Shown here in pieces: positions 1-64,000 of a stretch of 64,000 nt of DNA. Made by a program: the position numbers and the translations under genes. Within the stretch, counting starts at the first letter, position 1, and each line of letters opens with the position of its first letter. The notes below the pieces were generated by a model. That model worked only from the letters and a program-made list of their open reading frames with translations, was not told the DNA's origin and searched no databases. This DNA is from Patescibacteria group bacterium (GTDB lineage: Bacteria; Patescibacteriota; Patescibacteriia; XYB2-FULL-38-15): contig JBGSRW010000003.1 in the NCBI GenBank assembly GCA_041737355.1, positions 5,332 through 69,331 on the forward strand. Reading direction: 5' to 3'.

Positions 1-753
1 GTTTTTGTAAGCAATTGCGGAATATCCCGAGGCATAACCGTTAATCAAAAAAAATATTGGCTTATCGGAAAATAATTTAAAGCACAAATCCATTAATTCC
101 AAAAAATTATCCTCGATTTTCCAGAGCTCGCCGCCCGGCCCGTGGCCAAAAGCCGGCGGATCCATAATAATACCGTCGTAACGATGGCCGCGTTTAATTT
201 CTCTTTTAACAAACTTTGTGGCATCATCCAATATCCAACGAATCGGTTTTTTATCCAGCCCAGAGAGCGCGGCATTATCGCGAGCCCAGGTTATGGCAAC
301 TTTTGAACCGTCAAGATGACAAACTTCGGCTCCGACCGAAGCCGCCGCGAGCGTCGCTCCGCCGGTATAGCCGAAAAGATTAATTACCGAAATTTTTCTT
401 TTTGCACCGCCAATCAATTCTTTAATCCACTCCCAATTAGAAACCTGCTCCGGAAAAATTCCCAAATGTTTAAAGGCCGTAGGTTTTATCCAAAAATTAA
501 AATCAGCCAAATCTATTTGCCATCTGGCCGGAACTTCTTTTTTTATTTTCCATTCGGCGCTCTCGGCGCTCCGTAAAAATTCTCCGTCGGCCGAAGACCA
601 CTCCTTTTCTGATAATTTTTTCGGCCAAAGAGCTTGCGGATCTGGACGGGAAAAAATAAACCGGCCATAGCGTTCAAGTTTTTCGCCATCGCCGCTGTCT
701 AAAAGTTCGTAATCTTGGGACTCACCCGTTTTTAAGATTAAATAATCATTCAT
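1..753 (-). CDS. Class I SAM-dependent methyltransferase (RlmI/RlmK-like rRNA methyltransferase family). 5' end is complete (ATG at 753); 3' end runs off the window start
   Basis: Hand translation of minus strand from ATG at 753: MNDYLILKTGESQDYELLDSGDGEKLERYG...ISVINLFGYTGGATLAAASVGAEVCHLDGSKVAITWARDNA...YDGIIMDPPAFGHGPGGELWKIEDNF. The motifs are a Gly-rich SAM-binding motif (motif I, LFGYTGG) and the DPP(A/F) motif IV. No stop codon before position 1, which explains why the track lacks it. Confidence 0.6.
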   Translation of the reverse strand, partial: MNDYLILKTGESQDYELLDSGDGEKLERYGRFIFSRPDPQALWPKKLSEKEWSSADGEFLRSAESAEWKIKKEVPARWQIDLADFNFWIKPTAFKHLGIFPEQVSNWEWIKELIGGAKRKISVINLFGYTGGATLAAASVGAEVCHLDGSKVAITWARDNAALSGLDKKPIRWILDDATKFVKREIKRGHRYDGIIMDPPAFGHGPGGELWKIEDNFLELMDLCFKLFSDKPIFFLINGYASGYSAIAYKN

Positions 754-763
754 ATTCGGAAAA

Positions 764-834
764 CTCCGGGGCTTGGATTCGAACCAAGATAAGCAGCTTC
801 AAAGGCTGCTGTCCTGCCGTTAGACGACCCCGGA
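764..834 (-). tRNA. tRNA-Gln (anticodon UUG)
   Basis: Reverse complement gives UCCGGGGUCGUCUAACGGCAGGACAGCAGCCUUUGAAGCUGCUUAUCUUGGUUCGAAUCCAAGCCCCGGAG. 7-bp acceptor stem. Anticodon stem GCAGC/GCUGC with loop CUUUGAA. T-loop UUCGAAU. CCA not encoded. Confidence 0.7.
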
Positions 835-884
835 ACAATAAAAAAACAGACTTTTACCCTTGTCTGTATTTTAACTTCTTTATC

Positions 885-1799
885 CTAAACTTTCAAGTAC
901 CGGCCAACGGCTAAACTGCTCGTAACCATGTTCAGGAGAACAACTCCGACAAATTGCCAGCCGAAAATTGGAATAAAATTTTGCGTAAAATATTCTACAA
1001 GTTTGAAATTCGAACCGCCAAAAAATCCGGCAAAATAAGGTTCAGCAAAACCCAAAAGAGGATAAGTTACTATTACCGCGAGTAAAACAGAAAATAATCC
1101 GTACAAAATTCCGCTTGCAAGATATGGCGCCCTGACAAACCAATTCGCGGCGCCGACCAATTTCATGATGCCTATTTCTTCACGATGCGTGTAAATACTC
1201 ATCCTTACGGTATTAAAACCAATCAAAACTCCGACTATAGCGAAAAGCCCGGCGATACCGACTCCGGTTTTTTCTGCTTTTTCCGAAATTGAATTTATTT
1301 TATCGACAACCGCGGCGTGATCGTCGAAATTTTTGTCCTGGATAATCGCGGCGTACTGAGGATCGTCAAAAACTTTCAAAATAGCTTGATAATCCTCGGG
1401 GCTGTGCGCCGTCACAACCAGAGTCGCCCCGAGCGGGTTGTCCCCGACCTCTTTTAAAGATTCTAAAATAACGGGATCGTTTTGGTGTTTTTTCTGAAAT
1501 TCGGAAAGGGCGTGCTCCGGAGAAACATATTCAGCGGTTTTTACCTGAGGCAAACTCAAAAGATAAGATTTTACGCTGCCCACTTCACTTTCGGGAACCC
1601 CCTGTTTGAAATATATGCTTACATCAATTTTATTCTGGACTTCCGCGACGGCCGTTTTAGCCAAAACGTTCAAGGTTAGCAGGAAATTTATTGAGACAAG
1701 GGATAAAACCAAAACAACAACCGTGGCCGCTGAAAGCCAAAAATTTCGCCAAAAATCCTGGGAAGAAAATTTAAAAACTCTAAATAGCGCTACAAACAT
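885..1799 (-). CDS. ftsX: Cell division permease-like protein FtsX
   Basis: 304 aa. N-terminal and C-terminal TM segments flank an extracellular domain. Conserved FtsX C-terminal region (MKLVGAANWFVRAPY). Immediately downstream of ftsE. Confidence 0.85.
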   Translation of the reverse strand: MFVALFRVFKFSSQDFWRNFWLSAATVVVLVLSLVSINFLLTLNVLAKTAVAEVQNKIDVSIYFKQGVPESEVGSVKSYLLSLPQVKTAEYVSPEHALSEFQKKHQNDPVILESLKEVGDNPLGATLVVTAHSPEDYQAILKVFDDPQYAAIIQDKNFDDHAAVVDKINSISEKAEKTGVGIAGLFAIVGVLIGFNTVRMSIYTHREEIGIMKLVGAANWFVRAPYLASGILYGLFSVLLAVIVTYPLLGFAEPYFAGFFGGSNFKLVEYFTQNFIPIFGWQFVGVVLLNMVTSSLAVGRYLKV

Positions 1800-1808
1800 G
1801 TTGTAATT

Positions 1809-2489
1809 TTATAAAATATATTTTCCTACCTCCTGATCGCTAATGACGACTCCTCTATCGAGGGTGATGACCCTGCGCTTCAACGAATTTACCAATTCGC
1901 GGTTATGGGAAACCAGAAGAACGGTGGTGCCGAATTCATTAATTTTTAAAAGTAAATCCGCTATTTCCTGGGTATTTATGGCATCCAAATTGCCTGTTGG
2001 CTCATCGGCAACCAAAATCTTCGGTCTGTGAATCAGCGCCCTTGCGATAGCAACCCGCTGTTGTTCGCCCCCCGAAACCTGTTTTGGGTAACGCTCGGCC
2101 TTTTGATCCAGGCCGACTATTCTTAAAACCTGAGGAACGATCGCCTTTATTCTTCTCGGGCTTTCACCGCAGACCTCCAGACAAAAAGCGACATTCTCAA
2201 AAATAGTTTTTTTGGGCAACAGTTTAAAATCTTGAAAAATTACTCCGATTTGTCTCCGCAGAGTGGGGATTTCACTTTGTCTTACTTTTGTAATATCCCA
2301 ATCACCTATGATTATTTTCCCCTCGGTAACCCGCTCCTCGGCCGTTAAAAGCTTAATCAGGGTAGTTTTGCCGGTACCGGATTGTCCGACAATGGAAACA
2401 AATTCTCCGGCTCCTATACGGAGATTGACGTCCTTAAGAGCGACCGTATTTGGATGGTAAATTTTGGTTACGTCCTGAAATTTAATCAT
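1809..2489 (-). CDS. ftsE: Cell division ATP-binding protein FtsE
   Basis: 226 aa. Walker A GQSGTGKTT, ABC signature LSGGEQQRVAIARAL, Walker B ILVADEPTGNLD. Operon with ftsX. Confidence 0.9.
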   Translation of the reverse strand: MIKFQDVTKIYHPNTVALKDVNLRIGAGEFVSIVGQSGTGKTTLIKLLTAEERVTEGKIIIGDWDITKVRQSEIPTLRRQIGVIFQDFKLLPKKTIFENVAFCLEVCGESPRRIKAIVPQVLRIVGLDQKAERYPKQVSGGEQQRVAIARALIHRPKILVADEPTGNLDAINTQEIADLLLKINEFGTTVLLVSHNRELVNSLKRRVITLDRGVVISDQEVGKYIL

Positions 2490-2674
2490 ATTTTTTCTCT
2501 TTGGCTCTTCTGCTGTTTCTGACCGTTACCTTATTTTATTATATTATTTTTTCCCAAAATTGCCAACCGGCCACGGAATAAAGTTGATTTTTTTCTTAAA
2601 ATATCCTAAGCTTAATCAACAATCAATTTTATTTCGGTAGCAGTGCAATGCCAAACCATTAACTAATTATCAAC

Positions 2675-2746
2675 GCGGGATTAGTATAGTGGCAGTATGT
2701 CACCTTCCCAAGGTGAAGGCGCCGGTCCGATTCCGGTATCCCGCTT
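2675..2746 (+). tRNA. tRNA-Gly (anticodon CCC)
   Basis: GCGGGAUUAGUAUAGUGGCAGUAUGUCACCUUCCCAAGGUGAAGGCGCCGGUCCGAUUCCGGUAUCCCGCU. Anticodon stem UCACC/GGUGA with loop UUCCCAA. T-loop UCCGAUU. 7-bp acceptor stem. Confidence 0.8.
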
Positions 2747-2748
2747 TT

Positions 2749-2824
2749 GCCGACGTAGCTCAGCCAGCAGAGCAATGCTTTCGTAAAGCAGAGGTCGTGG
2801 GTGCAAATCCCACCGTCGGCTCCA
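2749..2824 (+). tRNA. tRNA-Thr (anticodon CGU), CCA encoded
   Basis: GCCGACGUAGCUCAGCCAGCAGAGCAAUGCUUUCGUAAAGCAGAGGUCGUGGGUGCAAAUCCCACCGUCGGCUCCA. D-arm GCUC/GAGC. Anticodon loop UUCGUAA. T-arm GUGGG/CCCAC. Acceptor GCCGACG/CGUCGGC. Confidence 0.8.
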
Positions 2825-2859
2825 AAGAACAGTTTTGAAATAAAAACTGTTTTTTGATT

Positions 2860-3912
2860 CTAAATTTTAATCAGACGCCAAACTTTGGCTTTTCCGAGCT
2901 CCTCATTCAAGATATCGTCCAGACTCTTGGTCTTGATTAAAATATGTCTCGCTCTGACCTGAGTTACCGCGCCGGACTTGTCTTTTATCTGATCTTCAAC
3001 TTTTATAATATGGTAACCGTATTTTGTTTGGACCAAATCGCTTATTTCGCCTTTTGGCAGAGCGAAAGCGGCTTCCTCGAATTCTTGAACCATTGTCCCT
3101 TTGCCAAAGTAACCCAAATCCCCGCCGTCTGCCGCCGTACCGTCTTCACCATATTGTTTGGCCAAGTCTTCAAAGCTTTTCTCTCCCTTTTTGACTTCCG
3201 CGAGAATTCCCTCGGCTTTTTTTCTGAGGTCGCTGTTTATTGATTCATCCTTGCTGATTGCTTCCTGAAGTTTTTGCTGCAGTAAAAATGGTTTTAAAAT
3301 TTTTATTTTGAATTGTTCTATCCCCCACCCATATTGGCTATTCAGGGTTTCCTCGACTTTCTCCCTGGATTCGTCCTGGGCTACGATTTTTTGCACTTCC
3401 GACTCCAAGTCTTCTCCGGAAACGGTGACGTTATATTTTTTTGCTAATTGTTCGGCAATTTCGTTTTTAACAAGCCTGTCCAGAACGCTGTTTTTCAGCT
3501 CCGTACCCGTGGGAGTATTTTCCGTAGTGCCGGTAGATTCTTCCTGTTTGGCAAAAAAATTCTCAAGGGTCAAGATATCGTCCTGATAATCGGAAAATCT
3601 TATCGCGTGCCAGTTAACAAACGCGGCAGGATAAGGGAAAACCGTTGTCAATTTTTGAATTGCCTTGCCGCCCCAACCCATGCGGTAAATTCCCACTCCT
3701 ATAATTGTCATTGAAACTAAAATAATCACAATAAAGCCTACTATCGCGCCGAAAACAAATTTACGCGTATTAAAGGCTTTCTGGTCTGATTCAAAAACCG
3801 GCGGCGGTGTTTTTGGCTGATTGTCAATCTCAAAATAATTTTTAATCTCTCCCGCGCCAAAATTACCGCTGTTTTTATTATTTTCTTGGTTTTCGTTTAA
3901 AATTGCTGACAT
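2860..3912 (-). CDS. Membrane-anchored parvulin-type peptidyl-prolyl cis-trans isomerase (PrsA/SurA-like)
   Basis: 350 aa. N-terminal TM (FVFGAIVGFIVIILVSMTIIGVG). PpiC/parvulin domain GGDLGYFGKGTMVQEFEEAAFALPKGEISDLVQTKYGYHIIKVED. The C-terminus ends with the first strand of a second parvulin domain (VRARHILIK) and then stops. Confidence 0.7.
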   Translation of the reverse strand: MSAILNENQENNKNSGNFGAGEIKNYFEIDNQPKTPPPVFESDQKAFNTRKFVFGAIVGFIVIILVSMTIIGVGIYRMGWGGKAIQKLTTVFPYPAAFVNWHAIRFSDYQDDILTLENFFAKQEESTGTTENTPTGTELKNSVLDRLVKNEIAEQLAKKYNVTVSGEDLESEVQKIVAQDESREKVEETLNSQYGWGIEQFKIKILKPFLLQQKLQEAISKDESINSDLRKKAEGILAEVKKGEKSFEDLAKQYGEDGTAADGGDLGYFGKGTMVQEFEEAAFALPKGEISDLVQTKYGYHIIKVEDQIKDKSGAVTQVRARHILIKTKSLDDILNEELGKAKVWRLIKI

Positions 3913-3936
3913 ATTGAAAATATGGCATTATCTTAT

Positions 3937-4353
3937 TTAATTTTCTAATTGGCTAAAAAAATAATTCCACCACTTGACCGGATTAATTTCGTTTCTGCTC
4001 TCGAACCCGGTATTCGCGGCAATTTTGATATCTCCGTCTTCTCCGACGGCCTTAGGCACAACCAAAACCGACTCCCCATCTTTTTGCAAATTGAATTTTT
4101 CCCTTGCCTCCTGTTCCAAAAAAGCATCCGTATTCAGATAGCTGAAAAGGTCACTGAGTTCGAAATTTTTATCCTCAAGCCGAGCTATCTCTTCTTCCGT
4201 AGCTTTTATCTCACGCTTTATCTCTTGGCCCTCCAAAATTTTTTTTCCTAAAGCAAAAGACAATAGGGCCAAAACGACTATGCCGGCTAACAAAAAAATT
4301 TTTGAGACAAAAAATCGTCTCATGAACTTCTCCTTTTTCATAGCTTCATCCAT
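3937..4353 (-). CDS. Septum formation initiator family protein (FtsB/DivIC-like)
   Basis: 138 aa. Short cytoplasmic N-terminus, single TM, coiled-coil (EIKATEEEIARLEDKNFELSD), then LQKDGESVLVV, which is typical of FtsB/DivIC. Confidence 0.55.
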   Translation of the reverse strand: MDEAMKKEKFMRRFFVSKIFLLAGIVVLALLSFALGKKILEGQEIKREIKATEEEIARLEDKNFELSDLFSYLNTDAFLEQEAREKFNLQKDGESVLVVPKAVGEDGDIKIAANTGFESRNEINPVKWWNYFFSQLEN

Positions 4354-4392
4354 TATATCATCCCGGACGGTATCCGTCCAATCTATTTAAAG

Positions 4393-5088
4393 CTATTCTG
4401 CCGGAGGCAACTTCTTTATTTCTTCAAGTTTTTTAAGCTTAATCTGGCGTATTTTACCGCGCACCACGCCTTCCAACTCTTCGAGCTGCCGCTCGTCCAA
4501 ATCATCTACGCTTTCTTTAATGATTTTGAATTCCAGGGCGTTAGGCGCCGGCGTATCAATATAAAAATTATCGCCCCCGTCAGAGGAATCTTTCGGTTTC
4601 AGGTGCGACAGATCAAGAATCGTCTGATGAACCTTCTCCGGATTGCGGATATTTCTTATCTCGAGTCCCATCGAAGAATTGACAATCTGGATGCGGATAT
4701 TGCCGTAACGAAAAATTGTCTGCCAAATACCTTTACGCCGCCATGAAACGTCCTGGACTTTGTCGTATGACGCCTCGGAAACAATCCGTTCAAAAAACCC
4801 GCGCTGGTCGATATCAATAATTCTTTTATTCGTGATGACGAAAGTATTGTAATACCAAACGGCAATCGTCCGAAGGGTATAAATAATTCCAAGCATTATC
4901 AGCGCTAAAAAAATCCCAACTCCCCAATAACCCAGTTTAAAAAGCGGGAAAATAAAAAAGAAAGGCAAGGTTAGAAGTAAAAAAGAGGCTAAAATCTCAA
5001 GCCACATGGTCAGAACATAATGGCGGACCACGCTCACAATCTCCTCGCCTGCCTTAAAATTTATTTTTTTAATAAGTAGCGCGTTCAT
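4393..5088 (-). CDS. Bacterial PH-domain (bPH_2, YdbS/YdbT-like) membrane protein
   Basis: 231 aa. Two TM helices followed by a PH-like beta domain (YYNTFVITNKRIIDIDQRGFFERIVSEASYDKVQDVSW) and a charged C-terminal tail. Confidence 0.5.
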   Translation of the reverse strand: MNALLIKKINFKAGEEIVSVVRHYVLTMWLEILASFLLLTLPFFFIFPLFKLGYWGVGIFLALIMLGIIYTLRTIAVWYYNTFVITNKRIIDIDQRGFFERIVSEASYDKVQDVSWRRKGIWQTIFRYGNIRIQIVNSSMGLEIRNIRNPEKVHQTILDLSHLKPKDSSDGGDNFYIDTPAPNALEFKIIKESVDDLDERQLEELEGVVRGKIRQIKLKKLEEIKKLPPAE

Positions 5089-5093
5089 AAATC

Positions 5094-6407
5094 TTATTTT
5101 TTATTTCTCAAAATTTCTCTGACTTTTTCCCTGTCGTCCCATGGAATTTTTTTGTTGTCGGCCACGCAAATCGCCTGCTCTGAACCTTTGCCGGTGAGAA
5201 TAACCAAATCACCTTCATGCGCTAGTCCGATCGCTTTGGCAATTGCTTCGCCGCGATCCAGAATTTTAAATAAATTCACACCATCTTGCTTGCCGACCGC
5301 GCCGCCCGCTACCTGGTTTATAATTTCCATCGGGTCTTCGTCGTACGGATCCTCATTGGTAATTATTACGTAATCGGCATTTTCCCCTGCCAGCTTTCCC
5401 AAAATCGGCCGCCTCGCCTTATCGCGTCCCCCGCCAGCCGAACCCAAAACATGGATAATCCTGCTTCCAGAAGCCAAAAATTGCCCGCTGCGGACCGTTT
5501 CGTAGAGTTTGGCCATGGAGGCCGGCTCAGGCGCGTAATCAACTAAAACTTTGAAATTTTGTCCCTCATCAATAAATTCCATCCGGCCGGGGACTCCGCT
5601 GACTTTTTCCAAAGATTTTGAAATAATATCCAAACTCAATCCTTGCGACAAGCCGACCGCCGCCGCAGCTAGAGCATTATAGATATTAAACCGGCCGAGC
5701 AAATTGATTTCAAAACTTACGCCGTTAACCGTAAAACGGGAACCGCCGGATTCTGACTCGACGTTTTCCGCCAGAAGAGCGGCCCGCGTTTTTATTCCGT
5801 AACCAAATTTTTTATCCGTCGGAAAACCGGAAAAATAATTCGCGTGTTCATCGTCTATATTTACTACGCTTACTTTCGGAACCGTTTTCCCGTCAATAAC
5901 TTTTTTAGGTTTGGCCGTCAGATGCTGGAAAAATTTTCCCTTGGCTTTTTTATAATTTTCAAATCCTCCATGTGCTTCTATATGTTCTGGCGTCAGATTG
6001 GTAAAAACCGCTACGTCGTAGTTCACGCCTAAGTGACGGAATTGTTCTACCCCCTGCGAGGAGGTTTCAATGATGGCGTATTTACATCCTACGTTTACCA
6101 TCTGTCGCAATATTTTTTGCAGGGCAAACCGCCCGAGCATAGTCATTTTTTTCTTGTTCAGCCATTCTTTGTCCGCAATTTTAAAACCAACCGTGGAAGT
6201 TGAACCAACTTTAAAGCCCGCACCTTCAAACATTTTGGCGATCAAATGCACGGTCGTTGATTTCCCGTTTGTCCCGGTCACCCCGATTACTACGAGTTTA
6301 TTCGACGGAAAACCATAAAAAACATTAGCCACCATTGCTAAAATTTTATGGTACCAGCGCAGCGCCACCGGCGGAATAATTTTTTTAATTATTTCTTTCG
6401 GATTCAT
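5094..6407 (-). CDS. murE: Mur ligase, most likely MurE (UDP-N-acetylmuramoyl-L-alanyl-D-glutamate--2,6-diaminopimelate or L-lysine ligase)
   Basis: 437 aa. P-loop VIGVTGTNGKSTT. Mur ligase middle and C-terminal domains. A DYAPEP segment resembles the MurE DYAHTPDAL motif. 4-nt overlap with murD upstream. Lacks a long N-terminal domain. Confidence 0.7.
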   Translation of the reverse strand: MNPKEIIKKIIPPVALRWYHKILAMVANVFYGFPSNKLVVIGVTGTNGKSTTVHLIAKMFEGAGFKVGSTSTVGFKIADKEWLNKKKMTMLGRFALQKILRQMVNVGCKYAIIETSSQGVEQFRHLGVNYDVAVFTNLTPEHIEAHGGFENYKKAKGKFFQHLTAKPKKVIDGKTVPKVSVVNIDDEHANYFSGFPTDKKFGYGIKTRAALLAENVESESGGSRFTVNGVSFEINLLGRFNIYNALAAAAVGLSQGLSLDIISKSLEKVSGVPGRMEFIDEGQNFKVLVDYAPEPASMAKLYETVRSGQFLASGSRIIHVLGSAGGGRDKARRPILGKLAGENADYVIITNEDPYDEDPMEIINQVAGGAVGKQDGVNLFKILDRGEAIAKAIGLAHEGDLVILTGKGSEQAICVADNKKIPWDDREKVREILRNKK

Positions 6408-7741
6408 TTTATTTTTTCCACTTCCTTCAAAAATTGATCCCCCCTGTCAAATTCATTCTTAAACATTCCGAAACTCGCGGCGGCGGGAGAAAGAAGGACA
6501 ACATCACCTCTTCGCGCTAATTGCCGCGCCGCTTTTACTGCCTCCTTCATGCTGTCAACGATGTTAATTTGTAACTTGTATCCTGAAGCTTGTAACTCTT
6601 TTTGAAGTTTTGGCGTTGCGGTTCCATTCAATAGCACGAGCGCCTTGGCATGTTTTTTAATCACTGGCGCCATATCTTTGAAATCTAAATTTTTGTCCGC
6701 TCCGCCGCAGATTAAAATAATTTTATTGCCGCCAATGGCCCGCAGGGCGGCAATCGTCGCCTCGGGCATCGTTGCAGTCGTATCATTATAATATTTCACT
6801 CCCCTGATATTTTTAATAAATTCCAGCCGACCGGGCACGCCGCGAAAACTTTCTACCACTTTTTTAATTTTTGAAATGGACAAATCAAGCAGCTTGCCGA
6901 CTGCCACGGCTGCGACAATATTTTCTAAATTATGCTCGCCTAAAATTTTCGGACTCCACATGCCCGAAACGTCATTTACGGAAAACCAAATTACTTTACC
7001 CTTCGCCTTTTTAGAAAAATTTTTACACCAGGAACAATTTTTATTTAATATCAAAAAATCATTTTTCTTCTGATTGGCAAAGATCTCCTCTTTGTCATGG
7101 ACATATTTTGCCATGCTGTTTTTATAATAATTCTGGTGATCCGGATAAATATTGGTCACGACGGAAATATGCGGACTGATTTTCAAGTCGCGCCAACCCT
7201 GCAGCTGCCAGCTTGAAAGCTCAAGAACAACGATGTCGTCTTTTTTTACCTTGTCTAGAAGTGGCAAAGTCGCGGTGCCTTTTATATTGCCGGCTAAAAA
7301 AACCTTTTTTCCGGTCGCCTTGGCAATTTCGGCAATCAGAGTTGAAGTCGTAGTTTTGCCGCGGGTTCCGGTAATGCCGATAATTTTGCACGGCGCTTCA
7401 CGCGCAAATAAAGCGTCGTCCATAAAAACCGGCACACCGTTTTTTTTCGCCTCGGCAATATATATTGAATCAAGTGGAACACCGGCTGCCTTGAAAACCA
7501 TGTCGGCCTTTCTGAAATCATCCAGGCGGTGTTTCCCTAAAATAAATTTTACCGGATATGTTCCTTTTTTATTTTTTAAAAACTTTTTAACCTCGGCGAC
7601 GGAAGATTTTAAAACTAATTTAGATTTCAAATCCGTGACCGTTAGTTTTGCTCCCTTGCTTGCCAAATACTTCACAATACCAATCCCCCGGCCCAGAAGA
7701 CCAAGTCCCATGACGGTTATTTTTTTATCACGAAAATTCAT
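6404..7741 (-). CDS. murD: UDP-N-acetylmuramoylalanine--D-glutamate ligase MurD
   Basis: 445 aa. N-terminal Rossmann-like region KITVMGLGLLGRG. P-loop GITGTRGKTTT. Mur ligase C-terminal domain. Confidence 0.85.
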   Translation of the reverse strand: MNFRDKKITVMGLGLLGRGIGIVKYLASKGAKLTVTDLKSKLVLKSSVAEVKKFLKNKKGTYPVKFILGKHRLDDFRKADMVFKAAGVPLDSIYIAEAKKNGVPVFMDDALFAREAPCKIIGITGTRGKTTTSTLIAEIAKATGKKVFLAGNIKGTATLPLLDKVKKDDIVVLELSSWQLQGWRDLKISPHISVVTNIYPDHQNYYKNSMAKYVHDKEEIFANQKKNDFLILNKNCSWCKNFSKKAKGKVIWFSVNDVSGMWSPKILGEHNLENIVAAVAVGKLLDLSISKIKKVVESFRGVPGRLEFIKNIRGVKYYNDTTATMPEATIAALRAIGGNKIILICGGADKNLDFKDMAPVIKKHAKALVLLNGTATPKLQKELQASGYKLQINIVDSMKEAVKAARQLARRGDVVLLSPAAASFGMFKNEFDRGDQFLKEVEKIK

Positions 7742-7744
7742 AAA

Positions 7745-8245
7745 TTATCCCAAAATATAGGCTCCGCCAGCCGTCAGAGTAGCCACGATAATTCCCGCTA
7801 TTATAACGCCTGTTGTGATTAAAATCAAGGCACGGCGCGGCGGAATTCCGAAAAGAAACGCGGCTACGGCTCCAGACCAGGCGCCGGTAAGAGGCAAGGG
7901 AATGGCCACAAAAATAACGAGAGCCAGGTTAATACCATATTTTAGAGCCCCTCCTTCAAATTTACGGCGCACCCGGGAAAACCACCAGTCAAAAAAACGC
8001 TTTGCCGGATGCCAATGTTTGATCAAAAAATCAGCCACCGGTTTCAGAAGATAGACAATAAAAAAAATCGGCAGCATGTTGCCGAGCACCGACCAAAACA
8101 TTGCCGCCCAGAAAGACATTTTATAGACTAAAATCGCTACGGGCAATGCTACGCGCAGCTCGGCAATGGGAATCATGGCAACGAGCGCTGTCGCGGCTTC
8201 CGGCGGTAAATTTTTAAATATTTCCGCGTAATTTATATCCAGCAT
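7745..8245 (-). CDS. Small multidrug-export-like membrane protein (Sm_multidrug_ex-type family)
   Basis: 166 aa. Four predicted TM helices. Pattern resembles the COG2426 small membrane protein family. Assignment is by recollection of family features only. Confidence 0.4.
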   Translation of the reverse strand: MLDINYAEIFKNLPPEAATALVAMIPIAELRVALPVAILVYKMSFWAAMFWSVLGNMLPIFFIVYLLKPVADFLIKHWHPAKRFFDWWFSRVRRKFEGGALKYGINLALVIFVAIPLPLTGAWSGAVAAFLFGIPPRRALILITTGVIIAGIIVATLTAGGAYILG

Positions 8246-8255
8246 ATTGATTTAA

Positions 8256-8669
8256 CTATTTACTAGCTAGAAAACTATTAGCCTTCTCGAGAACTTTTTT
8301 ACCGCTCGGAAAAGTAAGCTGGGCAAGCGCCGCATCATAGAGCAGCCATTTAAAATCCACGTGCTCATCGGAAATTTTTATCTCATCAGTTTTGGTTTCC
8401 GCCAAATAAAAAATCGCTTCTTTGTAAACAATCTTTCCTTCTTTTTTATAAAACCAAAATATTTTCTCGCGAAAACCGGGAAAAAATATCAGATCATCTA
8501 CGCCGGTCTCCTCCCTCGCTTCGCGCACTACTGTTTCTTTTTCCGCTTCGCCAATCTCAATTCCGCCGCGCGGAAAATCCCAGTGCCCCGCCTCATAACG
8601 CAAAAGGAGATATTCAATCTCCTTATTTTTTTTAAAAATTACTGCCCCGGCAGAAACTTCTTTTGGCAT
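8256..8669 (-). CDS. NUDIX hydrolase
   Basis: 137 aa. Nudix box GGIEIGEAEKETVVREAREETGV, matching GX5EX7REUXEEXGU. Confidence 0.8.
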   Translation of the reverse strand: MPKEVSAGAVIFKKNKEIEYLLLRYEAGHWDFPRGGIEIGEAEKETVVREAREETGVDDLIFFPGFREKIFWFYKKEGKIVYKEAIFYLAETKTDEIKISDEHVDFKWLLYDAALAQLTFPSGKKVLEKANSFLASK

Positions 8670-8683
8670 GTCAAAAAAATAAA

Positions 8684-9259
8684 TTATTTTTCTCTCATCT
8701 TCACGTCGTAAAGTATTTCCTCTACTCTTCTCAAGTTATGTTTTGCCTGATCGTATTTTGTCCGGAGGTAACTTGTCAAATTGAATTTAAGGAGCTCACC
8801 AATAACCTCTCTTATTCCCGAAGCCAGCTCCTCAACTTTTTTAAACTTTTTATCCGTCGCCGCCAAAACGGCTTTTCGGAGGAGTTCTCCGGTAAAATCG
8901 CACAAACCGGCCAAGTAACTGTCGGCGTCAATTTGGGCTCCTTTTATGAAATCTATTTTTTTACCTTCCAAGAATCCGCCGAAAAATTTTGCCTCAACAT
9001 ATTCCTCAAGAGCCGCCCGATAAGATCCCTCGTAGCGGAGTTCCTCCTCTTTTTTAAATTTTTTTTCCAGCTCGGCGAAGATTGCTTCAACTTCGGAGAG
9101 CAAAGTATTTCCGCCGTTCATGTCGTCGCGGTGGAATGCAAAAATAGCCTGTTTGGCTTTCATCAAGGCGTCATTTGAAAGGCCTATAAGTTTTCGTCTC
9201 TCCTGATCGTAGAAATCGTACTCCTTTTTTAACTGATCAAATAATTTTTGATTAAGCAT
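8684..9259 (-). CDS. Translin family protein (bacterial translin/TRAX-like nucleic-acid-binding protein)
   Basis: 191 aa, all alpha-helical. C-terminal LRTKYDQAKHNLRRVEEILYDVKMR aligns with the eukaryotic translin segment LRKRYDGLKYDVKKVEEVVYDLSIR. The central region (DSYLAGLCDFTGEL) resembles the translin catalytic helix. Confidence 0.5.
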   Translation of the reverse strand: MLNQKLFDQLKKEYDFYDQERRKLIGLSNDALMKAKQAIFAFHRDDMNGGNTLLSEVEAIFAELEKKFKKEEELRYEGSYRAALEEYVEAKFFGGFLEGKKIDFIKGAQIDADSYLAGLCDFTGELLRKAVLAATDKKFKKVEELASGIREVIGELLKFNLTSYLRTKYDQAKHNLRRVEEILYDVKMREK

Positions 9260-9274
9260 AATAAATATTATTTT

Positions 9275-10384
9275 CTAAACAAACTTGTCGCACTTTACCG
9301 CGAGAAGAAGAATAATGGAGTTTCTCGTAACGAGTCCGACGACCTTGCCTTTTTCAATTACCGGCAAACGCCCAAAATCGTTATTGGTAAGTTTCAAAAA
9401 GGCATTATAGGCAGTATCGGTCGGCCGGAGTGTTTCCAATTTTTCCGCCCCGGTCATAATAGCCTCTACTCTCGTCGTCCCCCATTTGACTCTCGGTACG
9501 CTTCGTAAATCGTGCAACGTAACCAGTCCAATAAGCTTGTCTCCCTCCTCTACCGGGAAACCTCCTTGCTTATAATCAAGAAATGCCTTAGCCAAATCCC
9601 TAAGCAACATTTTCGGCTGAACTTTTTCAAACTCCCTGTCCATAATTCCGTCTATCCTGACGTGATCCAAAACCGACTCCATCATTTGTTGCTTTAAGCT
9701 TGACCCGGCGGCTTGTATTAAAAACCAGCTAATTACTATCATCCACAAACCTCCGACAAAATTATTTTCCAGAAGAAGTTTTATCCCCCAAAGGGTAAGC
9801 AGGAAAGCGATAACCCGGCTGACAACAACGGCCCGGCGGGTAGCCCGGTCTATATCGTCCGAGGCCGCCCAAAGCGCCGAACGAAAAACTCTACCTCCAT
9901 CAAGAGGGAAGGCAGGAATTAAATTAAAGGCTCCCAAAATCCCATTTATTAGAAATAGATAATGGGCAATAGCCGCTCCCGTTAAACCAATATTTACCCC
10001 GGCCAACACCCAAAAAACACCTGCCAGAAAAAAACTGGCCAGAGGTCCAGCGATCGCCATACTGAATTCATCGGAGGGTTTTTTCGGCTCGGTTATCATT
10101 TCGGCAACTCCTCCGAAAACAAACAAAGTAATGCTCTTAACGACGATATTGCGTCTCTTACCGATCAAAGAATGGGAAAGCTCATGGAAAAGAACTGAAG
10201 CAAAAAGAAAAAATGCGGCTACGGCAGCGGCGAGCCAATAAATTGTATCTGTCCAGCCAGGGTAATTAGCCGGAAAATAAAATTGCGCCAGTGACCAGAT
10301 AACAAGAAAAAAAATCAAAAACCACGAATAATGGATTTTAATTTCTATTTCCTTAATTTTTCCTAAACAGAAAGCATTGTGCAT
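9275..10384 (-). CDS. Site-2 protease family (M50B) zinc metalloprotease with C-terminal CBS pair
   Basis: 369 aa. HELSH zinc motif inside a TM helix. Second motif NLIPAFPLDGG. Two CBS domains at the C-terminus. Confidence 0.8.
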   Translation of the reverse strand: MHNAFCLGKIKEIEIKIHYSWFLIFFLVIWSLAQFYFPANYPGWTDTIYWLAAAVAAFFLFASVLFHELSHSLIGKRRNIVVKSITLFVFGGVAEMITEPKKPSDEFSMAIAGPLASFFLAGVFWVLAGVNIGLTGAAIAHYLFLINGILGAFNLIPAFPLDGGRVFRSALWAASDDIDRATRRAVVVSRVIAFLLTLWGIKLLLENNFVGGLWMIVISWFLIQAAGSSLKQQMMESVLDHVRIDGIMDREFEKVQPKMLLRDLAKAFLDYKQGGFPVEEGDKLIGLVTLHDLRSVPRVKWGTTRVEAIMTGAEKLETLRPTDTAYNAFLKLTNNDFGRLPVIEKGKVVGLVTRNSIILLLAVKCDKFV

Positions 10385-10407
10385 AAAAAAATATGTCTAT
10401 TTAGATA

Positions 10408-11565
10408 TTACCAACTCCGATAAACCTTTTCTGTTTCCGCAACAATTCTACCCCAGTCAAAATTTTCTTCAATAAACTTTTTTCCTCTACCTCCGCGCCC
10501 TTCCACGATTTCCGGAGAATTCAGAAGATAAATAATTTTTTCGTACAGATCATCGATATTTTTTGTTTCAAAAGAAAAGCCTGAATGGTCTATTGTTTCC
10601 AAATTTTCCGGGATATTGCTTATCAGGACGCACGTCCCGTAAGACATGGCCTCGAGAATCGTTATGGAAAGACCCTCCGCTTCGGAGGGATGAATATAAA
10701 GATAGGCGTTTGCGAAAAGCTGTTTTAACGGTTCGCCGGTCTGAAAACCGGTAAAAATTATATTCTCACTCTGCTCGGCCAGTTTGTTCAGGTAAGCGGA
10801 ATAATCGTCGGTAAAACTCGGAGCGCCGACAATCACCAGTTTTTTTATCTTTCCTCCTGGCCAATTTTCCGCCGCAGTACCTAATTTTTTTTCCAAATTC
10901 TTGTAGGCCTGAATCAAGTAATGAATACCCTTATGCCTGATGAGGCGGGCTACCGTCAAAATATATTCTTTTTTTTCTAAGCCGAATTCTTTGATTTTCT
11001 CAGTCCCGATGCTCTTCTCTACGGAAACCCCGTTGGGAATATAAAAAATACTTTTTCCAAACTTTTCCCGGCAATATTTTTGAATCGACTGGGAAACGGC
11101 AATAGTCAGATCGGGAAAATGACAAGCGGTCCATTCTCCCCACCCCAGATAAATTCTCGCAAACCATCCCCATTTCTTATGAAAACGGTCAATGCTGTGA
11201 AAGGTAACCACGATTTTAGCTCGCGGTTTTAGTATCCGGGGAATCCAGGCCAAAGTCGATGGCCCGACTCCGTGATAATGGATAATATCAACTTTTTTGA
11301 AAAGAACATGCAGGGTGGCCAAAAAAGTGTGGGTAATAGTATCAAAATTTTTAGTCGGAACGGATGGCAGGGAAACCAAATTTACCCCCTTATATTTTTT
11401 TTGTCCGTTGATTATAAAGCGTGGCCGGACGTAAACGTAGACTTCGTGTCCGCGGGAAGCCAAACGAGCTGCCAATTCTTCCACATGCCTCTCAACTCCC
11501 CCGTCCCGGATGAAGGGAATCCCCTTCTGGCCTATCATGGCAATTCTCATAAATCCTCTTGCCAA
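10408..11565 (-). CDS. Glycosyltransferase family 4 (GT-B, group 1)
   Basis: 385 aa. The N-terminal and C-terminal GT4 domains are both present, with the E-x7-E-like region (EAEGLSITILEAMSYG). Paralog of the partial gene at 62998-64000. Confidence 0.75.
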   Translation of the reverse strand: MARGFMRIAMIGQKGIPFIRDGGVERHVEELAARLASRGHEVYVYVRPRFIINGQKKYKGVNLVSLPSVPTKNFDTITHTFLATLHVLFKKVDIIHYHGVGPSTLAWIPRILKPRAKIVVTFHSIDRFHKKWGWFARIYLGWGEWTACHFPDLTIAVSQSIQKYCREKFGKSIFYIPNGVSVEKSIGTEKIKEFGLEKKEYILTVARLIRHKGIHYLIQAYKNLEKKLGTAAENWPGGKIKKLVIVGAPSFTDDYSAYLNKLAEQSENIIFTGFQTGEPLKQLFANAYLYIHPSEAEGLSITILEAMSYGTCVLISNIPENLETIDHSGFSFETKNIDDLYEKIIYLLNSPEIVEGRGGRGKKFIEENFDWGRIVAETEKVYRSW

Positions 11566-11656
11566 AAATAAATCTTCTTGGTATTATTATATCAGATTTT
11601 GGAAAAGATTACTATTTAAAGGCAATTTATCAAGCTTTTTTTGTTTTAGCCTTTCC

Positions 11657-11729
11657 GACCCGGTAGCTCAGCTGGTAGAGCATCTGCCTTTTAAGCAGAG
11701 GGTCCTGGGTTCGAGCCCCAGCCGGGTCA
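11657..11729 (+). tRNA. tRNA-Lys (anticodon UUU)
   Basis: GACCCGGUAGCUCAGCUGGUAGAGCAUCUGCCUUUUAAGCAGAGGGUCCUGGGUUCGAGCCCCAGCCGGGUCA. Anticodon stem UCUGC/GCAGA with loop CUUUUAA. Canonical D-arm and T-arm. Confidence 0.85.
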
Positions 11730-11805
11730 TTTTGTTTATTTGCCGTGAAAATAGCGATTCACGCCTTGGGTTGCAAATGAAGCCAAGCTGAGATTTATGA
11801 ATTAG

Positions 11806-11834
11806 AAAAACCTTCAAAACGAAGGCTTTTTTTG
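11806..11834 (+). terminator. Putative rho-independent terminator downstream of tRNA-Lys
   Basis: aaaaaccttc-aaaac-gaaggcttttttt. Short stem followed by a T-run. Confidence 0.4.
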
Positions 11835-11884
11835 TTGTTGGGCCAGAGAACACGACGGGCGTATTTATCATTAATGCCCACTGC

Positions 11885-11913
11885 TTGACAAAATCACCGA
11901 TTTATTATAAAAT
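11885..11913 (+). promoter_or_regulatory. Sigma-70-type promoter (TTGACA-N17-TAAAAT) for the GGDEF gene
   Basis: TTGACA at 11885-11890, 17-nt spacer, TAAAAT at 11908-11913. About 50 nt upstream of an AAGGAGGAG Shine-Dalgarno site and the ATG at 11963. Confidence 0.5.
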
Positions 11914-11962
11914 CTTAGATCGTCATAACGGCACAAGCAACATCTTAAAGAAGGAGGAGACG

Positions 11963-12598
11963 ATGTTTGAAGGAATGACGCGCGAAGAGATAATCGCGCA
12001 GTTCCAGCGGACGATCGAAGCGGACGTCGCCCGAAAAGAAAATCTCGAAAAAAGAATCAAGGAACTCGAGGCCGAAAACCGGCAACTACGCCGGCTGATC
12101 GGCGTCGACCATCTGACCGGCATTCCGGTTCGTTACCGCGTCATGAAATTTCTGGAAAACGAAATCGCCCGCTGCCGGCGCTACGACGGATCGACCTTCA
12201 GCGTGCTTTTTCTCGACATCGACCACTTCCGGAAAATCAACGAGAATCTCGGCCACCTGGGAGGAGACGCGGTCTTGCGCGAACTTGCCCAGCGGCTCCA
12301 GGCCGCCCTGCGGCGCTACGATGCCATCGGCCGGTACGGCGGCGAGGAATTCTTGATTGTCCTGCCAAACACGCCTGGCGACAAGGCAATTCTTGCAGCC
12401 GAACGTCTCCGTGAGAAGATCGTCGCCGCAAAGCCATTCGTCTACGGCGATAAAACCGTGACGGTTACCGTGAGCATCGGCATTTCCCAATTCCGCCGCG
12501 AAGACACGGCCCCCGACCTGATCGAGGCCGCCGACATGGCTATGTTCCGGACTAAGGACCGGGGACGGAACTGCGTCGAGCCGGACAGTCGGCCGTAG
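11963..12598 (+). CDS. GGDEF-domain diguanylate cyclase (coiled-coil N-terminus, GGEEF active site, RxxD I-site)
   Basis: The track ORF begins at 11885, but the start is more likely the ATG at 11963, preceded by AAGGAGGAG (11951-11959). GGDEF core LTGIPVRYRVMKF...FSVLFLDIDHFKKINE-like...GGDAVLRELA...RYGGEEFLIVLPNT, with the I-site RRYD five residues upstream. The gene is conspicuously GC-rich relative to its flanks. Confidence 0.85.
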   Translation: MFEGMTREEIIAQFQRTIEADVARKENLEKRIKELEAENRQLRRLIGVDHLTGIPVRYRVMKFLENEIARCRRYDGSTFSVLFLDIDHFRKINENLGHLGGDAVLRELAQRLQAALRRYDAIGRYGGEEFLIVLPNTPGDKAILAAERLREKIVAAKPFVYGDKTVTVTVSIGISQFRREDTAPDLIEAADMAMFRTKDRGRNCVEPDSRP

Positions 12599-12611
12599 AA
12601 ATTAACCTCGC

Positions 12612-12670
12612 AAGGACAGAAAAACCCATCCAGGGAGGAAGGGTTTCTAAAATTCTGTCCTTGTTTTTTT
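12612..12670 (+). terminator. Rho-independent terminator (long nested hairpin plus T-run) between the GGDEF gene and murG
   Basis: aaggacagaa...aaaccc...gggttt...ttctgtcctt followed by gttttttt. Confidence 0.55.
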
Positions 12671-12676
12671 ATTATT

Positions 12677-13747
12677 TTATCTTTTTATAATCTTAAAAAT
12701 TTCCTCAACTATAGTCCCCGCCGCCCCGATTTTCATTACGCCTTTCATGTTTCTGCTTAAATTTTCCAATTCCACCTTGTTGTTTAACAATTCCCTGGCG
12801 GAAGAAGAGAAATTTTCCGGCGTCATGTCTGCTTGCTCGATGATCCGTACCGCATTATTTTTTTTAAAATACCAGGCATTATCCTCCTGATGGCTTTTCG
12901 GCATGGGTACGAGTACCGTCGGCTTACCGAGAGCCGCAAGCTCGGTAAGCGTCCCAAGCCCAGCTCTTGAAATTACCAGATCGGCAACCGCGTAAGCGTC
13001 CTTGAGCTGTCCGGCTAAAAAATCGAAAACGTGATAACGCCCTGCACCGTTCCCGGACAAATTATTTCCAAACCGTCCACCCGTTACGTGGATAACCTGA
13101 CAAAATTTTACGAGCTCCGGTGCGGCTTTCAAAACAACCTCGTTCAATTTAAGCGCGCCCGTTCCCCCGCCTAAAACCAATATCGTCGGAATATTTTCTT
13201 CCAGACCGAAAAATTTTAAAGCCGCTTCCTTATCCCCCGAAAAAATTTCCCGCCGTACGGGATTCCCTGTCCATATCGCTTTAGGAAAATATTTTTTTCC
13301 TTCCGGAAAAGCGACTGTTACGAGCTTGGCGAAAGGAGCGGTAAGCTTATTGGCCAAACCGGGCCTGATATCCTGCTGATGAACAAGGCTCGGAACGCCG
13401 AGAACCCAGCCGGCCCAAACAACCGGCACTCCGACGAAACCGCCGGCTGATAAAATAATTTTTGGTTTGAATCTTAAAATTATCCAGAGGGCTTTTAAAA
13501 AACCTCCGGTAATCAGAAACGGAATTAATAAATTAAATCCGGAAAAATAGCGTCTTAATTTCCCAGCCGGAATTTTTTCAAAAACTAAACCGTTGGCGCG
13601 GATAAGTTCCGCCTCCGGACCGTTATTGGTCCCCAACCATAAAAAATCTGCTCCGGGCATTTTAGTTCTGATTTCTTCGGCTAAAGACAGAAGCGGAGTT
13701 ACCGAACCCATTGTTCCGCCTCCGGTTAAAATAATTTTGTAGTCCAT
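12677..13747 (-). CDS. murG: Undecaprenyldiphospho-muramoylpentapeptide beta-N-acetylglucosaminyltransferase MurG
   Basis: 356 aa. N-terminal GGGTMGSVTPLL glycine-rich loop. GT28 N-terminal and C-terminal domains. Follows ftsW. Confidence 0.9.
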   Translation of the reverse strand: MDYKIILTGGGTMGSVTPLLSLAEEIRTKMPGADFLWLGTNNGPEAELIRANGLVFEKIPAGKLRRYFSGFNLLIPFLITGGFLKALWIILRFKPKIILSAGGFVGVPVVWAGWVLGVPSLVHQQDIRPGLANKLTAPFAKLVTVAFPEGKKYFPKAIWTGNPVRREIFSGDKEAALKFFGLEENIPTILVLGGGTGALKLNEVVLKAAPELVKFCQVIHVTGGRFGNNLSGNGAGRYHVFDFLAGQLKDAYAVADLVISRAGLGTLTELAALGKPTVLVPMPKSHQEDNAWYFKKNNAVRIIEQADMTPENFSSSARELLNNKVELENLSRNMKGVMKIGAAGTIVEEIFKIIKR

Positions 13748-13750
13748 ACT

Positions 13751-14872
13751 TTAGTCTTTAGTATGTTTGGAAATATTCGCCATAATACCTGATGCCGCAA
13801 GACACATTGTCAGAGCCGTACCGCCGTAGCTTATCAAGGGCAACGGAATACCTGTCAACGGTAAAATCCCCACCATAGCCCCGATGTTTATTAAAGCTTG
13901 AAAAACAATCCAGCTCGTAATCCCGGTTGCCAGAAGGCGGCCGAAACCGTCCGGAGCTCCTTGGGCAATTTTAAAACCTCTTATGGCCAAAAAAATAAAA
14001 GCGACAACCAGTCCTACGACAAGAATAAATCCGAGCTCTTCGGCGATAATCGCAAAAATGGAATCCCCCGCTACTTCCGGAAGATATTGAAATTTTTGCC
14101 GCGAAAGACCCAGTCCCAAACCGAAAAAACCTCCGGAACCTATGGCTAAAAGAGCCTGATTGATATGGTACCCGATACCTTGAGGATCAAGCTCCGGGTG
14201 TAAAAAGGTCATCAGACGGGCGGCCCGATAAGGCGCGATCTTTATTAAAAGAAAAAACAGCAAGGCCCCCGCTCCGGAAATCCAACTTAAGTGCAAAAGC
14301 GGAGCGCCGGCGGAGAAATAAACAACAAGAGAAATTACGGCGATAACCGAGAGTGTCCCGATGTCCGGCTGCAAAACCATCAAAATAACAATGATTCCGA
14401 AAGCGGCTATGAATGGGATAAAACTGGATGCGGTATCGCGCATATCTCTTCCTCCGCGTTTCGGACCAAGCCAGGCTGCCAGATAAATTAAAAATGTCAG
14501 TTTGACAATCTCCGCGGGTTGGAGCGACATCCCCCCGATATTAATCCAGCTTTTCGCCCGGCCATAACCGGCTCCCAGGCCTGGGATAAAAACCAACAAC
14601 AGAAGAACTATGGAAGCAGCCAGAAAAGGAAGGGCATATTTTTTTAACTTGCGGTAGTCGGTCCCGGCAATAACAAAAAATGCGGCCAGACCGGGTAATA
14701 ATCCAAAAATAATTTGATGTTTTACGTACCAGTAATTATCCCCGAATTTTTCGTAAGCGACGGCCGAGCTCGCTGAAGAAAGCATAATCAGCCCGAAAAC
14801 AATAATCGCTCCGACCAGGCCAATAAAAACATAATCAGGCTTATGCATAAATTTACCCCAGCCCCCTGTCAA
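13751..14872 (-). CDS. ftsW: SEDS-family peptidoglycan glycosyltransferase FtsW/RodA
   Basis: 373 aa, about 10 TM helices. Conserved SEDS motifs. Sits between mraY and murG. The true start may be the internal MHKPDYVF. Confidence 0.85.
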   Translation of the reverse strand: MTGGWGKFMHKPDYVFIGLVGAIIVFGLIMLSSASSAVAYEKFGDNYWYVKHQIIFGLLPGLAAFFVIAGTDYRKLKKYALPFLAASIVLLLLVFIPGLGAGYGRAKSWINIGGMSLQPAEIVKLTFLIYLAAWLGPKRGGRDMRDTASSFIPFIAAFGIIVILMVLQPDIGTLSVIAVISLVVYFSAGAPLLHLSWISGAGALLFFLLIKIAPYRAARLMTFLHPELDPQGIGYHINQALLAIGSGGFFGLGLGLSRQKFQYLPEVAGDSIFAIIAEELGFILVVGLVVAFIFLAIRGFKIAQGAPDGFGRLLATGITSWIVFQALINIGAMVGILPLTGIPLPLISYGGTALTMCLAASGIMANISKHTKD

Positions 14873-15902
14873 CCAAAGAAATAATTAAACCAATAACCGC
14901 CGTTACGCCGGCAATGACCCAAAAACGCATAACAATTTTCGGTTCGGTCCAGCCGATAGCTTCAAGATGATGGTGTATCGGGGTAGAAAGAAAAATTTTC
15001 TTCCCGCGTATTTTTTTTGAAATTATTTGTACTATAACGGAAACAGACTCGACCACGAAAACAAAACCGATAATCGGGAGAAGAAAAACCGAATTGGTAA
15101 GCATAGCGACAACGCCGAGCGTGACGCCAAGTGACATCGCTCCGGTATCACCCATAAAAAACCTGGCTGGATTTATATTAAACCAAAGGAAAGCCAAAAG
15201 TGATCCGACAATTACCCCGCAGAAAGCGGCCAGATCAATCTTTCCCTGAGAGAAAGCGATTGCTCCGAAAGCGGCGAACGAAGCAAGGAGAAGTCCGCCA
15301 GCCAAACCGTCCAAGCCGTCACTCTCATTTACCGAGAAAGAAGTCGCCACAATAATAAAAATAAATAGAGGAATGGTCCACCAATCAATAACAAAATTTC
15401 CCAAAAAGGGAATATGGATCGTATCCCAATCAAGTTTAAAATAAAACCACCAGGCTCCTATAAGTGCGATTAAGGTATAAATTATTAATCTATGACGCAT
15501 CCGGAGTCCGCCGCCGTTAGGCCCGATTCTCCTCACGTTTAAATAATCGTCAAGCAGACCGACTAACGCCGAAGCGACGAGAACCCCGAGCGGCAACAAT
15601 GTCTGGGATCTTGTCAAAAAATCCAGATTTTTGAAAATTTCTATATTCGTCCACTGTCCGAGATAGAAAAAGAATACGGCCAGGAAAAATACCGTAACCC
15701 ATATCAACAACCCGCCCATTGTCGGAGTACCCGCCTTGGCTTTATGAAGCGACGACATTATCGGAGCCGATTTTTCGTCCCTGATTTGTTTTCCCAGCTT
15801 GTGTTTGAACAAAAAATAAGTCAAAAACGGAGTCCAGCTCATTGCTAAAATAAAAGCTAATGTTGTCAAAACAAAAATTTTAATAACGCTGAAGCTATCC
15901 AT
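14853..15902 (-). CDS. mraY: Phospho-N-acetylmuramoyl-pentapeptide transferase MraY
   Basis: 349 aa polytopic membrane protein. Conserved MraY motifs (TPTMGGLLIW, NxxDGxDGL as NESDGLDGLAGG, HHH region PIHHHLE). Confidence 0.9.
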   Translation of the reverse strand: MDSFSVIKIFVLTTLAFILAMSWTPFLTYFLFKHKLGKQIRDEKSAPIMSSLHKAKAGTPTMGGLLIWVTVFFLAVFFFYLGQWTNIEIFKNLDFLTRSQTLLPLGVLVASALVGLLDDYLNVRRIGPNGGGLRMRHRLIIYTLIALIGAWWFYFKLDWDTIHIPFLGNFVIDWWTIPLFIFIIVATSFSVNESDGLDGLAGGLLLASFAAFGAIAFSQGKIDLAAFCGVIVGSLLAFLWFNINPARFFMGDTGAMSLGVTLGVVAMLTNSVFLLPIIGFVFVVESVSVIVQIISKKIRGKKIFLSTPIHHHLEAIGWTEPKIVMRFWVIAGVTAVIGLIISLVDRGLG

Positions 15903-15910
15903 AAAATTAA

Positions 15911-16303
15911 TTACTGATTAATCATTACAACCATGAAAGAAGCGCCCAAAAGGATGATCTGGATAAAAAGACCCGTACCGGCCAAAAAATATCCGATAAC
16001 TCTGTCGCGTAAATAAACTATATCCGATACCAGAAAATTTATTAGTATAAAAAATGCTCCCGCGAGAGGCACGACAAAAACCTTCTTCCATTCCCCCACT
16101 AAGTCAACGCCAAAATAAATATTATAATGAAGAGGAATTATATCGCCGGAACTACCGAGCCTTGAAAATTTCATATAAAGAAAAGCCCAAATACCAAAAT
16201 TAATAACTAAAGATATACCAAAAATTATCTGAAAAAATATATCCTTAAAAATTAGGACAGTGAAACCTCTAAATATATTTTTTATTCCCGCCCGCAGATC
16301 CAT
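15911..16303 (-). CDS. Small integral membrane protein, function unknown
   Basis: 130 aa, 3-4 hydrophobic helices. No recognisable motif. Confidence 0.4.
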   Translation of the reverse strand: MDLRAGIKNIFRGFTVLIFKDIFFQIIFGISLVINFGIWAFLYMKFSRLGSSGDIIPLHYNIYFGVDLVGEWKKVFVVPLAGAFFILINFLVSDIVYLRDRVIGYFLAGTGLFIQIILLGASFMVVMINQ

Positions 16304-16309
16304 AAATTT

Positions 16310-17518
16310 CTATTTAATCGGCGACATTTTCCTCAAGCGCTCGATAATTCCCGGAAGAACTGAAAGAAGTGCCTGAATATCCTTTTCGGTATTATCCCTG
16401 CCTAAAGTTATGCGCAAACTTCCGTGGGAAATTTCGGGGGAAACACCCATGGCTGTCAAGACGTGCGAAGGTTCAAGAGAGCCTGACGAACAAGCCGAAC
16501 CGGTGGAAACGGCAATCCCTTCCATATCGAGCATCAGGAGGATACTTTCTCCTTCAACATTTTTAAAACAAAAATTTGCGTTCCCAGCCACCCTCTCTTT
16601 CAAATCTCCGTTCACAACCGCGTCTTTTATTTTTTTGATAACGCCCTTAATTAATTTATCACGTAATTTTCTAATTTTTAAATTTTGATTCTTTATTCCG
16701 GATTTCTGACTCAACAGCTCGACGGCTTTGCCCAAACCGACAATACCCGCGACATTTTCCGTACCCGATCTTAGACCCTGTTCTTGATGCCCGCCAAAAA
16801 CTAAGGGGTATAGGGGTGTGCCACCCCGGACAAAGAGGGTGCCTGTTCCCTTTGGCCCGTAAATTTTATGGGCTGAAATAGAAAGAAGGTCAACGCCAAG
16901 AAAATCCACCCGGCAATCACAAAAATTGGCGGCTTGCACGGCATCGGTATGAAAATAAATTTTGTCTTCTTTCTTACTTCTCTCGCTATTGATTTTTTTT
17001 ATCAAACCGCCTATTTCTGGAATGGGCTGAATTGTTCCTACTTCATTATTCACGTACATTACAGAAACAAGAATCGTTTCTGGACGAATAGCCTTCTTCA
17101 CTTCCTCGACTTCCACCAAACCAAATTTTGTCACTGGCAGATAAGTCACTTCTACTCCTTCCTTTTTTAATTCACGGCAAACTTCAAGAACGGCCGGATG
17201 CTCAATGGCCGAGGCGATCACGTGCAATTTTCTTTGCGGGTTTTCCCCTCTCGCCCGCCTGACCAAACCTAAAATCGCCAAATTATTGCTTTCCGTCGCG
17301 CCCGAGGTAAAAATTATTTCCCGCGGATCACAAACCAAAAATTTAGCTACCAGTTCGCGTGCTTCCTCAACCCCGGCCCGCGCCTTCTGGCCGAAAGAAT
17401 GAAGCGACGAGGCATTGCCAAAATCAGCCGTGAGATACGGCTTCATTGCGCCGAACACCTCTTTGTCCAAAGGAGTGGTAGCTGAATGATCCAAGTAAAT
17501 ACGTTTCATAAATGCCAA
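16310..17518 (-). CDS. iscS: Cysteine desulfurase (IscS/NifS, class V aminotransferase)
   Basis: 402 aa. PLP-lysine region SISAHKIYGPKGTGTLFVR. Active-site Cys loop STGSACSSGS. Confidence 0.9.
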   Translation of the reverse strand: MAFMKRIYLDHSATTPLDKEVFGAMKPYLTADFGNASSLHSFGQKARAGVEEARELVAKFLVCDPREIIFTSGATESNNLAILGLVRRARGENPQRKLHVIASAIEHPAVLEVCRELKKEGVEVTYLPVTKFGLVEVEEVKKAIRPETILVSVMYVNNEVGTIQPIPEIGGLIKKINSERSKKEDKIYFHTDAVQAANFCDCRVDFLGVDLLSISAHKIYGPKGTGTLFVRGGTPLYPLVFGGHQEQGLRSGTENVAGIVGLGKAVELLSQKSGIKNQNLKIRKLRDKLIKGVIKKIKDAVVNGDLKERVAGNANFCFKNVEGESILLMLDMEGIAVSTGSACSSGSLEPSHVLTAMGVSPEISHGSLRITLGRDNTEKDIQALLSVLPGIIERLRKMSPIK

Positions 17519-17535
17519 TTACTATTCGATTAATT

Positions 17536-17760
17536 CTATACCGCGACAACCTCTTTAATTTCTTTCATTTTTGATTTCAACACTCTTGCAATCCCCTGCT
17601 CCAGAGTCATCGCAGCCATAGGACAATGGTGGCAAGCGCCAACGAGTCTTACTTTTACTATTCCTTTTTTCTCATCAACCTCAACCAATTCAACGTCGCC
17701 GCCGTCCGCCTTGAGAGCCGGTCTTATTTCGTCCAAAATTTTTTTTATTTTTTCTTTCAT
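17536..17760 (-). CDS. NifU-like (Nfu-type) Fe-S cluster carrier domain protein
   Basis: 74 aa. CxxC motif GACHHCP within an Nfu/NifU C-terminal domain (ADGGDVELVEVDEKKGIVKVRLVGAC). Confidence 0.75.
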   Translation of the reverse strand: MKEKIKKILDEIRPALKADGGDVELVEVDEKKGIVKVRLVGACHHCPMAAMTLEQGIARVLKSKMKEIKEVVAV

Positions 17761-17764
17761 AATA

Positions 17765-18160
17765 TTATTTTTTTATTTTTTTAATGGCATCACGAAGAGC
17801 CTCTATCGCTAAAACCGAACAATGAAGTTTTACCGGCGGAAGGCCGTCCAACGAATCGGCAATATTTTTTTTATCAATCTTGGCCGCCTCTTCGAGCGAT
17901 TTTCCCTTAACCAAATCCGTTATCATCGACGATGTCGCAATAGCCGCGGCGCAACCGAGCGTCTCAAATTTTATATCTTTAATATAATCTATTTCCTTGC
18001 CTTTATTTTTTTTCTTGTCAATTTTTATATACAGTTTCATCATATCCCCACAAAGCGGATTTCCCGCCTCTCCTACCACCGTCGGATTGGCGATAACGCC
18101 CTGGTTATGGGGTTTTTTAAAATGTTCTATAACCTTTTTTGAATATATAATTTGACTCAT
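17765..18160 (-). CDS. iscU: Fe-S cluster assembly scaffold IscU/SufU-like
   Basis: 131 aa. Three conserved Cys (NPLCGDMM, LGCAAA, LPPVKLHCS) and the LAIEALRDAIK C-terminal helix. Confidence 0.85.
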   Translation of the reverse strand: MSQIIYSKKVIEHFKKPHNQGVIANPTVVGEAGNPLCGDMMKLYIKIDKKKNKGKEIDYIKDIKFETLGCAAAIATSSMITDLVKGKSLEEAAKIDKKNIADSLDGLPPVKLHCSVLAIEALRDAIKKIKK

Positions 18161-18180
18161 ATAATTAAAAAATAAAAAAA

Positions 18181-18432
18181 TTAACCCTTGCCCTCCTGAC
18201 TCTTTTCTAATCTCTGATAGTAAGCATCTATCATGTCTTTTACTTCCGGGCCAAAAATTTGGTGGTATCTTTTGAGAGCCGCCCTGATTTCACCGGCTAT
18301 TTCCGCTTTGCGTTCTTCGCCCGCGTCGGAGCCGTCCATTTCTTTGAATAACCGATCGATTTCCGTCATTATTTCCACCTCTGCCGCGGCTTCTGGGGAC
18401 AGAGCTTCGCCGCCGTTACGCGTCTTTGCCAT
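18181..18432 (-). CDS. Small acidic hypothetical protein
   Basis: 83 aa, helical, no motif recognised. GC slightly above local background. Confidence 0.3.
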   Translation of the reverse strand: MAKTRNGGEALSPEAAAEVEIMTEIDRLFKEMDGSDAGEERKAEIAGEIRAALKRYHQIFGPEVKDMIDAYYQRLEKSQEGKG

Positions 18433-18518
18433 ATATAAATTACAAACAAAAATTAATCATGCTTTTCCCTATTATATCGTATTCTTACCTAAAATTCAAG
18501 GCGGAGCGAGTAAACCAT

Positions 18519-18547
18519 TTGACAATTTTAAAAAGGTCGTCTAAAAT
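18519..18547 (+). promoter_or_regulatory. Sigma-70-type promoter TTGACA-N17-TAAAAT upstream of rpmA
   Basis: TTGACA at 18519-18524, 17-nt spacer, TAAAAT at 18542-18547. 41 nt upstream of the rpmA ATG. Confidence 0.55.
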
Positions 18548-18588
18548 AGGAAAATGTCCATAAAATTTAACCTTTAAATTATAGCAAT

Positions 18589-18873
18589 ATGGCTCATAAA
18601 AAAGCAGGCGGTTCCACTAGTTTGGGCCGCGATTCACAAGCTCAAAGATTAGGCGTAAAAATGACCGACGGGCAACTGGCTCACCCCGGATGTATTCTCG
18701 TAAGACAAAGGGGCACGAAAGTCCATCCCGGCAAGAATGTCAGGCGCGGCAGCGACGATACTCTTTATGCCGTGGCCAAAGGCACGGTTAAGTTTACTAC
18801 CAGAAAGCTGCCGAAATTCGACGGAAATCTCAGGATGACAAAAATTGTCAATGTAGTCCCCAAAGAAGCTTAA
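18589..18873 (+). CDS. rpmA: 50S ribosomal protein L27
   Basis: 94 aa. [24 protein letters not shown]...HPG is canonical L27. Has a roughly 10-aa C-terminal extension. Confidence 0.9.
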
Positions 18874-18885
18874 GAAATATTAAAA

Positions 18886-18915
18886 CCGCCCCGTAATTAG
18901 CGGGGCGGTTTTTTA
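18886..18915 (+). terminator. Rho-independent terminator after rpmA (bidirectional, also 3' of pyrG)
   Basis: ccgccccg-taattag-cggggcgg followed by tttttt. Confidence 0.7.
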
Positions 18916-18919
18916 TAAT

Positions 18920-20539
18920 CTATTTTTTTAGACAGGCGGCGATAAAAGCCTTAAAAAGCGGGTGCGGGGAAAGCGGTCTTGACTTGAATTCCGGATGAAA
19001 TTGCACGCCTACAAAAAATGGATGATCCTTGACTTCAATTATCTCAACTAAACTGTTATTCGGCGAAGTGCCTGCAATCACGAGCCCTGCCTTTTCAAAC
19101 TGCTCACGGTAGGCGTTGTTAAATTCGTATCTGTGACGATGCCGCTCGGAGATATTTTTTTGGCCGTAAGCCTTATAACTTATTGATTTTTTATTTAAAA
19201 CACAGGGATACGCGCCAAGCCGCATCGTTCCCCCATATTTTTTATTCTTAATTAGATCGCTCTGTTCCTCCATGATGTGAATAATCGGGTTTGTTGTTTT
19301 CGGATTAATTTCTGCCGTATTGGCGTCGGCAAGCCCGCAAATATTTCTTGCGAACTCTACCACGGCCATCTGCATCCCGTAACACAGCCCAAAATATGGA
19401 ATCTTATTTTCCCGACAATACTGGATAGCTTTTATTTTTCCTTCCACCCCGCGCGATCCAAAACCTCCTGGGACAATTACCCCATCGAGTTGTTTCAATT
19501 CTTTCAATTTTGCGGTGTCTTTTTCGTATTCTTCTGAATTCAACCAAGAGAGCACCGGCTTACGATTATTTGCCCAAGCTGCGTGCTTAATCGCTTCAAT
19601 CACAGAGATGTAGACATCGGACAAAACAAAATTTCCCGTAGTAAAATATTTGCCAACAATCCCAATGTGCACCTCTTCCTTAACCGTTTTAATAGTCTTA
19701 ACGAGTTTTCTCCATTCCGCCAAGTCTTTTTGCCGCGCTCTCATGTTAAATTTAGAAAGGATTCTCTGGCCCAATTGCTCTTTTTCAAAATTCAACGGCA
19801 CTTCGTAGATTGAGTCAATGTCCGGAGCGGAAATAACGTCGCGTTTGTCCACGTTGCAAAAAATGGAAATTTTTCTTTTTCTTGGTTCGTCAATCGGCTG
19901 CTCGGCCCGGCATAAAATAAAATCCGGCTGAATCCCGGCGGCGTTTAAAAGTTGCGTCGCCTGCTGGGTCGGCTTGGTCTTCATTTCTCCGATTTTTGAA
20001 GGAATCGGCAAATAACTCACCAAAACAAAAAGGACATCTTCGGGACGCCGCTGATGCAGCATTCTGGCTGCTTCTAAAAATAAAACGTTTTGATATTCGC
20101 CGACCGTGCCGCCGACCTCCACAATAACAAAATCGGCTTTTGCCTTTTTCCCGGCGCGACGAATTCTCCTTATCACCTCTTCTGGAACATGCGGCACAAC
20201 CTCAACGCATTTTCCGCCATATTCAAGATTTCTTTCTTTGGCAATTACGGTCTGATAAACCCGACCAGTTGTCATGTAATTGTCGGAATAAATATTTTCA
20301 TCCAAAAATCTCTCGTAGTTTCCTCCGTCCTGATCCATCTCGTCGCCGTCTTCGGTTACAAAAACTTCACCATGTTCAATCGGATTCATTGTTCCGGCAT
20401 CGACATTAATATAAGGGTCAATTTTTACGGCCGTGACCCTAAAACCCTTTCCTTGCAAAATTTTTCCAATCGAGGCACAGGCAGTCCCCTTACCAACCCC
20501 GGACATTACGCCGCCCGCCACAAAAATAAACTTGGTCAT
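18920..20539 (-). CDS. pyrG: CTP synthase
   Basis: 539 aa. N-terminal MTKFIFVAGGVMSGVGKG synthetase domain. C-terminal class I glutamine amidotransferase domain with catalytic Cys (GLCYGMQ) and His-Glu. Confidence 0.95.
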   Translation of the reverse strand: MTKFIFVAGGVMSGVGKGTACASIGKILQGKGFRVTAVKIDPYINVDAGTMNPIEHGEVFVTEDGDEMDQDGGNYERFLDENIYSDNYMTTGRVYQTVIAKERNLEYGGKCVEVVPHVPEEVIRRIRRAGKKAKADFVIVEVGGTVGEYQNVLFLEAARMLHQRRPEDVLFVLVSYLPIPSKIGEMKTKPTQQATQLLNAAGIQPDFILCRAEQPIDEPRKRKISIFCNVDKRDVISAPDIDSIYEVPLNFEKEQLGQRILSKFNMRARQKDLAEWRKLVKTIKTVKEEVHIGIVGKYFTTGNFVLSDVYISVIEAIKHAAWANNRKPVLSWLNSEEYEKDTAKLKELKQLDGVIVPGGFGSRGVEGKIKAIQYCRENKIPYFGLCYGMQMAVVEFARNICGLADANTAEINPKTTNPIIHIMEEQSDLIKNKKYGGTMRLGAYPCVLNKKSISYKAYGQKNISERHRHRYEFNNAYREQFEKAGLVIAGTSPNNSLVEIIEVKDHPFFVGVQFHPEFKSRPLSPHPLFKAFIAACLKK

Positions 20540-20567
20540 AAATTAATAAAAATTCTATAATATTCAC

Positions 20568-21014
20568 TTACTTTTCTTCGACTACTCTCACTAAAATCTT
20601 CGCCCGGAGCCCTTCGCCTAATTTTACCACAATTTCGTGTCCGCCGATATCCTTAATTGGTTTATCCAATTTAAGCTGTCTGACTTCCACTTCAAACCCT
20701 TTTCTTTTTAACTCAATAACAATTTCTTCTGCTCCAACCGACCCGTAAAGCTTTCCACCCTCGCCAATCTTGGCAGGAATTTTTATTTCTACGCCTGAAA
20801 GTTCTTTAGCCAATTTTTTCTTTTTTTTCTCTTCGTGGACCACCTTTTCCGCCGCCGCTTTAGCCTTTGTTTCTGTCTCAATTATAGCCCCCTGCGTGGC
20901 CAGCCGCGCCAAACCTCTTGCAATTAAAAAATTTCGACCATATCCCTCGGCCACTTCTTTAACATCCCCCACCCTCCCTACTTTATCCACATTCTTTAGA
21001 AGAATAACCCTCAT
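20568..21014 (-). CDS. rplI: 50S ribosomal protein L9
   Basis: 148 aa. MRVILLKNVDKVGRVGDVKEVAEGYGRNFLI is the L9 N-domain. The linker helix and C-domain are present. Confidence 0.85.
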   Translation of the reverse strand: MRVILLKNVDKVGRVGDVKEVAEGYGRNFLIARGLARLATQGAIIETETKAKAAAEKVVHEEKKKKKLAKELSGVEIKIPAKIGEGGKLYGSVGAEEIVIELKRKGFEVEVRQLKLDKPIKDIGGHEIVVKLGEGLRAKILVRVVEEK

Positions 21015-21128
21015 ATCAGTTTATTATATCAAAACTAAAAAATAAACAAAAAAAATCTCAAAGTAACCTTAATCATTCCTTAATCTGAAAAATATATAAT
21101 ACTAAGTGGAAATATCAAATACAAATAT

Positions 21129-21404
21129 ATGATGGATCAAGATTTGTGCTATTGCGGAGCAAGAGCAATCCGTGGCGAGGGGTTGCTTAGGAATACGATG
21201 TCTTGCCAAAGCTGCGGAAGTGAATGGGAGATTACCCATTGCTGGAGTTGCGGGGAACCGATTGACGGAAGATTTTCCAGTACCTGCCGTTCCTGCAGCT
21301 GGTATCTTTGCGCCAAGTGCGGATCTCATGAACCAGACTGCACTCACACCATCAGCGTGAAATTTAAAAATGACGCGAGCCGCCAAATAATGTTTATTTC
21401 CTGA
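21129..21404 (+). CDS. Cysteine-rich small protein (putative zinc-ribbon protein), function unknown
   Basis: 91 aa with 14 Cys arranged as CxC, CxxC and CxxxC pairs (CYCG, CQSCGS, CWSCG, CRSCSWYLCAKCG, CTH). GC clearly above the flanking genes. Sits in the rplI-ctpA intergenic gap. The competing minus-strand ORF 21102-21386 looks like antisense noise. Confidence 0.35.
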   Translation: MMDQDLCYCGARAIRGEGLLRNTMSCQSCGSEWEITHCWSCGEPIDGRFSSTCRSCSWYLCAKCGSHEPDCTHTISVKFKNDASRQIMFIS

Positions 21405-21447
21405 CCATTCCGATACTTAAAAAGAGGCACCAAGCCTCTTTTTATTT

Positions 21448-22689
21448 CTATTCATTGATAATTTCTACGGCTTTCTCTAATTGGGGATCGCGGTTGGCAT
21501 TATAATCTTCCTCGGTCAAATCAATATCTATGTCAGGCATAATACCTTCCTTGTCTATCAATCTTCCTTTTGGCGTAAGCCATTCGGCAATCGTAATTTT
21601 CACCGCCGATCCGTCCGGCAAAGCTTCCAGGTTTTGGACGGATCCCTTTCCAAAAGTTTTTTTGCCGATGAGTTTAGCTTTTCCGTAATCCTGAAGCGCC
21701 CCCGCGACGATCTCCGAAGCCGAAGCCGATCCCTGATTGACTAAAACAACCGTTTTTATATTTTGTAAACGAGCGAGCCCTTCCGAGCGCTCTTCATTTT
21801 TCTGACCATCATCAATTTTTTCTATAACCACCACATCTTTTTCTATCCATTCTCCGGCGACGTCAACCGCCGTATCCAAAAATCCTCCTGGATTATTTCT
21901 CAAATCAAGAATAAGTCCTTTTGGACTGTTTGGCAAAAGTTCGGTAACCGCCTGGTTAAATTTTCTAGCGGTATCTTCGTTAAAATGGTTAATCTCAATA
22001 TAAGCAATGTCTTTTTTCATTTCCCATTTGACACTTGCTATCTCAATCCTGTCTCTTTTTATTTTTAAATCCTTGGGTTTTTCCCACCCCTCCCTCCATA
22101 CCCCGAGAACTACTTCCGTTCCTTTTTGACCGCGAATCAGACTTACCGCGTAATCAAGAGCCATATCGGCGGTATCTTTTCCGTCAATAGTAAAAATTTT
22201 GTCACCGGCTTTAAGCCCCGCACTTTCGGCCGGAGTCCCGGAAAGCGGAGCAATAACAGTCAACTGTTTATTTTTGATGCCAAGCTCGGCGCCGATTCCG
22301 TCGAAGGCTCCCTCCAATTCTTCCTGAAATTTTTTTGCCGTGTCCGGATCAAAAAAAACCGAATAAGGATCATCCAGCGCCGAAACAATCCCGGCAAGCG
22401 CTCCATAAAAAAGTTTTGTATCGGCTACTGGCTGGTGGACATAATTTTTTTTCACCAAATTCCAGACTTTCCAAAAAAGGTCGAAATCTACGTCTTTTGA
22501 TAAATGATCCGGTAGCTCCTGAGTGTTGCCGACCGTTCCGCCGACAAATTTTTTTTCTGTCTCTACGCGCCCCTGCCAGCCTCCAAGAGCCAATCCTCCA
22601 AGAAAACCTGCCAGCATCAAAATAACAATCGCGTAACCGACCGTATACTTAAAAAGAAAACCTTGTCTGTCGGGAAATTTAAATATCAT
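21448..22689 (-). CDS. C-terminal processing peptidase, S41 family (PDZ domain plus S41 catalytic domain)
   Basis: 413 aa. N-terminal TM. PDZ (GDKIFTIDGKDTADMAL). S41 core with LVNQGSASASEI and GKKTFGKGSVQ (catalytic Ser/Lys region). Confidence 0.85.
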   Translation of the reverse strand: MIFKFPDRQGFLFKYTVGYAIVILMLAGFLGGLALGGWQGRVETEKKFVGGTVGNTQELPDHLSKDVDFDLFWKVWNLVKKNYVHQPVADTKLFYGALAGIVSALDDPYSVFFDPDTAKKFQEELEGAFDGIGAELGIKNKQLTVIAPLSGTPAESAGLKAGDKIFTIDGKDTADMALDYAVSLIRGQKGTEVVLGVWREGWEKPKDLKIKRDRIEIASVKWEMKKDIAYIEINHFNEDTARKFNQAVTELLPNSPKGLILDLRNNPGGFLDTAVDVAGEWIEKDVVVIEKIDDGQKNEERSEGLARLQNIKTVVLVNQGSASASEIVAGALQDYGKAKLIGKKTFGKGSVQNLEALPDGSAVKITIAEWLTPKGRLIDKEGIMPDIDIDLTEEDYNANRDPQLEKAVEIINE

Positions 22690-22720
22690 AAAATATTGGC
22701 AAATTTTTTATTTATAAAAT

Positions 22721-23974
22721 TCAAACTCTTTTAATGTCGGCTCCAAGCGCGGCGAGGCGTTTCTCAATCGCTTCGTAACCTCTGTCTACAATCTCCGCTT
22801 CGTTGATTACCGTTTCACCTGAAGCGATAATTCCGGCAATGACAAGTGTAGCTCCGGCCCGTAAATCGAAACTTTTAATCTCCTGACCGTACAACGGAGT
22901 CGGACCGTTGATAACAACCCTGTGCGGATCAGCAACAATGGCGTTAGCGCCCATTTTTATTAATTCTCCGATATAACCCATTCTCCCCTCAAACATCGGG
23001 TCGGCGATCAGGGTAGTTCCGTTGCATTGGGTTGCCAAAACTCCGAAAGGCGCCTGCAAATCCGTCGGAAAGCCGGGATACGGCAATGTCTGTAGTTTAA
23101 AAGCGCAGAGGTTGGCCGACGGTTTAATTTTCAAAAAATTATTGCCGACTTCCAGGTTAACCCTCGCTTCTTTCAACTTTAATAAAATAATATCAAGATA
23201 TTCCGGCATGACGTTTTCTATCGTTACCTCGCCGCGGGAAACCGCAGCGGCTACGGCGAGCGTTCCTATTTCTATCTGGTCGGGAATAAGAGTGTGGCGG
23301 GCGCCGTGAAGTTTTTTTACGCCGTTGATGGAAAGATTATGGGTGCCCGCACCTCTTATTTCCGCGCCCATATTATTCAAAAATTTTATCAAATCCTGGA
23401 CGTGCGGTTCTGCCGCGGCCAAACGAACCTCGGTAACCCCTTCGGCTAAGCTTGCCGCCATCAGCAAATTTTCGGTTGCCGTTACGGAAAATTCTGGTAA
23501 AATAACAATTGAACCGACAAGCTTGTCTGCCTCCAGGTGATAATGGCCGTTTTCCCGAGTTACCTTGGCGCCAAGCTTGCCGAGGGCATAAAAATGAGTA
23601 TCGGGCGGCCTATTGCCGATGATACATCCTCCCGGTTCGGGAATGGAAACCTTCTTGAAACGGGCGAGCAACGACCCTAAAAATAAAATTGAAGAACGCA
23701 TGCTCTTCACCGTTTTTTCATCAAGGGATTTTATGTCAACGTCCTTGGCGCAAATCGTTACTTCGTGTTCATTCGTCCATTCGGCTCTTGCCCCAAGACT
23801 TTTTAAAATATCGAGCATTCTTTCCACGTCGGAAATTTTTGGGACATTATCTATAACGCACTCCTCGTCAGTTAAAAGAGTAGCCGCGATAATCGGCGTA
23901 GCCGCATTTTTCATTCCCCCCGCTCTTATTTTACCTCTTAGCGGCTTGCCGCCCCTGATAACAAATTTAGACAT
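22721..23974 (-). CDS. murA: UDP-N-acetylglucosamine 1-carboxyvinyltransferase MurA
   Basis: 417 aa. MSKFVIRGGKPLRGKIRAGGMKNAATPIIAATLL matches the MurA N-terminus (KNAALP). Catalytic Cys loop region (CIIGNRP). EPSP-synthase fold. Confidence 0.9.
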   Translation of the reverse strand: MSKFVIRGGKPLRGKIRAGGMKNAATPIIAATLLTDEECVIDNVPKISDVERMLDILKSLGARAEWTNEHEVTICAKDVDIKSLDEKTVKSMRSSILFLGSLLARFKKVSIPEPGGCIIGNRPPDTHFYALGKLGAKVTRENGHYHLEADKLVGSIVILPEFSVTATENLLMAASLAEGVTEVRLAAAEPHVQDLIKFLNNMGAEIRGAGTHNLSINGVKKLHGARHTLIPDQIEIGTLAVAAAVSRGEVTIENVMPEYLDIILLKLKEARVNLEVGNNFLKIKPSANLCAFKLQTLPYPGFPTDLQAPFGVLATQCNGTTLIADPMFEGRMGYIGELIKMGANAIVADPHRVVINGPTPLYGQEIKSFDLRAGATLVIAGIIASGETVINEAEIVDRGYEAIEKRLAALGADIKRV

Positions 23975-24074
23975 AGGCTAAAAAATATCTTTTCTATTTA
24001 TCTTAGCTTAACTTTTTTTGACAAAAAAGGCAAGGAGGCGCTTAATTATAAATTAAGGCTAAATAAAGTACAAT

Positions 24075-25226
24075 ATGAAAATCCGCTCACGGCGTATTAC
24101 CTATCTAATCTTCATAATTATTTTTCTGATCATAACCCCCGTTGTTATCCTTTACGCGGCCGGCTACCGTTATAATTTCCAAAAACATAAATTACAAAAA
24201 ACGGGCATCCTTATATTGAAATCAAAACCGGAGGGGGCTAATATTTTTCTGAATGGAGAGCTGCAAAAAATTTCTACCCCAGCCCGCCTCACTAATCTCA
24301 TGCCCGAAGATTACTCCGTCAAGGTTGAAAAAGAAAATTTCTATTTCTGGCAAAAAACTCTGCCAGTCAGAAGCCGTCTCACGACTTTCGCCGAAAATAT
24401 AACTCTTTTCAAAAAAAATCTGCCGATTGAACTATCATCGGGAGATATCCCGCTTTTCTCTCTTTCGCCGGACAAAGAAAAAATTGCCTATCTTTTAGCC
24501 GACGAGACGGAAAAGCAAGTATGGCTATTGAACAATAAAACCGGGGAAAAAATTATGCTATACGGAACAACTGCGAAAGAAGGAGCTATCATTAAAAAAA
24601 TAGAATGGAGCCGGAGCAGCCAAAAAATTCTCATAACCGTTTCCGAAGACAGCCATCCCGAAAAATATATTATTTTTGATTATCAAGCCGAAACGGCTTC
24701 AACCTATAAAAATCTTGACGAGTTTTATTTTGATTTTTCCGGCGTCAAAAAAAAATCATTGAAAATTTCCGCCAATGGTGACCTGACCCTGCTGAAAAAT
24801 TCTTCCAATCTGCTCGCGGCCCTTGATAAAAAAAATCGTGATTTAAAAATATGGAATACTGACAACGACCGGCTCGTTTTTGAAACCGAATCCGACGGCG
24901 CCGCCTGGTCAAAGGACGGAAACAAAATCCTCTATGCAAAAAATTTTGAAATATGGTTCTACGATTTTTCCGCAGATCAGGAGACTCTTGTTACGCGTTA
25001 CAGCAAAGAAATAAAAAAAATTGACTGGATTAACGATAACTATATTATCGTCCTCTTCGACAACAATCTTAGGTCTATAGAGCTTGACGAACGCGACCAA
25101 AGAAACGTAACTGACCTTTTAAGCCTTGGCGATCTGCGCGATTTTGGCGTTGACCCCGAAAAACAAAAAATTTATTTTACCGGATCGGTGGGAAACAAAA
25201 AAGGAGTCTTTGAACTCCCATACTGA
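24075..25226 (+). CDS. Membrane-anchored PEGA-domain protein with a C-terminal beta-propeller/TolB-like region
   Basis: 383 aa. N-terminal TM. PEGA motif KPEGANIFLNG. Repeated WD/TolB-like beta-strand segments in the C-terminal two thirds. Confidence 0.55.
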   Translation: MKIRSRRITYLIFIIIFLIITPVVILYAAGYRYNFQKHKLQKTGILILKSKPEGANIFLNGELQKISTPARLTNLMPEDYSVKVEKENFYFWQKTLPVRSRLTTFAENITLFKKNLPIELSSGDIPLFSLSPDKEKIAYLLADETEKQVWLLNNKTGEKIMLYGTTAKEGAIIKKIEWSRSSQKILITVSEDSHPEKYIIFDYQAETASTYKNLDEFYFDFSGVKKKSLKISANGDLTLLKNSSNLLAALDKKNRDLKIWNTDNDRLVFETESDGAAWSKDGNKILYAKNFEIWFYDFSADQETLVTRYSKEIKKIDWINDNYIIVLFDNNLRSIELDERDQRNVTDLLSLGDLRDFGVDPEKQKIYFTGSVGNKKGVFELPY

Positions 25227-25247
25227 TAAAATAATAAAAAATACCCG

Positions 25248-26318
25248 CTAAAGCTCGACCACTGAATTATCACCGATAATAAGCTTATGACCGAGAGGCA
25301 GGCTGTCACAAGAAGAGCCCAAGACGGTGTTATGACCGATTAAGCTGTCGACTATTCTCTTACCGCATTTAATCTCCGCGTTATCAAAAATAATCGAATG
25401 CTCAATTTCCGTGTTGGTAATTTTGGTATTATTGCCTATTGAAGTATATGGACCGATATAACTGTCGATAACCATGCAGTTTTTGCCTATTACGGCCGGC
25501 CCGCGGATCAAAGATTTCCCTCCGATATAAGTTCCTTTTTCAATTTTAACCTTTCCTTGGATAATCACCCCCGGGGCCACGTTGGCCTCGTTTTTTGTAT
25601 CCGCTAAATCGTGCAAAATTAATTGATTCCCCTCGAGTAAATCCTCCGGCTTGCCGGTATCTTTCCACCATCCCGTGATTTCTTCGTAACCGACACTGAA
25701 TCCTTTTTCTATCAAATAAGTATTGGCATCGGAAATCTCGTATTCTCCGCGCGGTGAGGGGGGAATTTTTTCTACCGCCTCAAAAATATTAGAATCGTAA
25801 ACATAAATTCCCGTCTGGGCGAAATTGCTCTGCGGATGGGATGGCTTTTCTTCTACGCGCAAAACTTTTCCTTCGGAAATAACCGGGACGCCGAACCTTT
25901 CCGGGTCTGGCACGCGGGCAAAAGCCAAAAGAACATTCAGTTTCTCGTTAATAAATTTATCTACAAATCTTTTTATACTGCCCAAAATAATATTATCACC
26001 CAAATAAAAAATGAATGGCTCGTTTCCGAGAAACCCTTTGGCGTTCTTTATAATATGGGCCAGCCCTTTCGGGCCGCCTGTCTGCTCGATATAAGTTATG
26101 GAAACGCCCCATCTGCTTCCGTCACCTACGATTTTTTGGATTTCCGTTTCTCCGGGATTTATATTTATCCCTATCTCCCTCACCCCTGTTTCGGCTATTT
26201 TTTCCAACGCATAAAAAAGCATTGGCTTATTGGCAACGGGAATAAGATGTTTGTTGGTTGTATGCGTAATCGGCCGCAGCCTCGTAGCTCTTCCTCCGGC
26301 CGTAATCAGGGCTTTCAT
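25248..26318 (-). CDS. rmlA: Glucose-1-phosphate thymidylyltransferase, long form (nucleotidyltransferase plus left-handed beta-helix)
   Basis: 356 aa. MKALITAGGRATRLRPITHTTNKHLIPV sugar-nucleotidyltransferase motif. C-terminal hexapeptide-repeat domain. Confidence 0.8.
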   Translation of the reverse strand: MKALITAGGRATRLRPITHTTNKHLIPVANKPMLFYALEKIAETGVREIGININPGETEIQKIVGDGSRWGVSITYIEQTGGPKGLAHIIKNAKGFLGNEPFIFYLGDNIILGSIKRFVDKFINEKLNVLLAFARVPDPERFGVPVISEGKVLRVEEKPSHPQSNFAQTGIYVYDSNIFEAVEKIPPSPRGEYEISDANTYLIEKGFSVGYEEITGWWKDTGKPEDLLEGNQLILHDLADTKNEANVAPGVIIQGKVKIEKGTYIGGKSLIRGPAVIGKNCMVIDSYIGPYTSIGNNTKITNTEIEHSIIFDNAEIKCGKRIVDSLIGHNTVLGSSCDSLPLGHKLIIGDNSVVEL

Positions 26319-26321
26319 AAT

Positions 26322-27164
26322 TTATTTTATTTTTAAATAATCTGCCAATGCCTCTTCCCATTTTCGCATTGGCGGCAATTTTGTATTTAAAAGTATTGAG
26401 TATTTTGGCCTTTTGGCTGGCCTTGGAAATTTATCAGCTCCCACCGGCACCAATTTAATATTTTTACCGGATATTTCAAATATCCTCTTGGCCCAACCAT
26501 ACCAAGTACACGCGCCTTCATTTGTTGCGTGATAAATTCCAAATATTTTTTTCCATTCAATAATTTCTCTTGTCCGCCGAGCAAGATCCGAGACATAAGT
26601 TGGCGAACTCACTTCCTCATCAACTAACTCCAAACAATCTTTTTCCTCGGCGCACTTCAACATCACATCAATAAACCCTTTTTTTGCTCCTTCACTTATA
26701 GCCGACTTACCAAACAATCTTGAAGTTCTTATTAAATAATATTTTTCATTTTTCAATTGATCTTCGCCTAACCGTTTTGACATCGCATAAATACTCTGTG
26801 GGTTTGGCTCAGCATCTTCTCTATAGCCATCAATTTCTTTCCCGTCAAAAACATAATCAGTACTGTAGTGAACTAAAGTCGCGCCAACCGCCTCGGCCGC
26901 CTCAGATAAATTTCCCACAGCATAACCGTTAACCCTTTCTGCCAAATCTTTCTCCCCTTCTTCAATTTTGTCCACCGCGTTATAGGCCGCGGCGTTTATA
27001 ATAATTTCCGGCCCCGCGGATTTTATTTTTTCTAAAACTAAGTCTTTTTTTGTAATATCAATTTCTTCTTTATCCCAAGAGATTATTTCATAGCCGCTCC
27101 CACCGAATTCTCTTGCCAACTCTTGCCCCAACATTCCCTTTGCTCCAATGATTAAAACCTTCAT
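26322..27164 (-). CDS. rmlD: dTDP-4-dehydrorhamnose reductase RmlD
   Basis: MKVLIIGAKGMLGQEL Rossmann motif. YxxxK (YAMSK). The track ORF starts at a TTG at 27227; the ATG at 27164 gives the canonical N-terminus. Confidence 0.8.
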   Translation of the reverse strand: MKVLIIGAKGMLGQELAREFGGSGYEIISWDKEEIDITKKDLVLEKIKSAGPEIIINAAAYNAVDKIEEGEKDLAERVNGYAVGNLSEAAEAVGATLVHYSTDYVFDGKEIDGYREDAEPNPQSIYAMSKRLGEDQLKNEKYYLIRTSRLFGKSAISEGAKKGFIDVMLKCAEEKDCLELVDEEVSSPTYVSDLARRTREIIEWKKIFGIYHATNEGACTWYGWAKRIFEISGKNIKLVPVGADKFPRPAKRPKYSILLNTKLPPMRKWEEALADYLKIK

Positions 27165-27224
27165 AATTAAAGAAAATTTAGTGTCTATTGCTCCCTTAAG
27201 ATTAGTAGAATCAGTGTTTTTTGT

Positions 27225-27272
27225 CAATAAAAAGACACCGTCTCAGCAATTGCTAGTTGCCAAAACGGTGTG
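27225..27272 (-). terminator. Possible terminator hairpin 3' of the GC-rich two-gene module
   Basis: 7-bp stem acaccgt/acggtgt with a palindromic inner loop (gcaattgc). On the minus strand it is followed by CTTTTTATTG. Confidence 0.3.
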
Positions 27273-27289
27273 GTGTTCATCCTCCTTGT

Positions 27290-27505
27290 TCAGATCGTGT
27301 TCTCCCCTGGAGCAGCCGGCCGTTCCGCGACCCTGGCGCGCAGCTCATCGGCACAGAGACGGTCCCAGCGCCGCTTGAACTGCTCGTTCTTCCGACGATT
27401 GCCGTCCAGCTCGGTGAGACGGATCAGCCGCGCGACCTCCATCTTCTCCCTCTGGATTGTGGATAGATCGCCCACCGGCCTTCTCTTCTTGCGCAACCTT
27501 GCCAT
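27290..27505 (-). CDS. Small Arg/Lys-rich protein of unknown function (second gene of the GC-rich island)
   Basis: 71 aa (MARLRKKRRPVGDLSTIQREKMEVARLIRLTELDGNRRKNEQFKRRWDRLCADELRARVAERP...). Perfect Shine-Dalgarno site AAGGAGG 5 nt before the ATG at 27505. GC-rich. Confidence 0.5.
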   Translation of the reverse strand: MARLRKKRRPVGDLSTIQREKMEVARLIRLTELDGNRRKNEQFKRRWDRLCADELRARVAERPAAPGENTI

Positions 27506-27543
27506 TCCCGCCTCCTTGTTCTCACTGCGACCAGGCTGCGCGA

Positions 27544-28140
27544 CTACAGGCCGGCCTTGGCGAGAGCCGCGAGCGAGCGACCGTCAGTGGAGTGCCTGCC
27601 GAACTGGATCACGGTCATGCCCTCGGCCTCCGGGAAGTCCATCTCCACGACATAGACTGCGATGATGCCCTCGATGCGCTGGGGATTGGTCTCGATGAAG
27701 CCGACTGGTTTCAAACCCTTCTCGGCCAGTTCGCCCTTGGAGATGCTGGACGGCTTGAGCTCCAGAATCCCGCCGTTCAGGCCTGTGGCCTTGCGCACGC
27801 GCACAAGCAGCGCGCCGTACTTGCGGGTCGTCTCGATCACGACGTGGCCCACGATGCGCGGCATGGTGGGATCCGCCGACTGCGGCACATTCGGTTCCTC
27901 GTAGAGCGCAATCTGGCCCCAGCCGCCACGATCCACGTAGCGAGCGTCACAGAACTTGCCATCGCCGCGGCAGCTCCGGCCGGTAGCCGGATCGAAGCAC
28001 CAGAGCTCGGCCTCTTTGCCTTCGGCGATCTTCTTCTTGCGGATCTCGTCCGACTCGAGGCAGAACTTGACCGGCCTTCCGAACTGGAAAGCCACCTCGC
28101 TCAAATGCAGGATCTCCGCCTTCTTCTCACCCTCAGCCAT
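27544..28140 (-). CDS. Protein of unknown function (first gene of the GC-rich island)
   Basis: 198 aa from the ATG at 28140 (MAEGEKKAEILHLSEV...). Shine-Dalgarno site AAGGAAGGA 4 nt upstream. Balanced amino-acid composition, unlike the overlapping plus-strand ORFs. GC far above the genome background. No family recognised. Confidence 0.55.
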   Translation of the reverse strand: MAEGEKKAEILHLSEVAFQFGRPVKFCLESDEIRKKKIAEGKEAELWCFDPATGRSCRGDGKFCDARYVDRGGWGQIALYEEPNVPQSADPTMPRIVGHVVIETTRKYGALLVRVRKATGLNGGILELKPSSISKGELAEKGLKPVGFIETNPQRIEGIIAVYVVEMDFPEAEGMTVIQFGRHSTDGRSLAALAKAGL

Positions 28141-28187
28141 CTCGTCCTTCCTTTCTTGAAGCCCCCGTGGCTTCTCTTTGATATTGA

Positions 28188-28219
28188 TAAGGTTAGACGA
28201 CAAAATTAAAATTGTCAAG
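28188..28219 (-). promoter_or_regulatory. Candidate promoter for the island operon (TTGACA-N17-TAACCT, minus strand)
   Basis: Minus-strand read is CTTGACAATTTTAATTTTGTCGTCTAACCTTA. It is 24/29 identical to the rpmA promoter core TTGACAATTTTAAAAAGGTCGTCTAAAAT. Confidence 0.35.
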
Positions 28220-28225
28220 AATAAA

Positions 28226-28251
28226 AAAGCGGCCTTTCGGCCGCTTCCCTA
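28226..28251 (-). terminator. Rho-independent terminator 3' of the 28266-28481 gene
   Basis: Minus-strand read aagcggccgaaaggccgc followed by tttttt. Confidence 0.55.
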
Positions 28252-28265
28252 AAAATTTTATTTAT

Positions 28266-28481
28266 TTATTTTTTCTTTCTATTCTTTTTCCACTCCGAAA
28301 CAAATCCACCCAAACCCATCTTCCACAAAAGTCGCTCCGCATTAACTGCCCGCTGACTTCCCTCCTCCGTTTCTAGTATTCCAAGCAAACTTCTAGCTCG
28401 CTCCGCGCGCTCTTTATCCTCCTTGACTTTGGCGGTAATTTCTTCCCGAGCGGCTTCAAAATTTGATTTCTCCACAGCCAT
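28266..28481 (-). CDS. Small hypothetical protein
   Basis: 71 aa, charged and helical with a basic tail. Has its own terminator. Confidence 0.35.
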   Translation of the reverse strand: MAVEKSNFEAAREEITAKVKEDKERAERARSLLGILETEEGSQRAVNAERLLWKMGLGGFVSEWKKNRKKK

Positions 28482-28500
28482 ATAATTTTATAATTAAATT

Positions 28501-28920
28501 TTAATTTTCTCCACCTTGATAGTGTGGGCTTACTTTTTTAAATTCTTCATAATTCTCAATATAGTCGCTTCGGTCTGGATTATAATTTGTTGATGAAAGT
28601 GCGAAGAACACCGCGTCCGGGGAAAAATCTTTAAAATGGTGCCAAACAAAATTTGGAACATACATCGCCCCGGTCGGACCGACGAGTGGGATTTCTTCTA
28701 GCCCCCGGCCTTTGTCAATTACCGCCGTACAACTTCCTTGAATCAAAACAAAAAATTCTTCTTCAACTTTATGGCAATGCGCTCCGGTGGGAGCTTGGGG
28801 TTTGGTAATAAAATAAACTCGCTTCACTTCAAAATCAACATAATCTTTCAATTCTACCGGACTCATGACAAATTTCGGCGTATCTATTCTTTTGATTTGA
28901 AATTGTTGGAAGGACTTCAT
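28501..28920 (-). CDS. Cupin-fold dTDP-sugar 3,4-ketoisomerase-like protein (FdtA/WxcM C-terminal domain family)
   Basis: TGAHCHKVEEEFFVLIQGSCTAVIDKGRGLEEIPL is characteristic of the FdtA family. Start assigned to the internal ATG at 28920 to avoid overlapping the upstream gene; that ATG has no obvious Shine-Dalgarno site, so 28983 remains possible. Confidence 0.65.
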   Translation of the reverse strand: MKSFQQFQIKRIDTPKFVMSPVELKDYVDFEVKRVYFITKPQAPTGAHCHKVEEEFFVLIQGSCTAVIDKGRGLEEIPLVGPTGAMYVPNFVWHHFKDFSPDAVFFALSSTNYNPDRSDYIENYEEFKKVSPHYQGGEN

Positions 28921-28930
28921 GAGATTAATT

Positions 28931-29851
28931 TTATTTTTTAAATTTTTCCGCCACTCTTCTCGCCAACTCCAACAAAGCACCAAAATTTTCTACATCCATC
29001 TGAAAAGATTTATCTGTGCCTTTTAATTCCCAACTCTCCCTTAAGGTACCGGGCTTATCAAGTGGCATAGCGTATGCACCAGATTTTTCCAATTCTTTTT
29101 TATAATGAGTTATGATCATTTCCGCAATTTCATCAATATTATAACTTTGTAATAAAGCCACCAAGATAAATTCATAATCCTGAAATTTTCTTTTAGTGTC
29201 CGCAGAAACCTTTAAAGCACCTCTGCCTCCCGAAGCTCCCGTAAGAGCTACGTAAGAATCAATAAATTGATCTAACGGATGTACGCCGATTACTTTTCTT
29301 CCCTCTATTTGATACTCAACTAACCTTGCTGGCGGCGAGGCGAGAAAACTATCAGGATTTAGCCTGCTGTCTTTCATTACTAAACTCTCATCGACAAATT
29401 GGGCAACATCCACATCACCAGGCCTACACAAAACTGCCTTCTGAGAATCGGGCCGCACATCAACTTTTTGTTTTCCTACAATTCTGCCTGCTTTATCTAA
29501 TCCTAAAATGCTCATTTCTTCCGACATGGCCATCAAAAGATATACATAAGAACCACAAACCGCATATCTCACTTCTCCTTCATTGCTAACCTGGGGGTGC
29601 TCTTCTAATACCGGAAAAACATTTTCAGATAGTCTTTTTTCAAATGATTCTTTTCTCCCGGGAGCAGTTTCTAATAATTTTCTATGTCTGGCCTCATCTC
29701 TTTGCCAAAATTGGTAATTTTCAACTGGTTTTGAAAAATCATAATTAACTCTTTCTTCGCGCAAAGCCATATCGCCTCTAAATTGTCCACTCTCAAAATT
29801 CATAATATGGATAATGGTGCAAATTGCAGAGGAAATTTCTCTGTAATTCAC
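28931..29851 (-). CDS. Hypothetical protein embedded in the dTDP-sugar operon (candidate sugar-modifying enzyme)
   Basis: 306 aa, soluble, no motif I can name. Sits between rmlB and the FdtA-like cupin. Confidence 0.45.
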   Translation of the reverse strand: MNYREISSAICTIIHIMNFESGQFRGDMALREERVNYDFSKPVENYQFWQRDEARHRKLLETAPGRKESFEKRLSENVFPVLEEHPQVSNEGEVRYAVCGSYVYLLMAMSEEMSILGLDKAGRIVGKQKVDVRPDSQKAVLCRPGDVDVAQFVDESLVMKDSRLNPDSFLASPPARLVEYQIEGRKVIGVHPLDQFIDSYVALTGASGGRGALKVSADTKRKFQDYEFILVALLQSYNIDEIAEMIITHYKKELEKSGAYAMPLDKPGTLRESWELKGTDKSFQMDVENFGALLELARRVAEKFKK

Positions 29852-29857
29852 TATTTT

Positions 29858-30871
29858 TTATTTAATATGCGGATTTAATTCTTCTTTTCTTTTTTGCAAT
29901 TTTTCTACCCATTCTTTATTTGCTAAATACCAATCTACCGTTTCTTTCAAACCCTGCTCAAATTTCTCGCGCGTATAATTCGGTTGCCATCCTAATGATA
30001 AAATTTTTGAAGCATCAATGGCATAGCGGCGATCATGTCCCGGCCGATCGGTAACATGCTCAATCATTTCTTCCCCCCTGCCCATCAATTTCAACATCAT
30101 TTTGGTTATTTCCATATTGCTGCGTTCATTATCAACGCCGATATTATAAACTTCTCCCGCGACGCCTTTATGGAGTAATAAATCCAGAGCAGCGGCGTGA
30201 TCCGTCACATGAATCCAGTCGCGGACATAAAGTCCATCGCCGTAAACCGGAACTTTTTGGTTATTAATCAGGCGGAAAATAAAAAATGGGATTAATTTTT
30301 CGGGAAATTGATACTGGCCATAATTATTAGAGCAGTGTGTCACAACAACTGGAACTTTATGGGTGACAAAATAAGCATTGCACATTAAATCTCCGCCGGC
30401 CTTGGCCGCGGCATAAGGCATATTGGGCCAGATCGGCGTGCTTTCTGTAAATTTTCTATCCTCATCAAGCCCAAGAGCGCCGTAAACTTCGTCGGTCGAA
30501 ACATTCACAAACTTTTCTATATTATTGGCCCGCACGGCGTCCAAAATCATCTGCACACCCAAGGTATTGGTCATGACAAAATCTTTGCAGCCGCCGTGGA
30601 TTGAACGGTCGACATGGGTCTCTGCGGCGAAGTTTATGACATGGCTGATTTTGTGCTCGACAATAACTTGGTTTAATTTTTCCAGATCAACAATATCTCC
30701 CTGAATAAAAGTATAATTGGGATTATTTTCTACATCGCGCAAGTTATCCAAATTGCCGGCGTAAGTCAGCTTGTCGTAATTTACAATTTTATAATCCGGA
30801 TATTTTTGGAGCATGTGCCGAATAAAGTTTGACCCAATGAACCCGGCTCCGCCGCAAACTAAAAGATTCAT
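29858..30871 (-). CDS. rmlB: dTDP-glucose 4,6-dehydratase RmlB
   Basis: 337 aa. GGAGFIGSNF Rossmann motif. Catalytic TDE and YxxxK (YAAAK). Confidence 0.9.
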   Translation of the reverse strand: MNLLVCGGAGFIGSNFIRHMLQKYPDYKIVNYDKLTYAGNLDNLRDVENNPNYTFIQGDIVDLEKLNQVIVEHKISHVINFAAETHVDRSIHGGCKDFVMTNTLGVQMILDAVRANNIEKFVNVSTDEVYGALGLDEDRKFTESTPIWPNMPYAAAKAGGDLMCNAYFVTHKVPVVVTHCSNNYGQYQFPEKLIPFFIFRLINNQKVPVYGDGLYVRDWIHVTDHAAALDLLLHKGVAGEVYNIGVDNERSNMEITKMMLKLMGRGEEMIEHVTDRPGHDRRYAIDASKILSLGWQPNYTREKFEQGLKETVDWYLANKEWVEKLQKRKEELNPHIK

Positions 30872-30882
30872 ATAATTAAATT

Positions 30883-31290
30883 TTATTTTAAAGATTGTTT
30901 TATTTTTTGGGCAACCGCGCCGGCTTCCCCGTCGTCATAGCCCCTCCCGTCCCAATGTTTTAATCCATCTTCCGGCAAGCGTGGGATAACATGCCAATGT
31001 ATGTGCGGAATCACCTGACCGGCAACCGATCCGTTATTTTGAATAATATTGAATCCCTTGAGATCCAGAGCCTTAACGACCGCGAGAGAAACCTTTTTGG
31101 CGGCGACCATTATCTCTTTCAAAACCGCCTCGGGACAGTCTATTATATTTTCATAATGGTCCTTGGACATGATCAGCATGTGTCCGGGATTAACCGGATG
31201 AATATCAAGAAAAACGACGACTTTTTCGTTTTCATAAATTTTAACCGCGGGAATTTCCCCTTTAATGATTCTACAAAACACGCAATCCAT
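30883..31290 (-). CDS. HIT-family (histidine triad) nucleotide hydrolase/transferase
   Basis: 135 aa. Histidine triad HIHWHVIP. Zinc-binding C-x-x-C at the N-terminus (CVFC). Confidence 0.85.
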   Translation of the reverse strand: MDCVFCRIIKGEIPAVKIYENEKVVVFLDIHPVNPGHMLIMSKDHYENIIDCPEAVLKEIMVAAKKVSLAVVKALDLKGFNIIQNNGSVAGQVIPHIHWHVIPRLPEDGLKHWDGRGYDDGEAGAVAQKIKQSLK

Positions 31291-31294
31291 ATTT

Positions 31295-31495
31295 TTACGA
31301 TTTAATTTTATTTTTATCCAATATTACCGTCACCGTACCAAAAATTAACGGAATTAACAAGAGCCAGTTAAAATTCAAATAATAGCTGACAAATCCCGGC
31401 TCAAACCATTCCATAATCGCAAACACAACAAATGTTATGGAAAAAATAACAAAAACATCCTTGCAAATTTTATAAATAAATTCCTTTATTGCCAT
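31295..31495 (-). CDS. Small two-TM membrane protein, unknown
   Basis: 66 aa with two hydrophobic helices. Weak call. Confidence 0.3.
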   Translation of the reverse strand: MAIKEFIYKICKDVFVIFSITFVVFAIMEWFEPGFVSYYLNFNWLLLIPLIFGTVTVILDKNKIKS

Positions 31496-31500
31496 GTTTT

Positions 31501-32097
31501 CTAAAAAATTTTGTTAACTCTCCAAGAGATTCCTTCCAAAATTTTATTGACTATTTCCTTGCCGCCAAGCTCCGGCCGGACAAAAAGAACCTCTATCCCG
31601 TCAAGGGCGATCTGCTCCGTCCGCATTCCCTCCGCGGAAAAACCAAATCTATATTTGCTTCCTTCTGGAATAAGCTTAGAAAAATCAAAAAACTCGGTTT
31701 GGTTTTGCCACTTTCCCCCAGTCGGCGGCAGATCTCGCCAATCAAAGGCCCACGCCGCTTTATTGATCAACCCTCCCATTTTTATCGGCATCGCTCCGCT
31801 ATTTTTATATTTCACCGTAACGGCGACCCTTTCGAAATTATCATTGGGTTTCAAGTCAAAATAAACCGGTTCGGCAAGAAAAACCCGGTGGAAACCCCCG
31901 TCAGTGCCCTGATACGCCCCGGAGGAAACCCGATCCTTTGGATAAAGTTTTGAAATAAAAGGTGTTTCGCGGCGCATATCGTAATTCGCGGTTACTTTGC
32001 CGCTGGGCGCGATCTCCTTATAGCTCAACCAGCCAAGAATGACTATCGGTATAACGATAAGAATGGATCGGATAATTTTGTGGAAGACGGAGAGCAT
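31501..32097 (-). CDS. Membrane-anchored hypothetical protein
   Basis: 198 aa. N-terminal TM, then a soluble domain without recognisable motifs. Confidence 0.4.
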   Translation of the reverse strand: MLSVFHKIIRSILIVIPIVILGWLSYKEIAPSGKVTANYDMRRETPFISKLYPKDRVSSGAYQGTDGGFHRVFLAEPVYFDLKPNDNFERVAVTVKYKNSGAMPIKMGGLINKAAWAFDWRDLPPTGGKWQNQTEFFDFSKLIPEGSKYRFGFSAEGMRTEQIALDGIEVLFVRPELGGKEIVNKILEGISWRVNKIF

Positions 32098-32100
32098 AAA

Positions 32101-33780
32101 TTATTTTAACCGGACAAATTCATAAAGAGACTCTATCCCGAAATCCCTAATCTTTCTGATTTCGATTTCGTTTGGATTAATTTTTTTCGCATAAAGATAA
32201 CTAATATCTTGCTCGGGGAAGGTGACGCCGTAATAGTAAAGGGGAACTTCCCCGGAAAGAGGGGGAATGAGTTTATAAACTTGATTGTCGCGGAGCGGCT
32301 GGATAACCTGATGTTCCGGAAAAAAAATCTTATCGGCCCGGTCAACTATGATAATCGCGTCCGACTCAATCATCCGGCTGACTTCGCCAGAGATATAACC
32401 ATACTCCTTCACGTTTTTTTTGACTTGGACCAGTCCGTCGTTTTTATCTAAAAAGACAAGCCAAGCCGAAAGAATAAAAAAGACAAGGCTGATTGCTACG
32501 GCGATTATTTTTTTCTGCCCACCACGGAACCACCCAACAAATTTTATCAAGGCAAAAGAAATTAAGGGTAGCGATAAAATATATATTGGAAGCCAATAAC
32601 GGACGTATGATGTTCCGACCGAAACCTCCTTGGCCGGATTATCGTAGATAAGCCAGCTTCCATAGTAGGCAAAAAGAAAAACGGAAATAGCTCCGTAAAA
32701 AATCAAATAAATTTTATGTTTTTTCTCAAGTCTGCCGCCAATAAAGTTTCTGATGAAAACAGAAAGGCCGGCGGCAAGCGGTATTGCCAGCCACCAGAAC
32801 ATCCCGGCGAAATAATTGGAAAAATTTTTTAGGATATTTTTTAAATGGAAACCAAAGGGAAAAATATAATGGGCAAAAGATGCAATAAGCCCGGCTCCCT
32901 GACCTCCCGGACCCGAGGCGCCTTCATTGCCCAGATTATATGCCGTCATCAGCGAGTTGCCGTAAAAAATCTGATTGTAGGCGAAGATCGGCGAAAAAGT
33001 CAGAACGGCAAAAATTAAAAAAATCGCTGCCTGGTCGTAGCGGATTTTTTTTCTGTAAATTAAAAATAATCCGATAATCGCCGACCCGACCCATATTATT
33101 TCCGACAAACGGACCGTCATCGCCAAACCGAAAAATAAACCGGCGAGGATAAAATCAACATAATTATTTTTCTCCCCACCCCTGGCTCTCACGCTGTCCG
33201 GAAAAGACTCTCCTGTTCTGGCCAGAAAATAAAAACTGAAAATCAAAAAAGTAACAAAAAGAACATTCGGAAAAAGCCCGCGGGCCGAGTAATACCAGAA
33301 AGCCGGATGAACGAGAAGGAGCAGGGCCGACCAAAAAGCGATTTGACTTGAAAAAATTTTCCTGATAATTTCGTAGAAACAAAAAACCGCCAAACCGGCA
33401 AAAATCGGCGTAAGATAAAAAATCGCCTTGAGACCGATAATTTTAGCCAGCCATCCGTAAACGAGGATAAGCCCAAGAAAACTCCCCGGAACAAGATAGC
33501 CGTTTACAACCGCCGTACTCCTCGGCTGGATCCTGTTTTCGGCGATGAAATTAAGCGGCTCAAAAATTCTTAGCACTCCCTCCTTGGCGTACATTCTGGA
33601 AAAAAAATAATTGGCGGTTTCGTCGGGAGAATTAAATTTAACTGATGAGGACGAAAAATTTCCTCCAGAAATAGCCGAAAGATAAAAATTGGAGTAAACA
33701 AAAAAAGCAACAAAAATTACGGCAATCAAAATCGCTTTCTCCCAATTTTCCTTAACCCATTTTTTTATGATAAAATACAT
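32101..33780 (-). CDS. GT-C-type membrane glycosyltransferase (ArnT/PMT, GT39/GT83-like)
   Basis: 559 aa. About 11 TM helices in the N-terminal two thirds, with a soluble C-terminal domain. Architecture and loop motifs resemble polyprenyl-phosphate-sugar dependent GT-C enzymes. Confidence 0.5.
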   Translation of the reverse strand: MYFIIKKWVKENWEKAILIAVIFVAFFVYSNFYLSAISGGNFSSSSVKFNSPDETANYFFSRMYAKEGVLRIFEPLNFIAENRIQPRSTAVVNGYLVPGSFLGLILVYGWLAKIIGLKAIFYLTPIFAGLAVFCFYEIIRKIFSSQIAFWSALLLLVHPAFWYYSARGLFPNVLFVTFLIFSFYFLARTGESFPDSVRARGGEKNNYVDFILAGLFFGLAMTVRLSEIIWVGSAIIGLFLIYRKKIRYDQAAIFLIFAVLTFSPIFAYNQIFYGNSLMTAYNLGNEGASGPGGQGAGLIASFAHYIFPFGFHLKNILKNFSNYFAGMFWWLAIPLAAGLSVFIRNFIGGRLEKKHKIYLIFYGAISVFLFAYYGSWLIYDNPAKEVSVGTSYVRYWLPIYILSLPLISFALIKFVGWFRGGQKKIIAVAISLVFFILSAWLVFLDKNDGLVQVKKNVKEYGYISGEVSRMIESDAIIIVDRADKIFFPEHQVIQPLRDNQVYKLIPPLSGEVPLYYYGVTFPEQDISYLYAKKINPNEIEIRKIRDFGIESLYEFVRLK

Positions 33781-33783
33781 AGC

Positions 33784-35913
33784 ATGAACCTCAAATTACC
33801 TTATTGTATCATTATTTCGCTGATTTTAATAGTCGGTCTCTTCGGTAACATTTTCATCTGGAAAAGCCCGGCGATCGGCCTGACTTTCGGCCCAGCCTAC
33901 CTTTTATTTTTCGGTTTTATGCTCGGCTTTATCCTTTACCGCTCCAAGCCGGCCATTTTTCAATTTATTTATGGCCTGCTTTATCTTTTAGCCGGACTTG
34001 CTTTCTGGGGTGCCCTGCTTTATTATTTTTATCAGCTTAACAATCTGGCGGTTGCCTCCCTTATACTTTTCATTCCCCTTGTCCTTCTCCCCTTCTTAAA
34101 ATACGGCAACCACCTAAAAACCCATCACGACTTCAATCCGGTCCAAATTAATCCTCATATCCTCCGCACAACCTTTCTTGTCGCGGCGTTTATTTTTTTG
34201 ACCATTTTAAATTTCCGCTATCTGCTCGGGACCGGAACCGTTGAAGCCATCCGGACGCCTTGGAAAATTTTGCCTGGAGAATTTTTTATAACTTATTTTT
34301 CCGCCTCCGCCATTCTTCTTTATTTTATTTTAAAAAGCCAGAAAGAAGGGCTGAATCTCGCCCTGATAAGCATCCATGTTTTCCTGACCGTGAGCATTGT
34401 CTTGTTCGTTTACCGGGTCGGCTACGGATTTGATCCCTTCATCCACCAAGCTACCGAAAAAGTAATCGCCGCGGAAGGTTTCATTTTGCCAAAACCTTTT
34501 TATTATCTCGGCCAATACGCCCTGGTGGTTTTTTTCTCTAAAATTTCCCTTCTCCCGATTATCTGGATAGATAAACTCCTGCTGCCTATTTCCTTGTCGC
34601 TTTTTCTGCCCTCCACAATTTACTATTCCCTAAAACCTTTCGTTGCCAAGAACCTTACCCCGAGCGCAAGCCTCCTGCCGTTACTCATATTAATTTTGCC
34701 TTTCAGCGCCTTTATCGCGACAACCCCCCAGGGTCTGGCAAATCTCTTTCTTTTGATCACAATCTTTCTTGGTCTTCTCGCTCTCCGGCGCGAGTTCCCC
34801 GTTTTTGATCTGTGGTTTTTGAGCTTTGCCACAATTTTTATCCATCCCCTGGCCGGTCTGCCAAGTTTGATTTTTGTTTTTCTCATTACTCTTTTCATCT
34901 TTTTCAAAAAACAGGAAGGAATTTTCGAATTCCTGCGGCATTTGGTTTTTATCGGAAGCTTTGTCCTCTCCGCCGTAGCTATTCCCCTGCTCTTCCTTTT
35001 CGCAATTTTATTTTTTCAAGGACCAACAAACATTTTCTCCTTAAAAACTCTCGAGAGCTCACCAAACCTGCTTAATGCTCTCGGATGGAACCTACCTGTT
35101 TGGATAAATAATTTTCAGCCTGTTCTCGACTTGGTTTATACTTACGGGAAAAATATTCCCTTTCTTGTTTTGGGCTTGGGCCTCACCGGATATTTTTTGA
35201 TAAAAAAATATCTCCCCCAAGCAATTATTTTCGTGATGGTTTTCTTGGCCCTGATTATTAATTATATTCTAATCAAACTTTTCATTGACTTTCCTGCCCT
35301 CATCAAGTACGAACAAAAAGTTTTCCCGGAGCGGATATTGGAAATCAGTTTTTATTTTTTAATTCCCCTTTTCCTTTTTGCTCTTTACCAATTCTTCGCC
35401 AAACTCGAAGTTCAGAAAAAATCCCTGAAATTTTTCTTTTTCCTGCTTTTCCCGCTCCTTCTGACTTTTTCTCTTTATTATTCCTACCCGAAAGACGACG
35501 GCGAGGATTACCAAATTGACCGCGGATACTCCGTTTCGGCCTCCGATATTTATGCTGTCCAACAAATTGAGCGTGACGCGGCCGGCGCCGACTACCTTGT
35601 TCTTGCAAACCAAAGCGTCTCCGCCGCGGCAGTCCGGGAATTCGGCTTCAAACAATACTATGGCCCGCATTTTTATTATCCGATTCCGACCGGCGATCCA
35701 CTTTACCAATCATATTTAAAAATGGTCTATGAGAAACCATCGCGCGCCGCGGTAACCGAAGCCTCGGAGCTTACCGGCGTCCGCCTTATTTATTTTGTCT
35801 TGAACCAATACTGGACCGACGCCGATAAAATCAAAGAAGCCGCCCAGCTTAATGCCGACGACTCTATGGACATTGACGGCGGAAAAGTTTTAATTTTTAA
35901 ATATAAACTTTAA
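33784..35913 (+). CDS. Large polytopic membrane protein (about 18-20 TM) with a C-terminal soluble domain; candidate GT-C/YfhO-like glycosyltransferase or polymerase
   Basis: 709 aa. Its start codon is 3 nt from the start codon of the divergent GT-C gene. Confidence 0.45.
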   Translation: MNLKLPYCIIISLILIVGLFGNIFIWKSPAIGLTFGPAYLLFFGFMLGFILYRSKPAIFQFIYGLLYLLAGLAFWGALLYYFYQLNNLAVASLILFIPLVLLPFLKYGNHLKTHHDFNPVQINPHILRTTFLVAAFIFLTILNFRYLLGTGTVEAIRTPWKILPGEFFITYFSASAILLYFILKSQKEGLNLALISIHVFLTVSIVLFVYRVGYGFDPFIHQATEKVIAAEGFILPKPFYYLGQYALVVFFSKISLLPIIWIDKLLLPISLSLFLPSTIYYSLKPFVAKNLTPSASLLPLLILILPFSAFIATTPQGLANLFLLITIFLGLLALRREFPVFDLWFLSFATIFIHPLAGLPSLIFVFLITLFIFFKKQEGIFEFLRHLVFIGSFVLSAVAIPLLFLFAILFFQGPTNIFSLKTLESSPNLLNALGWNLPVWINNFQPVLDLVYTYGKNIPFLVLGLGLTGYFLIKKYLPQAIIFVMVFLALIINYILIKLFIDFPALIKYEQKVFPERILEISFYFLIPLFLFALYQFFAKLEVQKKSLKFFFFLLFPLLLTFSLYYSYPKDDGEDYQIDRGYSVSASDIYAVQQIERDAAGADYLVLANQSVSAAAVREFGFKQYYGPHFYYPIPTGDPLYQSYLKMVYEKPSRAAVTEASELTGVRLIYFVLNQYWTDADKIKEAAQLNADDSMDIDGGKVLIFKYKL

Positions 35914-35936
35914 CTAATCAACTATTTTCAAAATCT

Positions 35937-36305
35937 ATGAACAAAATGCTCGAGGAATTCAAGCAGTTCGCCATGAAAGGCAGCGTCCTTGACCTGGCTG
36001 TCGGCATTGTGATCGGCATCGCTTTTGGGAAAATCGTTTCGTCGTTCGTGAACGACATCCTGATGCCGATCGTCGGCATGCTTTTCGCCATAAACTTTTC
36101 TACGCTCTTTGTCGTCGTCCGGAACACGGTTATCAACTACGGCGCTTTTCTCCAAGCAACTGTCGAATTCCTGATTATCGCTTTCACCCTTTTCCTTTTT
36201 GTCAAAGCGATTAACGCGATGAAGAAAAAAGAAGAAGTAAAACCGGCCGAACCGACTGCGGAAATCAAACTCCTCACCGAAATCCGCGATTCATTAAGAA
36301 AATAA
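35937..36305 (+). CDS. mscL: Large-conductance mechanosensitive channel MscL
   Basis: 122 aa. MLEEFKQFAMKGSVLDLAVGIVIGIAFGKIVSSFVNDILMPIVG is canonical MscL. Confidence 0.9.
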   Translation: MNKMLEEFKQFAMKGSVLDLAVGIVIGIAFGKIVSSFVNDILMPIVGMLFAINFSTLFVVVRNTVINYGAFLQATVEFLIIAFTLFLFVKAINAMKKKEEVKPAEPTAEIKLLTEIRDSLRK

Positions 36306-36320
36306 AACGACATACCAAAA

Positions 36321-36351
36321 ACCAGCGGGCATTTTACCCGCTGGTTTTTTA
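36321..36351 (+). terminator. Rho-independent terminator after mscL
   Basis: accagcggg-catttta-cccgctgg followed by tttttt. Confidence 0.7.
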
Positions 36352-36364
36352 TCTTACAAAAAAA

Positions 36365-37570
36365 CTAAAAAACTAATATTTTTTTAATATAATTTTCAAT
36401 CTTAAAATCATAAACTGATCTCTGCGCCGCGGAACGCATTTTTTGGAGTTCATCGCGGTGGGCGACGCAGTATTTTAGAGCGCGCACTAAATCTTCTACA
36501 TTGCCGGCCTCAAAGGTGAAACCGTTTTCGCTGTCATGGATCAATTCGGCGACTCCCCCGATTTTGGCGGCAAGCACCGGCACACCGGCGGCTAAACTTT
36601 CGTAAATCACGGTTGGCGAATTTTCATAACAAAGCGAGGGAACAACCGTCAAATCAATCTGATCAAAAATTTTTCCTACCCCGTCACCAACTAATTTTCC
36701 GTGAATTATGAATCGGGAATCATCGCCTACCATCTTTTTAAATGCCACCATTGTACTGCCATCGCCGGCGATGTGAATTTTAAAATCAATATCTATTTTC
36801 TTCAATACGTCCACCAAAAATAAAATGCCTTTATGCTCTTCGATTTGGCCGAGATAAAGCAACTGTAAGCCCTTCGACTCGCTGCGCTCACTCAGGGAAT
36901 AATTGTTTATGGCCCGAGCTTGTCGAAGACCTATCGGATTGGGCAACACTATTTTTTTAGAATTTTTGAAAAATCCTTTGGCCGTATAAAAATTCAAAAG
37001 CCATTTTGAGGGCGAAACAACTATATCGGGCGAACTAAATACTTTCCGACAAATCTCTTCGTACCATCTCCGTAAGAATATCTTCTGCTGCCAATCGTTT
37101 TCCTGGCCTTTGATAATCAGGCCGCTTGGCACGGCAAGCTGGACATCGTGAAGGATATGAATATGTTTAATCCCTAATTTTCTGATTACCCAAAGAATTA
37201 AATAACCAATTCCCTTTAAGTTGTGCGTCATGACGAGTTCAGGCTTTTCCTCCCGCAAAATCTTTTTTACCGCCCGGGCGCTCTGGCAATTGAACATATC
37301 CCAGAAATGCCATTTCATCCGCCAAAGGGCGTGGTGTTTATAATCATTAAGATAATAAAAGAGATTTAAAGGATAAAATCTATAAACCTTAATCCTGTTC
37401 TCTTCTGCCGCTACCGGCTTCAGGCTTTTCCATCCACCCCAAGGTTTTGTGGAAATCACAAAAATCTCGTGGCCCGATTCGCGTAAACCATGCGCCACTC
37501 GTTCCGCCACCTTTTCCGCTCCTCCGCGCGAAATAGGCGGATATAAATTTGATATCAGACAAATCTTCAT
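36365..37570 (-). CDS. Glycosyltransferase family 4
   Basis: 401 aa. GT-B fold with a GT4 C-terminal domain. 4-nt overlap with the upstream GT4 gene. Confidence 0.8.
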   Translation of the reverse strand: MKICLISNLYPPISRGGAEKVAERVAHGLRESGHEIFVISTKPWGGWKSLKPVAAEENRIKVYRFYPLNLFYYLNDYKHHALWRMKWHFWDMFNCQSARAVKKILREEKPELVMTHNLKGIGYLILWVIRKLGIKHIHILHDVQLAVPSGLIIKGQENDWQQKIFLRRWYEEICRKVFSSPDIVVSPSKWLLNFYTAKGFFKNSKKIVLPNPIGLRQARAINNYSLSERSESKGLQLLYLGQIEEHKGILFLVDVLKKIDIDFKIHIAGDGSTMVAFKKMVGDDSRFIIHGKLVGDGVGKIFDQIDLTVVPSLCYENSPTVIYESLAAGVPVLAAKIGGVAELIHDSENGFTFEAGNVEDLVRALKYCVAHRDELQKMRSAAQRSVYDFKIENYIKKILVF

Positions 37571-38715
37571 TTTGTTTCTGAGAATATTTTTTCTAGACTG
37601 TCTCCCATTTTTTCCAGGCTGTATTTTTCCAAAACTTTTGTCCGGCCATTTTCTCCGAACTGGAGAAGCAAATCATGGTTATGGATCAAATCGTTGATTT
37701 TGTCGGCCAGCTGTTTCGCGTTTCCCGGCTCAACTAAAAATCCATTTATCCCGTAATCGACGACGCTCCGGACACCAGGCAAGTTTGAAGCAACGACCGG
37801 TTTGCCGCAAGAAGCCGCCTCGGTAAGAACAATACCGAAGGCTTCGGAGCGGTCAACCGAGGGCAAAACGACAACCTCGGCTAAATTGTAATATTTGGGT
37901 AATTCCTCGCGGGCAACCGATCCGGCGAAAATAACCTTATCCCTGATTTTAAAATCATCGGCTATTTTTTCATATTGCGGCCGCAAATCTCCATCGCCAA
38001 CCAGCAAAAATTTTGCTTCAGGAACCTGAATTTTCGCCTTAAGAAGTATTTCCACTCCTTTGAAATAATGCGCCCGGTCCAGCCCGCCGACGAAAAGAAC
38101 TATTTTGTCTTCCATATTAAGATTATTCTTGGCAAGAAGATCGGGATCTTTTCCTGACGGAAAAAATCTACCCGTGTCCACCCCAAAAGGCATCTCAAAA
38201 AATTTATTTTGGTCTTTCAAAAAGATTTCTTTAAGATTTGAATTTTTTGCGTAGTCAAAAGAGGAAACGACAATTTTATCGGCCGTCTCCATAATTTTCG
38301 GCATGCAATGTTTCGTATGCCACCGAAAAAATTTCCCCAGCCGCCCTTTGCCGACGACGTCATGATGATAAGTAATAACCAGCTTCGTTGCTTTATGCTG
38401 GTGGCGAAAGAAACAATTTACGACCTCCGCTCCACCAAAAAAAGGATAATGGAGATGAACAACATCAAAATTTTTTAACCGCCAAAAAAGCTGTGGTAAG
38501 AAAGCCGCGTTCCCCCATTTTAAAACCGGCGTAAGTTGGTGGAGATTAAATTTTTCACCAACCGAAGACGAACGACTTGCCATCTGCCGTGGATAGGGAA
38601 CAAAAATAGAAACGTCATGACCCCGCTTGGCGAGTTCTTGCGCCTCCGCCTGGGCGGCCGATCCGATTCCTCCGCGATAAGGGGGAAAGACCGGCGAGAC
38701 AATCGCAATTTTCAT
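37567..38715 (-). CDS. Glycosyltransferase family 4
   Basis: 382 aa. GT4 motifs (EAFGIVLTEAASCGKPVV). Confidence 0.8.
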   Translation of the reverse strand: MKIAIVSPVFPPYRGGIGSAAQAEAQELAKRGHDVSIFVPYPRQMASRSSSVGEKFNLHQLTPVLKWGNAAFLPQLFWRLKNFDVVHLHYPFFGGAEVVNCFFRHQHKATKLVITYHHDVVGKGRLGKFFRWHTKHCMPKIMETADKIVVSSFDYAKNSNLKEIFLKDQNKFFEMPFGVDTGRFFPSGKDPDLLAKNNLNMEDKIVLFVGGLDRAHYFKGVEILLKAKIQVPEAKFLLVGDGDLRPQYEKIADDFKIRDKVIFAGSVAREELPKYYNLAEVVVLPSVDRSEAFGIVLTEAASCGKPVVASNLPGVRSVVDYGINGFLVEPGNAKQLADKINDLIHNHDLLLQFGENGRTKVLEKYSLEKMGDSLEKIFSETK

Positions 38716-38718
38716 AAA

Positions 38719-39780
38719 TTACCAAAAAATTAAATGCCTTACGGCCCGCCAATAAATATTTAAAACGGGATTAACCAGATATTTTAAAATCGGATTGGCG
38801 ATTTCCTGGAATTCCAGTTTCCCAACAATAAGGCGGGAAATTTCGCGGTCGGAAACCTTCCGAAGTTTGGCTTTTCTCCGTTTATTTTTTATCATCCGAA
38901 TCCAATTCTTGGGATAGAAAAAATATCCGTAGACTTTGATTTTAGTAAAAAACATTCCCCGTAAAAGAGCGTAGGCGAGCATGCCGAGCTCCATCGCAAT
39001 AAAGACGGGAAAAATTAAAAACAGCGTCCCAAGCCGATAATTTTCAAACATTATAATCATCCTGTTCCTTTCCATGTGGTAGAACTGCAAAATACTCCGG
39101 GAAAATTCGTATTTATGCCACATTTTCGACTTTGGGGCGAGTAAAATTTTGTAACCAGCCTGCCTTATTCTCCAAGACAAATCCGTGTCCTCGTGGTACA
39201 TAAAAAACTCCGGGTCAAACAACCCAACCTCGCGTAATACTTTCACCGGATAAAGCACCGACGCTCCGGAAGCGTAAAAAAATGATTTTAAGTTTTTAGT
39301 TTTTAGTTTTGAAATATTTTCCCCATACCCATCGCAAAAACCAAATCCTAAAAAATGCAATTGATTTCCCAATGAATTTATTTTATCCTTTTCTGGATGA
39401 AGTAATATCAGGGATTGAACCGCTCCGGCTCCGGGGTTGTTTTCCGCGGCGGCGACAAGCTCGGAAAGCCAGTCCGGATCGGCCAAGGTATCCATATTAA
39501 AAAGAACTATGTAATCATAGTTCGCCAAAAAAGCTTTCCGCATGGCAAGATTGTTACCCTCGGCAAAGCCTTCGTTGTTTTGATTTGGTATAACTTCCGC
39601 TTCGGGCGCCGTCGTTTTAAAATATTCTTGCGTCTCGAGAGAAGTCTCATTATCAACTATAAAAACCTTAAAGCTATCTTTTGGATAGCTTTGTTTCCTG
39701 ATACTCGCGATACAATCGTCTAAATATTTTCTCGCGTAGTCTTTGTAGTTGATTAAAACAACTGCAACCTTGGGAATCAT
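38719..39780 (-). CDS. Glycosyltransferase family 2
   Basis: 353 aa. N-terminal GT-A domain VVLINYKDYARKYLDDCIASIRKQSY with a DxD (DNETS-like). Two C-terminal TM helices. Confidence 0.8.
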   Translation of the reverse strand: MIPKVAVVLINYKDYARKYLDDCIASIRKQSYPKDSFKVFIVDNETSLETQEYFKTTAPEAEVIPNQNNEGFAEGNNLAMRKAFLANYDYIVLFNMDTLADPDWLSELVAAAENNPGAGAVQSLILLHPEKDKINSLGNQLHFLGFGFCDGYGENISKLKTKNLKSFFYASGASVLYPVKVLREVGLFDPEFFMYHEDTDLSWRIRQAGYKILLAPKSKMWHKYEFSRSILQFYHMERNRMIIMFENYRLGTLFLIFPVFIAMELGMLAYALLRGMFFTKIKVYGYFFYPKNWIRMIKNKRRKAKLRKVSDREISRLIVGKLEFQEIANPILKYLVNPVLNIYWRAVRHLIFW

Positions 39781-39785
39781 ATTTT

Positions 39786-40154
39786 TTATTTACCGGCCGG
39801 ATTGTTCCCGTTGTCCGTCTCCGGAAATTTCTCTTCTTTTCCGGAAACGGCTACCTGCCTGACTATTTTTGTTATATTCCTTTCAATTTTCTCAATTTTA
39901 ACGGTAATCTGAAAAATAATATAAAAAATCAGAACAATCGAAAGGTAAACGACCAAATCAGCGCCACGGCCTACTCCAACCATTCTGGCCATAAAGCTTG
40001 TCGTCTCGGGGACAAGAACGATGGCTCCGACTACGAGCCAAAAACCCATCCAAAAAATCGCATCGCGGAAGGCGAGGAAACCCTGCCTCCATTTAATAAT
40101 TACCCGATAAATAATCAGGAGGACTAAGATGACTAAAAAGTACTGTATGAACAT
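39786..40154 (-). CDS. DUF2304-like small membrane protein (commonly paired with polyprenol-phosphate GT2)
   Basis: 122 aa with four short TM helices. Sits between two GT2 genes. Confidence 0.45.
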   Translation of the reverse strand: MFIQYFLVILVLLIIYRVIIKWRQGFLAFRDAIFWMGFWLVVGAIVLVPETTSFMARMVGVGRGADLVVYLSIVLIFYIIFQITVKIEKIERNITKIVRQVAVSGKEEKFPETDNGNNPAGK

Positions 40155-40167
40155 AGATTTTGCGGCG

Positions 40168-40833
40168 CTATTTTACGGCGCGGCCTAAAAATAAATCAAA
40201 TAATATTTTTAAATAATCTGGCAATTTTTGCCCTCTTCTTACTTTTTGCGAAAAATACTTCACGGTCACGGGAACCTCCTTGTAACGCAGGCGGTGTTCG
40301 GAAATTTTATCCAGGATCTCCGAAGCATGAGCCATCCGATTTTGCTTAATCTCTATTTTCTCGGCCGCGGCACGGGAAAAAGCCCGGAAGCCGTTGTGCG
40401 TGTCGGAAAGCGGCAATCCGGAAGTTATTCTTGTCAAAAAAACCGCGCCGCCTAAAAATATTTTTTTGGAAAAAGGAATTTCCGACTTCAGAAAACGGCT
40501 GCCCAAAACTACATCCGCCTGATTATTTATAATTGGTTTTGTAACATTTAAAATTTCTTCCGGAACGAATTGGCCGTCCGCATCATAGGTAACAACAATG
40601 TCCGCCCCGGAAAGAAGCGCAGCCGTCTTCCCTGTTTCAAGCGCCGCGCCCTGGCCGCGGTTGAGAAAATGAGATATGACCAAAGCTCCCGCCTCTTCGG
40701 CAAATAACGCGGTTTGGTCGGTCGATCCGTCGTTAACGACAATTACTTCGTTAACATATTTTTTAACTTCGGAGACAACCAAACCAATAGTTTTCCCTTC
40801 GTTGTAGGCCGGAATTACAGCGACAACTTTCAT
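40168..40833 (-). CDS. Polyprenol-phosphate sugar synthase-type GT2 (DPM1/GtrB-like)
   Basis: 221 aa. MKVVAVIPAYNEGKTIGLVVSEV...VVNDGSTDQT. DxD as YDADGQ. Confidence 0.8.
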   Translation of the reverse strand: MKVVAVIPAYNEGKTIGLVVSEVKKYVNEVIVVNDGSTDQTALFAEEAGALVISHFLNRGQGAALETGKTAALLSGADIVVTYDADGQFVPEEILNVTKPIINNQADVVLGSRFLKSEIPFSKKIFLGGAVFLTRITSGLPLSDTHNGFRAFSRAAAEKIEIKQNRMAHASEILDKISEHRLRYKEVPVTVKYFSQKVRRGQKLPDYLKILFDLFLGRAVK

Positions 40834-40848
40834 AAGGCTTATTACGGA

Positions 40849-41886
40849 TTATTTAAGTCTTCCATCTTCGGTTTCCCCCGACCTCAAAAGAGGTTTGTAG
40901 GCTCGGGTATAGTCAATCGCTTTTTGCAATCCATCTTCAAGACGAACAAGCGGAACCCATCCTAAAATTTCCCGCGCCCGGCTCGTATCGGGAAGACCAA
41001 GCGGGGTCATAAAAAGAAGCGGGTCGGCAAAAACTATTTTTGATTCCGATTCCGTCATTTCAATAATTTTTTTCGCTACATCAACCAATCTTAAATCTTC
41101 GCTGCTGCCAAGATTAACCGGACCGATATCAGCCGGAGCAGCCATCAATTTAATAAGGCCGGAAACAATATCGTCGACATAGCAAAGCGAAGTGGAAAAA
41201 TTTTCATCGCCGTAAATAATCAGATCTTTGCCGTCAATCGCGTCGATAATAAAGTCCGGGACCATCTCTCCGTCAAACAACCTTTCGCGCGGGCCGTAGG
41301 TCCTGAAAATTCTGGCGATCTTCGCGTCGAGCCCGTGAACTTCACGATAAGTGTTGACCATTGTTTCAGCGAATCTCTTTCCCTCGTCGTAGCAGCCGCG
41401 TGGCGTCAGATGATTAACGCAGCCGGTCTCGTCTTCCTGGAAAACGGTACGTTCAGCGGTCCGCGGTCCGTACACTACGGCGGAAGAAATATGAACAATC
41501 TTGGCTTTGTATTTGGCGGCAAGATCAAGAACGTTTTTCATTCCGACTGAATTGGCCTCGAGCGTCGCCGTTTTAAATTTATCAAAACCTTTCGCCGAAG
41601 TCGGACAGGCAAGATGGTATATTTCCTGAATACCCTGAAACTTTATTTTAAATCGCTCGAGCTCCGGCATATTCTCAAGATCAACCGGCTGGCAAATATC
41701 CTGGCGCACGAAAGCGAAATCGGGATGCTGGAGCAAAAAATCTATGTTGGAAACGCTGCCTGTCGAAAAATTATCAAGACAAATAACGCGGTTATTTTTT
41801 ATTAATTTTTCGCAAAGATGCGAACCAACAAAACCCGCTCCTCCGGTAATCAAAATGTTGTTTTTCTCAAAAATAGTTTTAGCCAT
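40849..41886 (-). CDS. NAD-dependent sugar-nucleotide epimerase/dehydratase, UDP-glucuronate decarboxylase (UXS)-like
   Basis: 345 aa. ILITGGAGFVGSHLCEKL Rossmann motif. The VICLDNFSTGS pattern is typical of UXS/ArnA-like SDRs. YxxxK (YDEGK). Confidence 0.7.
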   Translation of the reverse strand: MAKTIFEKNNILITGGAGFVGSHLCEKLIKNNRVICLDNFSTGSVSNIDFLLQHPDFAFVRQDICQPVDLENMPELERFKIKFQGIQEIYHLACPTSAKGFDKFKTATLEANSVGMKNVLDLAAKYKAKIVHISSAVVYGPRTAERTVFQEDETGCVNHLTPRGCYDEGKRFAETMVNTYREVHGLDAKIARIFRTYGPRERLFDGEMVPDFIIDAIDGKDLIIYGDENFSTSLCYVDDIVSGLIKLMAAPADIGPVNLGSSEDLRLVDVAKKIIEMTESESKIVFADPLLFMTPLGLPDTSRAREILGWVPLVRLEDGLQKAIDYTRAYKPLLRSGETEDGRLK

Positions 41887-41906
41887 ATTATACTGATACT
41901 AATTAA

Positions 41907-44129
41907 TTATCTTATCACTCCGAGAGAAACTCCGCCCTTAAAATCCTGTCCGAAAGCATAAAATTCATTCCGCAAAATTCCCTTACCGCTATATACTTTC
42001 AGATGCGACCCCCCGCCCGGCCCGACGCCAACTAAAAGTTCGGAAACTCTGTCCCCGTCCAAATCTCCAACTGCCAAATTTACCCCTCCGCTAAAATCGG
42101 CAAACGCATCAAATTTTAATTTTAAAGTTAAGTATTGCCCATAAACACGCACTTCGCTGCCACCATTCATTTTTCCGACAGCAATCTCGGCAACCTTATC
42201 GCCGTCCAGGTCGCCGGAAGAAATCCTTACTCCGTCTTTGAAATTATTTTCAAAGGCCAAAAATTGCGTATTCAAATTTCCTTTGGAATCAAAAACTTTT
42301 ACTGCTGACTCCATGCCTCTGCCCGGCGAAACAATAATATCAGTCTTGCCATTGCCGTCAACATCGCCAACCGCGACATTAACTCCGCCGCGAAAAGTTG
42401 CCGGGTATGCCATGAAACCGCCAAGAACAGTTCCGTCCTGCCGGAAAATACGGACATGCGGACCGCCACCAGGTCCGGCGCCGGTCACAATCTCGCTCTT
42501 ACCGTCGCCGTCAATATCACCAGCCGCGACATTAACTCCACCGCGAAAAGCTTTACCATACGCCATAAAACCGCTGATTGCCGTTCCATCCTGCCGGAAA
42601 ATGCGGACATGCGGACCGCCACCAGGTCCGGCGCCGGTCACAATCTCTCCTGCCCCATCTCCGTTTACGTCGGCCGAAACAACGTTAACACCGCCCCGAA
42701 ATGCTTCTGGATAAACCATGAAACTTTTTACAAAGGTCGAATTTTCCTTAAAAATCTTTACCTCCGGTTTGACAACGGAAACCGGGGCAACCAAAATATC
42801 TCCTTTACGCAGAGAAAACTGAGAACTTTCTACCGTAAGATAAGCTGCCTCAACAACTCTTACCATGTTCAGGCGTCCTTTACCGAGCTTGCCTTCATAA
42901 TCGGGATTATTAACATCAATATTATCTGAATTGACCGTTAACAAATTTCTGACTTCGGTAACCCCCAAATTACGGTTAATGGATTTGATCAAAGCAACGG
43001 TTCCCGAGACAAGCGGTGCGGCTACCGAAGAACCGGACCAGCCGCCGCTGTAATATTCTTCGAAGTCTGCCATGCCCGGATTATAAGCAACCGTACTCCA
43101 AAAATCAACGCCTGGCGCAGAAACATCTACACATTTTGTCCCGTAATTTGAAAACGGCGCTTTTCTATCTTCTTTGTCGGTAGCGGCAACTCCGATGACA
43201 ATATTTTCTCCTTCGCCGCCGTAATAGCAGACCGGATACTGCGGCTCGATGTCCAAATCCTGGCCAACCCCACTTTGATTGCCGATTGCTGCGACAACAA
43301 CTACGCCGGCTTTGTAGGCCCGCTCGAGAGCCAAAAATAAACTTTTGCTAAAACCCGAACCGATAAAACTTAAATTAATTACATCGGCCCCTTTTTCTAC
43401 CGCATAATCAATGCCTTCAATAACCGTTAGGACATCGCCTGATCCGGCCGAGTCAAGTACGCGGATCGGCATTATTTTTGTTCCCCAGGCCGCCCCGGCA
43501 ATACCGCGCGAATTGTTTCCGACTGCGCCAACAATCCCGGCGATAATTGTCCCGTGGTCAATACCCTCCTTGGTATACCACCATTCCTTAAAATCAGGGC
43601 GCGGATTATCGTCACCGGCGACAAAATCCCAGCCGTTCGTATCGTCAACGTAAATATTTCCGTCATTATCAACTCCGTCATTGGGAATTTCTCCGCGATT
43701 AATCCAAATATTGTCTTTCAAGTCAGGGTGATCAATGTCCACGCCGGTATCCAAAACAGCAACAACCACATCTGCCGATCCGGAAGTTTTTGCCCAAGCC
43801 TCATGAGCCCTGACTCTGTCCAAATACCATTGTTTTTCAAGATACGGATCGTTCAAAGCAATCGTTGTTTCGGTTTTGATTAAATAATTCGGCTCGGCAA
43901 ATTCAACAGCCGGGCTATCGGACAATTCTTTTACTTTTTGGCTTACGTTTTCCCATGGCGACAAAATAATTTTCTCCACTCCCTCGACGCCCTTATGTTT
44001 AACTAAAATTTCCCCTATCCGGTAAGCTTTATCGGAACGCAAATCAAAACCAGCACCGGAGGCCGCCATCGGAGCTAAATTAAAAATTGCCAAGCTTAAT
44101 ACTATGACTAGGCTTATTTTTCTGCTCAT
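41907..44129 (-). CDS. Secreted subtilisin-like serine protease (S8) with C-terminal FG-GAP repeat array
   Basis: 740 aa. Signal peptide. S8 triad regions (VAVLDTGVD, HGT, GSSVAAP). Four or five FG-GAP repeats (FRGGVNVxxGDxDGDG...GAGPGGGPHVRIF). Confidence 0.8.
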   Translation of the reverse strand: MSRKISLVIVLSLAIFNLAPMAASGAGFDLRSDKAYRIGEILVKHKGVEGVEKIILSPWENVSQKVKELSDSPAVEFAEPNYLIKTETTIALNDPYLEKQWYLDRVRAHEAWAKTSGSADVVVAVLDTGVDIDHPDLKDNIWINRGEIPNDGVDNDGNIYVDDTNGWDFVAGDDNPRPDFKEWWYTKEGIDHGTIIAGIVGAVGNNSRGIAGAAWGTKIMPIRVLDSAGSGDVLTVIEGIDYAVEKGADVINLSFIGSGFSKSLFLALERAYKAGVVVVAAIGNQSGVGQDLDIEPQYPVCYYGGEGENIVIGVAATDKEDRKAPFSNYGTKCVDVSAPGVDFWSTVAYNPGMADFEEYYSGGWSGSSVAAPLVSGTVALIKSINRNLGVTEVRNLLTVNSDNIDVNNPDYEGKLGKGRLNMVRVVEAAYLTVESSQFSLRKGDILVAPVSVVKPEVKIFKENSTFVKSFMVYPEAFRGGVNVVSADVNGDGAGEIVTGAGPGGGPHVRIFRQDGTAISGFMAYGKAFRGGVNVAAGDIDGDGKSEIVTGAGPGGGPHVRIFRQDGTVLGGFMAYPATFRGGVNVAVGDVDGNGKTDIIVSPGRGMESAVKVFDSKGNLNTQFLAFENNFKDGVRISSGDLDGDKVAEIAVGKMNGGSEVRVYGQYLTLKLKFDAFADFSGGVNLAVGDLDGDRVSELLVGVGPGGGSHLKVYSGKGILRNEFYAFGQDFKGGVSLGVIR
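42436..42648. repeat. Tandem DNA repeat, 153-nt period, inside the FG-GAP region of the S8 gene
   Basis: A 59-nt block (tcctgccggaaaatRcggacatgcggaccgccaccaggtccggcgccggtcacaatctc) at 42436-42494 recurs at 42589-42647 with one mismatch. Confidence 0.7.
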
Positions 44130-44232
44130 ATTTTAATAATTATAGCACTGCTCTTCCTAAAAGACAAACGAAAAATGGGCAAGAATATTTCCTGCCCATT
44201 TTTCTCTTTGAATAGAGCAAATCCTGGATTTG

Positions 44233-46125
44233 TTACCTGATTGTATCGCTAATTGTCCGCGACGAGGCTTCAACTGAGGCCTTGCTATAATCGGACGACG
44301 AATTTATATTTGCGCCGCCCTCAATATAGTTTGTCCGGAAAACTTCCGGCACGGCAATAATCTTTTTTTCCCAATCAGCGCCGTAAAGCGCCGAGGCCGC
44401 GCTGGCGGAGGTTACCCAGCGCAACTGGCTACTGGCCTCAAGGGCATAAATTTTGGGATCCAAAACGCGGAAGGGAGTATCCATGCTGACGAATTGGACA
44501 AGATATGTGCCGGGCTTAGCGATAACGTTTCCCCCCAGGGGCGCTGACGTCACGGTTTCGTGGCTTACCGTTTTAATACCGGAAAACCCCGAATACCATG
44601 AAAAATAAATTGCCTGAGTCGGAAAAACATGCCGCTTTCCGTCTGTCCCGTAATAATAAACCGCCGTGCTGCCGCTTTCTTTAAAAAGATCGCCGTAGAC
44701 CAATCCGCTGGGCGGCGTGACGGCCGTAAAAGTCACTGTCGCAGTTTGAGTTATGGCCGTACTGTCAACGGTAGCTGTGAAAATCGATGTCCCGGCCGTG
44801 CCGGACCTTACCTGCAAAGTCGCCTGGCCTGAAGAATTTGTAATGCTGCCTCCTGATACCGAAGAAACCGTATCAGTGCTGCCCCGGCTAGAAGTCAAAA
44901 CTACGGTTTTCCCGGAAAGAGGATTGTCCGAGGCGTCGCGGACGGTCACGGAAACCGTCGCGTAAGAACTATTATCCGCCGATACCGAAGATGGCGTAAC
45001 GTAGACGCTTGACCTTGAAGCGGAAACCGGACCGGGTGTCGGTGTTGTTGAAGTAAAAGTCACGGTAGCGGTTTCGGCAATGACCGTGCTGCCGGTTGTG
45101 GCTGTAAAAACAGAACTCCCCGCGGTGTTGGAATGAACTTGGAAATAAGCCTTGCCGTCGGAACCGGTTGTCCCTGTCATACTTACAATTGTATCTATAG
45201 CCCCCCTGGTTGAAGAAAGCGTGACCACTCTTCCGGAGAGCGGGCTGCCCGAAGAATTTTTTATTGTAGCCGTAATAACTGAAATCGACGAACCGTCGGC
45301 GACAACAGAAACCGGTGAAGCCGAAACAGTTGACTGGCTGGCGGAAACTGTCAGAGCCGGATCGGTCGTTGTCCTAAAACTCCAAGGATTACTCACGGCT
45401 GGCGAGATGCCGGTAGAAACCAAATATCCAATCTTATCTTCCCCCGTTGCCGTAACTGTCACATTGGTATCGTAAGGGAGAGTCAGCAATCTTGACCGAG
45501 TCACTGCGTTGCCACTCCACGACGGCGGGCCCCAGCTGCCGGATGAAATAGATATGCTCACCGTTCCGGTATTCATCGGCTCGGAAAAAGTTACTCTAAC
45601 AAATGACGACGTCACGCTCACTCCGGTTGCCCCGGCGGTTGGCACGGTTGAAAGAATAACCGGCGAAGCATTGTCGTCAACATTAACTAGGGTCTGATCA
45701 GGAGCCGCCACGCCCAATACCATGACACTGCCCAAAGTTCCCTGATTGGTATAATCAATATCCGCAGGAACAAAAGTTCCCGGATAACCGGTCTCGCCCG
45801 TGTTGCCGGAAACAAGAAGATAAAAATAATTTGTTGAACCATCACAGTTTGCATCAGATCCGGAGCCGTTTAATCTTCCTGTCGGAGCGGACAACCCGAT
45901 GCTTCCGCCGCCGATAACCCAATCACCAGCCTCGAATTGGCAACTTGTGACATTAAGGTCAAAAGTCACCTTAAGGCGGTCAATCGTGCCGTTGTGGTCA
46001 GCGTCCGAAAAAGCGGCGGACACTAAAGTTGGTGTCCAAGCCAAGGCCACCTGCGGTAATGCCAAACTGAATCCGCTCATTGCCAAAATGGTTGCCACAA
46101 CGAGAAAAATTCTAATTTTTTTCAT
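44233..46125 (-). CDS. Secreted Ig-like (Big-type) domain protein with the shared YYYG-DGKR-VFP C-terminal module
   Basis: 630 aa. Signal peptide MKKIRIFLVVATILAMSGFSLALPQVALA. Thr/Ser-rich Ig-like repeats (TATVTFT). C-terminal module GDLFKESGSTAVYYYGTDGKRHVFP...SWY...VKTVS. Confidence 0.6.
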   Translation of the reverse strand: MKKIRIFLVVATILAMSGFSLALPQVALAWTPTLVSAAFSDADHNGTIDRLKVTFDLNVTSCQFEAGDWVIGGGSIGLSAPTGRLNGSGSDANCDGSTNYFYLLVSGNTGETGYPGTFVPADIDYTNQGTLGSVMVLGVAAPDQTLVNVDDNASPVILSTVPTAGATGVSVTSSFVRVTFSEPMNTGTVSISISSGSWGPPSWSGNAVTRSRLLTLPYDTNVTVTATGEDKIGYLVSTGISPAVSNPWSFRTTTDPALTVSASQSTVSASPVSVVADGSSISVITATIKNSSGSPLSGRVVTLSSTRGAIDTIVSMTGTTGSDGKAYFQVHSNTAGSSVFTATTGSTVIAETATVTFTSTTPTPGPVSASRSSVYVTPSSVSADNSSYATVSVTVRDASDNPLSGKTVVLTSSRGSTDTVSSVSGGSITNSSGQATLQVRSGTAGTSIFTATVDSTAITQTATVTFTAVTPPSGLVYGDLFKESGSTAVYYYGTDGKRHVFPTQAIYFSWYSGFSGIKTVSHETVTSAPLGGNVIAKPGTYLVQFVSMDTPFRVLDPKIYALEASSQLRWVTSASAASALYGADWEKKIIAVPEVFRTNYIEGGANINSSSDYSKASVEASSRTISDTIR

Positions 46126-46210
46126 AGATTTATTTAATTTATGAATTAATTATACTTTTCACTCCACTTACTAATATAACGATAACTGAGCCAAAATCTT
46201 TCAAAGACTT

Positions 46211-49200
46211 TTAATAGATGCTCGCCAAAGACGGCTCTTTCATGGTAATCGAAGCGCCGTTCGGGAAATAGATCATATCCGAGGCGGGAAGAACATTACT
46301 CCAGAGGAAATTGTTGGCGGTGAAAGCCGCTTCGGAGACGACCATTCTTTTCTCCGCGCCCTGGACGTAATAGACATCGGACAACGTGGCGTATTTGATT
46401 AGAGCGCCGGTCGGATAAGAATCGGTTGTAATGTCCGGACCGAAGTTATAATCTCCCCAAAAAATTAATGGCACATCGACAACTCTCTTGGCCCAATCAT
46501 TTCCGTACAATGTTTTGGCCCTGGCCTCGGTCGGCACCCAGCGCAGAAGGCCGTTCGGTTCAACCGCGTAAACCTTCGGGTCGGTTTGAATTTTTACCAA
46601 TACCGTTCCTCCTCTTACCACTACGTTTTTACCAAGTGAAATGCCCCTCAACTGATCGTCGGAAACCGTTTTAACGCCGGACCAATCAAGATACCATGTC
46701 CGGTAAGTCAGGGAATTCGGAAAAAGATGGCGTTTATTGTCCGAACCGTAATAGTAAACTGCCGAACTCAAACTGCTCTTGATTAAATCGCCCACTTTAA
46801 GACCTGAAGGAATTTCTACGGGCGGCGGAGTTGCTCCGCTTGCGAAGATCACGGCAGCTGTCTGGTCGATAACTACTCCGCCGGCATTGGCCGTGTAAGT
46901 TGAAGTGCCCGCTGTGCCTGACTTTACTTTGAAAGTAGCTTTCCCGTCTGCACCGGTTGTGCCAGCAACAGTGGTTACCGTATCGGTTGCCCCGCGGCTT
47001 GAAGAAATGGTTACTGCTTTTCCGGAAAAAGCGGCGCCCGATTCGTCTTTTGCCGTAATAGTGATAGTCGATTCGCTAACTCCGTCAGCAATAAGCGAAG
47101 ATGGGGAAGCAATAATAGTCGACTTGGAAGCGGAGACCGTCGGAGCAGTGTAGTTGATGATGAAATCGGCGTCGGAAATATCAGAGGCCAAAAGACCGCC
47201 GGCGCTGTCATAGCCGTCGATTTTTATTTTTGCCGTTCCGGAAGAAATGTTTGGCACGGTCCATAAGTAAGTTCCGTCATTTGCCTCGTCTTCGGCAACA
47301 ACATTGGCAAAGGTCACGCCGCGATCGGTTGAGTAATATAATTTGACTTTACTGACACCCGTTCCGGTTGAAAACCAGGTAATGTTGCGACTGGAATTAC
47401 CGGCCCAAGCCTCTCCGCCGTTCGGCGCGTTCAAGGTAATCGTAATCGGCGCACCTCCGCCCCCTCCGCCACCGCCTCCGCCTCCACCAGCAACAGTAGT
47501 AAAGCTCCATGGATTTGGCACTAAGCTCCCCGACAATGAATTAGCAGATGGATCATCTCCTGCTGTAATTTGCTGGGTATAGCTGGTGCTATTTGCAAAT
47601 GCTGTATGAGAATAAGTCGCGATGCTACTTCCTCCAGACCAAACCGCTGCCCAGCCACCTGGGTTAGGAGCTGAAGTTTTAATCACTGTGCCAGTATTCA
47701 TCGGTTCGCTGAAAGTGACTACCACACTTGCTGTTGTCGTGGCTCCTGTTGCTCCACTAGCCGGCGAAGTACTGACAATAAACGGCGCAGCCCAATCATT
47801 ATAAATTGCCTGAGTCTGTTCCACCCCGGCATTATTTATATTGCCGGCTGCATCCTCTAAAGAAAATGGAATCCCGCCTCCCTGGCTGAAAATACGTATC
47901 GTCCCCGCATTGTTTGTATCAACAACGGTCGCTTCCGTGCCCAGACTAACGATTGTGGAGGAAACTGTGCCTGTAATCAAATCAGTTGCATCCGGACCAA
48001 AACCGGCGCCGTCAAAATCACCGTCATCAAATAGATTCAAATTGTCAGCGCTTAGGGTGCTTGCAGCCACTACTGGTTCTGAATAACCAACAGTAAAGCG
48101 GTCAATCTTGCCATCAAAATCCGAGTCCTGATAGGAAAAATATCTAATAACCGGTGCCGCGCCGTCGGCCGCATTGCCCGGAGCTCCGGCTGTATTCAAA
48201 TCATTGCCATACAAATCCTGTGCATTGGCGGAAGTCCAGGTCAAAGCAGGAGTAGCACCCGTATCGGGAGTACCGCTTTCTGTCAAAGCGTAAACTAAAG
48301 TTGTTGTACCCGTTCCGGAACTGGCACCTATATTCACAGGATAACCGGTAACGGCAAAAGCATTATAATCAGGATCCACGGTTGCTTCGGTATAAACGGC
48401 GGTTATCCGATCGATTTGGCCATTGCCATCTGCATCACCCGTGGTAACAGTGATACCACCGGTGCCGGAAGTATCAATAACTATATTGCTCGTATCGGCG
48501 ATATTATTGGGAGCGCCGGGAACACCCGAACCGCTCTGGTAATTACCAACCACATCATATACGCCTTCACCTCCGAATGGAATCGAACTTACTGTCAGGT
48601 CTGCGGAATCTTCACCGCTATTGGTGGGACCGACATTATAAAAACCATAAACAGTGTTACCGGAGACATTACCCCACCCCACGGTTACACCATTATCCAA
48701 AGTAATGGTAAGTGAACTTGCGCCTGATAAAGGTTCATCGTAAGTGGCGGTAACGTTAACGCTCGATCCGGGTCCATAAGTATCGTCAGCAGTGGTTGAA
48801 GTGAAACTCACCAATGTAGGTGCGGTCACGTCGATTACAATATCGCCAGCATCGCCAATGTTATTTGGCGCACCAGGAACACCGGAAGCCGCCTGAATAT
48901 TGCCATACAAATCAGTCGCACCTTCGACCGTAATTGAGGCAACGGTCAGATCCGAAGAATCTTCACCGCTGCCCGTTGCGCCAACCCAATAGGTGCTATC
49001 CAAAACACTGCCGGTAATATTATTTAAGACGACAGCAACGCCATTATCCAAAACTACGGTAACCGAACTACCACCGGCTAAAGGTTCGTCATAATTGGCG
49101 GCGACATTAACAGGAGATCCCGGTCCATAAGTACCATCCGCTGCAAGTGAAGTAAAGCTTTGTAGAGTCGGCGCAACGGTATCTTTGAATACTGTGCTTG

Positions 49201-51871
49201 TAGATGGCCCGCCCGAATTTAATGCCGGATCGGTCAACTGTACTGTAAGAGTAAGTACGCCGTCAGCCAACGATGAAACATCTATCGGTCCTATTGTATC
49301 GGTAGGTGTTGCAATTATTCCTGATCCTATTACCGTACCTAAAGCCGTATCTCTGATTGTATAATCATATGTTGATCCAACTTCTGCGCCAGTAAAAGTG
49401 AAAGTTAATGCAGTTTCATTTGCAAAATTAATATAGGGCTGATCAATCGCCGCCGTATATCCAAAAGGAGCGGCCCCGTCGTCCACCATAACCGGCCCGC
49501 CTGGCGGGGTAGTTTCGGCAAAGTTATAGCCGATCACCGCGATTGTGTCCGAAACGCTGTTATTGTTGTCGCCATTATTATATAAAATAGTCGGGTCAAC
49601 GGCGCCGCCGGTTTCACCAGCGTCAGCTGTGATTAAAACATCAAGAGTAAAACCTGCGCTCGCGTCATCAGGAGCAGAGGAAAAAGCCGCATTTATATCG
49701 CCTCCGGTAATTGTCCAATCACTGATGGTACTAGTGCTGCCGCCGGGCGCTGTCCCCATAAGCACATGTTCCGACCAAGTCGTTTCAATGGTATCAACTG
49801 TTCCGTCGCTATTATTATCAAGATATTCGGCGGAAACAATAACCGGCTTTGCAGCGTCGAGCACGGTTGTGGTTGAGATATTAGCCGCGTTATTTCCGTT
49901 CAAATCCGCAATGTATTGAGTAGAATATGTGTAAGCAATCTGCGGCTCCACTCCTCCGCCCCAGCCCGCGACGCCGGTTTGGTCTGGCGAAGTTCCGCTG
50001 ACATCAAGGATAATAAAACCACTCATCCCATTAGCGCAACCCAAGCCGCCAAAAGCGCAGCCGGAAACATCAAAACCGGTCAAGTCGTTGGCTGTTGCCG
50101 TCCACTCGCTGTCATCGTAGGCGGTGCCCAAGGCGGCATAAGTCACCGGCTCGGAATAAAGAATCAGCAAGTCGTTAACTATGTTGTTTGGTGTTTCAGG
50201 ATAAGCTATGCGACTATCGCCGGCGGTCACCGTGCCGGAAGTATCAAGGTCGTCATAAACATATTCTTTTCCCGGAGACCAAGTGCCGTCAGCGCCGGTA
50301 ACTTTACACTGAGTAAGTGTTTCGATAACGCTACCGATATCACCATCTCCTCCTGCGACTGTGGAGCCGGACGAGTAAGTCCCGCTAAAGACCTCTGTAA
50401 GCCTCACATCACCAATGGATACAAGGTTATTTGTGTCGTTGTCAGTATAAACATCTTCGCCACCATCCCATTGATTGGCCGTGCCGCCGGTTCCCACAGC
50501 GCAATTGACCAAAGATTGAATTGCTAAACCAATGTCTACATCCCCTCCACCAACCGTTCCCGGAGTGCCCGGCGCGGTATCCATATTCACATAACCAGTG
50601 GCCAGAAAAACCGGTAAAGCTTTATCCGTGGAAGCAACCGGCGCACCGTCAACTGCTAAAAGATTTCCCGCCGTGTCAGCCAGATTTCCGTTAGCCGTTA
50701 TTTGGGTATTTGGCGTAGCGGCCGTGTCGCAACCACTCTGGTCAAAAATGCCGCAAGTTCCGGCATTTTCCACCAATAAAACCCTGAAAATATTATCATT
50801 TGAAACCGCGCCGGTGTCGTAACCGGTTACCGTGTAACCTGCCACGGTTATTGTCAAACTGGAAAAATTATCATTTAAATTTTCCGAAGCGGTAAAATTA
50901 ATTTCGTCGATTTTCCCGTTACTGCCCGCATCGCCCGTTTCGCGAGCCGTCACAACCGGATTTAACGTATCAACTGAAATACCTTCTCCCCCTCCGACAT
51001 AGGCAGTCTGGAAATTACCATGCTGATCTTTGGCTCCAGTAATGTTATCAACGGTTAAAGTCTGGGCTTCATTCACGTCAGCCACAGTGAATTTGCTGCG
51101 GAAAGTGTTTTGATCCAGCCATTTATAGGATGGCAAACCCTCTATAGGCTCCAAAGTCAAAGTGCCTGAAGTGATAATGTCGGGGAGAAAGCCTACCGTA
51201 GGATTTACGGACGAATCCATAGTGTCCCAAGGAGTGCCTCCAACGGCGGCAATATTGGCGTAATCATAAGTGAGATGAAATATTCCCGCAGTGACAACCG
51301 AATCGTTTATGAAAGTAGTACTTGGGGAAACGGCAGATACTACCGGCGCCGATGTATCAACTATATTCGCCATGCTATTGCTGAGTAGTGTTACGCCACC
51401 AAGGTCATCGCTATCTCTGGCAGTTACGACCACCTGTGAGGCCGCATTACCCGCGCCAACATCAATACCACTGGCGGCAGCATCGAGTATCACAAAATCA
51501 AGCCGCCAAACATCTCCCGCGCCATTATTGCAGGTTTGCACCGCCAAAACTTCCGTAGCCGTCCCGCCGTATTTTGCTAAATCAACTGTTGCGGTTGGAA
51601 GAGAAGTTGTACAATCGCCATTTGCTATATTATCAGCGTTAGTGATAGTCGCATCAATTCGGATAGTATCTCCAATATTGGCAAATGTATTTACGTCTGC
51701 ATCAGTTAACAATGTTAATGAAACATTATTAATGGTGATACTTAGCGGTGCGGCCTTAACTTCATTTTTTGACATATTCACGTAAATGCCGATACCCAAA
51801 CTAAAAATCATCGAGATTGCCACCGACACCGGCAATATTTTGAAAAATCCTTTTTTAAATTTTTCTGCCAT
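46211..51871 (-). CDS. Giant secreted cell-surface protein (1886 aa) with Ig-like/cadherin-like repeats, a poly-Gly linker and the shared module at the C-terminus
   Basis: Signal/anchor at the N-terminus. Long beta-rich, Thr/Gly/Asp-rich repeats. The G14 run is encoded around 47452-47493. C-terminal GDLIKSSLSSAVYYYGSDNKRHLFP...WY...VKTVS. Confidence 0.65.
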   Translation of the reverse strand: MAEKFKKGFFKILPVSVAISMIFSLGIGIYVNMSKNEVKAAPLSITINNVSLTLLTDADVNTFANIGDTIRIDATITNADNIANGDCTTSLPTATVDLAKYGGTATEVLAVQTCNNGAGDVWRLDFVILDAAASGIDVGAGNAASQVVVTARDSDDLGGVTLLSNSMANIVDTSAPVVSAVSPSTTFINDSVVTAGIFHLTYDYANIAAVGGTPWDTMDSSVNPTVGFLPDIITSGTLTLEPIEGLPSYKWLDQNTFRSKFTVADVNEAQTLTVDNITGAKDQHGNFQTAYVGGGEGISVDTLNPVVTARETGDAGSNGKIDEINFTASENLNDNFSSLTITVAGYTVTGYDTGAVSNDNIFRVLLVENAGTCGIFDQSGCDTAATPNTQITANGNLADTAGNLLAVDGAPVASTDKALPVFLATGYVNMDTAPGTPGTVGGGDVDIGLAIQSLVNCAVGTGGTANQWDGGEDVYTDNDTNNLVSIGDVRLTEVFSGTYSSGSTVAGGDGDIGSVIETLTQCKVTGADGTWSPGKEYVYDDLDTSGTVTAGDSRIAYPETPNNIVNDLLILYSEPVTYAALGTAYDDSEWTATANDLTGFDVSGCAFGGLGCANGMSGFIILDVSGTSPDQTGVAGWGGGVEPQIAYTYSTQYIADLNGNNAANISTTTVLDAAKPVIVSAEYLDNNSDGTVDTIETTWSEHVLMGTAPGGSTSTISDWTITGGDINAAFSSAPDDASAGFTLDVLITADAGETGGAVDPTILYNNGDNNNSVSDTIAVIGYNFAETTPPGGPVMVDDGAAPFGYTAAIDQPYINFANETALTFTFTGAEVGSTYDYTIRDTALGTVIGSGIIATPTDTIGPIDVSSLADGVLTLTVQLTDPALNSGGPSTSTVFKDTVAPTLQSFTSLAADGTYGPGSPVNVAANYDEPLAGGSSVTVVLDNGVAVVLNNITGSVLDSTYWVGATGSGEDSSDLTVASITVEGATDLYGNIQAASGVPGAPNNIGDAGDIVIDVTAPTLVSFTSTTADDTYGPGSSVNVTATYDEPLSGASSLTITLDNGVTVGWGNVSGNTVYGFYNVGPTNSGEDSADLTVSSIPFGGEGVYDVVGNYQSGSGVPGAPNNIADTSNIVIDTSGTGGITVTTGDADGNGQIDRITAVYTEATVDPDYNAFAVTGYPVNIGASSGTGTTTLVYALTESGTPDTGATPALTWTSANAQDLYGNDLNTAGAPGNAADGAAPVIRYFSYQDSDFDGKIDRFTVGYSEPVVAASTLSADNLNLFDDGDFDGAGFGPDATDLITGTVSSTIVSLGTEATVVDTNNAGTIRIFSQGGGIPFSLEDAAGNINNAGVEQTQAIYNDWAAPFIVSTSPASGATGATTTASVVVTFSEPMNTGTVIKTSAPNPGGWAAVWSGGSSIATYSHTAFANSTSYTQQITAGDDPSANSLSGSLVPNPWSFTTVAGGGGGGGGGGGGAPITITLNAPNGGEAWAGNSSRNITWFSTGTGVSKVKLYYSTDRGVTFANVVAEDEANDGTYLWTVPNISSGTAKIKIDGYDSAGGLLASDISDADFIINYTAPTVSASKSTIIASPSSLIADGVSESTITITAKDESGAAFSGKAVTISSSRGATDTVTTVAGTTGADGKATFKVKSGTAGTSTYTANAGGVVIDQTAAVIFASGATPPPVEIPSGLKVGDLIKSSLSSAVYYYGSDNKRHLFPNSLTYRTWYLDWSGVKTVSDDQLRGISLGKNVVVRGGTVLVKIQTDPKVYAVEPNGLLRWVPTEARAKTLYGNDWAKRVVDVPLIFWGDYNFGPDITTDSYPTGALIKYATLSDVYYVQGAEKRMVVSEAAFTANNFLWSNVLPASDMIYFPNGASITMKEPSLASIY

Positions 51872-52049
51872 ATTTTTCTAAAATTATTTATTTTTTTATA
51901 TTAAAAAACCCTCTTTCGAGAGTATTAAAATTCTTTCCCTCCTGCGGGGTCTTGTAGAAAACGACAAGCACGGGTAAATTTTCATAACTTCTCTTAGTCT
52001 ATAAAATATTCCCAAATTTAGCAAGGAATCTTATCCACACGCTTGTGGA

Positions 52050-54215
52050 TTACTCAATATAGAGAGCTCTTCCTGCAAGGGGTAATCCCTCTACCAAATA
52101 TCCCAAGGCATCTTTATCGCCGTCGTTCCATTCAAAATTATTTTTGGAAAAATCTTCTTCGGCACCGTCGCCCAAAAGATTGACCCAAACTTTTTGCGGA
52201 CCGTACTGACTTCCATAAATTAAACCAGAAGTGTTAAGTTCTAAAACCAAAGTCCGCGTTGCGCCGGCGGCAACGAAAATTTCTGAGCCGTAATTAAAAG
52301 TAAATTTCAAAATGCCATAATCGTTTTCGTTGGTCTCGAAACCGGGCGAAGCGACAACCGTCCTCGTGCTTGCGTCATAAATTCCGTAGGAAATACTGCC
52401 GGAATATCCTTCAGCCAGGGCATTATCCAAATTTTCGGCAAAATGCAAATCGGCATGGCCGATATTATTTCCGTAATCTGAATTAATTTCAAGCAATTTT
52501 TCCAACAAATCATTGCTTGTCCCGTCCGTGTCAACATCGTCTGAATAAACCGCGAAAGTCAGTTCCTTAACTTTAGACGGACCGGCCTCATCGGAGGCAA
52601 TATCAAATTTCGTTACCTCGGTAAATCCCCTGCCGGCCGGACCGAGCGGTGTTTCCGGATTCAGGGTAACCTTGATTTTTGTTTTTTTAATCAACATTTC
52701 GGCCGCGGCCTTGGCCTTGTTTTCAATCTGGCCGTATCCAAAATTTATATCCCAAAAATCAACCCCAGAAATTTGTCCTTCGGCTTCAAAATCGGTCTCG
52801 GTCAAGGTGAAAGACGGCCGGTCGCCGCTTATAGCTCCTCCGGCCGAAGTTTTAATATCGGCAAAAATTGAAAGTATCGCTCCTTCGCGCGGCACATAAA
52901 AATCTAAATCGTAGAAAGTTATTTTTCCAAGCCAAAGATTTTCTATTTTTGTTACAATTGTCCCGTCCCATTTCGGATAACTTATCCAAATTTTTTTGAT
53001 ATTCCGGTCATAATCTGGCAATTTATTGACTAATGAAATTTTCTTGACCAAAAACGGCTCATTCACCCCGGAAAATTTCAATCGGTTGAATTCGACTCCC
53101 AACCTTCCCATCGGAACAATCGCCGAACTTGGCGCGCCGATATCCGTTTCTATTTTCAAAATTCCGTTGTGCAAAATGGTTATTATGGCGAGTGGTTTTG
53201 CCCCGCCGTTTGGCTCGTCGCCCGAAGCCGAAATAAATTTTCCTAACCCGTCTTTTGCCTCAATGTCCTGGCCTGCCTTAGAAATATCAAAAGCGAAACG
53301 GTCGTCGTTCAGATACGGCGCCCCGGAATAGAAATCAACTTTAACGAATAAATGTTTTGTCGCTCCGGCCGGAATCGTCCAGTCCAAATTTTGAAAATAA
53401 ATTTTTCCGTCAACTGCCGGGGAAACGGGGCCGGCCAAAAGATTCCCTTCCTCGTCGTAAAGATAAACTAAAGAAACCAAATCCTGGATATAAACCGGCG
53501 AACCGTCATCCGAATCGTTACCAATGCCAAAATCAGGATCGCCCTGAACTTCGTCAACATAACTCGTTAAAGCCAATTTGGTTATGGTGATATCGCTCCC
53601 CCCGCCCACTCCGAATCTGAAAGCCGCGGCCGAAACCAATTTGCTATTTTTCACGTAAACGGCGGAGGAAACTCTGTCGGAAAAAGAAATCGCCAAGCTT
53701 CCCGGCCCAATCGGCTCTACCGGCGTCGATGCCGGTTCCCCGGAGAGAATCGGCTCGCCGATTTTGTAGCCGGCAAAAATAATTTCCGGCAAATCGTCAA
53801 TCAAACTCTGCCAATTTGTTCCGTAGCGCGAGACGGCTATCTCTGGCGTCGCAAGATGGCGCAAGAGACCATACTCGCTTACCTCGTAAACTTCCGGGCG
53901 GTTCGGCAATTTCAGAAGCCTAATCCCTGGTTTATAAAAACGGGCCCCGCCCGGGAAAATATTTTCCAGTTCTGCCCCGCTTATTGTTTTTACTCCGGAA
54001 AAATCGTTGTACCAGGAACGGTAGGTTTTTTCGTTCGGAAAAACATAGCGCTTGCCGTCACTCCCAAGATAATAAACCGCCGGCGAACTGCCTTTTATAA
54101 GGTCGCCAGCGGAAAAAGTTATTGCTTTGGCTTCGTGAAAAATGGAACAACAGAAAAAAATGAAGCTAAAAAAACAAAATAATCTAAAAGTATTATAATT
54201 TTTCCATTTAGACAT
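52050..54215 (-). CDS. Secreted large protein with the shared module at the N-terminus
   Basis: 721 aa. Signal peptide, then GDLIKGSSPAVYYLGSDGKRYVFP...SWY...VKTIS. The rest is beta-rich with no known motif. Confidence 0.6.
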   Translation of the reverse strand: MSKWKNYNTFRLFCFFSFIFFCCSIFHEAKAITFSAGDLIKGSSPAVYYLGSDGKRYVFPNEKTYRSWYNDFSGVKTISGAELENIFPGGARFYKPGIRLLKLPNRPEVYEVSEYGLLRHLATPEIAVSRYGTNWQSLIDDLPEIIFAGYKIGEPILSGEPASTPVEPIGPGSLAISFSDRVSSAVYVKNSKLVSAAAFRFGVGGGSDITITKLALTSYVDEVQGDPDFGIGNDSDDGSPVYIQDLVSLVYLYDEEGNLLAGPVSPAVDGKIYFQNLDWTIPAGATKHLFVKVDFYSGAPYLNDDRFAFDISKAGQDIEAKDGLGKFISASGDEPNGGAKPLAIITILHNGILKIETDIGAPSSAIVPMGRLGVEFNRLKFSGVNEPFLVKKISLVNKLPDYDRNIKKIWISYPKWDGTIVTKIENLWLGKITFYDLDFYVPREGAILSIFADIKTSAGGAISGDRPSFTLTETDFEAEGQISGVDFWDINFGYGQIENKAKAAAEMLIKKTKIKVTLNPETPLGPAGRGFTEVTKFDIASDEAGPSKVKELTFAVYSDDVDTDGTSNDLLEKLLEINSDYGNNIGHADLHFAENLDNALAEGYSGSISYGIYDASTRTVVASPGFETNENDYGILKFTFNYGSEIFVAAGATRTLVLELNTSGLIYGSQYGPQKVWVNLLGDGAEEDFSKNNFEWNDGDKDALGYLVEGLPLAGRALYIE

Positions 54216-54228
54216 TGAACAAATTAAT

Positions 54229-55914
54229 TTATTCTATATTTTTATCCTGCCCGACCGTCAAAACCGCCTGTTCGGCTGCGAGACTGTAATCGGCAACAGC
54301 GTTAATTTCCGTTCCGATCGTGTAATTAGCGAGCAATGCTTCCGGAATAGCAATAATTTGTCCCTCCCAAGTCCCGCCCCAGATTGAAGCAGCTATTTCC
54401 GCGGTTTTAACCCAGCGGAGAACGCCGCCTTTTGAAACGGCATAAACCTTAGGATCCATGACATGCCATGGGGTATCCATGCTGACTACCTGGACTAATT
54501 TGCCTGGGCGAACAGTCACATTTCCGCCGAATGGGATTGCAATGAGATCCGCGTCAGACAGGGTCCGGACAGTTGAAAAACTTGTACCATACCACGAGAA
54601 ATATGCGGCTGCGTATGGGAATACATATCTCTTCGCATCGGCGCCATAGTAATAAACGGCTGTGCCGGAACTGCGGATAAGACCTCCGGCAACTAAGGAC
54701 ACGGCGCTGAAATTAATTGTTGGTTTTTGGTTTAAAGAAATGTTGGAAGCAACCGCGGTCAAAACCGAGCTCCCGGCCTCGCTTGAGCTTATTTCAAAAA
54801 TGGCAATTCCGTCCGTGCCGGTTGTGTCTTTGACTACCGTAATTTTGTCGGCTGTCCGGCTTGAGGTTATGGAAACGGTTTTCCCCGATAAAGGGCTGCC
54901 TGCAGAATTTTTTACGGTCACGGTCACGCTGGCTTTTGCCATACCATCTGCCAAAAGAGTCGTCGGAACCGCTTCAATCGTGGACAAACTTATTGAAGGA
55001 GAAATCAGGGCTGTCTGGTCAACCGTCACGGCGATGCCAGCGCCCGGCGTTTCGTTGTTGCCAATCCAGTCGGTGCCATAAACTTTAATCACATAGCTAC
55101 CACTTGCAATTGCCGTCCAATTATATTCCCAAGTCGAATAGTTTGCTCCGATGCCTGTCACGTCAACCCAATTATCAGCCCCGCCGACCGGAGCGATGGA
55201 AATTTTCACCAAAGCCGGAGTTGAACCGCCCTGGTCGCGGGAAACTCCGCTAATTTTATAAGTTGTTGTGGAAATCGTCGCACCGTCGTTCGGATCCAAA
55301 ATCAAAGTTTTTGGCGCGCTGACATCGGTTGAGGAGGTCAAGATTGTCTGATAATTCGGATTGATAATTGTTTCAGCCGGACCCATTGCCGAACCTAAAA
55401 ACAAACCTGTGTCGCCGATATCAAATTGGCCGATCGTTCCGCCGTCAAGCAAACCCGGGATTTTCATCCGCACGGTTTTTTGCGCCGTAATCGCCGCTCT
55501 TGAGGCTGTTTCAATGCTTACAAAAAGGCGCAGGCCCGAGCTTGGAACTGCCTTTGATAAATCTGCCAGATACCAATACTCGCCAATTTCCGTTCTTGTT
55601 GCTTCGCCTAATTTTTCATCAACTTCCATTCCCTGGAAACCGGCCGGACCGGCGTCGACCCAGACCACGACTTTGGAAATTTCGTAAATATTGCGGGCTG
55701 TTCCGTCGTTCGCCAAGGTTATTGCCCGAAGCGTATCGGCCATTCCGTCTGTCCGCGCCACGGTGAAATCCATGGCCAGCCGGTCAAACTCGGAAGGATA
55801 AAAATAAACCTGCGGCGCCCCGGTGTTTGTGACCGTAAGCGTTGCGGCAACCGCGCCCACTGGAAAGCAAGGCAGGATAAGCGAAAATGCTACTAAAAAA
55901 ATGATTTTTTTCAT
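54229..55914 (-). CDS. Secreted Ig-like domain protein with the shared module at the C-terminus
   Basis: Likely start is the ATG at 55914 (MKKIIFLVAFSLILPCFPVGA signal peptide). The track ORF extends to 55977 and overlaps the TPR gene. C-terminal GGLIRSSGTAVYYYGADAKRYVFP... is about 80% identical to the N-terminal module of the 56723-60289 protein. Confidence 0.6.
   Translation of the reverse strand: MKKIIFLVAFSLILPCFPVGAVAATLTVTNTGAPQVYFYPSEFDRLAMDFTVARTDGMADTLRAITLANDGTARNIYEISKVVVWVDAGPAGFQGMEVDEKLGEATRTEIGEYWYLADLSKAVPSSGLRLFVSIETASRAAITAQKTVRMKIPGLLDGGTIGQFDIGDTGLFLGSAMGPAETIINPNYQTILTSSTDVSAPKTLILDPNDGATISTTTYKISGVSRDQGGSTPALVKISIAPVGGADNWVDVTGIGANYSTWEYNWTAIASGSYVIKVYGTDWIGNNETPGAGIAVTVDQTALISPSISLSTIEAVPTTLLADGMAKASVTVTVKNSAGSPLSGKTVSITSSRTADKITVVKDTTGTDGIAIFEISSSEAGSSVLTAVASNISLNQKPTINFSAVSLVAGGLIRSSGTAVYYYGADAKRYVFPYAAAYFSWYGTSFSTVRTLSDADLIAIPFGGNVTVRPGKLVQVVSMDTPWHVMDPKVYAVSKGGVLRWVKTAEIAASIWGGTWEGQIIAIPEALLANYTIGTEINAVADYSLAAEQAVLTVGQDKNIE
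54301..54700. repeat. Dispersed repeat copy A, module-coding DNA; about 80-85% identical to 59770-60170 and includes an exact 39-nt match at 54421-54459
   Basis: By-eye alignment of the two regions. The exact shared 39-mer is aacgccgccttttgaaacggcataaaccttaggatccat. Confidence 0.7.
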
Positions 55915-55936
55915 AAAGCTTAATTTATTTAAAAAA

Positions 55937-56599
55937 TTATTTCTTAAGCTCTTCCAAATCTTTCTTTGCTGTTTCATTATCCGGCGATAGTTTTACCAAT
56001 TTTTCATACCACATAATTGCCTCTTCTTTCGGACCGAACTCTTTGTAATAAACCGCGAGTTGTCCAACAAATTCAGCCTCTATTTCTGGATTATTTTTAA
56101 TGCCTTTCTTTAGAATTACGGGTATCTCTGCCCTTTTCCCCGGCAACTGATAATGGTAAAGATCTACCAAGCTGCGGTAAGCGGAAAGCCATTTAGGGTT
56201 TGTATCAATAATTTTCAAATAGGCCACTTCTGATTTGTCGTACTGCTGATTTCTTGTGTAAAGCTCGGCAACGTTCCCCAAAAGCAAAGTATCGGTCGGC
56301 CTAATTTCGAGGGCTGCTTCGTAAAGTTTTATTGCTTCAACGATGTCTCCCTTTTCCCTTTTCCAGGAAGCCAAGGCAAGATAGGCATCAACGTTTGTCG
56401 CGTCAGTCTTTAATTTTTCATAGGCATCTTTGATATTGGCCGGCAGTTCTTCCGCCTTTTCCCCGGAAAAAAGAGAAACAACGTAATTTTTCAGGTCTCC
56501 AACCTTCCCCTGCCAACGCCAAGTCTGCCAGGCCAAAAGCCCGCCTAAAATGAAAACAACCGCTACAACAACAATAATAATTTTTGCTTTTTTGGACAT
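55937..56599 (-). CDS. Membrane-anchored tetratricopeptide-repeat protein
   Basis: 220 aa. N-terminal TM (IIIVVVAVVFILGGLLA). At least four TPR-like helical repeats (AYLALASW..., AIKLYEAALEI..., AELYTRNQQYDKSEVAYLKII...). Confidence 0.7.
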   Translation of the reverse strand: MSKKAKIIIVVVAVVFILGGLLAWQTWRWQGKVGDLKNYVVSLFSGEKAEELPANIKDAYEKLKTDATNVDAYLALASWKREKGDIVEAIKLYEAALEIRPTDTLLLGNVAELYTRNQQYDKSEVAYLKIIDTNPKWLSAYRSLVDLYHYQLPGKRAEIPVILKKGIKNNPEIEAEFVGQLAVYYKEFGPKEEAIMWYEKLVKLSPDNETAKKDLEELKK

Positions 56600-56669
56600 A
56601 TTTTTTCCTCCCTTTTAATTCTAAGGACTTACCTTTATTTTATCACAAAACATTGATTGCGGCAAAATC

Positions 56670-56703
56670 AAAACAGGGAGCCGGAGAGGCTCCCTGTTTT
56701 TTC
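56670..56703 (-). terminator. Rho-independent terminator 3' of the 1188-aa surface protein gene (hairpin usable on both strands)
   Basis: acagggagcc-ggaga-ggctccctgt flanked by T-runs on both strands. Confidence 0.6.
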
Positions 56704-56722
56704 TATTTCAACGAATAACCGA

Positions 56723-59700
56723 CTAGTAGCTCATGGCTCCGCCATTGACTGGCAGGTTCTTGGTCGTGGTCAAATCAACAGTGGCGAGAGAGCTGTCTGC
56801 CCAAATCACACCTGAAACGTTCCAGGTTCCTCCAGCAAGTGTGTACTGAAGAGTGTTCGGGTTAACAGCGCCCGTTGTATCACCGTTTAACTTGACAACC
56901 AAGGTTGAACCAGCGCCAATCTGCAAAGTGTTGGCGAAAGTGCCCATGGTAGTCGTATTCAAAGGACCGGATAACCAGTTACCGGCGCCTATGAAATCCC
57001 AGTAAGTAACGGTAGCGGCGTCATTGCACCACTTCGCGTTAGCAGGACCAGCTACAACAGCTGTGCCTGACTTCTGGTTTTCGAGTTCAATAATCGTGAT
57101 GTCATCACCGGTTGCCACAAAGTTCAGTTTCAAGACGTCTTTGCCAATGCCGGCTGTCTGAGTGCCAGACGGTGAGCCGGAATTTAAGCTGACAGTCAAG
57201 ATACCTTTGTGGATGGTGTAGGCATTTGAACCCCAGACGTTTCCAGCGCCAGTACCGAGGTCATCAATATTGGCCTGCGGAATGGTTACACCAGAGGATT
57301 GGCCATTGGCAATAATACTGTAGTTGCCAGCGCCGCCCCATTGTGTCCCGTCGCCGCTGGAATCGCCGATGCCAAAGTAGAATTCATCGGTACCGATCGT
57401 AACCGTACCGCTGCTGTCGGCGTCAGGGTTAACCTGGTCTTTCGGCGAAACATCAATTCTGAATTCAACATTCTTATAGCCATCCTTCGGGATGACCAAA
57501 GTGCCGGAATTCAAAACGATGTTACCCATACCGGTTGTCGGATTAAGAGTATAACCAGCCGTGTTGCCGGTCAAAACGCCGTCAACATAGAGGTAAACTC
57601 TGCCGACATTACCAATGTGGCCAGGATAAGCGACTTGAATGCCAACGAAGAACGGGATGGTTGTCACGTCAACCGGTTCCCATGTCGCGGAGAACTTGTA
57701 CTTCATCACCGAATTGTTGGTTGAAGAAGAAACAAGCTGAGCCGCAACCGGAAGATCGGCCGCTTTCGCGACAGTCAGTCTGCCGTTCGCTTGTAAGGTC
57801 TGGGCTTGGCCAGCTCCGGCAAAAAGCAACGCGGCATTGTTGCCGGTGTCTTTGCCAGTTGCTACCACGCCAGCCGCGGCAACATTGTATGTGTGAGTTT
57901 CACCGCCAGCAATCAAGGTGCCATCAACATCAGCTTTTAAAGTCAAGCGTGATGTGGCAGTCTTGGAAACAATAATCGGAGTCTGGAAGGTGAAGGTAAC
58001 AGTCGCGCCGTTAGTCGCGGTTGAGTTCGATGTGGTCAAACGGATATTTTCGGCTGTCGCATCTGTGTTGTCAGGATCGCCCCAGAGTTCAAGGTTTATG
58101 AGCTCAGGGAGTGTTGCGCCGCCACCAATGGTGTCGGTCACAATAACCTGTGAAACGCGGATGTTCTCGCCGCCGCCTGATGCGTCAAGATCAATATAGG
58201 CAAAGGCCTGATCCTGTGCATTGGCAACGATTGTTCCGGCAATCGGAGTCGCGGCTGTTGTTACGTTCAAGGCCGGACCCTGGAGGGTCTGGACATTTCC
58301 GAGTATGCCTGTCGCCGGAGGAACAAGCGGACCGGCTGAAGTGGTCCAAGTGGTCTTACCGGAATTGGCGCCTTTGGCCGTAATTTGGCCAGCCGCCATA
58401 TCGAGGCGGACTGTATCCAAAGCTACGCCCGTTGAGGAAACATCAACTTTTACCCAAACCGTGGTTGTACCGACCGGTAAGGTGTAGGAATCAGTGAAGG
58501 TGATTGTGTCGGTTCCAATAATATCAAGGATTGTCGCATCTCTATTTTTTGGTCCGGCTAAAACCGTACCATCAGCTTTATAGAGAGTCCAGTTGGTGAA
58601 TTTACCAACCGTTGCGCCAGTCGTGGTGTAGTTCATCACGGTTCTCGTGACGTTGACCGGTTCGCCGGCAACAACATAATCAAAGGCCATTACAGGAACC
58701 GCTGAAGCGCCAACGCCGATTTTACCGGTGGCTGGAGCTGAGGGGCTCTTTGAAACTGTTAAATAGCCCTGATTGATATCCTGTCTCGGACAGGTGAAAT
58801 CAGTGAAAGCCGCGACGCAGAAGTTGTTGAGGCCAGCCGGAGTGATGCCGAAGTTATAAGTGGCACCCTTAATCATCATGGTGAAAGCTGTGCCGTCATG
58901 GACATCAAAACCGAGATCTCTGCCTGAACCGCCGGCTACGTCAGCCTTAACTGAAAGGAGGACGTTGCCGCCTTTGGCAATCTGGATGTTCAAATTGGAG
59001 AAAACGACCCGGCCGTTTCCGTCCAAAGTGGTAGCAGTGCCAAGGACCGCTCCGGAGGTATCGTTATAAAGAACAATGTTCTTTATATCGGTGTTGGCGG
59101 CTGTGCCGTTCTTCAAGACCGTTAACTGGTCAAGAACGACTGGCTCGACCGCTCCGGCAGTAATTTTAACCTGCGAGAAGCGATAGCCGACAGCGTCAGC
59201 ATCAACATTGCCGCCATGGGTCGGATTTAACGGACCGGCGGTTACTGTTGCTGTGCCGATATTGGTGTTAACCAAACTCATGACATTGCCGTTCACCGGG
59301 AAGGTGCCGCCGACAACGGCGGTTGTGGTAACATCAGCCGAGTTGGCAATACCTAAGATGTGTTGATCGAAGGTTACTGGAAGGACAACGATGTCAGCCG
59401 CGATGACAACCTTCTGGGTTGCACCAGCCGCGATGACAATCGGGTTTGAGGACAAAGAAAAAGTTGCTTGATGCAACGATCCTAAGCTCTGCGAAGTGCC
59501 TCTTTGTATGCCGTCAACAAATAATTTGACAGCGGCAATGTTGGCATCCGCGCCTAAACCAGATCTTGTAACTTTAAGACCTGTAACGGTTGCTCCAGCC
59601 GGACCTGCAGTCAAGTTCAGATAAGTGAAATGAACATTGGCCGCGTTGTTCGGGATTGAAGCTGACATCGGAGTGTCTGAAGCCAAGGAAATGGTTACTC

Positions 59701-60289
59701 CACCGCCCGCGCCAGTCAAACCTTTGTCTTCGTTGATTGTGGCAACAGCTAATTGAGTCGCCAAACTATAATCTGAAGCATTGTTGATTTCTGTACCGAT
59801 CGTGTAGTTGGTCAGAAGTGATTCCGGAACAGCGACAATCTGACCTTCCCAGGCCGCGCCCCAAATTGAAGTGGCGAGTGCAGCGGTTTTAACCCAGTGC
59901 AAAACGCCGCCTTTTGAAACGGCATAAACCTTAGGATCCATTACTGCCCATGGTGTATCCATGCTAACAACCTGGAGTAATTTACCAGGATGAACGGTCA
60001 CATTGCCTCCGAAAGGAATAGCAACGAGATCCGCATCGGTCATGGTCTGAACTGTTCCAAAGCCTGTATACCATGAAGTATACGCAGCTTGGTACGGGAA
60101 GACATATCTTTTCGCATCAGAGCCGTAGTAATAGACGGCTGTGCCAGTCCCCTTGATCAAATCACCAGATGTAGCGGCATTAGCAGCCAATGGCAAAGCC
60201 AAGGCGCCGATACCGATAGACCAGACGATCGTGGTCAGGACGACTGTGAAGGCAAAGACTTTCTTCCCCTTCTTAATCAAATCGTTCAT
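56723..60289 (-). CDS. Giant secreted cell-surface protein (1188 aa) with the shared module at the N-terminus followed by long beta-rich repeats
   Basis: Signal peptide. N-terminal SGDLIKGTGTAVYYYGSDAKRYVFP...SWY...VQTMTDADL. Thr/Gly/Ala/Val-rich repeats. Confidence 0.65.
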   Translation of the reverse strand: MNDLIKKGKKVFAFTVVLTTIVWSIGIGALALPLAANAATSGDLIKGTGTAVYYYGSDAKRYVFPYQAAYTSWYTGFGTVQTMTDADLVAIPFGGNVTVHPGKLLQVVSMDTPWAVMDPKVYAVSKGGVLHWVKTAALATSIWGAAWEGQIVAVPESLLTNYTIGTEINNASDYSLATQLAVATINEDKGLTGAGGGVTISLASDTPMSASIPNNAANVHFTYLNLTAGPAGATVTGLKVTRSGLGADANIAAVKLFVDGIQRGTSQSLGSLHQATFSLSSNPIVIAAGATQKVVIAADIVVLPVTFDQHILGIANSADVTTTAVVGGTFPVNGNVMSLVNTNIGTATVTAGPLNPTHGGNVDADAVGYRFSQVKITAGAVEPVVLDQLTVLKNGTAANTDIKNIVLYNDTSGAVLGTATTLDGNGRVVFSNLNIQIAKGGNVLLSVKADVAGGSGRDLGFDVHDGTAFTMMIKGATYNFGITPAGLNNFCVAAFTDFTCPRQDINQGYLTVSKSPSAPATGKIGVGASAVPVMAFDYVVAGEPVNVTRTVMNYTTTGATVGKFTNWTLYKADGTVLAGPKNRDATILDIIGTDTITFTDSYTLPVGTTTVWVKVDVSSTGVALDTVRLDMAAGQITAKGANSGKTTWTTSAGPLVPPATGILGNVQTLQGPALNVTTAATPIAGTIVANAQDQAFAYIDLDASGGGENIRVSQVIVTDTIGGGATLPELINLELWGDPDNTDATAENIRLTTSNSTATNGATVTFTFQTPIIVSKTATSRLTLKADVDGTLIAGGETHTYNVAAAGVVATGKDTGNNAALLFAGAGQAQTLQANGRLTVAKAADLPVAAQLVSSSTNNSVMKYKFSATWEPVDVTTIPFFVGIQVAYPGHIGNVGRVYLYVDGVLTGNTAGYTLNPTTGMGNIVLNSGTLVIPKDGYKNVEFRIDVSPKDQVNPDADSSGTVTIGTDEFYFGIGDSSGDGTQWGGAGNYSIIANGQSSGVTIPQANIDDLGTGAGNVWGSNAYTIHKGILTVSLNSGSPSGTQTAGIGKDVLKLNFVATGDDITIIELENQKSGTAVVAGPANAKWCNDAATVTYWDFIGAGNWLSGPLNTTTMGTFANTLQIGAGSTLVVKLNGDTTGAVNPNTLQYTLAGGTWNVSGVIWADSSLATVDLTTTKNLPVNGGAMSY
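59770..60170. repeat. Dispersed repeat copy B (exact 39-mer at 59903-59941)
   Basis: See copy A at 54301-54700. Confidence 0.7.
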
Positions 60290-60477
60290 AATAAAATTTC
60301 TTTTTTCGCACGGACCAAACTAAGAATAAACTTGCGTTTGTTTCTTGGTTTTTAATCCGCGTTTAATTTTTATTAACGGCAGAGCCCCATTTTAAGGGTC
60401 GACCTTTTAGCCGCTGCCTTTTTTATAAATAACTTAAAAACTTTCCTGTTACGGTTTTATTAATTTCTTCGTACGGG

Positions 60478-61737
60478 TTACTCTTTCGTTTCTTCCTGCC
60501 GTAAATCAATGCCGACCTTCAGGGCGCTTTCGTCAATTTCCGGTTCTGCCGGAGGTGCCGGAGCAACAACTTTGATTACTGGTTTTATATACACTTTCGG
60601 CGTATTCGTATTTGTGTTTATTGCGCTATTGGTATCTGTATTTATTCCATCAATCGGACTGTTTGTCAAATCAGCATTAATATTTTGATTCGTACCGGAA
60701 TTAGTATCGCATCCTTCGCAGGAAACACTATCCTCGGTGGCCACCGTCGAAACCGCCTCTGTCGCAATTTGCTCGGCCTGCTTGGCCAGCTCTTTGCTTT
60801 CCATGGTTTTACTCAAAGCAATGGTCATGTCTTTCTGGTTCAACGCCTCTCTGGCTTGGGCTAAAACTTCCTTTACTCCTACGGTAGCTTGCCGGAGCTG
60901 CTCAATCTGCGGCGCGGATAAATTATCCATCTGACCTTCCACTTCGGCGACTTTAGCTTCCGTAGTTTCAATTTTTTGCTCCACTCTCTTCAAAACATCC
61001 TCTTCAGATTGAACAACTTCTCCCTGAACGTGTTTTTCCACAATTACCGCCAAAGCCTTATCGCTCGTTTCCTCTGCCAGATCAAGCCCTTTGCTAATTT
61101 TTTCGGCGGCCTCGCCGTCTACTGGCAAATCGGTTGTCGTCTGGGACAAAGTTTCTTTATATTCTTTAACCTTGCTGTCAACGATTTTTGCGACTTCAAC
61201 TGTGGCTTGCGGAGCAACCTCATTATTTAAATTATCCAGATTGTTCTGAACCGCGGCGATTTCCTGCTGGAACTTATCCATGGCCACATTAATTTTTTGA
61301 ATTTTGTTCTGCTGTGAGTCGGTATTTCCTTTAATTACCCTGACTTCGTTAATTCTTTTTCCTGCCAATTTAACATGCATCTTGGCCGCCTCTTTATCAT
61401 CAAAAGTAAAGGCAACCTGAACTTTCTCGGTGGCAATTTTCAGCGGATACAACCTGTCGCCCGGCAAGGCTAGCTGTGAGGCACTGACCGAAAAACCGCT
61501 GCCCAAAACCAGCCCGAAAATAGCAACCAAGGTCATAACCGGACGAACGGCCAATCTCATAACTTTCCATGGGAATAAAATGCTGGAAATTTCCGAAGCC
61601 CACGTTTCATTCTGTTGTTTACCGGCCAGATTATTTTTTATTTCTGACATCAAAAAATCCCGGTTGGCTTCTTTCCATTCGGCCCTCGGAGCTATTTCTT
61701 TAAGGCTCTTCAATTGTTTTATTATATTAACCGACAT
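60478..61737 (-). CDS. Putative anti-sigma factor: membrane-spanning, coiled-coil/DUF5667-like extracytoplasmic domain, low-complexity C-terminus
   Basis: 419 aa. Begins 4 nt after the ECF sigma stop. Short cytoplasmic N-terminus. One TM (VMTLVAIFGLVLGSGFSV). Long helical ectodomain. N/T-rich tail. Confidence 0.5.
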   Translation of the reverse strand: MSVNIIKQLKSLKEIAPRAEWKEANRDFLMSEIKNNLAGKQQNETWASEISSILFPWKVMRLAVRPVMTLVAIFGLVLGSGFSVSASQLALPGDRLYPLKIATEKVQVAFTFDDKEAAKMHVKLAGKRINEVRVIKGNTDSQQNKIQKINVAMDKFQQEIAAVQNNLDNLNNEVAPQATVEVAKIVDSKVKEYKETLSQTTTDLPVDGEAAEKISKGLDLAEETSDKALAVIVEKHVQGEVVQSEEDVLKRVEQKIETTEAKVAEVEGQMDNLSAPQIEQLRQATVGVKEVLAQAREALNQKDMTIALSKTMESKELAKQAEQIATEAVSTVATEDSVSCEGCDTNSGTNQNINADLTNSPIDGINTDTNSAINTNTNTPKVYIKPVIKVVAPAPPAEPEIDESALKVGIDLRQEETKE

Positions 61738-61741
61738 AATT

Positions 61742-62323
61742 TTATTTAACTTTCCCGGGCATCTTATCTTTCAATGAATTTACCGCCCGATGAAGAAGAA
61801 CTCTAATCGACCCCTCCGGTTTTCCTAAAATTTCGGCTACTTCCTTTATTTCCATCTCCTCCACAAAACGCAACATAATTACTTCTCGGTACTCTCCTTT
61901 TATTTTTTGTAAAGCTTTTTTTACCGCCTCGAAGTCCGAACTCAATTCTATTTTTTCCGCCAGGTCTTGTTTCGGGTCGGCTATATCAACTTTTAATTGC
62001 TCATCGTCTCCGCCCGGTTCGTCCAGCGATTCCTCTCTCAAACCCTTGGTCCGGTAAAAATCTATAACCGTATTACGCGCCGTCTGGTAAAGAAAGGCCC
62101 TTAGATTATCGATCGCTTTGGAGTCTTTCTCGTTTATATACTGCCAGGTTTTCAAAAAAACTTCTCCGGTCAGGTCTTCAGCTTCTTCCTTGCTTGAAAC
62201 TTTAAAATAGATAAACCGATAAATTTCATCAACGTAAATATCATAAAGTTTGCCGTAGACGTCCGGGTCGCGGGTTGTTCGTAGCTTCAGGAATAAATAT
62301 TGTTCTTTCAAGCTTCTACTCAT
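61742..62323 (-). CDS. ECF-family RNA polymerase sigma-70 factor
   Basis: 193 aa. Region 2 (YDIYVDEIYRFIYFKV...AEDLTGEVFLKTWQ). Region 4 HTH (EVIMLRFVEEMEIKEVAEILGKPEGSIRVLLHRAVNSLK). Confidence 0.85.
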   Translation of the reverse strand: MSRSLKEQYLFLKLRTTRDPDVYGKLYDIYVDEIYRFIYFKVSSKEEAEDLTGEVFLKTWQYINEKDSKAIDNLRAFLYQTARNTVIDFYRTKGLREESLDEPGGDDEQLKVDIADPKQDLAEKIELSSDFEAVKKALQKIKGEYREVIMLRFVEEMEIKEVAEILGKPEGSIRVLLHRAVNSLKDKMPGKVK

Positions 62324-62438
62324 TGAGACGATTTTTTAGCTTTTTGTTACACCCATAGTATAGAGAAAAACCGCTAAAATTACAAATAATCCGGCTGTCG
62401 GACATGTTTAGTTTCTTACTTTTTCTTAGATTTTGATG

Positions 62439-62574
62439 TTAACAATATTATATACACAACGTTAACAATAATATCCAATTATTTATCCACACCCCGCTCT
62501 TTACAAATAAAACTGATGGTTTATACTATAAATGTGAACATTATCATAAACATACTATTAACGATATTATATAC
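62439..62574. promoter_or_regulatory. AT-rich divergent control region containing three copies of the motif TTAAC(A/G)ATAWTAT(ATAC)
   Basis: Copies at 62439-62455 (ttaacaatattatatac), 62462-62476 (ttaacaataatatcc) and 62558-62574 (ttaacgatattatatac). They lie between the ECF sigma gene (minus) and the HTH gene (plus). Confidence 0.35.
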
Positions 62575-62660
62575 TTTATCCCGGAATAAACAGCTTACTT
62601 TAATATAAGAAAAAGGTCAAAAAATAATCAATTTAATTAATAAACTAATTATTCAAAAAT

Positions 62661-62936
62661 ATGGCAAACCAAACCCTAATCCGCGTTTCCGTGTCCGAAG
62701 CCGCTCGCCTCTTCGGGGTCAATCCTCTGACAATCCGGCGGGCCCTGAAAGACCAGGATCTCCGTTATGTCGTTGTCCGAGGCAGATACAAAATAGATTT
62801 TTCAAGCTTGATAAAATGGTCGCAGCAACGTCCGCTTGTAAAATATAAAACCGAAACCAAGGGCCTGGGGCAATATGTTGAAAAGTGGCGGATCAAAAAC
62901 ACTCTCTACTCCCCCAACCCGAAAACCGCCGAATAA
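62661..62936 (+). CDS. Small helix-turn-helix DNA-binding protein (HTH_17/excisionase-MerR-like)
   Basis: 91 aa. VSEAARLFGVNPLTIRRALKDQDLRYVVVRGRYKI is an HTH_17-type fold. Confidence 0.55.
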   Translation: MANQTLIRVSVSEAARLFGVNPLTIRRALKDQDLRYVVVRGRYKIDFSSLIKWSQQRPLVKYKTETKGLGQYVEKWRIKNTLYSPNPKTAE

Positions 62937-62955
62937 CTTTAATACACCAGCATAC

Positions 62956-62990
62956 AAAAAGACCGGGAGATTAGCCTCCCGGTCTTTTTA
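62956..62990 (+). terminator. Bidirectional rho-independent terminator (HTH gene and the partial GT4 gene)
   Basis: aaaaagaccgggag-attagc-ctcccggtcttttt. Runs of A and T on both sides. Confidence 0.7.
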
Positions 62991-62997
62991 ATATTAT

Positions 62998-64000
62998 TTA
63001 TCCAGCGCAGTAGAGCTGTCTGACTTGAATAGCAATTTTTTCCCAATTGTATTGTTCTTCCACGAACTTTTTAGCCGTCAGGCCCTGCACAACAAGATCT
63101 TTTTTGGTAACTAACGCCTCTATCTGATTTGTCAGATCATCAATGTCTTTATTTCTAAAGTGCATTCCGAAATCTTTGACCAATTCCATATTTTCCGGAA
63201 TATCGGAGGCTAAAACAACTTTGCCGTAACTCATCGCCTCAAGAACGGCGATCGGCAAACCTTCCGATTCCGAAGGATGGACAACCGCCAAACAATTCAA
63301 AAATAAATCTTCCAAAGGTTTTCCCGACTGGAAACCGGTAAAAACTATATCTTTATTTTCTTTGGCAAAATCCTTAAGCGACTTGACATAATCATCGGTA
63401 AAAGAAGAGTCGCCGGCAAAAACCAGCTTCAATCCGCCAAAATCATGATTGCGCTCTTTTAAATTTTGGAAAGCGCTGACAAGATAGTGGGCGCCCTTAT
63501 GCCTGACGAGCCGGGACACCATCAAAATGTATTTTTCTTTTTCCAAATTAAACTTACGCAAAATTTCGGAATCAAAATATTCGGCCGCGCAGCGAACCGG
63601 TACTCCGTTCGGGATATAAGAGGTTTCTTTATCGTAGGCCTCCGCACAATACTGGTGCAGAGTTTTAGACACGGTAATAGTTTTGTGGGCAAAACGGCAA
63701 GCCGCCCATTCTCCCGCCCGAAGCATTATCTTGGCAACCGCTCCCCATTTCTGATGCTTCCGGTCAATACAATGAAAAGTCGTCACAATTTTAATTTTTG
63801 GACAAAAAATTCTCGGTAAAAAAGAAAGCAGAGACGGCCCGACGCCATGATAATGGATAACATCGTATTTTCCGAACATGGCATGAACAGTAGCTAAAAA
63901 AGTATGAGAAATCGCATCCAGGTGTTTTGTTTTGAGAGACGGCAGAAATACCAATTTTACCCCTTTGTATTTTTTTGATTCCCTGCTGTCTTTATCTCCG
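62998..64000 (-). CDS. Glycosyltransferase family 4, paralog of 10408-11565; N-terminus lies beyond the window end
   Basis: The reading frame stays open upstream of the track's TTG at 63954 (...GDKDSRESKKYKGVKLVFLPSLKTKHL). This aligns to residues about 55-75 of the 10408-11565 protein (GQKKYKGVNLVSLPSVPTKNF), so about 55 residues are missing. Confidence 0.75.
   Translation of the reverse strand, partial: GDKDSRESKKYKGVKLVFLPSLKTKHLDAISHTFLATVHAMFGKYDVIHYHGVGPSLLSFLPRIFCPKIKIVTTFHCIDRKHQKWGAVAKIMLRAGEWAACRFAHKTITVSKTLHQYCAEAYDKETSYIPNGVPVRCAAEYFDSEILRKFNLEKEKYILMVSRLVRHKGAHYLVSAFQNLKERNHDFGGLKLVFAGDSSFTDDYVKSLKDFAKENKDIVFTGFQSGKPLEDLFLNCLAVVHPSESEGLPIAVLEAMSYGKVVLASDIPENMELVKDFGMHFRNKDIDDLTNQIEALVTKKDLVVQGLTAKKFVEEQYNWEKIAIQVRQLYCAG

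Follow-up and report, generated by a model that had tools for sequence, protein, structure and literature searches.

Should a GC-rich gene that lies beside the 3' end of a tRNA, with signals of its own for transcription and translation, be read as foreign DNA recently captured by a CPR genome, or can such a gene be an old inhabitant of its site? The question arises from a diguanylate cyclase gene located in the 64-kb stretch of DNA analysed here (the window), which a preliminary description took to be a cassette inserted at the end of tRNA-Lys. The site is bounded on the left by the conserved tRNA-Lys(UUU) gene (11657-11729, plus strand; identified by ARAGORN and, with 73 bits, by Rfam), and on the right by murG (12677-13747, minus strand; an open reading frame, with a Pfam Glyco_transf_28 match in locus L002), which is also conserved and is followed by ftsW and mraY. 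All the features discussed between these landmarks are on the plus strand. A sigma-70-type promoter, TTGACA-N17-TAAAAT (11885-11913, 11 of 12 matches in a promoter scan), is followed by the Shine-Dalgarno sequence AAGGAGG (11951-11957), 5 nt upstream of the ATG at 11963, and by the coding sequence itself (11963-12598, 211 codons). Next comes a long terminator hairpin with its T-run (12611-12672), an inverted repeat shared with the convergent murG: a perfect 11-bp outer stem (12611-12621 paired with 12653-12663) precedes T7, and an inner hairpin carries GGAGG in its loop. Promoter, Shine-Dalgarno site and long terminator all lie where the preliminary description had located them, and its cassette with a private promoter and terminator is real. 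The cyclase is the sole convincing gene between tRNA and murG, the other open reading frames of at least 50 residues being antisense within its coding sequence, lying across the tRNA or overlapping a decayed gene remnant considered below. Rfam found no riboswitch or small RNA in the window, nor in the extra inserts present in related loci L001, L049 and L045.

What the gene encodes is fairly clear. Residues 48-203 (12104-12571, assigned to allelic class D-I) match the Pfam GGDEF domain with E=5e-43 (147 bits for a cutoff of 23.8), and the protein matches TIGR00254 with 155 bits (cutoff 37.4). The GGEEF active-site motif (residues 126-130, 12338-12352), together with D85, D87, N93, R117, R124, K198 and R202, is invariant in an alignment of 18 homologues, where D102 and D120 are near-invariant; the metal- and GTP-binding residues align with those of the PadC and Marinobacter diguanylate cyclase structures. 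Five residues upstream of GGEEF, the RxxD inhibitory site (I-site) reads R117-R-Y-D120 (12311-12322), and RxxD is present in all eight syntenic orthologues. The AlphaFold model of the protein (pLDDT 93.5) begins with a 40-residue helix (residues 7-46 by DSSP, 11981-12100), continues with a GGDEF fold, and superimposes on PleD and other GGDEF domains with an rmsd of 1.0-1.5 A over about 165 columns (Foldseek). There is no sign of a receiver domain: PF00072 does not match the protein, and the 47 residues that precede the GGDEF domain form a single helix in the model. The stand-alone diguanylate cyclase with intact GGEEF and RxxD that had been announced is thus upheld by Pfam, TIGR00254, the alignment and the model alike. 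We have here a diguanylate cyclase of minimal design, predicted to be catalytically competent, in which a helix of some 40 residues is fused directly to the GGDEF domain. Within an allelic class dN/dS is 0.08-0.17, so that function appears to have been retained.

The leading Foldseek matches (SiaD, PleD, a GCN4-WspR fusion and the coiled coil plus GGDEF of DgcB) help to place this architecture, and the N-terminal helix aligns with the stalks of three of them (SiaD 7e6g, GCN4-WspR 3i5c and DgcB 6ttr). A weak Pfam match to a leucine zipper (TSC22) covers residues 27-52, and heptad positions can be assigned by eye to L28, I32, L35, N39, L42 and I46, with an Asn at a core position as in a leucine zipper. 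From the monomer model and these by-eye heptads, the helix most likely forms a dimerising coiled-coil stalk. SiaD of Pseudomonas aeruginosa (PDB 7e6g), where an N-terminal coiled-coil stalk also leads directly to the GGDEF domain without a sensor domain, is the best Foldseek match (E 8e-20, 213 aligned columns, stalk included) and the best NCBIfam match (NF038266). Yet the score against this equivalog, 156.5 bits, falls well under its cutoff of 290 bits, and with 211 residues against 252-276 for SiaD the window protein has a much shorter N-terminus. Its gene is flanked by tRNA-Lys, a GT4 glycosyltransferase gene and murG, and there is no siaABC-like partner nearby. SiaD requires its partner SiaC, bound to the SiaD stalk, for activity. 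Since this closest named relative needs SiaC, a purely constitutive window enzyme is an assumption; conversely, activation depending on SiaC cannot be assumed either, because siaABC-like partners are missing from the neighbourhood. The engineered fusion of the GCN4 leucine zipper to WspR (PDB 3i5c), with GGEEF, RxxD and a zipper-like helix in register with the GGDEF domain, aligns to residues 27-205 with a TM-score of 0.74-0.79. The stalk also recalls that of REC-GGDEF cyclases of the WspR, PleD and DgcR type, and REC-GGDEF proteins are the nearest sequence relatives outside CPR; unlike them, the window protein, a natural one, has no receiver domain and hence no control by phosphorylation. DgcB of Caulobacter crescentus (PDB 6ttr, a fragment comprising the coiled coil and the GGDEF domain) displays the same fold (Foldseek E 4e-19), at just 26% identity.

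The helix would be expected to pair in a parallel coiled-coil dimer, bringing together two GGDEF domains that would condense two molecules of GTP into c-di-GMP. The protein most likely makes c-di-GMP under I-site feedback. Its output would depend chiefly on transcription and on inhibition by the product at the intact RxxD site, and not on a sensor domain. The remainder of a signalling circuit is not at hand in the window: Pfam, consulted for the 9.3-22.7 kb stretch through the tables of loci L001 and L002, assigns no PilZ, EAL, HD-GYP or MshEN domain to any of the sizeable open reading frames, in agreement with the lack of phosphodiesterase and PilZ effector reported at first sight, and Rfam detects no c-di-GMP riboswitch. 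This might be taken to mean that c-di-GMP is not involved, the protein being a degenerate GGDEF receptor or scaffold, or a Hypr- or defence-type cyclase making, for example, cGAMP; a fast-evolving, exchanged catalytic domain indeed recalls conflict-related genes. We regard this as very unlikely. The catalytic residues (GGEEF, DxD, N93, K198, R202) are all invariant, purifying selection within classes is strong, no effector gene is adjacent, and the conservation of the I-site is intelligible only with c-di-GMP as the product. In Hypr GGDEF proteins, which produce cGAMP, a Ser replaces the guanine-specifying Asp (equivalent to PleD D344). The corresponding position of the window protein is D102, in ...GHLGGDAVL..., a column of near-invariant Asp, as in canonical GTP-specific cyclases. 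If the protein does make c-di-GMP, its signal would control surface or attachment functions through a receptor encoded outside the window. Such a target is suggested by the genes that surround the cyclase, where Pfam finds cell-wall, glycosyltransferase, dTDP-sugar and Big_1/invasin-like surface functions, that is, envelope, polysaccharide and adhesin genes.

Is the gene a newcomer? A recent horizontal insertion of a foreign cassette would account for its GC content, about 15 points above that of its flanks, for its contact with a tRNA 3' end and for its self-contained promoter, gene and terminator, and it would predict that relatives have no orthologue in place. They have one: the order GT4 / tRNA-Lys / [mtaB] / GGDEF / murG-ftsW-mraY is common to seven other independently assembled loci (L001, L003, L004, L045/L046, which are two assemblies of one locus, L047, L048 and L049). 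The slot is filled in all eight loci of the clade, the window included, and no empty site is seen among close relatives. The tRNA-Lys gene has the same position in L001, L004, L045, L046 and L047, and L049 starts within it. The expression signals have been kept as well: cTTGACAAAA followed by TAxxxT occurs at the same place in the seven loci with enough upstream sequence, the six other loci with a readable start (L003, L001, L004, L045, L047, L048) all have an (A/G)AGGAG core ahead of it, and the 10-bp outer stem of the downstream terminator shows no variation in the six loci having the hairpin, a uniformity in which covariation neither supports nor contradicts a terminator. Promoter and terminator are thus conserved across genomes, with a host-like GC content, which is not what a foreign cassette should bring. 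To be sure, metagenome-assembled genomes (MAGs) are prone to chimeric joins, and the sharp GC steps at both ends of the coding sequence could evoke a GC-rich fragment of another organism joined to a CPR contig during assembly or binning. We give this explanation practically no credence: NCBI MAGs, Logan assemblies and ENA assemblies, which come from different studies, samples and assemblers, independently show the same junctions, the host-like promoter, Shine-Dalgarno site and terminator are contiguous with the coding sequence, and the orthologues are not identical copies but have diverged (42-86% identity). Moreover, pS in the flanks of these loci is 0.5-0.75, so that they represent neither a single population nor a co-assembly artefact. 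Short CPR GGDEF proteins form one clade in a neighbour-joining (NJ) tree, and no GGDEF gene was found within 5 kb of murG in 35 more distant CPR-like murG loci. The comparison of loci establishes the gene as a long-standing resident of a single clade, of family rank, among Falkowbacteria-like CPR and not as a fresh insertion; its acquisition would go back to one event at the root of that clade, since more distant relatives have no GGDEF next to murG. The premise that c-di-GMP genes are not expected in CPR was itself overstated, as a survey of MAGs of ultra-small groundwater bacteria includes counts of diguanylate cyclase genes (PMC9938205).

There remains the contact with the tRNA. In three of the seven other loci, a full-length mtaB methylthiotransferase gene of native GC content separates tRNA and cyclase; that of L004 belongs to the MtaB equivalog (TIGR01579, 417 bits for a cutoff of 357). 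The window retains a decayed 5' end of this gene (11745-11884, plus strand, codons about 1-47), where 98 of 138 nt (71%) are identical to the L004 mtaB in a DNA alignment. Searches of mtaB against it with tblastn give E-values of 8e-4 to 1e-3 in two frames, and the remnant contains an in-frame TGA and one +1 frameshift. Compared with L004, about 1060 nt of mtaB have gone. As these alignments indicate, the contact between cyclase and tRNA is a deletion scar, the ancestral order having had mtaB in between: the cassette adjoins the tRNA here because mtaB was deleted, leaving a 140-nt relic. The upstream terminator of the preliminary description must be reconsidered in this light. A terminator scan does find a hairpin, CCTTC-AAAAC-GAAGG (11811-11825), with a T-run extending to 11832, but it sits within the relic and its sequence is coding (LQNEGFF) in the intact mtaB of L004. 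A matching hairpin and T-run are kept in L001 and L049, which lack mtaB, and the hairpin may now act as a terminator insulating the cyclase promoter. Genuine traces of integration exist in the clade, in L001 and L049, where 23-25-nt direct repeats of the tRNA-Lys 3' end suggest that this tRNA served as an attachment site. However, what lies between these repeats is a scar of 75-130 nt, upstream of the cassette, and the cyclase gene is outside them. In the window, the truncated repeat sought near 12600-12680 was found neither there nor anywhere in 11500-12800, and no integrase or recombinase gene lies between tRNA and murG. The gene resembles tRNA-linked genomic islands in its place beside a tRNA 3' end and in its anomalous GC, yet it has no integrase and no flanking repeat, it is not variably present, and its adjacency to the tRNA comes from the loss of mtaB. 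With orthologues in the slot and an mtaB relic, the insertion at tRNA-Lys that had been proposed does not survive, and we consider a recent insertion extremely improbable.

If the gene is a resident, its composition calls for another explanation. The GC content of the coding sequence is 0.59, with a GC3 of 0.73, when the genes of the window average 0.446 (sd 0.049) and 0.46 (sd 0.074), respectively; the excess over the flanks first noticed is therefore substantiated. The contrast recurs in all eight loci (GC3 of 0.53-0.73 for the cyclase versus 0.29-0.47 for the flanks), the lower values, 0.53-0.54, being those of L047 and L048. The preliminary description was right in seeing an anomalous gene, though not the sole outlier, since the GC content is higher still in a second island, at about 27260-28210. 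Its gene (27.3-28.2 kb) belongs to a CPR-only family whose proteins have no Pfam or NCBIfam match, and both its slot and its high GC are kept in relatives. A phage reservoir for the two genes was considered and rejected, as a scan of IMG/VR viral contigs returned no match to the second-island protein and, for the cyclase, distant, unrelated matches only (43% identity or less). Translational selection is not a general cause of the excess of NNC codons either, their frequency being just 0.17-0.29 in the genes for ribosomal proteins L27 and L9, and strand bias accounts for only part of it: other plus-strand genes do have more C3 than G3, but a GC3 of just 0.43-0.50. We hold that the high GC is actively maintained, and is not the remnant of a recent transfer; the cause is possibly biased gene conversion, a conjecture. 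The GC jump is limited to the coding sequence, with sharp steps at both ends. Biased gene conversion offers no obvious account of a jump that stops exactly at start and stop codons.

A different track is to suppose that the gene was transferred just once, long ago, and has descended purely vertically since then. Its GC-rich source could be, for instance, a REC-GGDEF protein of Acidobacteria or Deltaproteobacteria minus its receiver domain. The best matches outside CPR are indeed REC-GGDEF proteins of GC-rich phyla (45-51% identity over stalk and domain), more distant CPR have no GGDEF beside murG, and the lower GC3 of L047 and L048 could reflect partial amelioration. In such a scenario the GC excess would be incomplete amelioration. 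However, orthologues of the cyclase differ at synonymous sites by a pS of 0.53-0.68, near saturation, and the window and L003, at a pS of 0.61, both have a GC3 of 0.73, when a passive relic should have decayed; a second, CPR-only family with the same persistent excess also argues against it. This scenario would further ascribe to rate variation a discordance that is difficult to obtain in that way. The catalytic domain falls into three classes, about 50% identical to each other, which do not track the flanking genes. L049 and L048 have domains that are 86% identical, more alike than their murG (65%), ftsW (75%) and mraY (83%), which rate variation cannot produce. By contrast, L049 and L001 have domains only 50% identical although their murG and ftsW are 80% and 89% identical, and L004, the closest relative of the window by its flanks, has a domain only 45% identical. 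The N-terminal types do track the flanks, and identity falls near the domain start. A single ancient transfer with vertical descent is, on balance, rather unlikely. Because the three domain classes are discordant with the flanking genes, these data (identity matrices and an NJ tree for eight loci) imply that lineages have exchanged this domain; recombination would swap it inside a conserved promoter-terminator frame, creating the three allelic classes. We consider it probable that the whole reading, namely a resident cyclase, the deletion of mtaB, domain exchange and a maintained GC content, is correct. One may go further, and see the slot between tRNA-Lys and murG as a fixed 'expression socket' where the domain is repeatedly swapped, with three ancient classes under balancing or diversifying selection and GC-biased gene conversion. 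The enzyme or its product could then be, for example, a target in conflicts between episymbiont and host, or with phages, and frequent recombination would keep the GC3 of the cyclase gene and of at least one other, the CPR-only gene at 27.3-28.2 kb, between 0.6 and 0.8 inside 42%-GC genomes. This extension is doubtful; if true, GC-anomalous genes of CPR would mark recombination hot spots, not recent foreign DNA.

The reading of the locus as that of a resident cyclase carries a general lesson. A gene that was GC-rich, adjacent to a tRNA and self-contained mimicked a fresh island, yet proved to be a conserved resident, so that composition alone is an unreliable flag of horizontal transfer in these genomes. 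Two syntenic genes with a GC excess confined to their coding sequences despite saturated synonymous divergence, together with the shuffling of GGDEF alleles, make an unusual evolutionary pattern. For the biology of these organisms, we have in one CPR clade a compact, sensor-less cyclase made of a stalk and a GGDEF domain, encoded beside a cell-wall and division cluster and among envelope and adhesin genes. The locus is a concrete entry point into the question of a role for c-di-GMP in the attachment of ultra-small episymbiotic bacteria.

The GGDEF gene between tRNA-Lys and murG (11963-12598, plus strand) is a resident of its locus, not a new insertion. The preliminary description had it inserted at the tRNA; orthologues lie in the same position in relatives, an outcome which that description had itself named as contrary to its claim. 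In a search covering 5.8 billion proteins, the closest relatives were a small set of short stand-alone GGDEF proteins (197-243 aa), two of them with a source label, Candidatus Falkowbacteria (P0003) and Patescibacteria (P0005); the short proteins form one clade in a neighbour-joining tree. The next matches were REC-GGDEF proteins, 45-51% identical, from Acidobacteria, Deltaproteobacteria and similar groups. Every member of the short family with a readable contig (comparison loci L001, L003, L004, L045/L046, which is one locus in two assemblies, L047, L048 and L049) occupies the identical slot: a GT4 glycosyltransferase (-), tRNA-Lys (+), an optional mtaB-like radical-SAM gene (+), the GGDEF gene (+) and murG-ftsW-mraY (-). 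Both the samples and the assemblers behind these loci differ, and the housekeeping genes have diverged well apart (murG 53-82% identical, ftsW 72-89%, pS 0.5-0.75); the loci therefore represent distinct species. When one genome per GTDB species was scanned by murG, 41 loci came up, with the GGDEF gene only in the two whose murG was at least 61% identical; none was seen within 5 kb of murG in 35 more distant CPR-like and five Bacteroidota-like loci.

Some of these loci deserve separate mention. The tRNA-Lys gene also lies downstream of murG in the more distant relatives L008 and L035 (murG about 50% identical), where a different ORF of 116-134 aa on the murG strand (L008 6211-6615; L035 6074-6424) replaces mtaB and the GGDEF gene; a Pfam scan of the L008 ORF alone gave no match. 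The Falkowbacteria MAG locus, L001, carries between murG and ftsW an IS200/IS605-type Y1 transposase gene (7892-8425, GC 0.35), absent from the window and the other loci. Finally, seven loci from 'binchicken' or TPA assemblies (L004, L008, L014, L024, L025, L028, L031) are titled 'uncultured Gammaproteobacteria bacterium', a taxonomy that looks wrong from the genes they carry: L004 shares the gene order of the window, with GT4, M50, murG and ftsW 69-86% identical, and the other six have only a murG (in L024 and L028 also an ftsW) to go by, 44-51% identical, within the range of other CPR-like loci.

All the sequence features initially described for the region were found. The tRNA-Lys(UUU) gene (11657-11729) is followed by a short hairpin with a T-run (11811-11832), a promoter TTGACA-N17-TAAAAT (11885-11913, 11 of 12 matches), and a Shine-Dalgarno sequence AAGGAGG 5 nt 5' of the ATG at 11963; downstream of the ORF, a long hairpin with a perfect 11-bp outer stem (12611-12621 / 12653-12663) and a T-run precede position 12677, where the convergent murG has its stop codon. 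A direct repeat of the tRNA 3' end, looked for at the distal side of the cassette, was not there. The plus strand has a negative GC skew across the whole window and the minus strand holds about 50 of roughly 58 genes, the GGDEF gene being among the few opposite in strand to their neighbours. Gene orientation follows replication in many bacteria; if it does so here, transcription of this gene would meet the fork head-on.

Its adjacency to the tRNA is a deletion scar. A full-length gene separates the two in L004 (3714-4922), L047 (3225-4529) and L048 (122-1438); in L004 it scores 417 bits with TIGR01579 (cutoff 357), as an MtaB equivalog, and its GC of 0.38 is host-like. In the window, 11745-11884 aligns with the first ~145 nt of this mtaB (98 of 138 nt identical; tblastn E about 1e-3, in two frames), carrying an in-frame TGA and a +1 frameshift, and the following ~1060 nt are missing, the gap ending exactly at the cTTGACAAAAT promoter. 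No second mtaB copy was found across the window, and the gene has also been lost at this site in L001, L045 and L049. The upstream 'terminator' previously proposed must be read accordingly: the hairpin and T-run exist, but they correspond to mtaB codons LQNEGFF. A similar structure is kept in the mtaB-less loci L001 and L049, so that this hairpin may have been co-opted to insulate the GGDEF promoter. In the ancestral arrangement mtaB lies directly 3' of tRNA-Lys(UUU). MtaB makes ms2t6A37, a modification present on this tRNA; if so, the genes for a tRNA substrate and for its modifying enzyme are neighbours. Perfect repeats of the tRNA-Lys 3' end, 23-25 nt long, do occur in L001 (5702-5726 / 5849-5873) and L049 (4-26 / 96-118), but they flank a scar of 75-130 nt upstream of the cassette, leaving the GGDEF gene outside, and look like att scars left behind when an integrative element was lost. 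The bracketed insert, just 3' of the tRNA, is GC-rich with several hairpins and has no Rfam match; repeats of this type are absent from the window and L045.

Groupings by flank and by GGDEF domain do not coincide. The flanks fall into three groups (A: window, L003, L004; B: L001, L045, L049; C: L047, L048), and the GGDEF domains into three classes about 50% identical to one another (D-I: window, L003, L001; D-II, distinguished by a 3-residue insert: L004, L047, L048, L049; D-III: L045). Thus L049 shares with L048 a domain 86% identical, for 65% in murG and 75% in ftsW, whereas with L001 it shares a near-identical promoter and 5'UTR, murG at 80% and ftsW at 89%, and a domain only 50% identical, the drop starting near the domain start. 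The N-terminal helix types, unlike the domain classes, track the flanks. At the level of sequence comparison, this discordance indicates that the catalytic domain was replaced by recombination between lineages inside a conserved expression frame. The -35 (cTTGACAAAA) and a TAxxxT -10 are conserved in position in all seven loci with enough upstream sequence, and the Shine-Dalgarno core (A/G)AGGAG stands ahead of the start codon wherever that codon is readable (the window and six further loci). The downstream hairpin has an invariant outer stem and three sequence types, mostly tracking the murG-side flank groups. Its inner loop (window 12622-12652) contains GGAGG in all six loci with the hairpin (window, L001, L003, L004, L045, L049), although the inner stem has two different sequence types.

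A GC content far above the flanks, part of the original case for insertion, is real: the coding sequence has GC 0.59 and GC3 0.73, against window gene averages of 0.446 (sd 0.049) and 0.46 (sd 0.074). It is, however, common to all eight orthologues (GC3 0.53-0.73, flanks 0.29-0.47) and limited to the coding sequence, GC in all eight being 0.30-0.46 over the 120 nt upstream and 0.34-0.55 over the 80 nt downstream. Synonymous sites are near saturation (pS 0.61 between window and L003), yet GC3 is 0.73 in both; the excess is therefore maintained and not a leftover. It consists mainly of NNC over NNT (0.79 against about 0.32), and ribosomal protein genes do not have it. Our best guess at the cause of an excess confined to the coding sequence, a conjecture, is biased gene conversion in hot spots of recombination. 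A second, stronger island (~27260-28218, GC 0.61-0.64, GC3 0.60-0.78), flanked by a hairpin terminator at ~28228-28246, holds two minus-strand ORFs, one of 71 aa (27290-27505) and one of 198 aa (27544-28140). The 198-aa protein has no Pfam or NCBIfam match and belongs to a small family (33 matches) in which all members with a source name come from Patescibacteria or unclassified bacteria. In both related genomes examined (L051, L052) its orthologue lies in the same slot, between FdtA plus a small ORF and RmlD, with GC3 0.75-0.84 against 0.32-0.45 in the flanks. Neither this gene nor the GGDEF gene has close relatives among IMG/VR viral contigs. With its raised GC3 (0.63) and an NNC fraction at 0.74, the MscL gene (35937-36305), like the GGDEF gene one of the few on the plus strand, falls between the ordinary genes and the two islands.

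The identification as a diguanylate cyclase was right (Pfam GGDEF, E=5e-43, residues 48-203 of 211; GGEEF at 126-130, RxxD at 117-120), and the protein is a member of the already known stalk-GGDEF cyclases. Its AlphaFold model, from an 18-sequence alignment (pLDDT 93.5), displays one unbroken helix over residues 7-46 that leads into a canonical GGDEF fold. The top Foldseek matches, SiaD (7e6g), PleD, the engineered GCN4-WspR fusion (3i5c), DgcB with its coiled coil (6ttr) and an Idiomarina phytochrome-linked cyclase (6et7), are without exception cyclases whose GGDEF domain is preceded by a coiled coil or a linker helix. The helix has a heptad pattern read by eye (L28, I32, L35, N39, L42, I46). 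The protein falls below the SiaD equivalog cutoff (156 bits against 290), and Pfam finds no receiver domain in it. The residues of the catalytic site and the I-site show little or no variation throughout the family. A dN/dS of 0.08-0.17 within allelic classes shows that purifying selection acts on the protein. At D102, the base-specifying position, it has Asp as GTP-specific cyclases do; cGAMP-producing Hypr variants have Ser there. The protein most likely works as a coiled-coil dimer, formed through the helix, that makes c-di-GMP, with output probably set by its promoter and by feedback of the product on the I-site.

As first noted, domain searches of the window genes found no EAL, HD-GYP or PilZ; nor did they find MshEN, and Rfam detected no c-di-GMP riboswitch in the window. 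A receptor, and a phosphodiesterase if there is one, must lie in another part of the genome or belong to an unrecognised kind. The window encodes division and cell-wall functions (FtsE/X, DivIC, Mur ligases, MurG, FtsW, MraY, a MurA-like gene), many glycosyltransferases, a dTDP-sugar cluster, a PMT_2 mannosyltransferase, an S8 protease with FG-GAP repeats, an ECF-type sigma factor and MscL. Very large proteins form a minus-strand block (44233-60289 and 60478-62323; 630, 1886, 721, 582 and 1188 aa) with raised second-codon-position GC, adjoined by the sigma factor and a DUF5667 protein; three of the five have Big_1/invasin-like domains. These proteins are candidate adhesins, and the block is a possible output of a surface-related signal. 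To call c-di-GMP genes unexpected in CPR was an overstatement: diguanylate cyclase genes have been counted in ultra-small groundwater MAGs, with enrichment in sediment-attached populations (PMC9938205), and their occurrence in CPR is therefore nothing new. What we consider of moderate significance is a conserved GGDEF slot beside the cell-wall cluster of episymbiotic bacteria, together with the shuffling of its domain alleles and a persistent GC excess common to this gene and that of the second island.

Follow-up and report, generated by a model that had tools for sequence, protein, structure and literature searches.

Most CPR (Patescibacteria) are uncultured. Host attachment is generally ascribed to their surface proteins, of which, to our knowledge, almost none can be annotated. 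[quoted passage not shown]

A module shared by five secreted proteins

Five open reading frames carry the module: protein A (44233..46125, 630 aa), protein B (46211..51871, 1886 aa), protein C (52050..54215, 721 aa), protein D (54229..55977) and protein E (56723..60289, 1188 aa), all on the minus strand. The original prediction described five adjacent genes for giant proteins. The five reading frames lie exactly as it described, but a gene for a membrane-anchored TPR protein of 220 aa (55937..56599, minus strand; Pfam TPR families) separates D from E, and B and E alone are large. The first ATG of D gives a protein of 582 aa and a second ATG, at 55914, gives one of 561 aa. The second is probably the true start, since it yields a clean signal peptide, removes the overlap with the upstream gene and agrees with orthologues, which align from about residue 21; the length of about 560 aa given at the outset fits this start.

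The bodies of the five proteins differ. Protein A consists of a signal peptide, a Big_5 domain (Pfam E 7e-8), two Big_1 Ig-like domains (9.8e-30) and a C-terminal module. Protein B has a signal/anchor helix and a long, acidic, repeat-rich body (pI 4.1), followed by Big_5, Big_1 and a C-terminal module, and protein D has a signal peptide, a beta-rich body, Big_1 and a C-terminal module. In proteins C and E the module instead follows the signal peptide; the body of C is without a Pfam match, although in tblastn it overlaps E-like reading frames at four related loci (L002, L013, L059 and L065), and that of E is a string of about 7-8 all-beta Ig-like domains in the AlphaFold model (pLDDT 81.8). 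The remainder of these proteins is therefore Ig-like or beta-repeat, as first described, from the Pfam matches in A, B and D and the model of E. The Big_1 profile (PF02369) scored 103 bits in A, 53.5 bits in B and 52.4 bits in D against a gathering score of 34.9, so that among the five proteins these three bodies alone match passengers of the invasin-intimin type. Assignment to the inverse autotransporter adhesins (intimin, IatC) was rejected, as the NCBIfam scores were 19-20 bits against cut-offs of 1400-2400 and the alignment covered the Ig-like region alone. Foldseek searches with full-length E returned generic Ig-like strings only, with no S-layer protein among the matches, and a look-up of its exact sequence gave no record.

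The module occupies aa 474-614 of A (44284..44706, as delimited by hmmsearch), aa 1690-1819 of B (46415..46804), aa 33-160 of C (53736..54119), aa 427-565 of D (54283..54699) and aa 38-175 of E (59765..60178), all on the minus strand. As originally predicted, the copies of A, B and D are C-terminal, whereas those of C and E are N-terminal and directly follow the signal peptide. The five copies are 128-141 aa long (about 135 residues) and contain the consensus G(D/G)LIK..AVYYYG.D.KR.VFP...Y.SWY. Their similarity is not due to chance: pairwise BLASTP gave identities of 39-77% (E 9e-21 to 5e-75), and the conservation persists in a proper five-way alignment, with 29 invariant columns. The modules of D and E are 77% identical in amino acids and 78% in nucleotides. 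A profile built from database sequences only, with no window sequence, matched all five copies with E values from 1e-53 to 4.5e-61 (A 1.6e-59, B 4.5e-61, C 1.1e-53, D 7e-55, E 1.4e-57), and a profile search found no further copy among the other reading frames of the window.

Within the module, an alpha/beta unit of about 60-70 aa is duplicated in tandem; alignment of the first half with the second by hhalign covered 58 columns with an E value of 3e-4. A possible degenerate third unit is present at the C-terminus of B (46241..46414, minus strand, aa 1820-1877), but the signal is weak (i-E 6.2e-4 against unit 1 of the window-free profile, and 0.019 with a unit-1 HMM). Conserved residues (module numbering) include Y17, R25, F28, W37 and W111, of which Y17, R25, W37 and W111 are invariant, and D22, K24 and N60 are conserved in the window copies.

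Sequence family and predicted fold

The module belongs to a large family, with 4,790 clusters at 50% identity matched at E<=1e-3, of which 1,744 are at <=1e-30. The named matches are all from Patescibacteria, and every named relative is annotated as a hypothetical protein; the nearest are from Falkowbacteria, Uhrbacteria and other Patescibacteria MAGs, in agreement with the CPR-type organism deduced from the sequence at the start. Related loci were found by a pattern search derived from the alignment of 5 sequences, that of 72 sequences being too divergent, and the taxonomic range is therefore biased towards sequences with AVYY[YL]G[SAT]D. Among 270 members, the module was placed at the N-terminus 231 times, at the C-terminus 44 times and internally 4 times, and was thus terminal in 275 of 279 cases. 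The shuffling seen within the cluster extends to the whole family, in which several proteins carry the module at both ends or in tandem and others consist of the module alone. Passengers include Big_1, Big_7, Big_5, fn3, Peptidase_C25, a chagasin-type inhibitor, GH114, GH10 and GSDH, in addition to PhoD/purple-acid-phosphatase N domains, DUF3048, M23 and a cupredoxin-like domain. Fusion to a peptidoglycan hydrolase was seen once only (M23).

No match to the module was found in Pfam-A or NCBIfam, which bears out the view that it could not be assigned to a described family. At E<=10, the isolated modules matched Hexapep_2, AstE_AspA_hybrid and DUF5787, all of which are noise, and searches of PDB sequences with profiles of 5 and 72 sequences returned only chance matches to the antibody framework motif TAVYYC (E of at least 0.007). 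Marginal matches to phrog_9616 (E 0.03-0.04) were the only ones in PHROGs. No phage relative was detected in IMG/VR or, by tblastn, in GenBank phages, and there was no fusion to a phage lysin. Nothing specific to this module in Patescibacteria was found in the literature; a survey preprint on S-layers presents S-layer protein candidates from Patescibacteria, and its main text does not include this domain.

The AlphaFold model of the module (pLDDT 94, from the copy in E) shows each unit as a small beta-sheet with two helices. In Foldseek searches of the PDB, the only coherent matches were ten EccB entries, including 7np7_B, 5ebd, 4kk7, 3x3m and 5cyu, with probabilities of 0.75-0.97 and E values of 3e-3 to 5e-2, although the TM-scores were low (0.34-0.38). 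The predicted fold thus appears to resemble the EccB repeat domains. In EccB, a protein of the cell envelope, repeats R1-R4 are arranged in pairs, and each measures about 55-65 aa and combines two helices with a four-stranded sheet (PMC4769845). Of the novelty originally claimed, that of the sequence family stands with respect to Pfam and NCBIfam, whereas the modelled fold is probably not new. There is no sequence similarity between the module and EccB, since PF05108 gave no match even at E<=10 and the PDB sequence searches contained no EccB chain. Moreover, EccB has an N-terminal membrane helix, a core domain and four repeats, whereas the module consists of two units and sits at one end or the other of proteins that are otherwise unrelated. 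ESX genes are absent from the vicinity of the module genes, which instead contains genes for the sigma and anti-sigma factors, the TPR protein, the S8 protease and glycosyltransferases. The EccB repeats have been compared by their authors with the wall-binding subunit PlyCB, peptidoglycan binding being the authors' suggestion only (PMC4769845). PlyCB itself was discarded as a structural match, as it is absent from the top 50 PDB matches, the searches of phage sequences gave no phage-encoded relatives and the link is second-hand through EccB. The best match over the whole module was an actinophage protein, A0A1I9SA71 of Rhodococcus phage Weasels2 (TM 0.68/0.81, rmsd 2.6 A over 135 columns), followed by A0A345MGB2 of Streptomyces phage LukeCage (TM 0.56/0.73). 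Both proteins are uncharacterised and share only about 16% identity with the module, but they indicate that the two-unit fold exists outside the CPR.

Genomic neighbourhood of the cluster

The conserved order of the locus is ECF sigma, anti-sigma, E, TPR, D and S8 protease. Directly upstream of the cluster lies a gene for an ECF-type sigma-70 factor (61742..62323, minus strand; Sigma70_r2 and r4 by Pfam), followed by one for a DUF5667 protein (60478..61737, minus strand; Pfam 1.1e-9) of anti-sigma-like topology, with a short N-terminal part, one TM helix and a long extracytoplasmic coiled region. Among 29 loci with an E-like body, the sigma gene is upstream of the E-like gene in 26, and of the other three loci two are truncated at the end of a contig; the DUF5667 gene lies between the two in about 19-22 loci. 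A sigma factor with regions r2 and r4, then a single-pass membrane protein beside its cargo, fits the sigma/anti-sigma envelope type of locus, and regulation of the cluster by this pair is putative. Downstream, a secreted S8 subtilase with C-terminal FG-GAP repeats (41907..44129, minus strand; Peptidase_S8 2e-47, FG-GAP by Pfam) is a conserved member of the locus and is syntenic in 23 loci, so that the suspected co-occurrence of the module with the sigma factor and the protease in other genomes is real. The TPR gene is restricted to the closest genomes, being syntenic in L001, L003, L004 and L017 and more weakly in L030, L043, L018 and L044.

The E-type architecture is the most widely conserved in the family, since 43 of the 145 top cluster representatives are homologous to E over the full length, and D is its conserved partner across related loci (L001, L004, L003, L017, L024, L022, L007 and others). 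An orthologue of A at locus L005 is 72% identical. Next to the cluster lie dTDP-sugar and glycosyltransferase genes, and genes for Mur ligases, MurG, FtsW, MraY and MurA in the window indicate that this genome makes peptidoglycan. By comparison, the gene neighbourhoods of stand-alone modules (P0050, P0058) are unrelated and uninformative.

Proposed retention in the cell envelope and competing explanations

The domain established here, together with its internal repeat, distribution, architectures and synteny, is read with moderate confidence as an autonomous extracytoplasmic domain for non-covalent retention in the cell envelope, with putative binding to a wall ligand proposed by analogy. Its passengers are unrelated and extracellular, which is the architecture pattern of the SLH and CWB2 anchors. 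CWB2 (PF04122) of the Clostridioides difficile Cwp family is a tandem-repeat module that binds wall polymer non-covalently; numerous paralogous secreted proteins, encoded by clustered genes, carry it N- or C-terminally, among them adhesins, proteases, enzymes that modify the wall and the S-layer protein (PMC4973711). The SLH domain (PF00395), with repeats of about 55 aa in tandem, is found N- or C-terminally in Gram-positive S-layer proteins and in glycosidases and proteases kept at the surface, which it anchors non-covalently to secondary wall polymer (PMC4973711). For CWB2 the polymer is PSII. The present cluster resembles that of CWB2 in its shared module, varied cargo, protease and adjoining glycan-synthesis genes, and repetition of a small unit is a feature of other wall-binding modules. 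The module differs from CWB2 in having two units rather than three, in its EccB-repeat-like predicted fold and in its occurrence in Patescibacteria rather than Firmicutes, while SLH is an all-helical triplet and the module an alpha/beta doublet. Neither PF04122 nor PF00395 gave a match in the five proteins, in the modules taken alone or in 88 relatives, and no other known anchor (LysM, LPXTG) was present in the five window proteins or the 88 relatives scanned. In proteins A, B and D the module closes the chain and is followed by no hydrophobic segment, so that after signal peptide cleavage it would be the sole retention device. The comparison of the EccB repeats with PlyCB and the peptidoglycan genes of the window also speak for wall binding. 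Against it stand the low TM-scores to EccB, the pI of the module (below), the single fusion to a peptidoglycan hydrolase and the absence of the module from phage lysins and phage contigs in the searches above.

It is possible, though unlikely, that the module is instead a domain for protein-protein docking or oligomerisation, and not one for binding wall glycan. It would then join cargo to a dedicated scaffold or S-layer lattice of the envelope, in the manner of cohesin and dockerin, or self-assemble into dimers or rings. Its structural neighbours do form oligomers, EccB being multimeric within the ESX complex and PlyCB an octameric ring (PMC4769845), and proteins of about 180 aa that consist of a signal peptide and the module alone are abundant. 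The charge of the module also suits docking: with a family median pI of 5.6 it is near neutral and not basic, which leaves charge-driven binding to anionic wall polymers unsupported, and an argument from a basic module was dropped on this account. In addition, the membrane-anchored TPR protein and the DUF5667 protein, both conserved in the neighbourhood, are possible partners. Nevertheless, the TPR gene does not extend beyond the closest genomes, no partner gene co-occurs with the dispersed members of the family, whose stand-alone copies lie in unrelated contexts, and the conserved polar and aromatic residues would suit a small-ligand site equally well.

Host attachment had been proposed at first alongside anchoring, and would make the module the head of a lectin-like adhesin, directed at the surface of a host or partner cell. 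Bacteria of this CPR group are generally regarded as episymbionts, conserved aromatic residues abound in the module as they do in carbohydrate-binding sites, and some proteins carry two copies. This explanation is nonetheless distinctly improbable, because the module most often comes directly after the signal peptide, ahead of any other folded element and of the variable Ig-like string, and because hydrolases, proteases and inhibitors fused to the module need retention rather than adhesion. Among orthologues of E, median identity is 51% in the module and 24% in the body; a conserved module on fast-evolving cargo indicates a conserved ligand, and is the opposite of what host-specific recognition across candidate phyla would predict. 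Indirect evidence of this kind favours anchoring over host attachment. A sorting or secretion tag, comparable to the T9SS C-terminal domain or a sortase-type signal and removed by the S8 protease, would account for that conserved neighbour and for the almost invariably terminal position, but is very improbable for a well-folded (by AlphaFold) two-unit domain of 135 aa that occurs at either or both termini or internally, always behind an ordinary Sec-type signal peptide, in a locus without secretion-system genes.

If the module is a wall anchor, the proteins would be exported by Sec, the signal peptide would be removed and the module would then bind a conserved component of the producer's own wall. 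Candidate ligands are the glycan of peptidoglycan and a polysaccharide linked to the wall, for whose synthesis the sugar and glycosyltransferase genes nearby are candidates. Such binding would retain a highly acidic, variable Ig-like or enzymatic passenger at the cell surface. The E-like (about 1200 aa) and D-like proteins would form the conserved core cargo of the ECF-sigma-linked locus, in which E is a candidate major surface protein or, more speculatively, an S-layer-like protein, and A, B and C may be lineage-specific additions that reuse the same anchor.

More tentatively, the module could serve generally to anchor proteins to the cell wall in a large part of the Patescibacteria (Falkowbacteria, Uhrbacteria, Buchananbacteria, Magasanikbacteria and relatives). 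It would be the CPR equivalent of SLH or CWB2, with an EccB-repeat-like fold, would recognise a conserved wall glycan and would define the whole surface proteome. In the E-like protein of about 1200 aa, under control of the ECF sigma factor, one might then have the S-layer or major envelope protein that is seen on ultra-small groundwater bacteria and has long been sought. A profile of the module would nominate such a candidate together with its putative sigma/anti-sigma regulator, and the module, a small domain that folds well by model, is suited to expression for work on wall and glycan binding. If wall binding were demonstrated, it would lend experimental support to the proposed wall role of the EccB repeats in mycobacterial type VII secretion. 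For the Patescibacteria themselves, such a profile, of a module found on thousands of secreted proteins, would provide a direct handle on their surface proteome.

The shared module and the proteins that carry it

Five minus-strand ORFs, A (44233-46125, 630 aa), B (46211-51871, 1886 aa), C (52050-54215, 721 aa), D (54229-55977, 582 aa if the first ATG is used) and E (56723-60289, 1188 aa), had been predicted to share a conserved module, and this sharing is not noise. The modules lie at residues 474-614 of A (44284-44706), 1690-1819 of B (46415-46804), 33-160 of C (53736-54119), 427-565 of D (54283-54699) and 38-175 of E (59765-60178), and pairwise BLASTP between them gives identities of 39-77% with E-values of 9e-21 to 5e-75. 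Twenty-nine columns are invariant in the five-way alignment. A profile that drew on 67 database sequences and on none from the window matches all five modules (E 1e-53 to 4.5e-61), so the conservation is not an artefact of alignment by eye; among the remaining ORFs of the 64-kb window, none was found to carry the module. The genes had also been described as adjacent. All lie within 44233-60289, but they are not strictly contiguous, since a gene for a membrane-anchored TPR protein of 220 aa (55937-56599) separates D from E.

The translated N-termini of all five proteins show a basic n-region followed by a hydrophobic stretch and a site resembling A-x-A. For D, an alternative start at the ATG at 55914 gives a protein of 561 aa with the canonical signal peptide MKKIIFLVAFSLILPCFPVGAVAA and abolishes a 41-nt overlap with the upstream gene; alignments with D orthologues begin at residues 16-22 of D.

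Profile-profile comparison aligns the two halves of the module end to end over 58 columns (E 3.2e-4), so it is a tandem duplication of a unit of about 60-70 aa, with the consensus G.LIK...VY.v..G.kR.v.....a...yg..w..V..v.d.....y..G..i. A weak additional unit is found at the extreme C-terminus of B (aa 1819-1877, i-E 6e-4). For the E module, a confident AlphaFold model from an alignment of 72 sequences (pLDDT 94, pTM 0.83) predicts two helices and three to four short strands per unit. Its sole lower-confidence block (pLDDT 79) coincides with an 8-residue insertion, SMDTP(W/F)..V, common to the second unit of A, D and E (for example, the 59900-59925 region of E); this insertion is missing from B, C and most relatives, with a minority possessing it (P0152, P0129).

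A sequence family with probable structural relatives

The original prediction that the module belongs to no known domain family holds for the profile collections searched: whole A-E proteins gave no match to the module in Pfam-A (2025 copy) or NCBIfam (2026), isolated modules searched against Pfam at E<=10 gave none that could be credited to the module, and the corresponding region of 88 relatives is likewise without a Pfam match. Sequence searches of the PDB returned chance matches only, to the antibody 'TAVYYC' framework, and this likeness was rejected. Membership of CWB2, SLH or EccB was ruled out by profile tests. Relatives are named 'hypothetical protein' in every case, and full-text literature searches found no description of the module.

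Searched exhaustively with a profile, 1.84 billion cluster representatives yielded 4,790 members at E<=1e-3, 3,879 at <=1e-10 and 1,744 at <=1e-30, and one short pattern gave 149 confirmed module loci among GTDB species representatives. Named loci come from Candidatus Falkowbacteria, Uhrbacteria, Buchananbacteria, Magasanikbacteria and Parcubacteria/Patescibacteria MAGs; the closest relatives among the 149 are from Candidatus Falkowbacteria, within the Parcubacteria group of Patescibacteria, at 77-78% module identity. Assignment of the window to the CPR is well supported. Judged by sequence, the module defines a large family of domains, seen to date in Patescibacteria only and unmatched in Pfam, NCBIfam, PDB sequences and the literature searched. 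Many other module-bearing MAG contigs are titled 'uncultured Gammaproteobacteria bacterium' despite typical Patescibacteria loci, and one of them (L005) shares 78% DNA identity with window positions 36935-45073; these titles look like a placeholder or an error.

Novelty probably does not extend to the fold. In a Foldseek search of the PDB with the E module, ten entries for EccB of the ESX type VII secretion system rank first (among them 7np7_B, 7nps_B, 5ebd, 4kk7, 3x3m, 3x3n, 5cyu and 5ebc), with probabilities of 0.75-0.97 and E-values of 3e-3 to 5e-2, below which there is a sharp fall to noise. The TM-scores of 0.33-0.38 are low, which a different hinging of two small units would be expected to cause. 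Among predicted viral structures the best match is an uncharacterised protein of Rhodococcus phage Weasels2 (TM 0.68/0.81, E 6.7e-6), followed by an uncharacterised protein of Streptomyces phage LukeCage, while phage CHAP, amidase and lysin proteins give weaker, non-significant matches. The phage family phrog_9616 (118-position profile) is matched marginally by two independent family sequences, the B C-terminal region and the relative P0058 (E 0.03-0.04), and may be equivalent to the actinophage proteins found by structure. The EccB and phage matches suggest that a module new as a sequence family probably adopts a fold that is not.

A recurrent locus beside wall and glycan genes

Comparison of window proteins with 80 module loci by tblastn revealed a same-strand gene order that spans 41907-62323 in the window: GT4, ECF sigma factor, DUF5667 anti-sigma-like protein, E-like protein (~1200 aa), in some cases the TPR protein, D-like protein, S8 protease with FG-GAP repeats, and epimerase. 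The order recurs in Falkowbacteria, Uhrbacteria and Buchananbacteria-type MAGs (for example L004, L017, L007, L009, L021, L022, L024 and L030). Twenty-nine loci encode an E-like body; 26 of these have the sigma gene upstream, and two of the remaining three are cut by contig ends. Of the 145 best-scoring cluster representatives, 43 are full-length E homologues (~1100-1300 aa). For the E/D core, association with an S8 protease and an ECF sigma thus holds in other genomes as well. In L017, D is followed directly by S8, which implies that A, B and C are insertions specific to the window's lineage. Facing the part of the S8 protease gene that encodes the FG-GAP repeats are long Pro/Thr-rich antisense ORFs of 157-158 aa (42238-42929, plus strand), probably artefacts of repeat composition and not genes.

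Within E orthologues the median identity is 51% for the module vs 24% for the body, which shows, at the sequence level, a module under strong constraint; a conserved ligand would be the simplest reason. E and D carry the module at opposite ends, N-terminal in E and C-terminal in D, and are otherwise unrelated. The two modules are nevertheless 64-80% identical within a genome in nine of ten paired genomes (49% in the tenth, L030), and in the window and L017 the E module is closer to the D module of its own genome than any D orthologue is. In the window they share 77% protein and 78% DNA identity over 384 nt. This pattern suggests genuine exchange or concerted evolution within genomes.

The window's organism evidently makes peptidoglycan, judging from genes at 885-16000 and 22721-23974 for division (FtsE/FtsX, DivIC-like) and wall synthesis (two Mur ligases, MurG-type GT28, FtsW/RodA, MraY-type GT4 and MurA-type enolpyruvyl transferase). 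A nucleotide-sugar and glycan block (25248-41886) directly adjoins the surface-protein cluster and encodes RmlA-like and RmlD-like proteins, an FdtA/WxcM-like isomerase, an RmlB-like dehydratase, PMT_2 (GT-C), several GT4/GT2 enzymes, DUF2304 and an epimerase; its product could be a wall polysaccharide or the glycosylation of Ser/Thr-rich surface proteins. A 709-aa ORF at 33784-35913, on the plus strand and thus opposite to nearly all other genes, is without a Pfam match.

Cargo and the case for envelope retention

In a set of 270 family members, 231 occurrences of the module are N-terminal, right behind the signal peptide, 44 are C-terminal and four are internal. It also occurs at both termini (P0122, P0124-P0127), as a tandem double module (P0121, P0138) and as single isolated units, and many members consist of a signal peptide and module alone (~180 aa). 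Passengers in 88 longer members are Ig-like (Big_1, 14; Big_7, 8; Big_5, 4; fn3, 3), enzymatic (purple-acid-phosphatase N, 4; Peptidase_C25, 2; GH114, GH10, glucose/sorbosone dehydrogenase and PhoD_N), chagasin-type inhibitors (2), DUF3048 or beta-helix, and fusions to M23 peptidase and a cupredoxin-like domain also occur among relatives. SLH, LysM, CWB2, PG_binding and LPXTG-type domains were absent from the module proteins scanned.

The window proteins A, B and D have the same organisation at their C-termini, a cassette of Big_5, Big_1 and module. The body of B (pI 4.1, net charge about -144) contains long acidic repeats, 12 consecutive glycines around aa 1470 and two tandem repeats of ~105 aa (…APTL.SFTS..AD.TYGPGS.VNV.A.YDEPL…). 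The bodies of C and E have no Pfam match. A full-length AlphaFold model of E (pLDDT 81.8, 36 homologues) places a signal helix, the module and a short helical linker before ~7-8 all-beta sandwich domains, for which Foldseek returns generic Ig-like strings only (PrgB, alpha-2-macroglobulin, integrin legs, titin, AgI/II). All window passengers are strongly acidic (pI 4.1-4.7), and the window modules come out close to neutral (pI 5.1-9.1; family median 5.6).

Envelope anchoring or host attachment, as originally proposed, is broadly right as a candidate function, with anchoring favoured over host attachment. Non-covalent retention at the cell envelope, working like CWB2 or SLH, is on balance slightly favoured, given a Sec signal, a terminal and autonomous tandem-repeat domain, unrelated extracellular passengers with no other anchor, a module conserved above its cargo, a structural relative located in the envelope, and the peptidoglycan (Mur ligases, MurG, FtsW, MraY, MurA) and flanking sugar genes (RmlA, RmlB, RmlD, FdtA-like, GT2, GT4, PMT_2) of the window. 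Against retention stand the weakness and indirectness of the EccB link, the neutral charge of the module, a peptidoglycan-hydrolase fusion seen once only, and the failure of a search for phage-encoded module copies. A role in protein-protein docking or oligomerisation, which we consider unlikely, is the leading alternative; that the module is a host-binding lectin head appears more doubtful still, and a cleavable sorting tag is highly improbable.

For retention, the closest functional analogue of the shared-module cluster is CWB2 of Clostridioides difficile, where 29 paralogues bear a triplet N- or C-terminally, among them proteases, wall enzymes, adhesins and the S-layer protein (PMC4973711). 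Clustered surface-protein families with a common anchor module are well known in Firmicutes, and a shared-anchor system is not a conceptual surprise; as a small, well-behaved and experimentally tractable domain, the module would be useful for the study of CPR surface biology.
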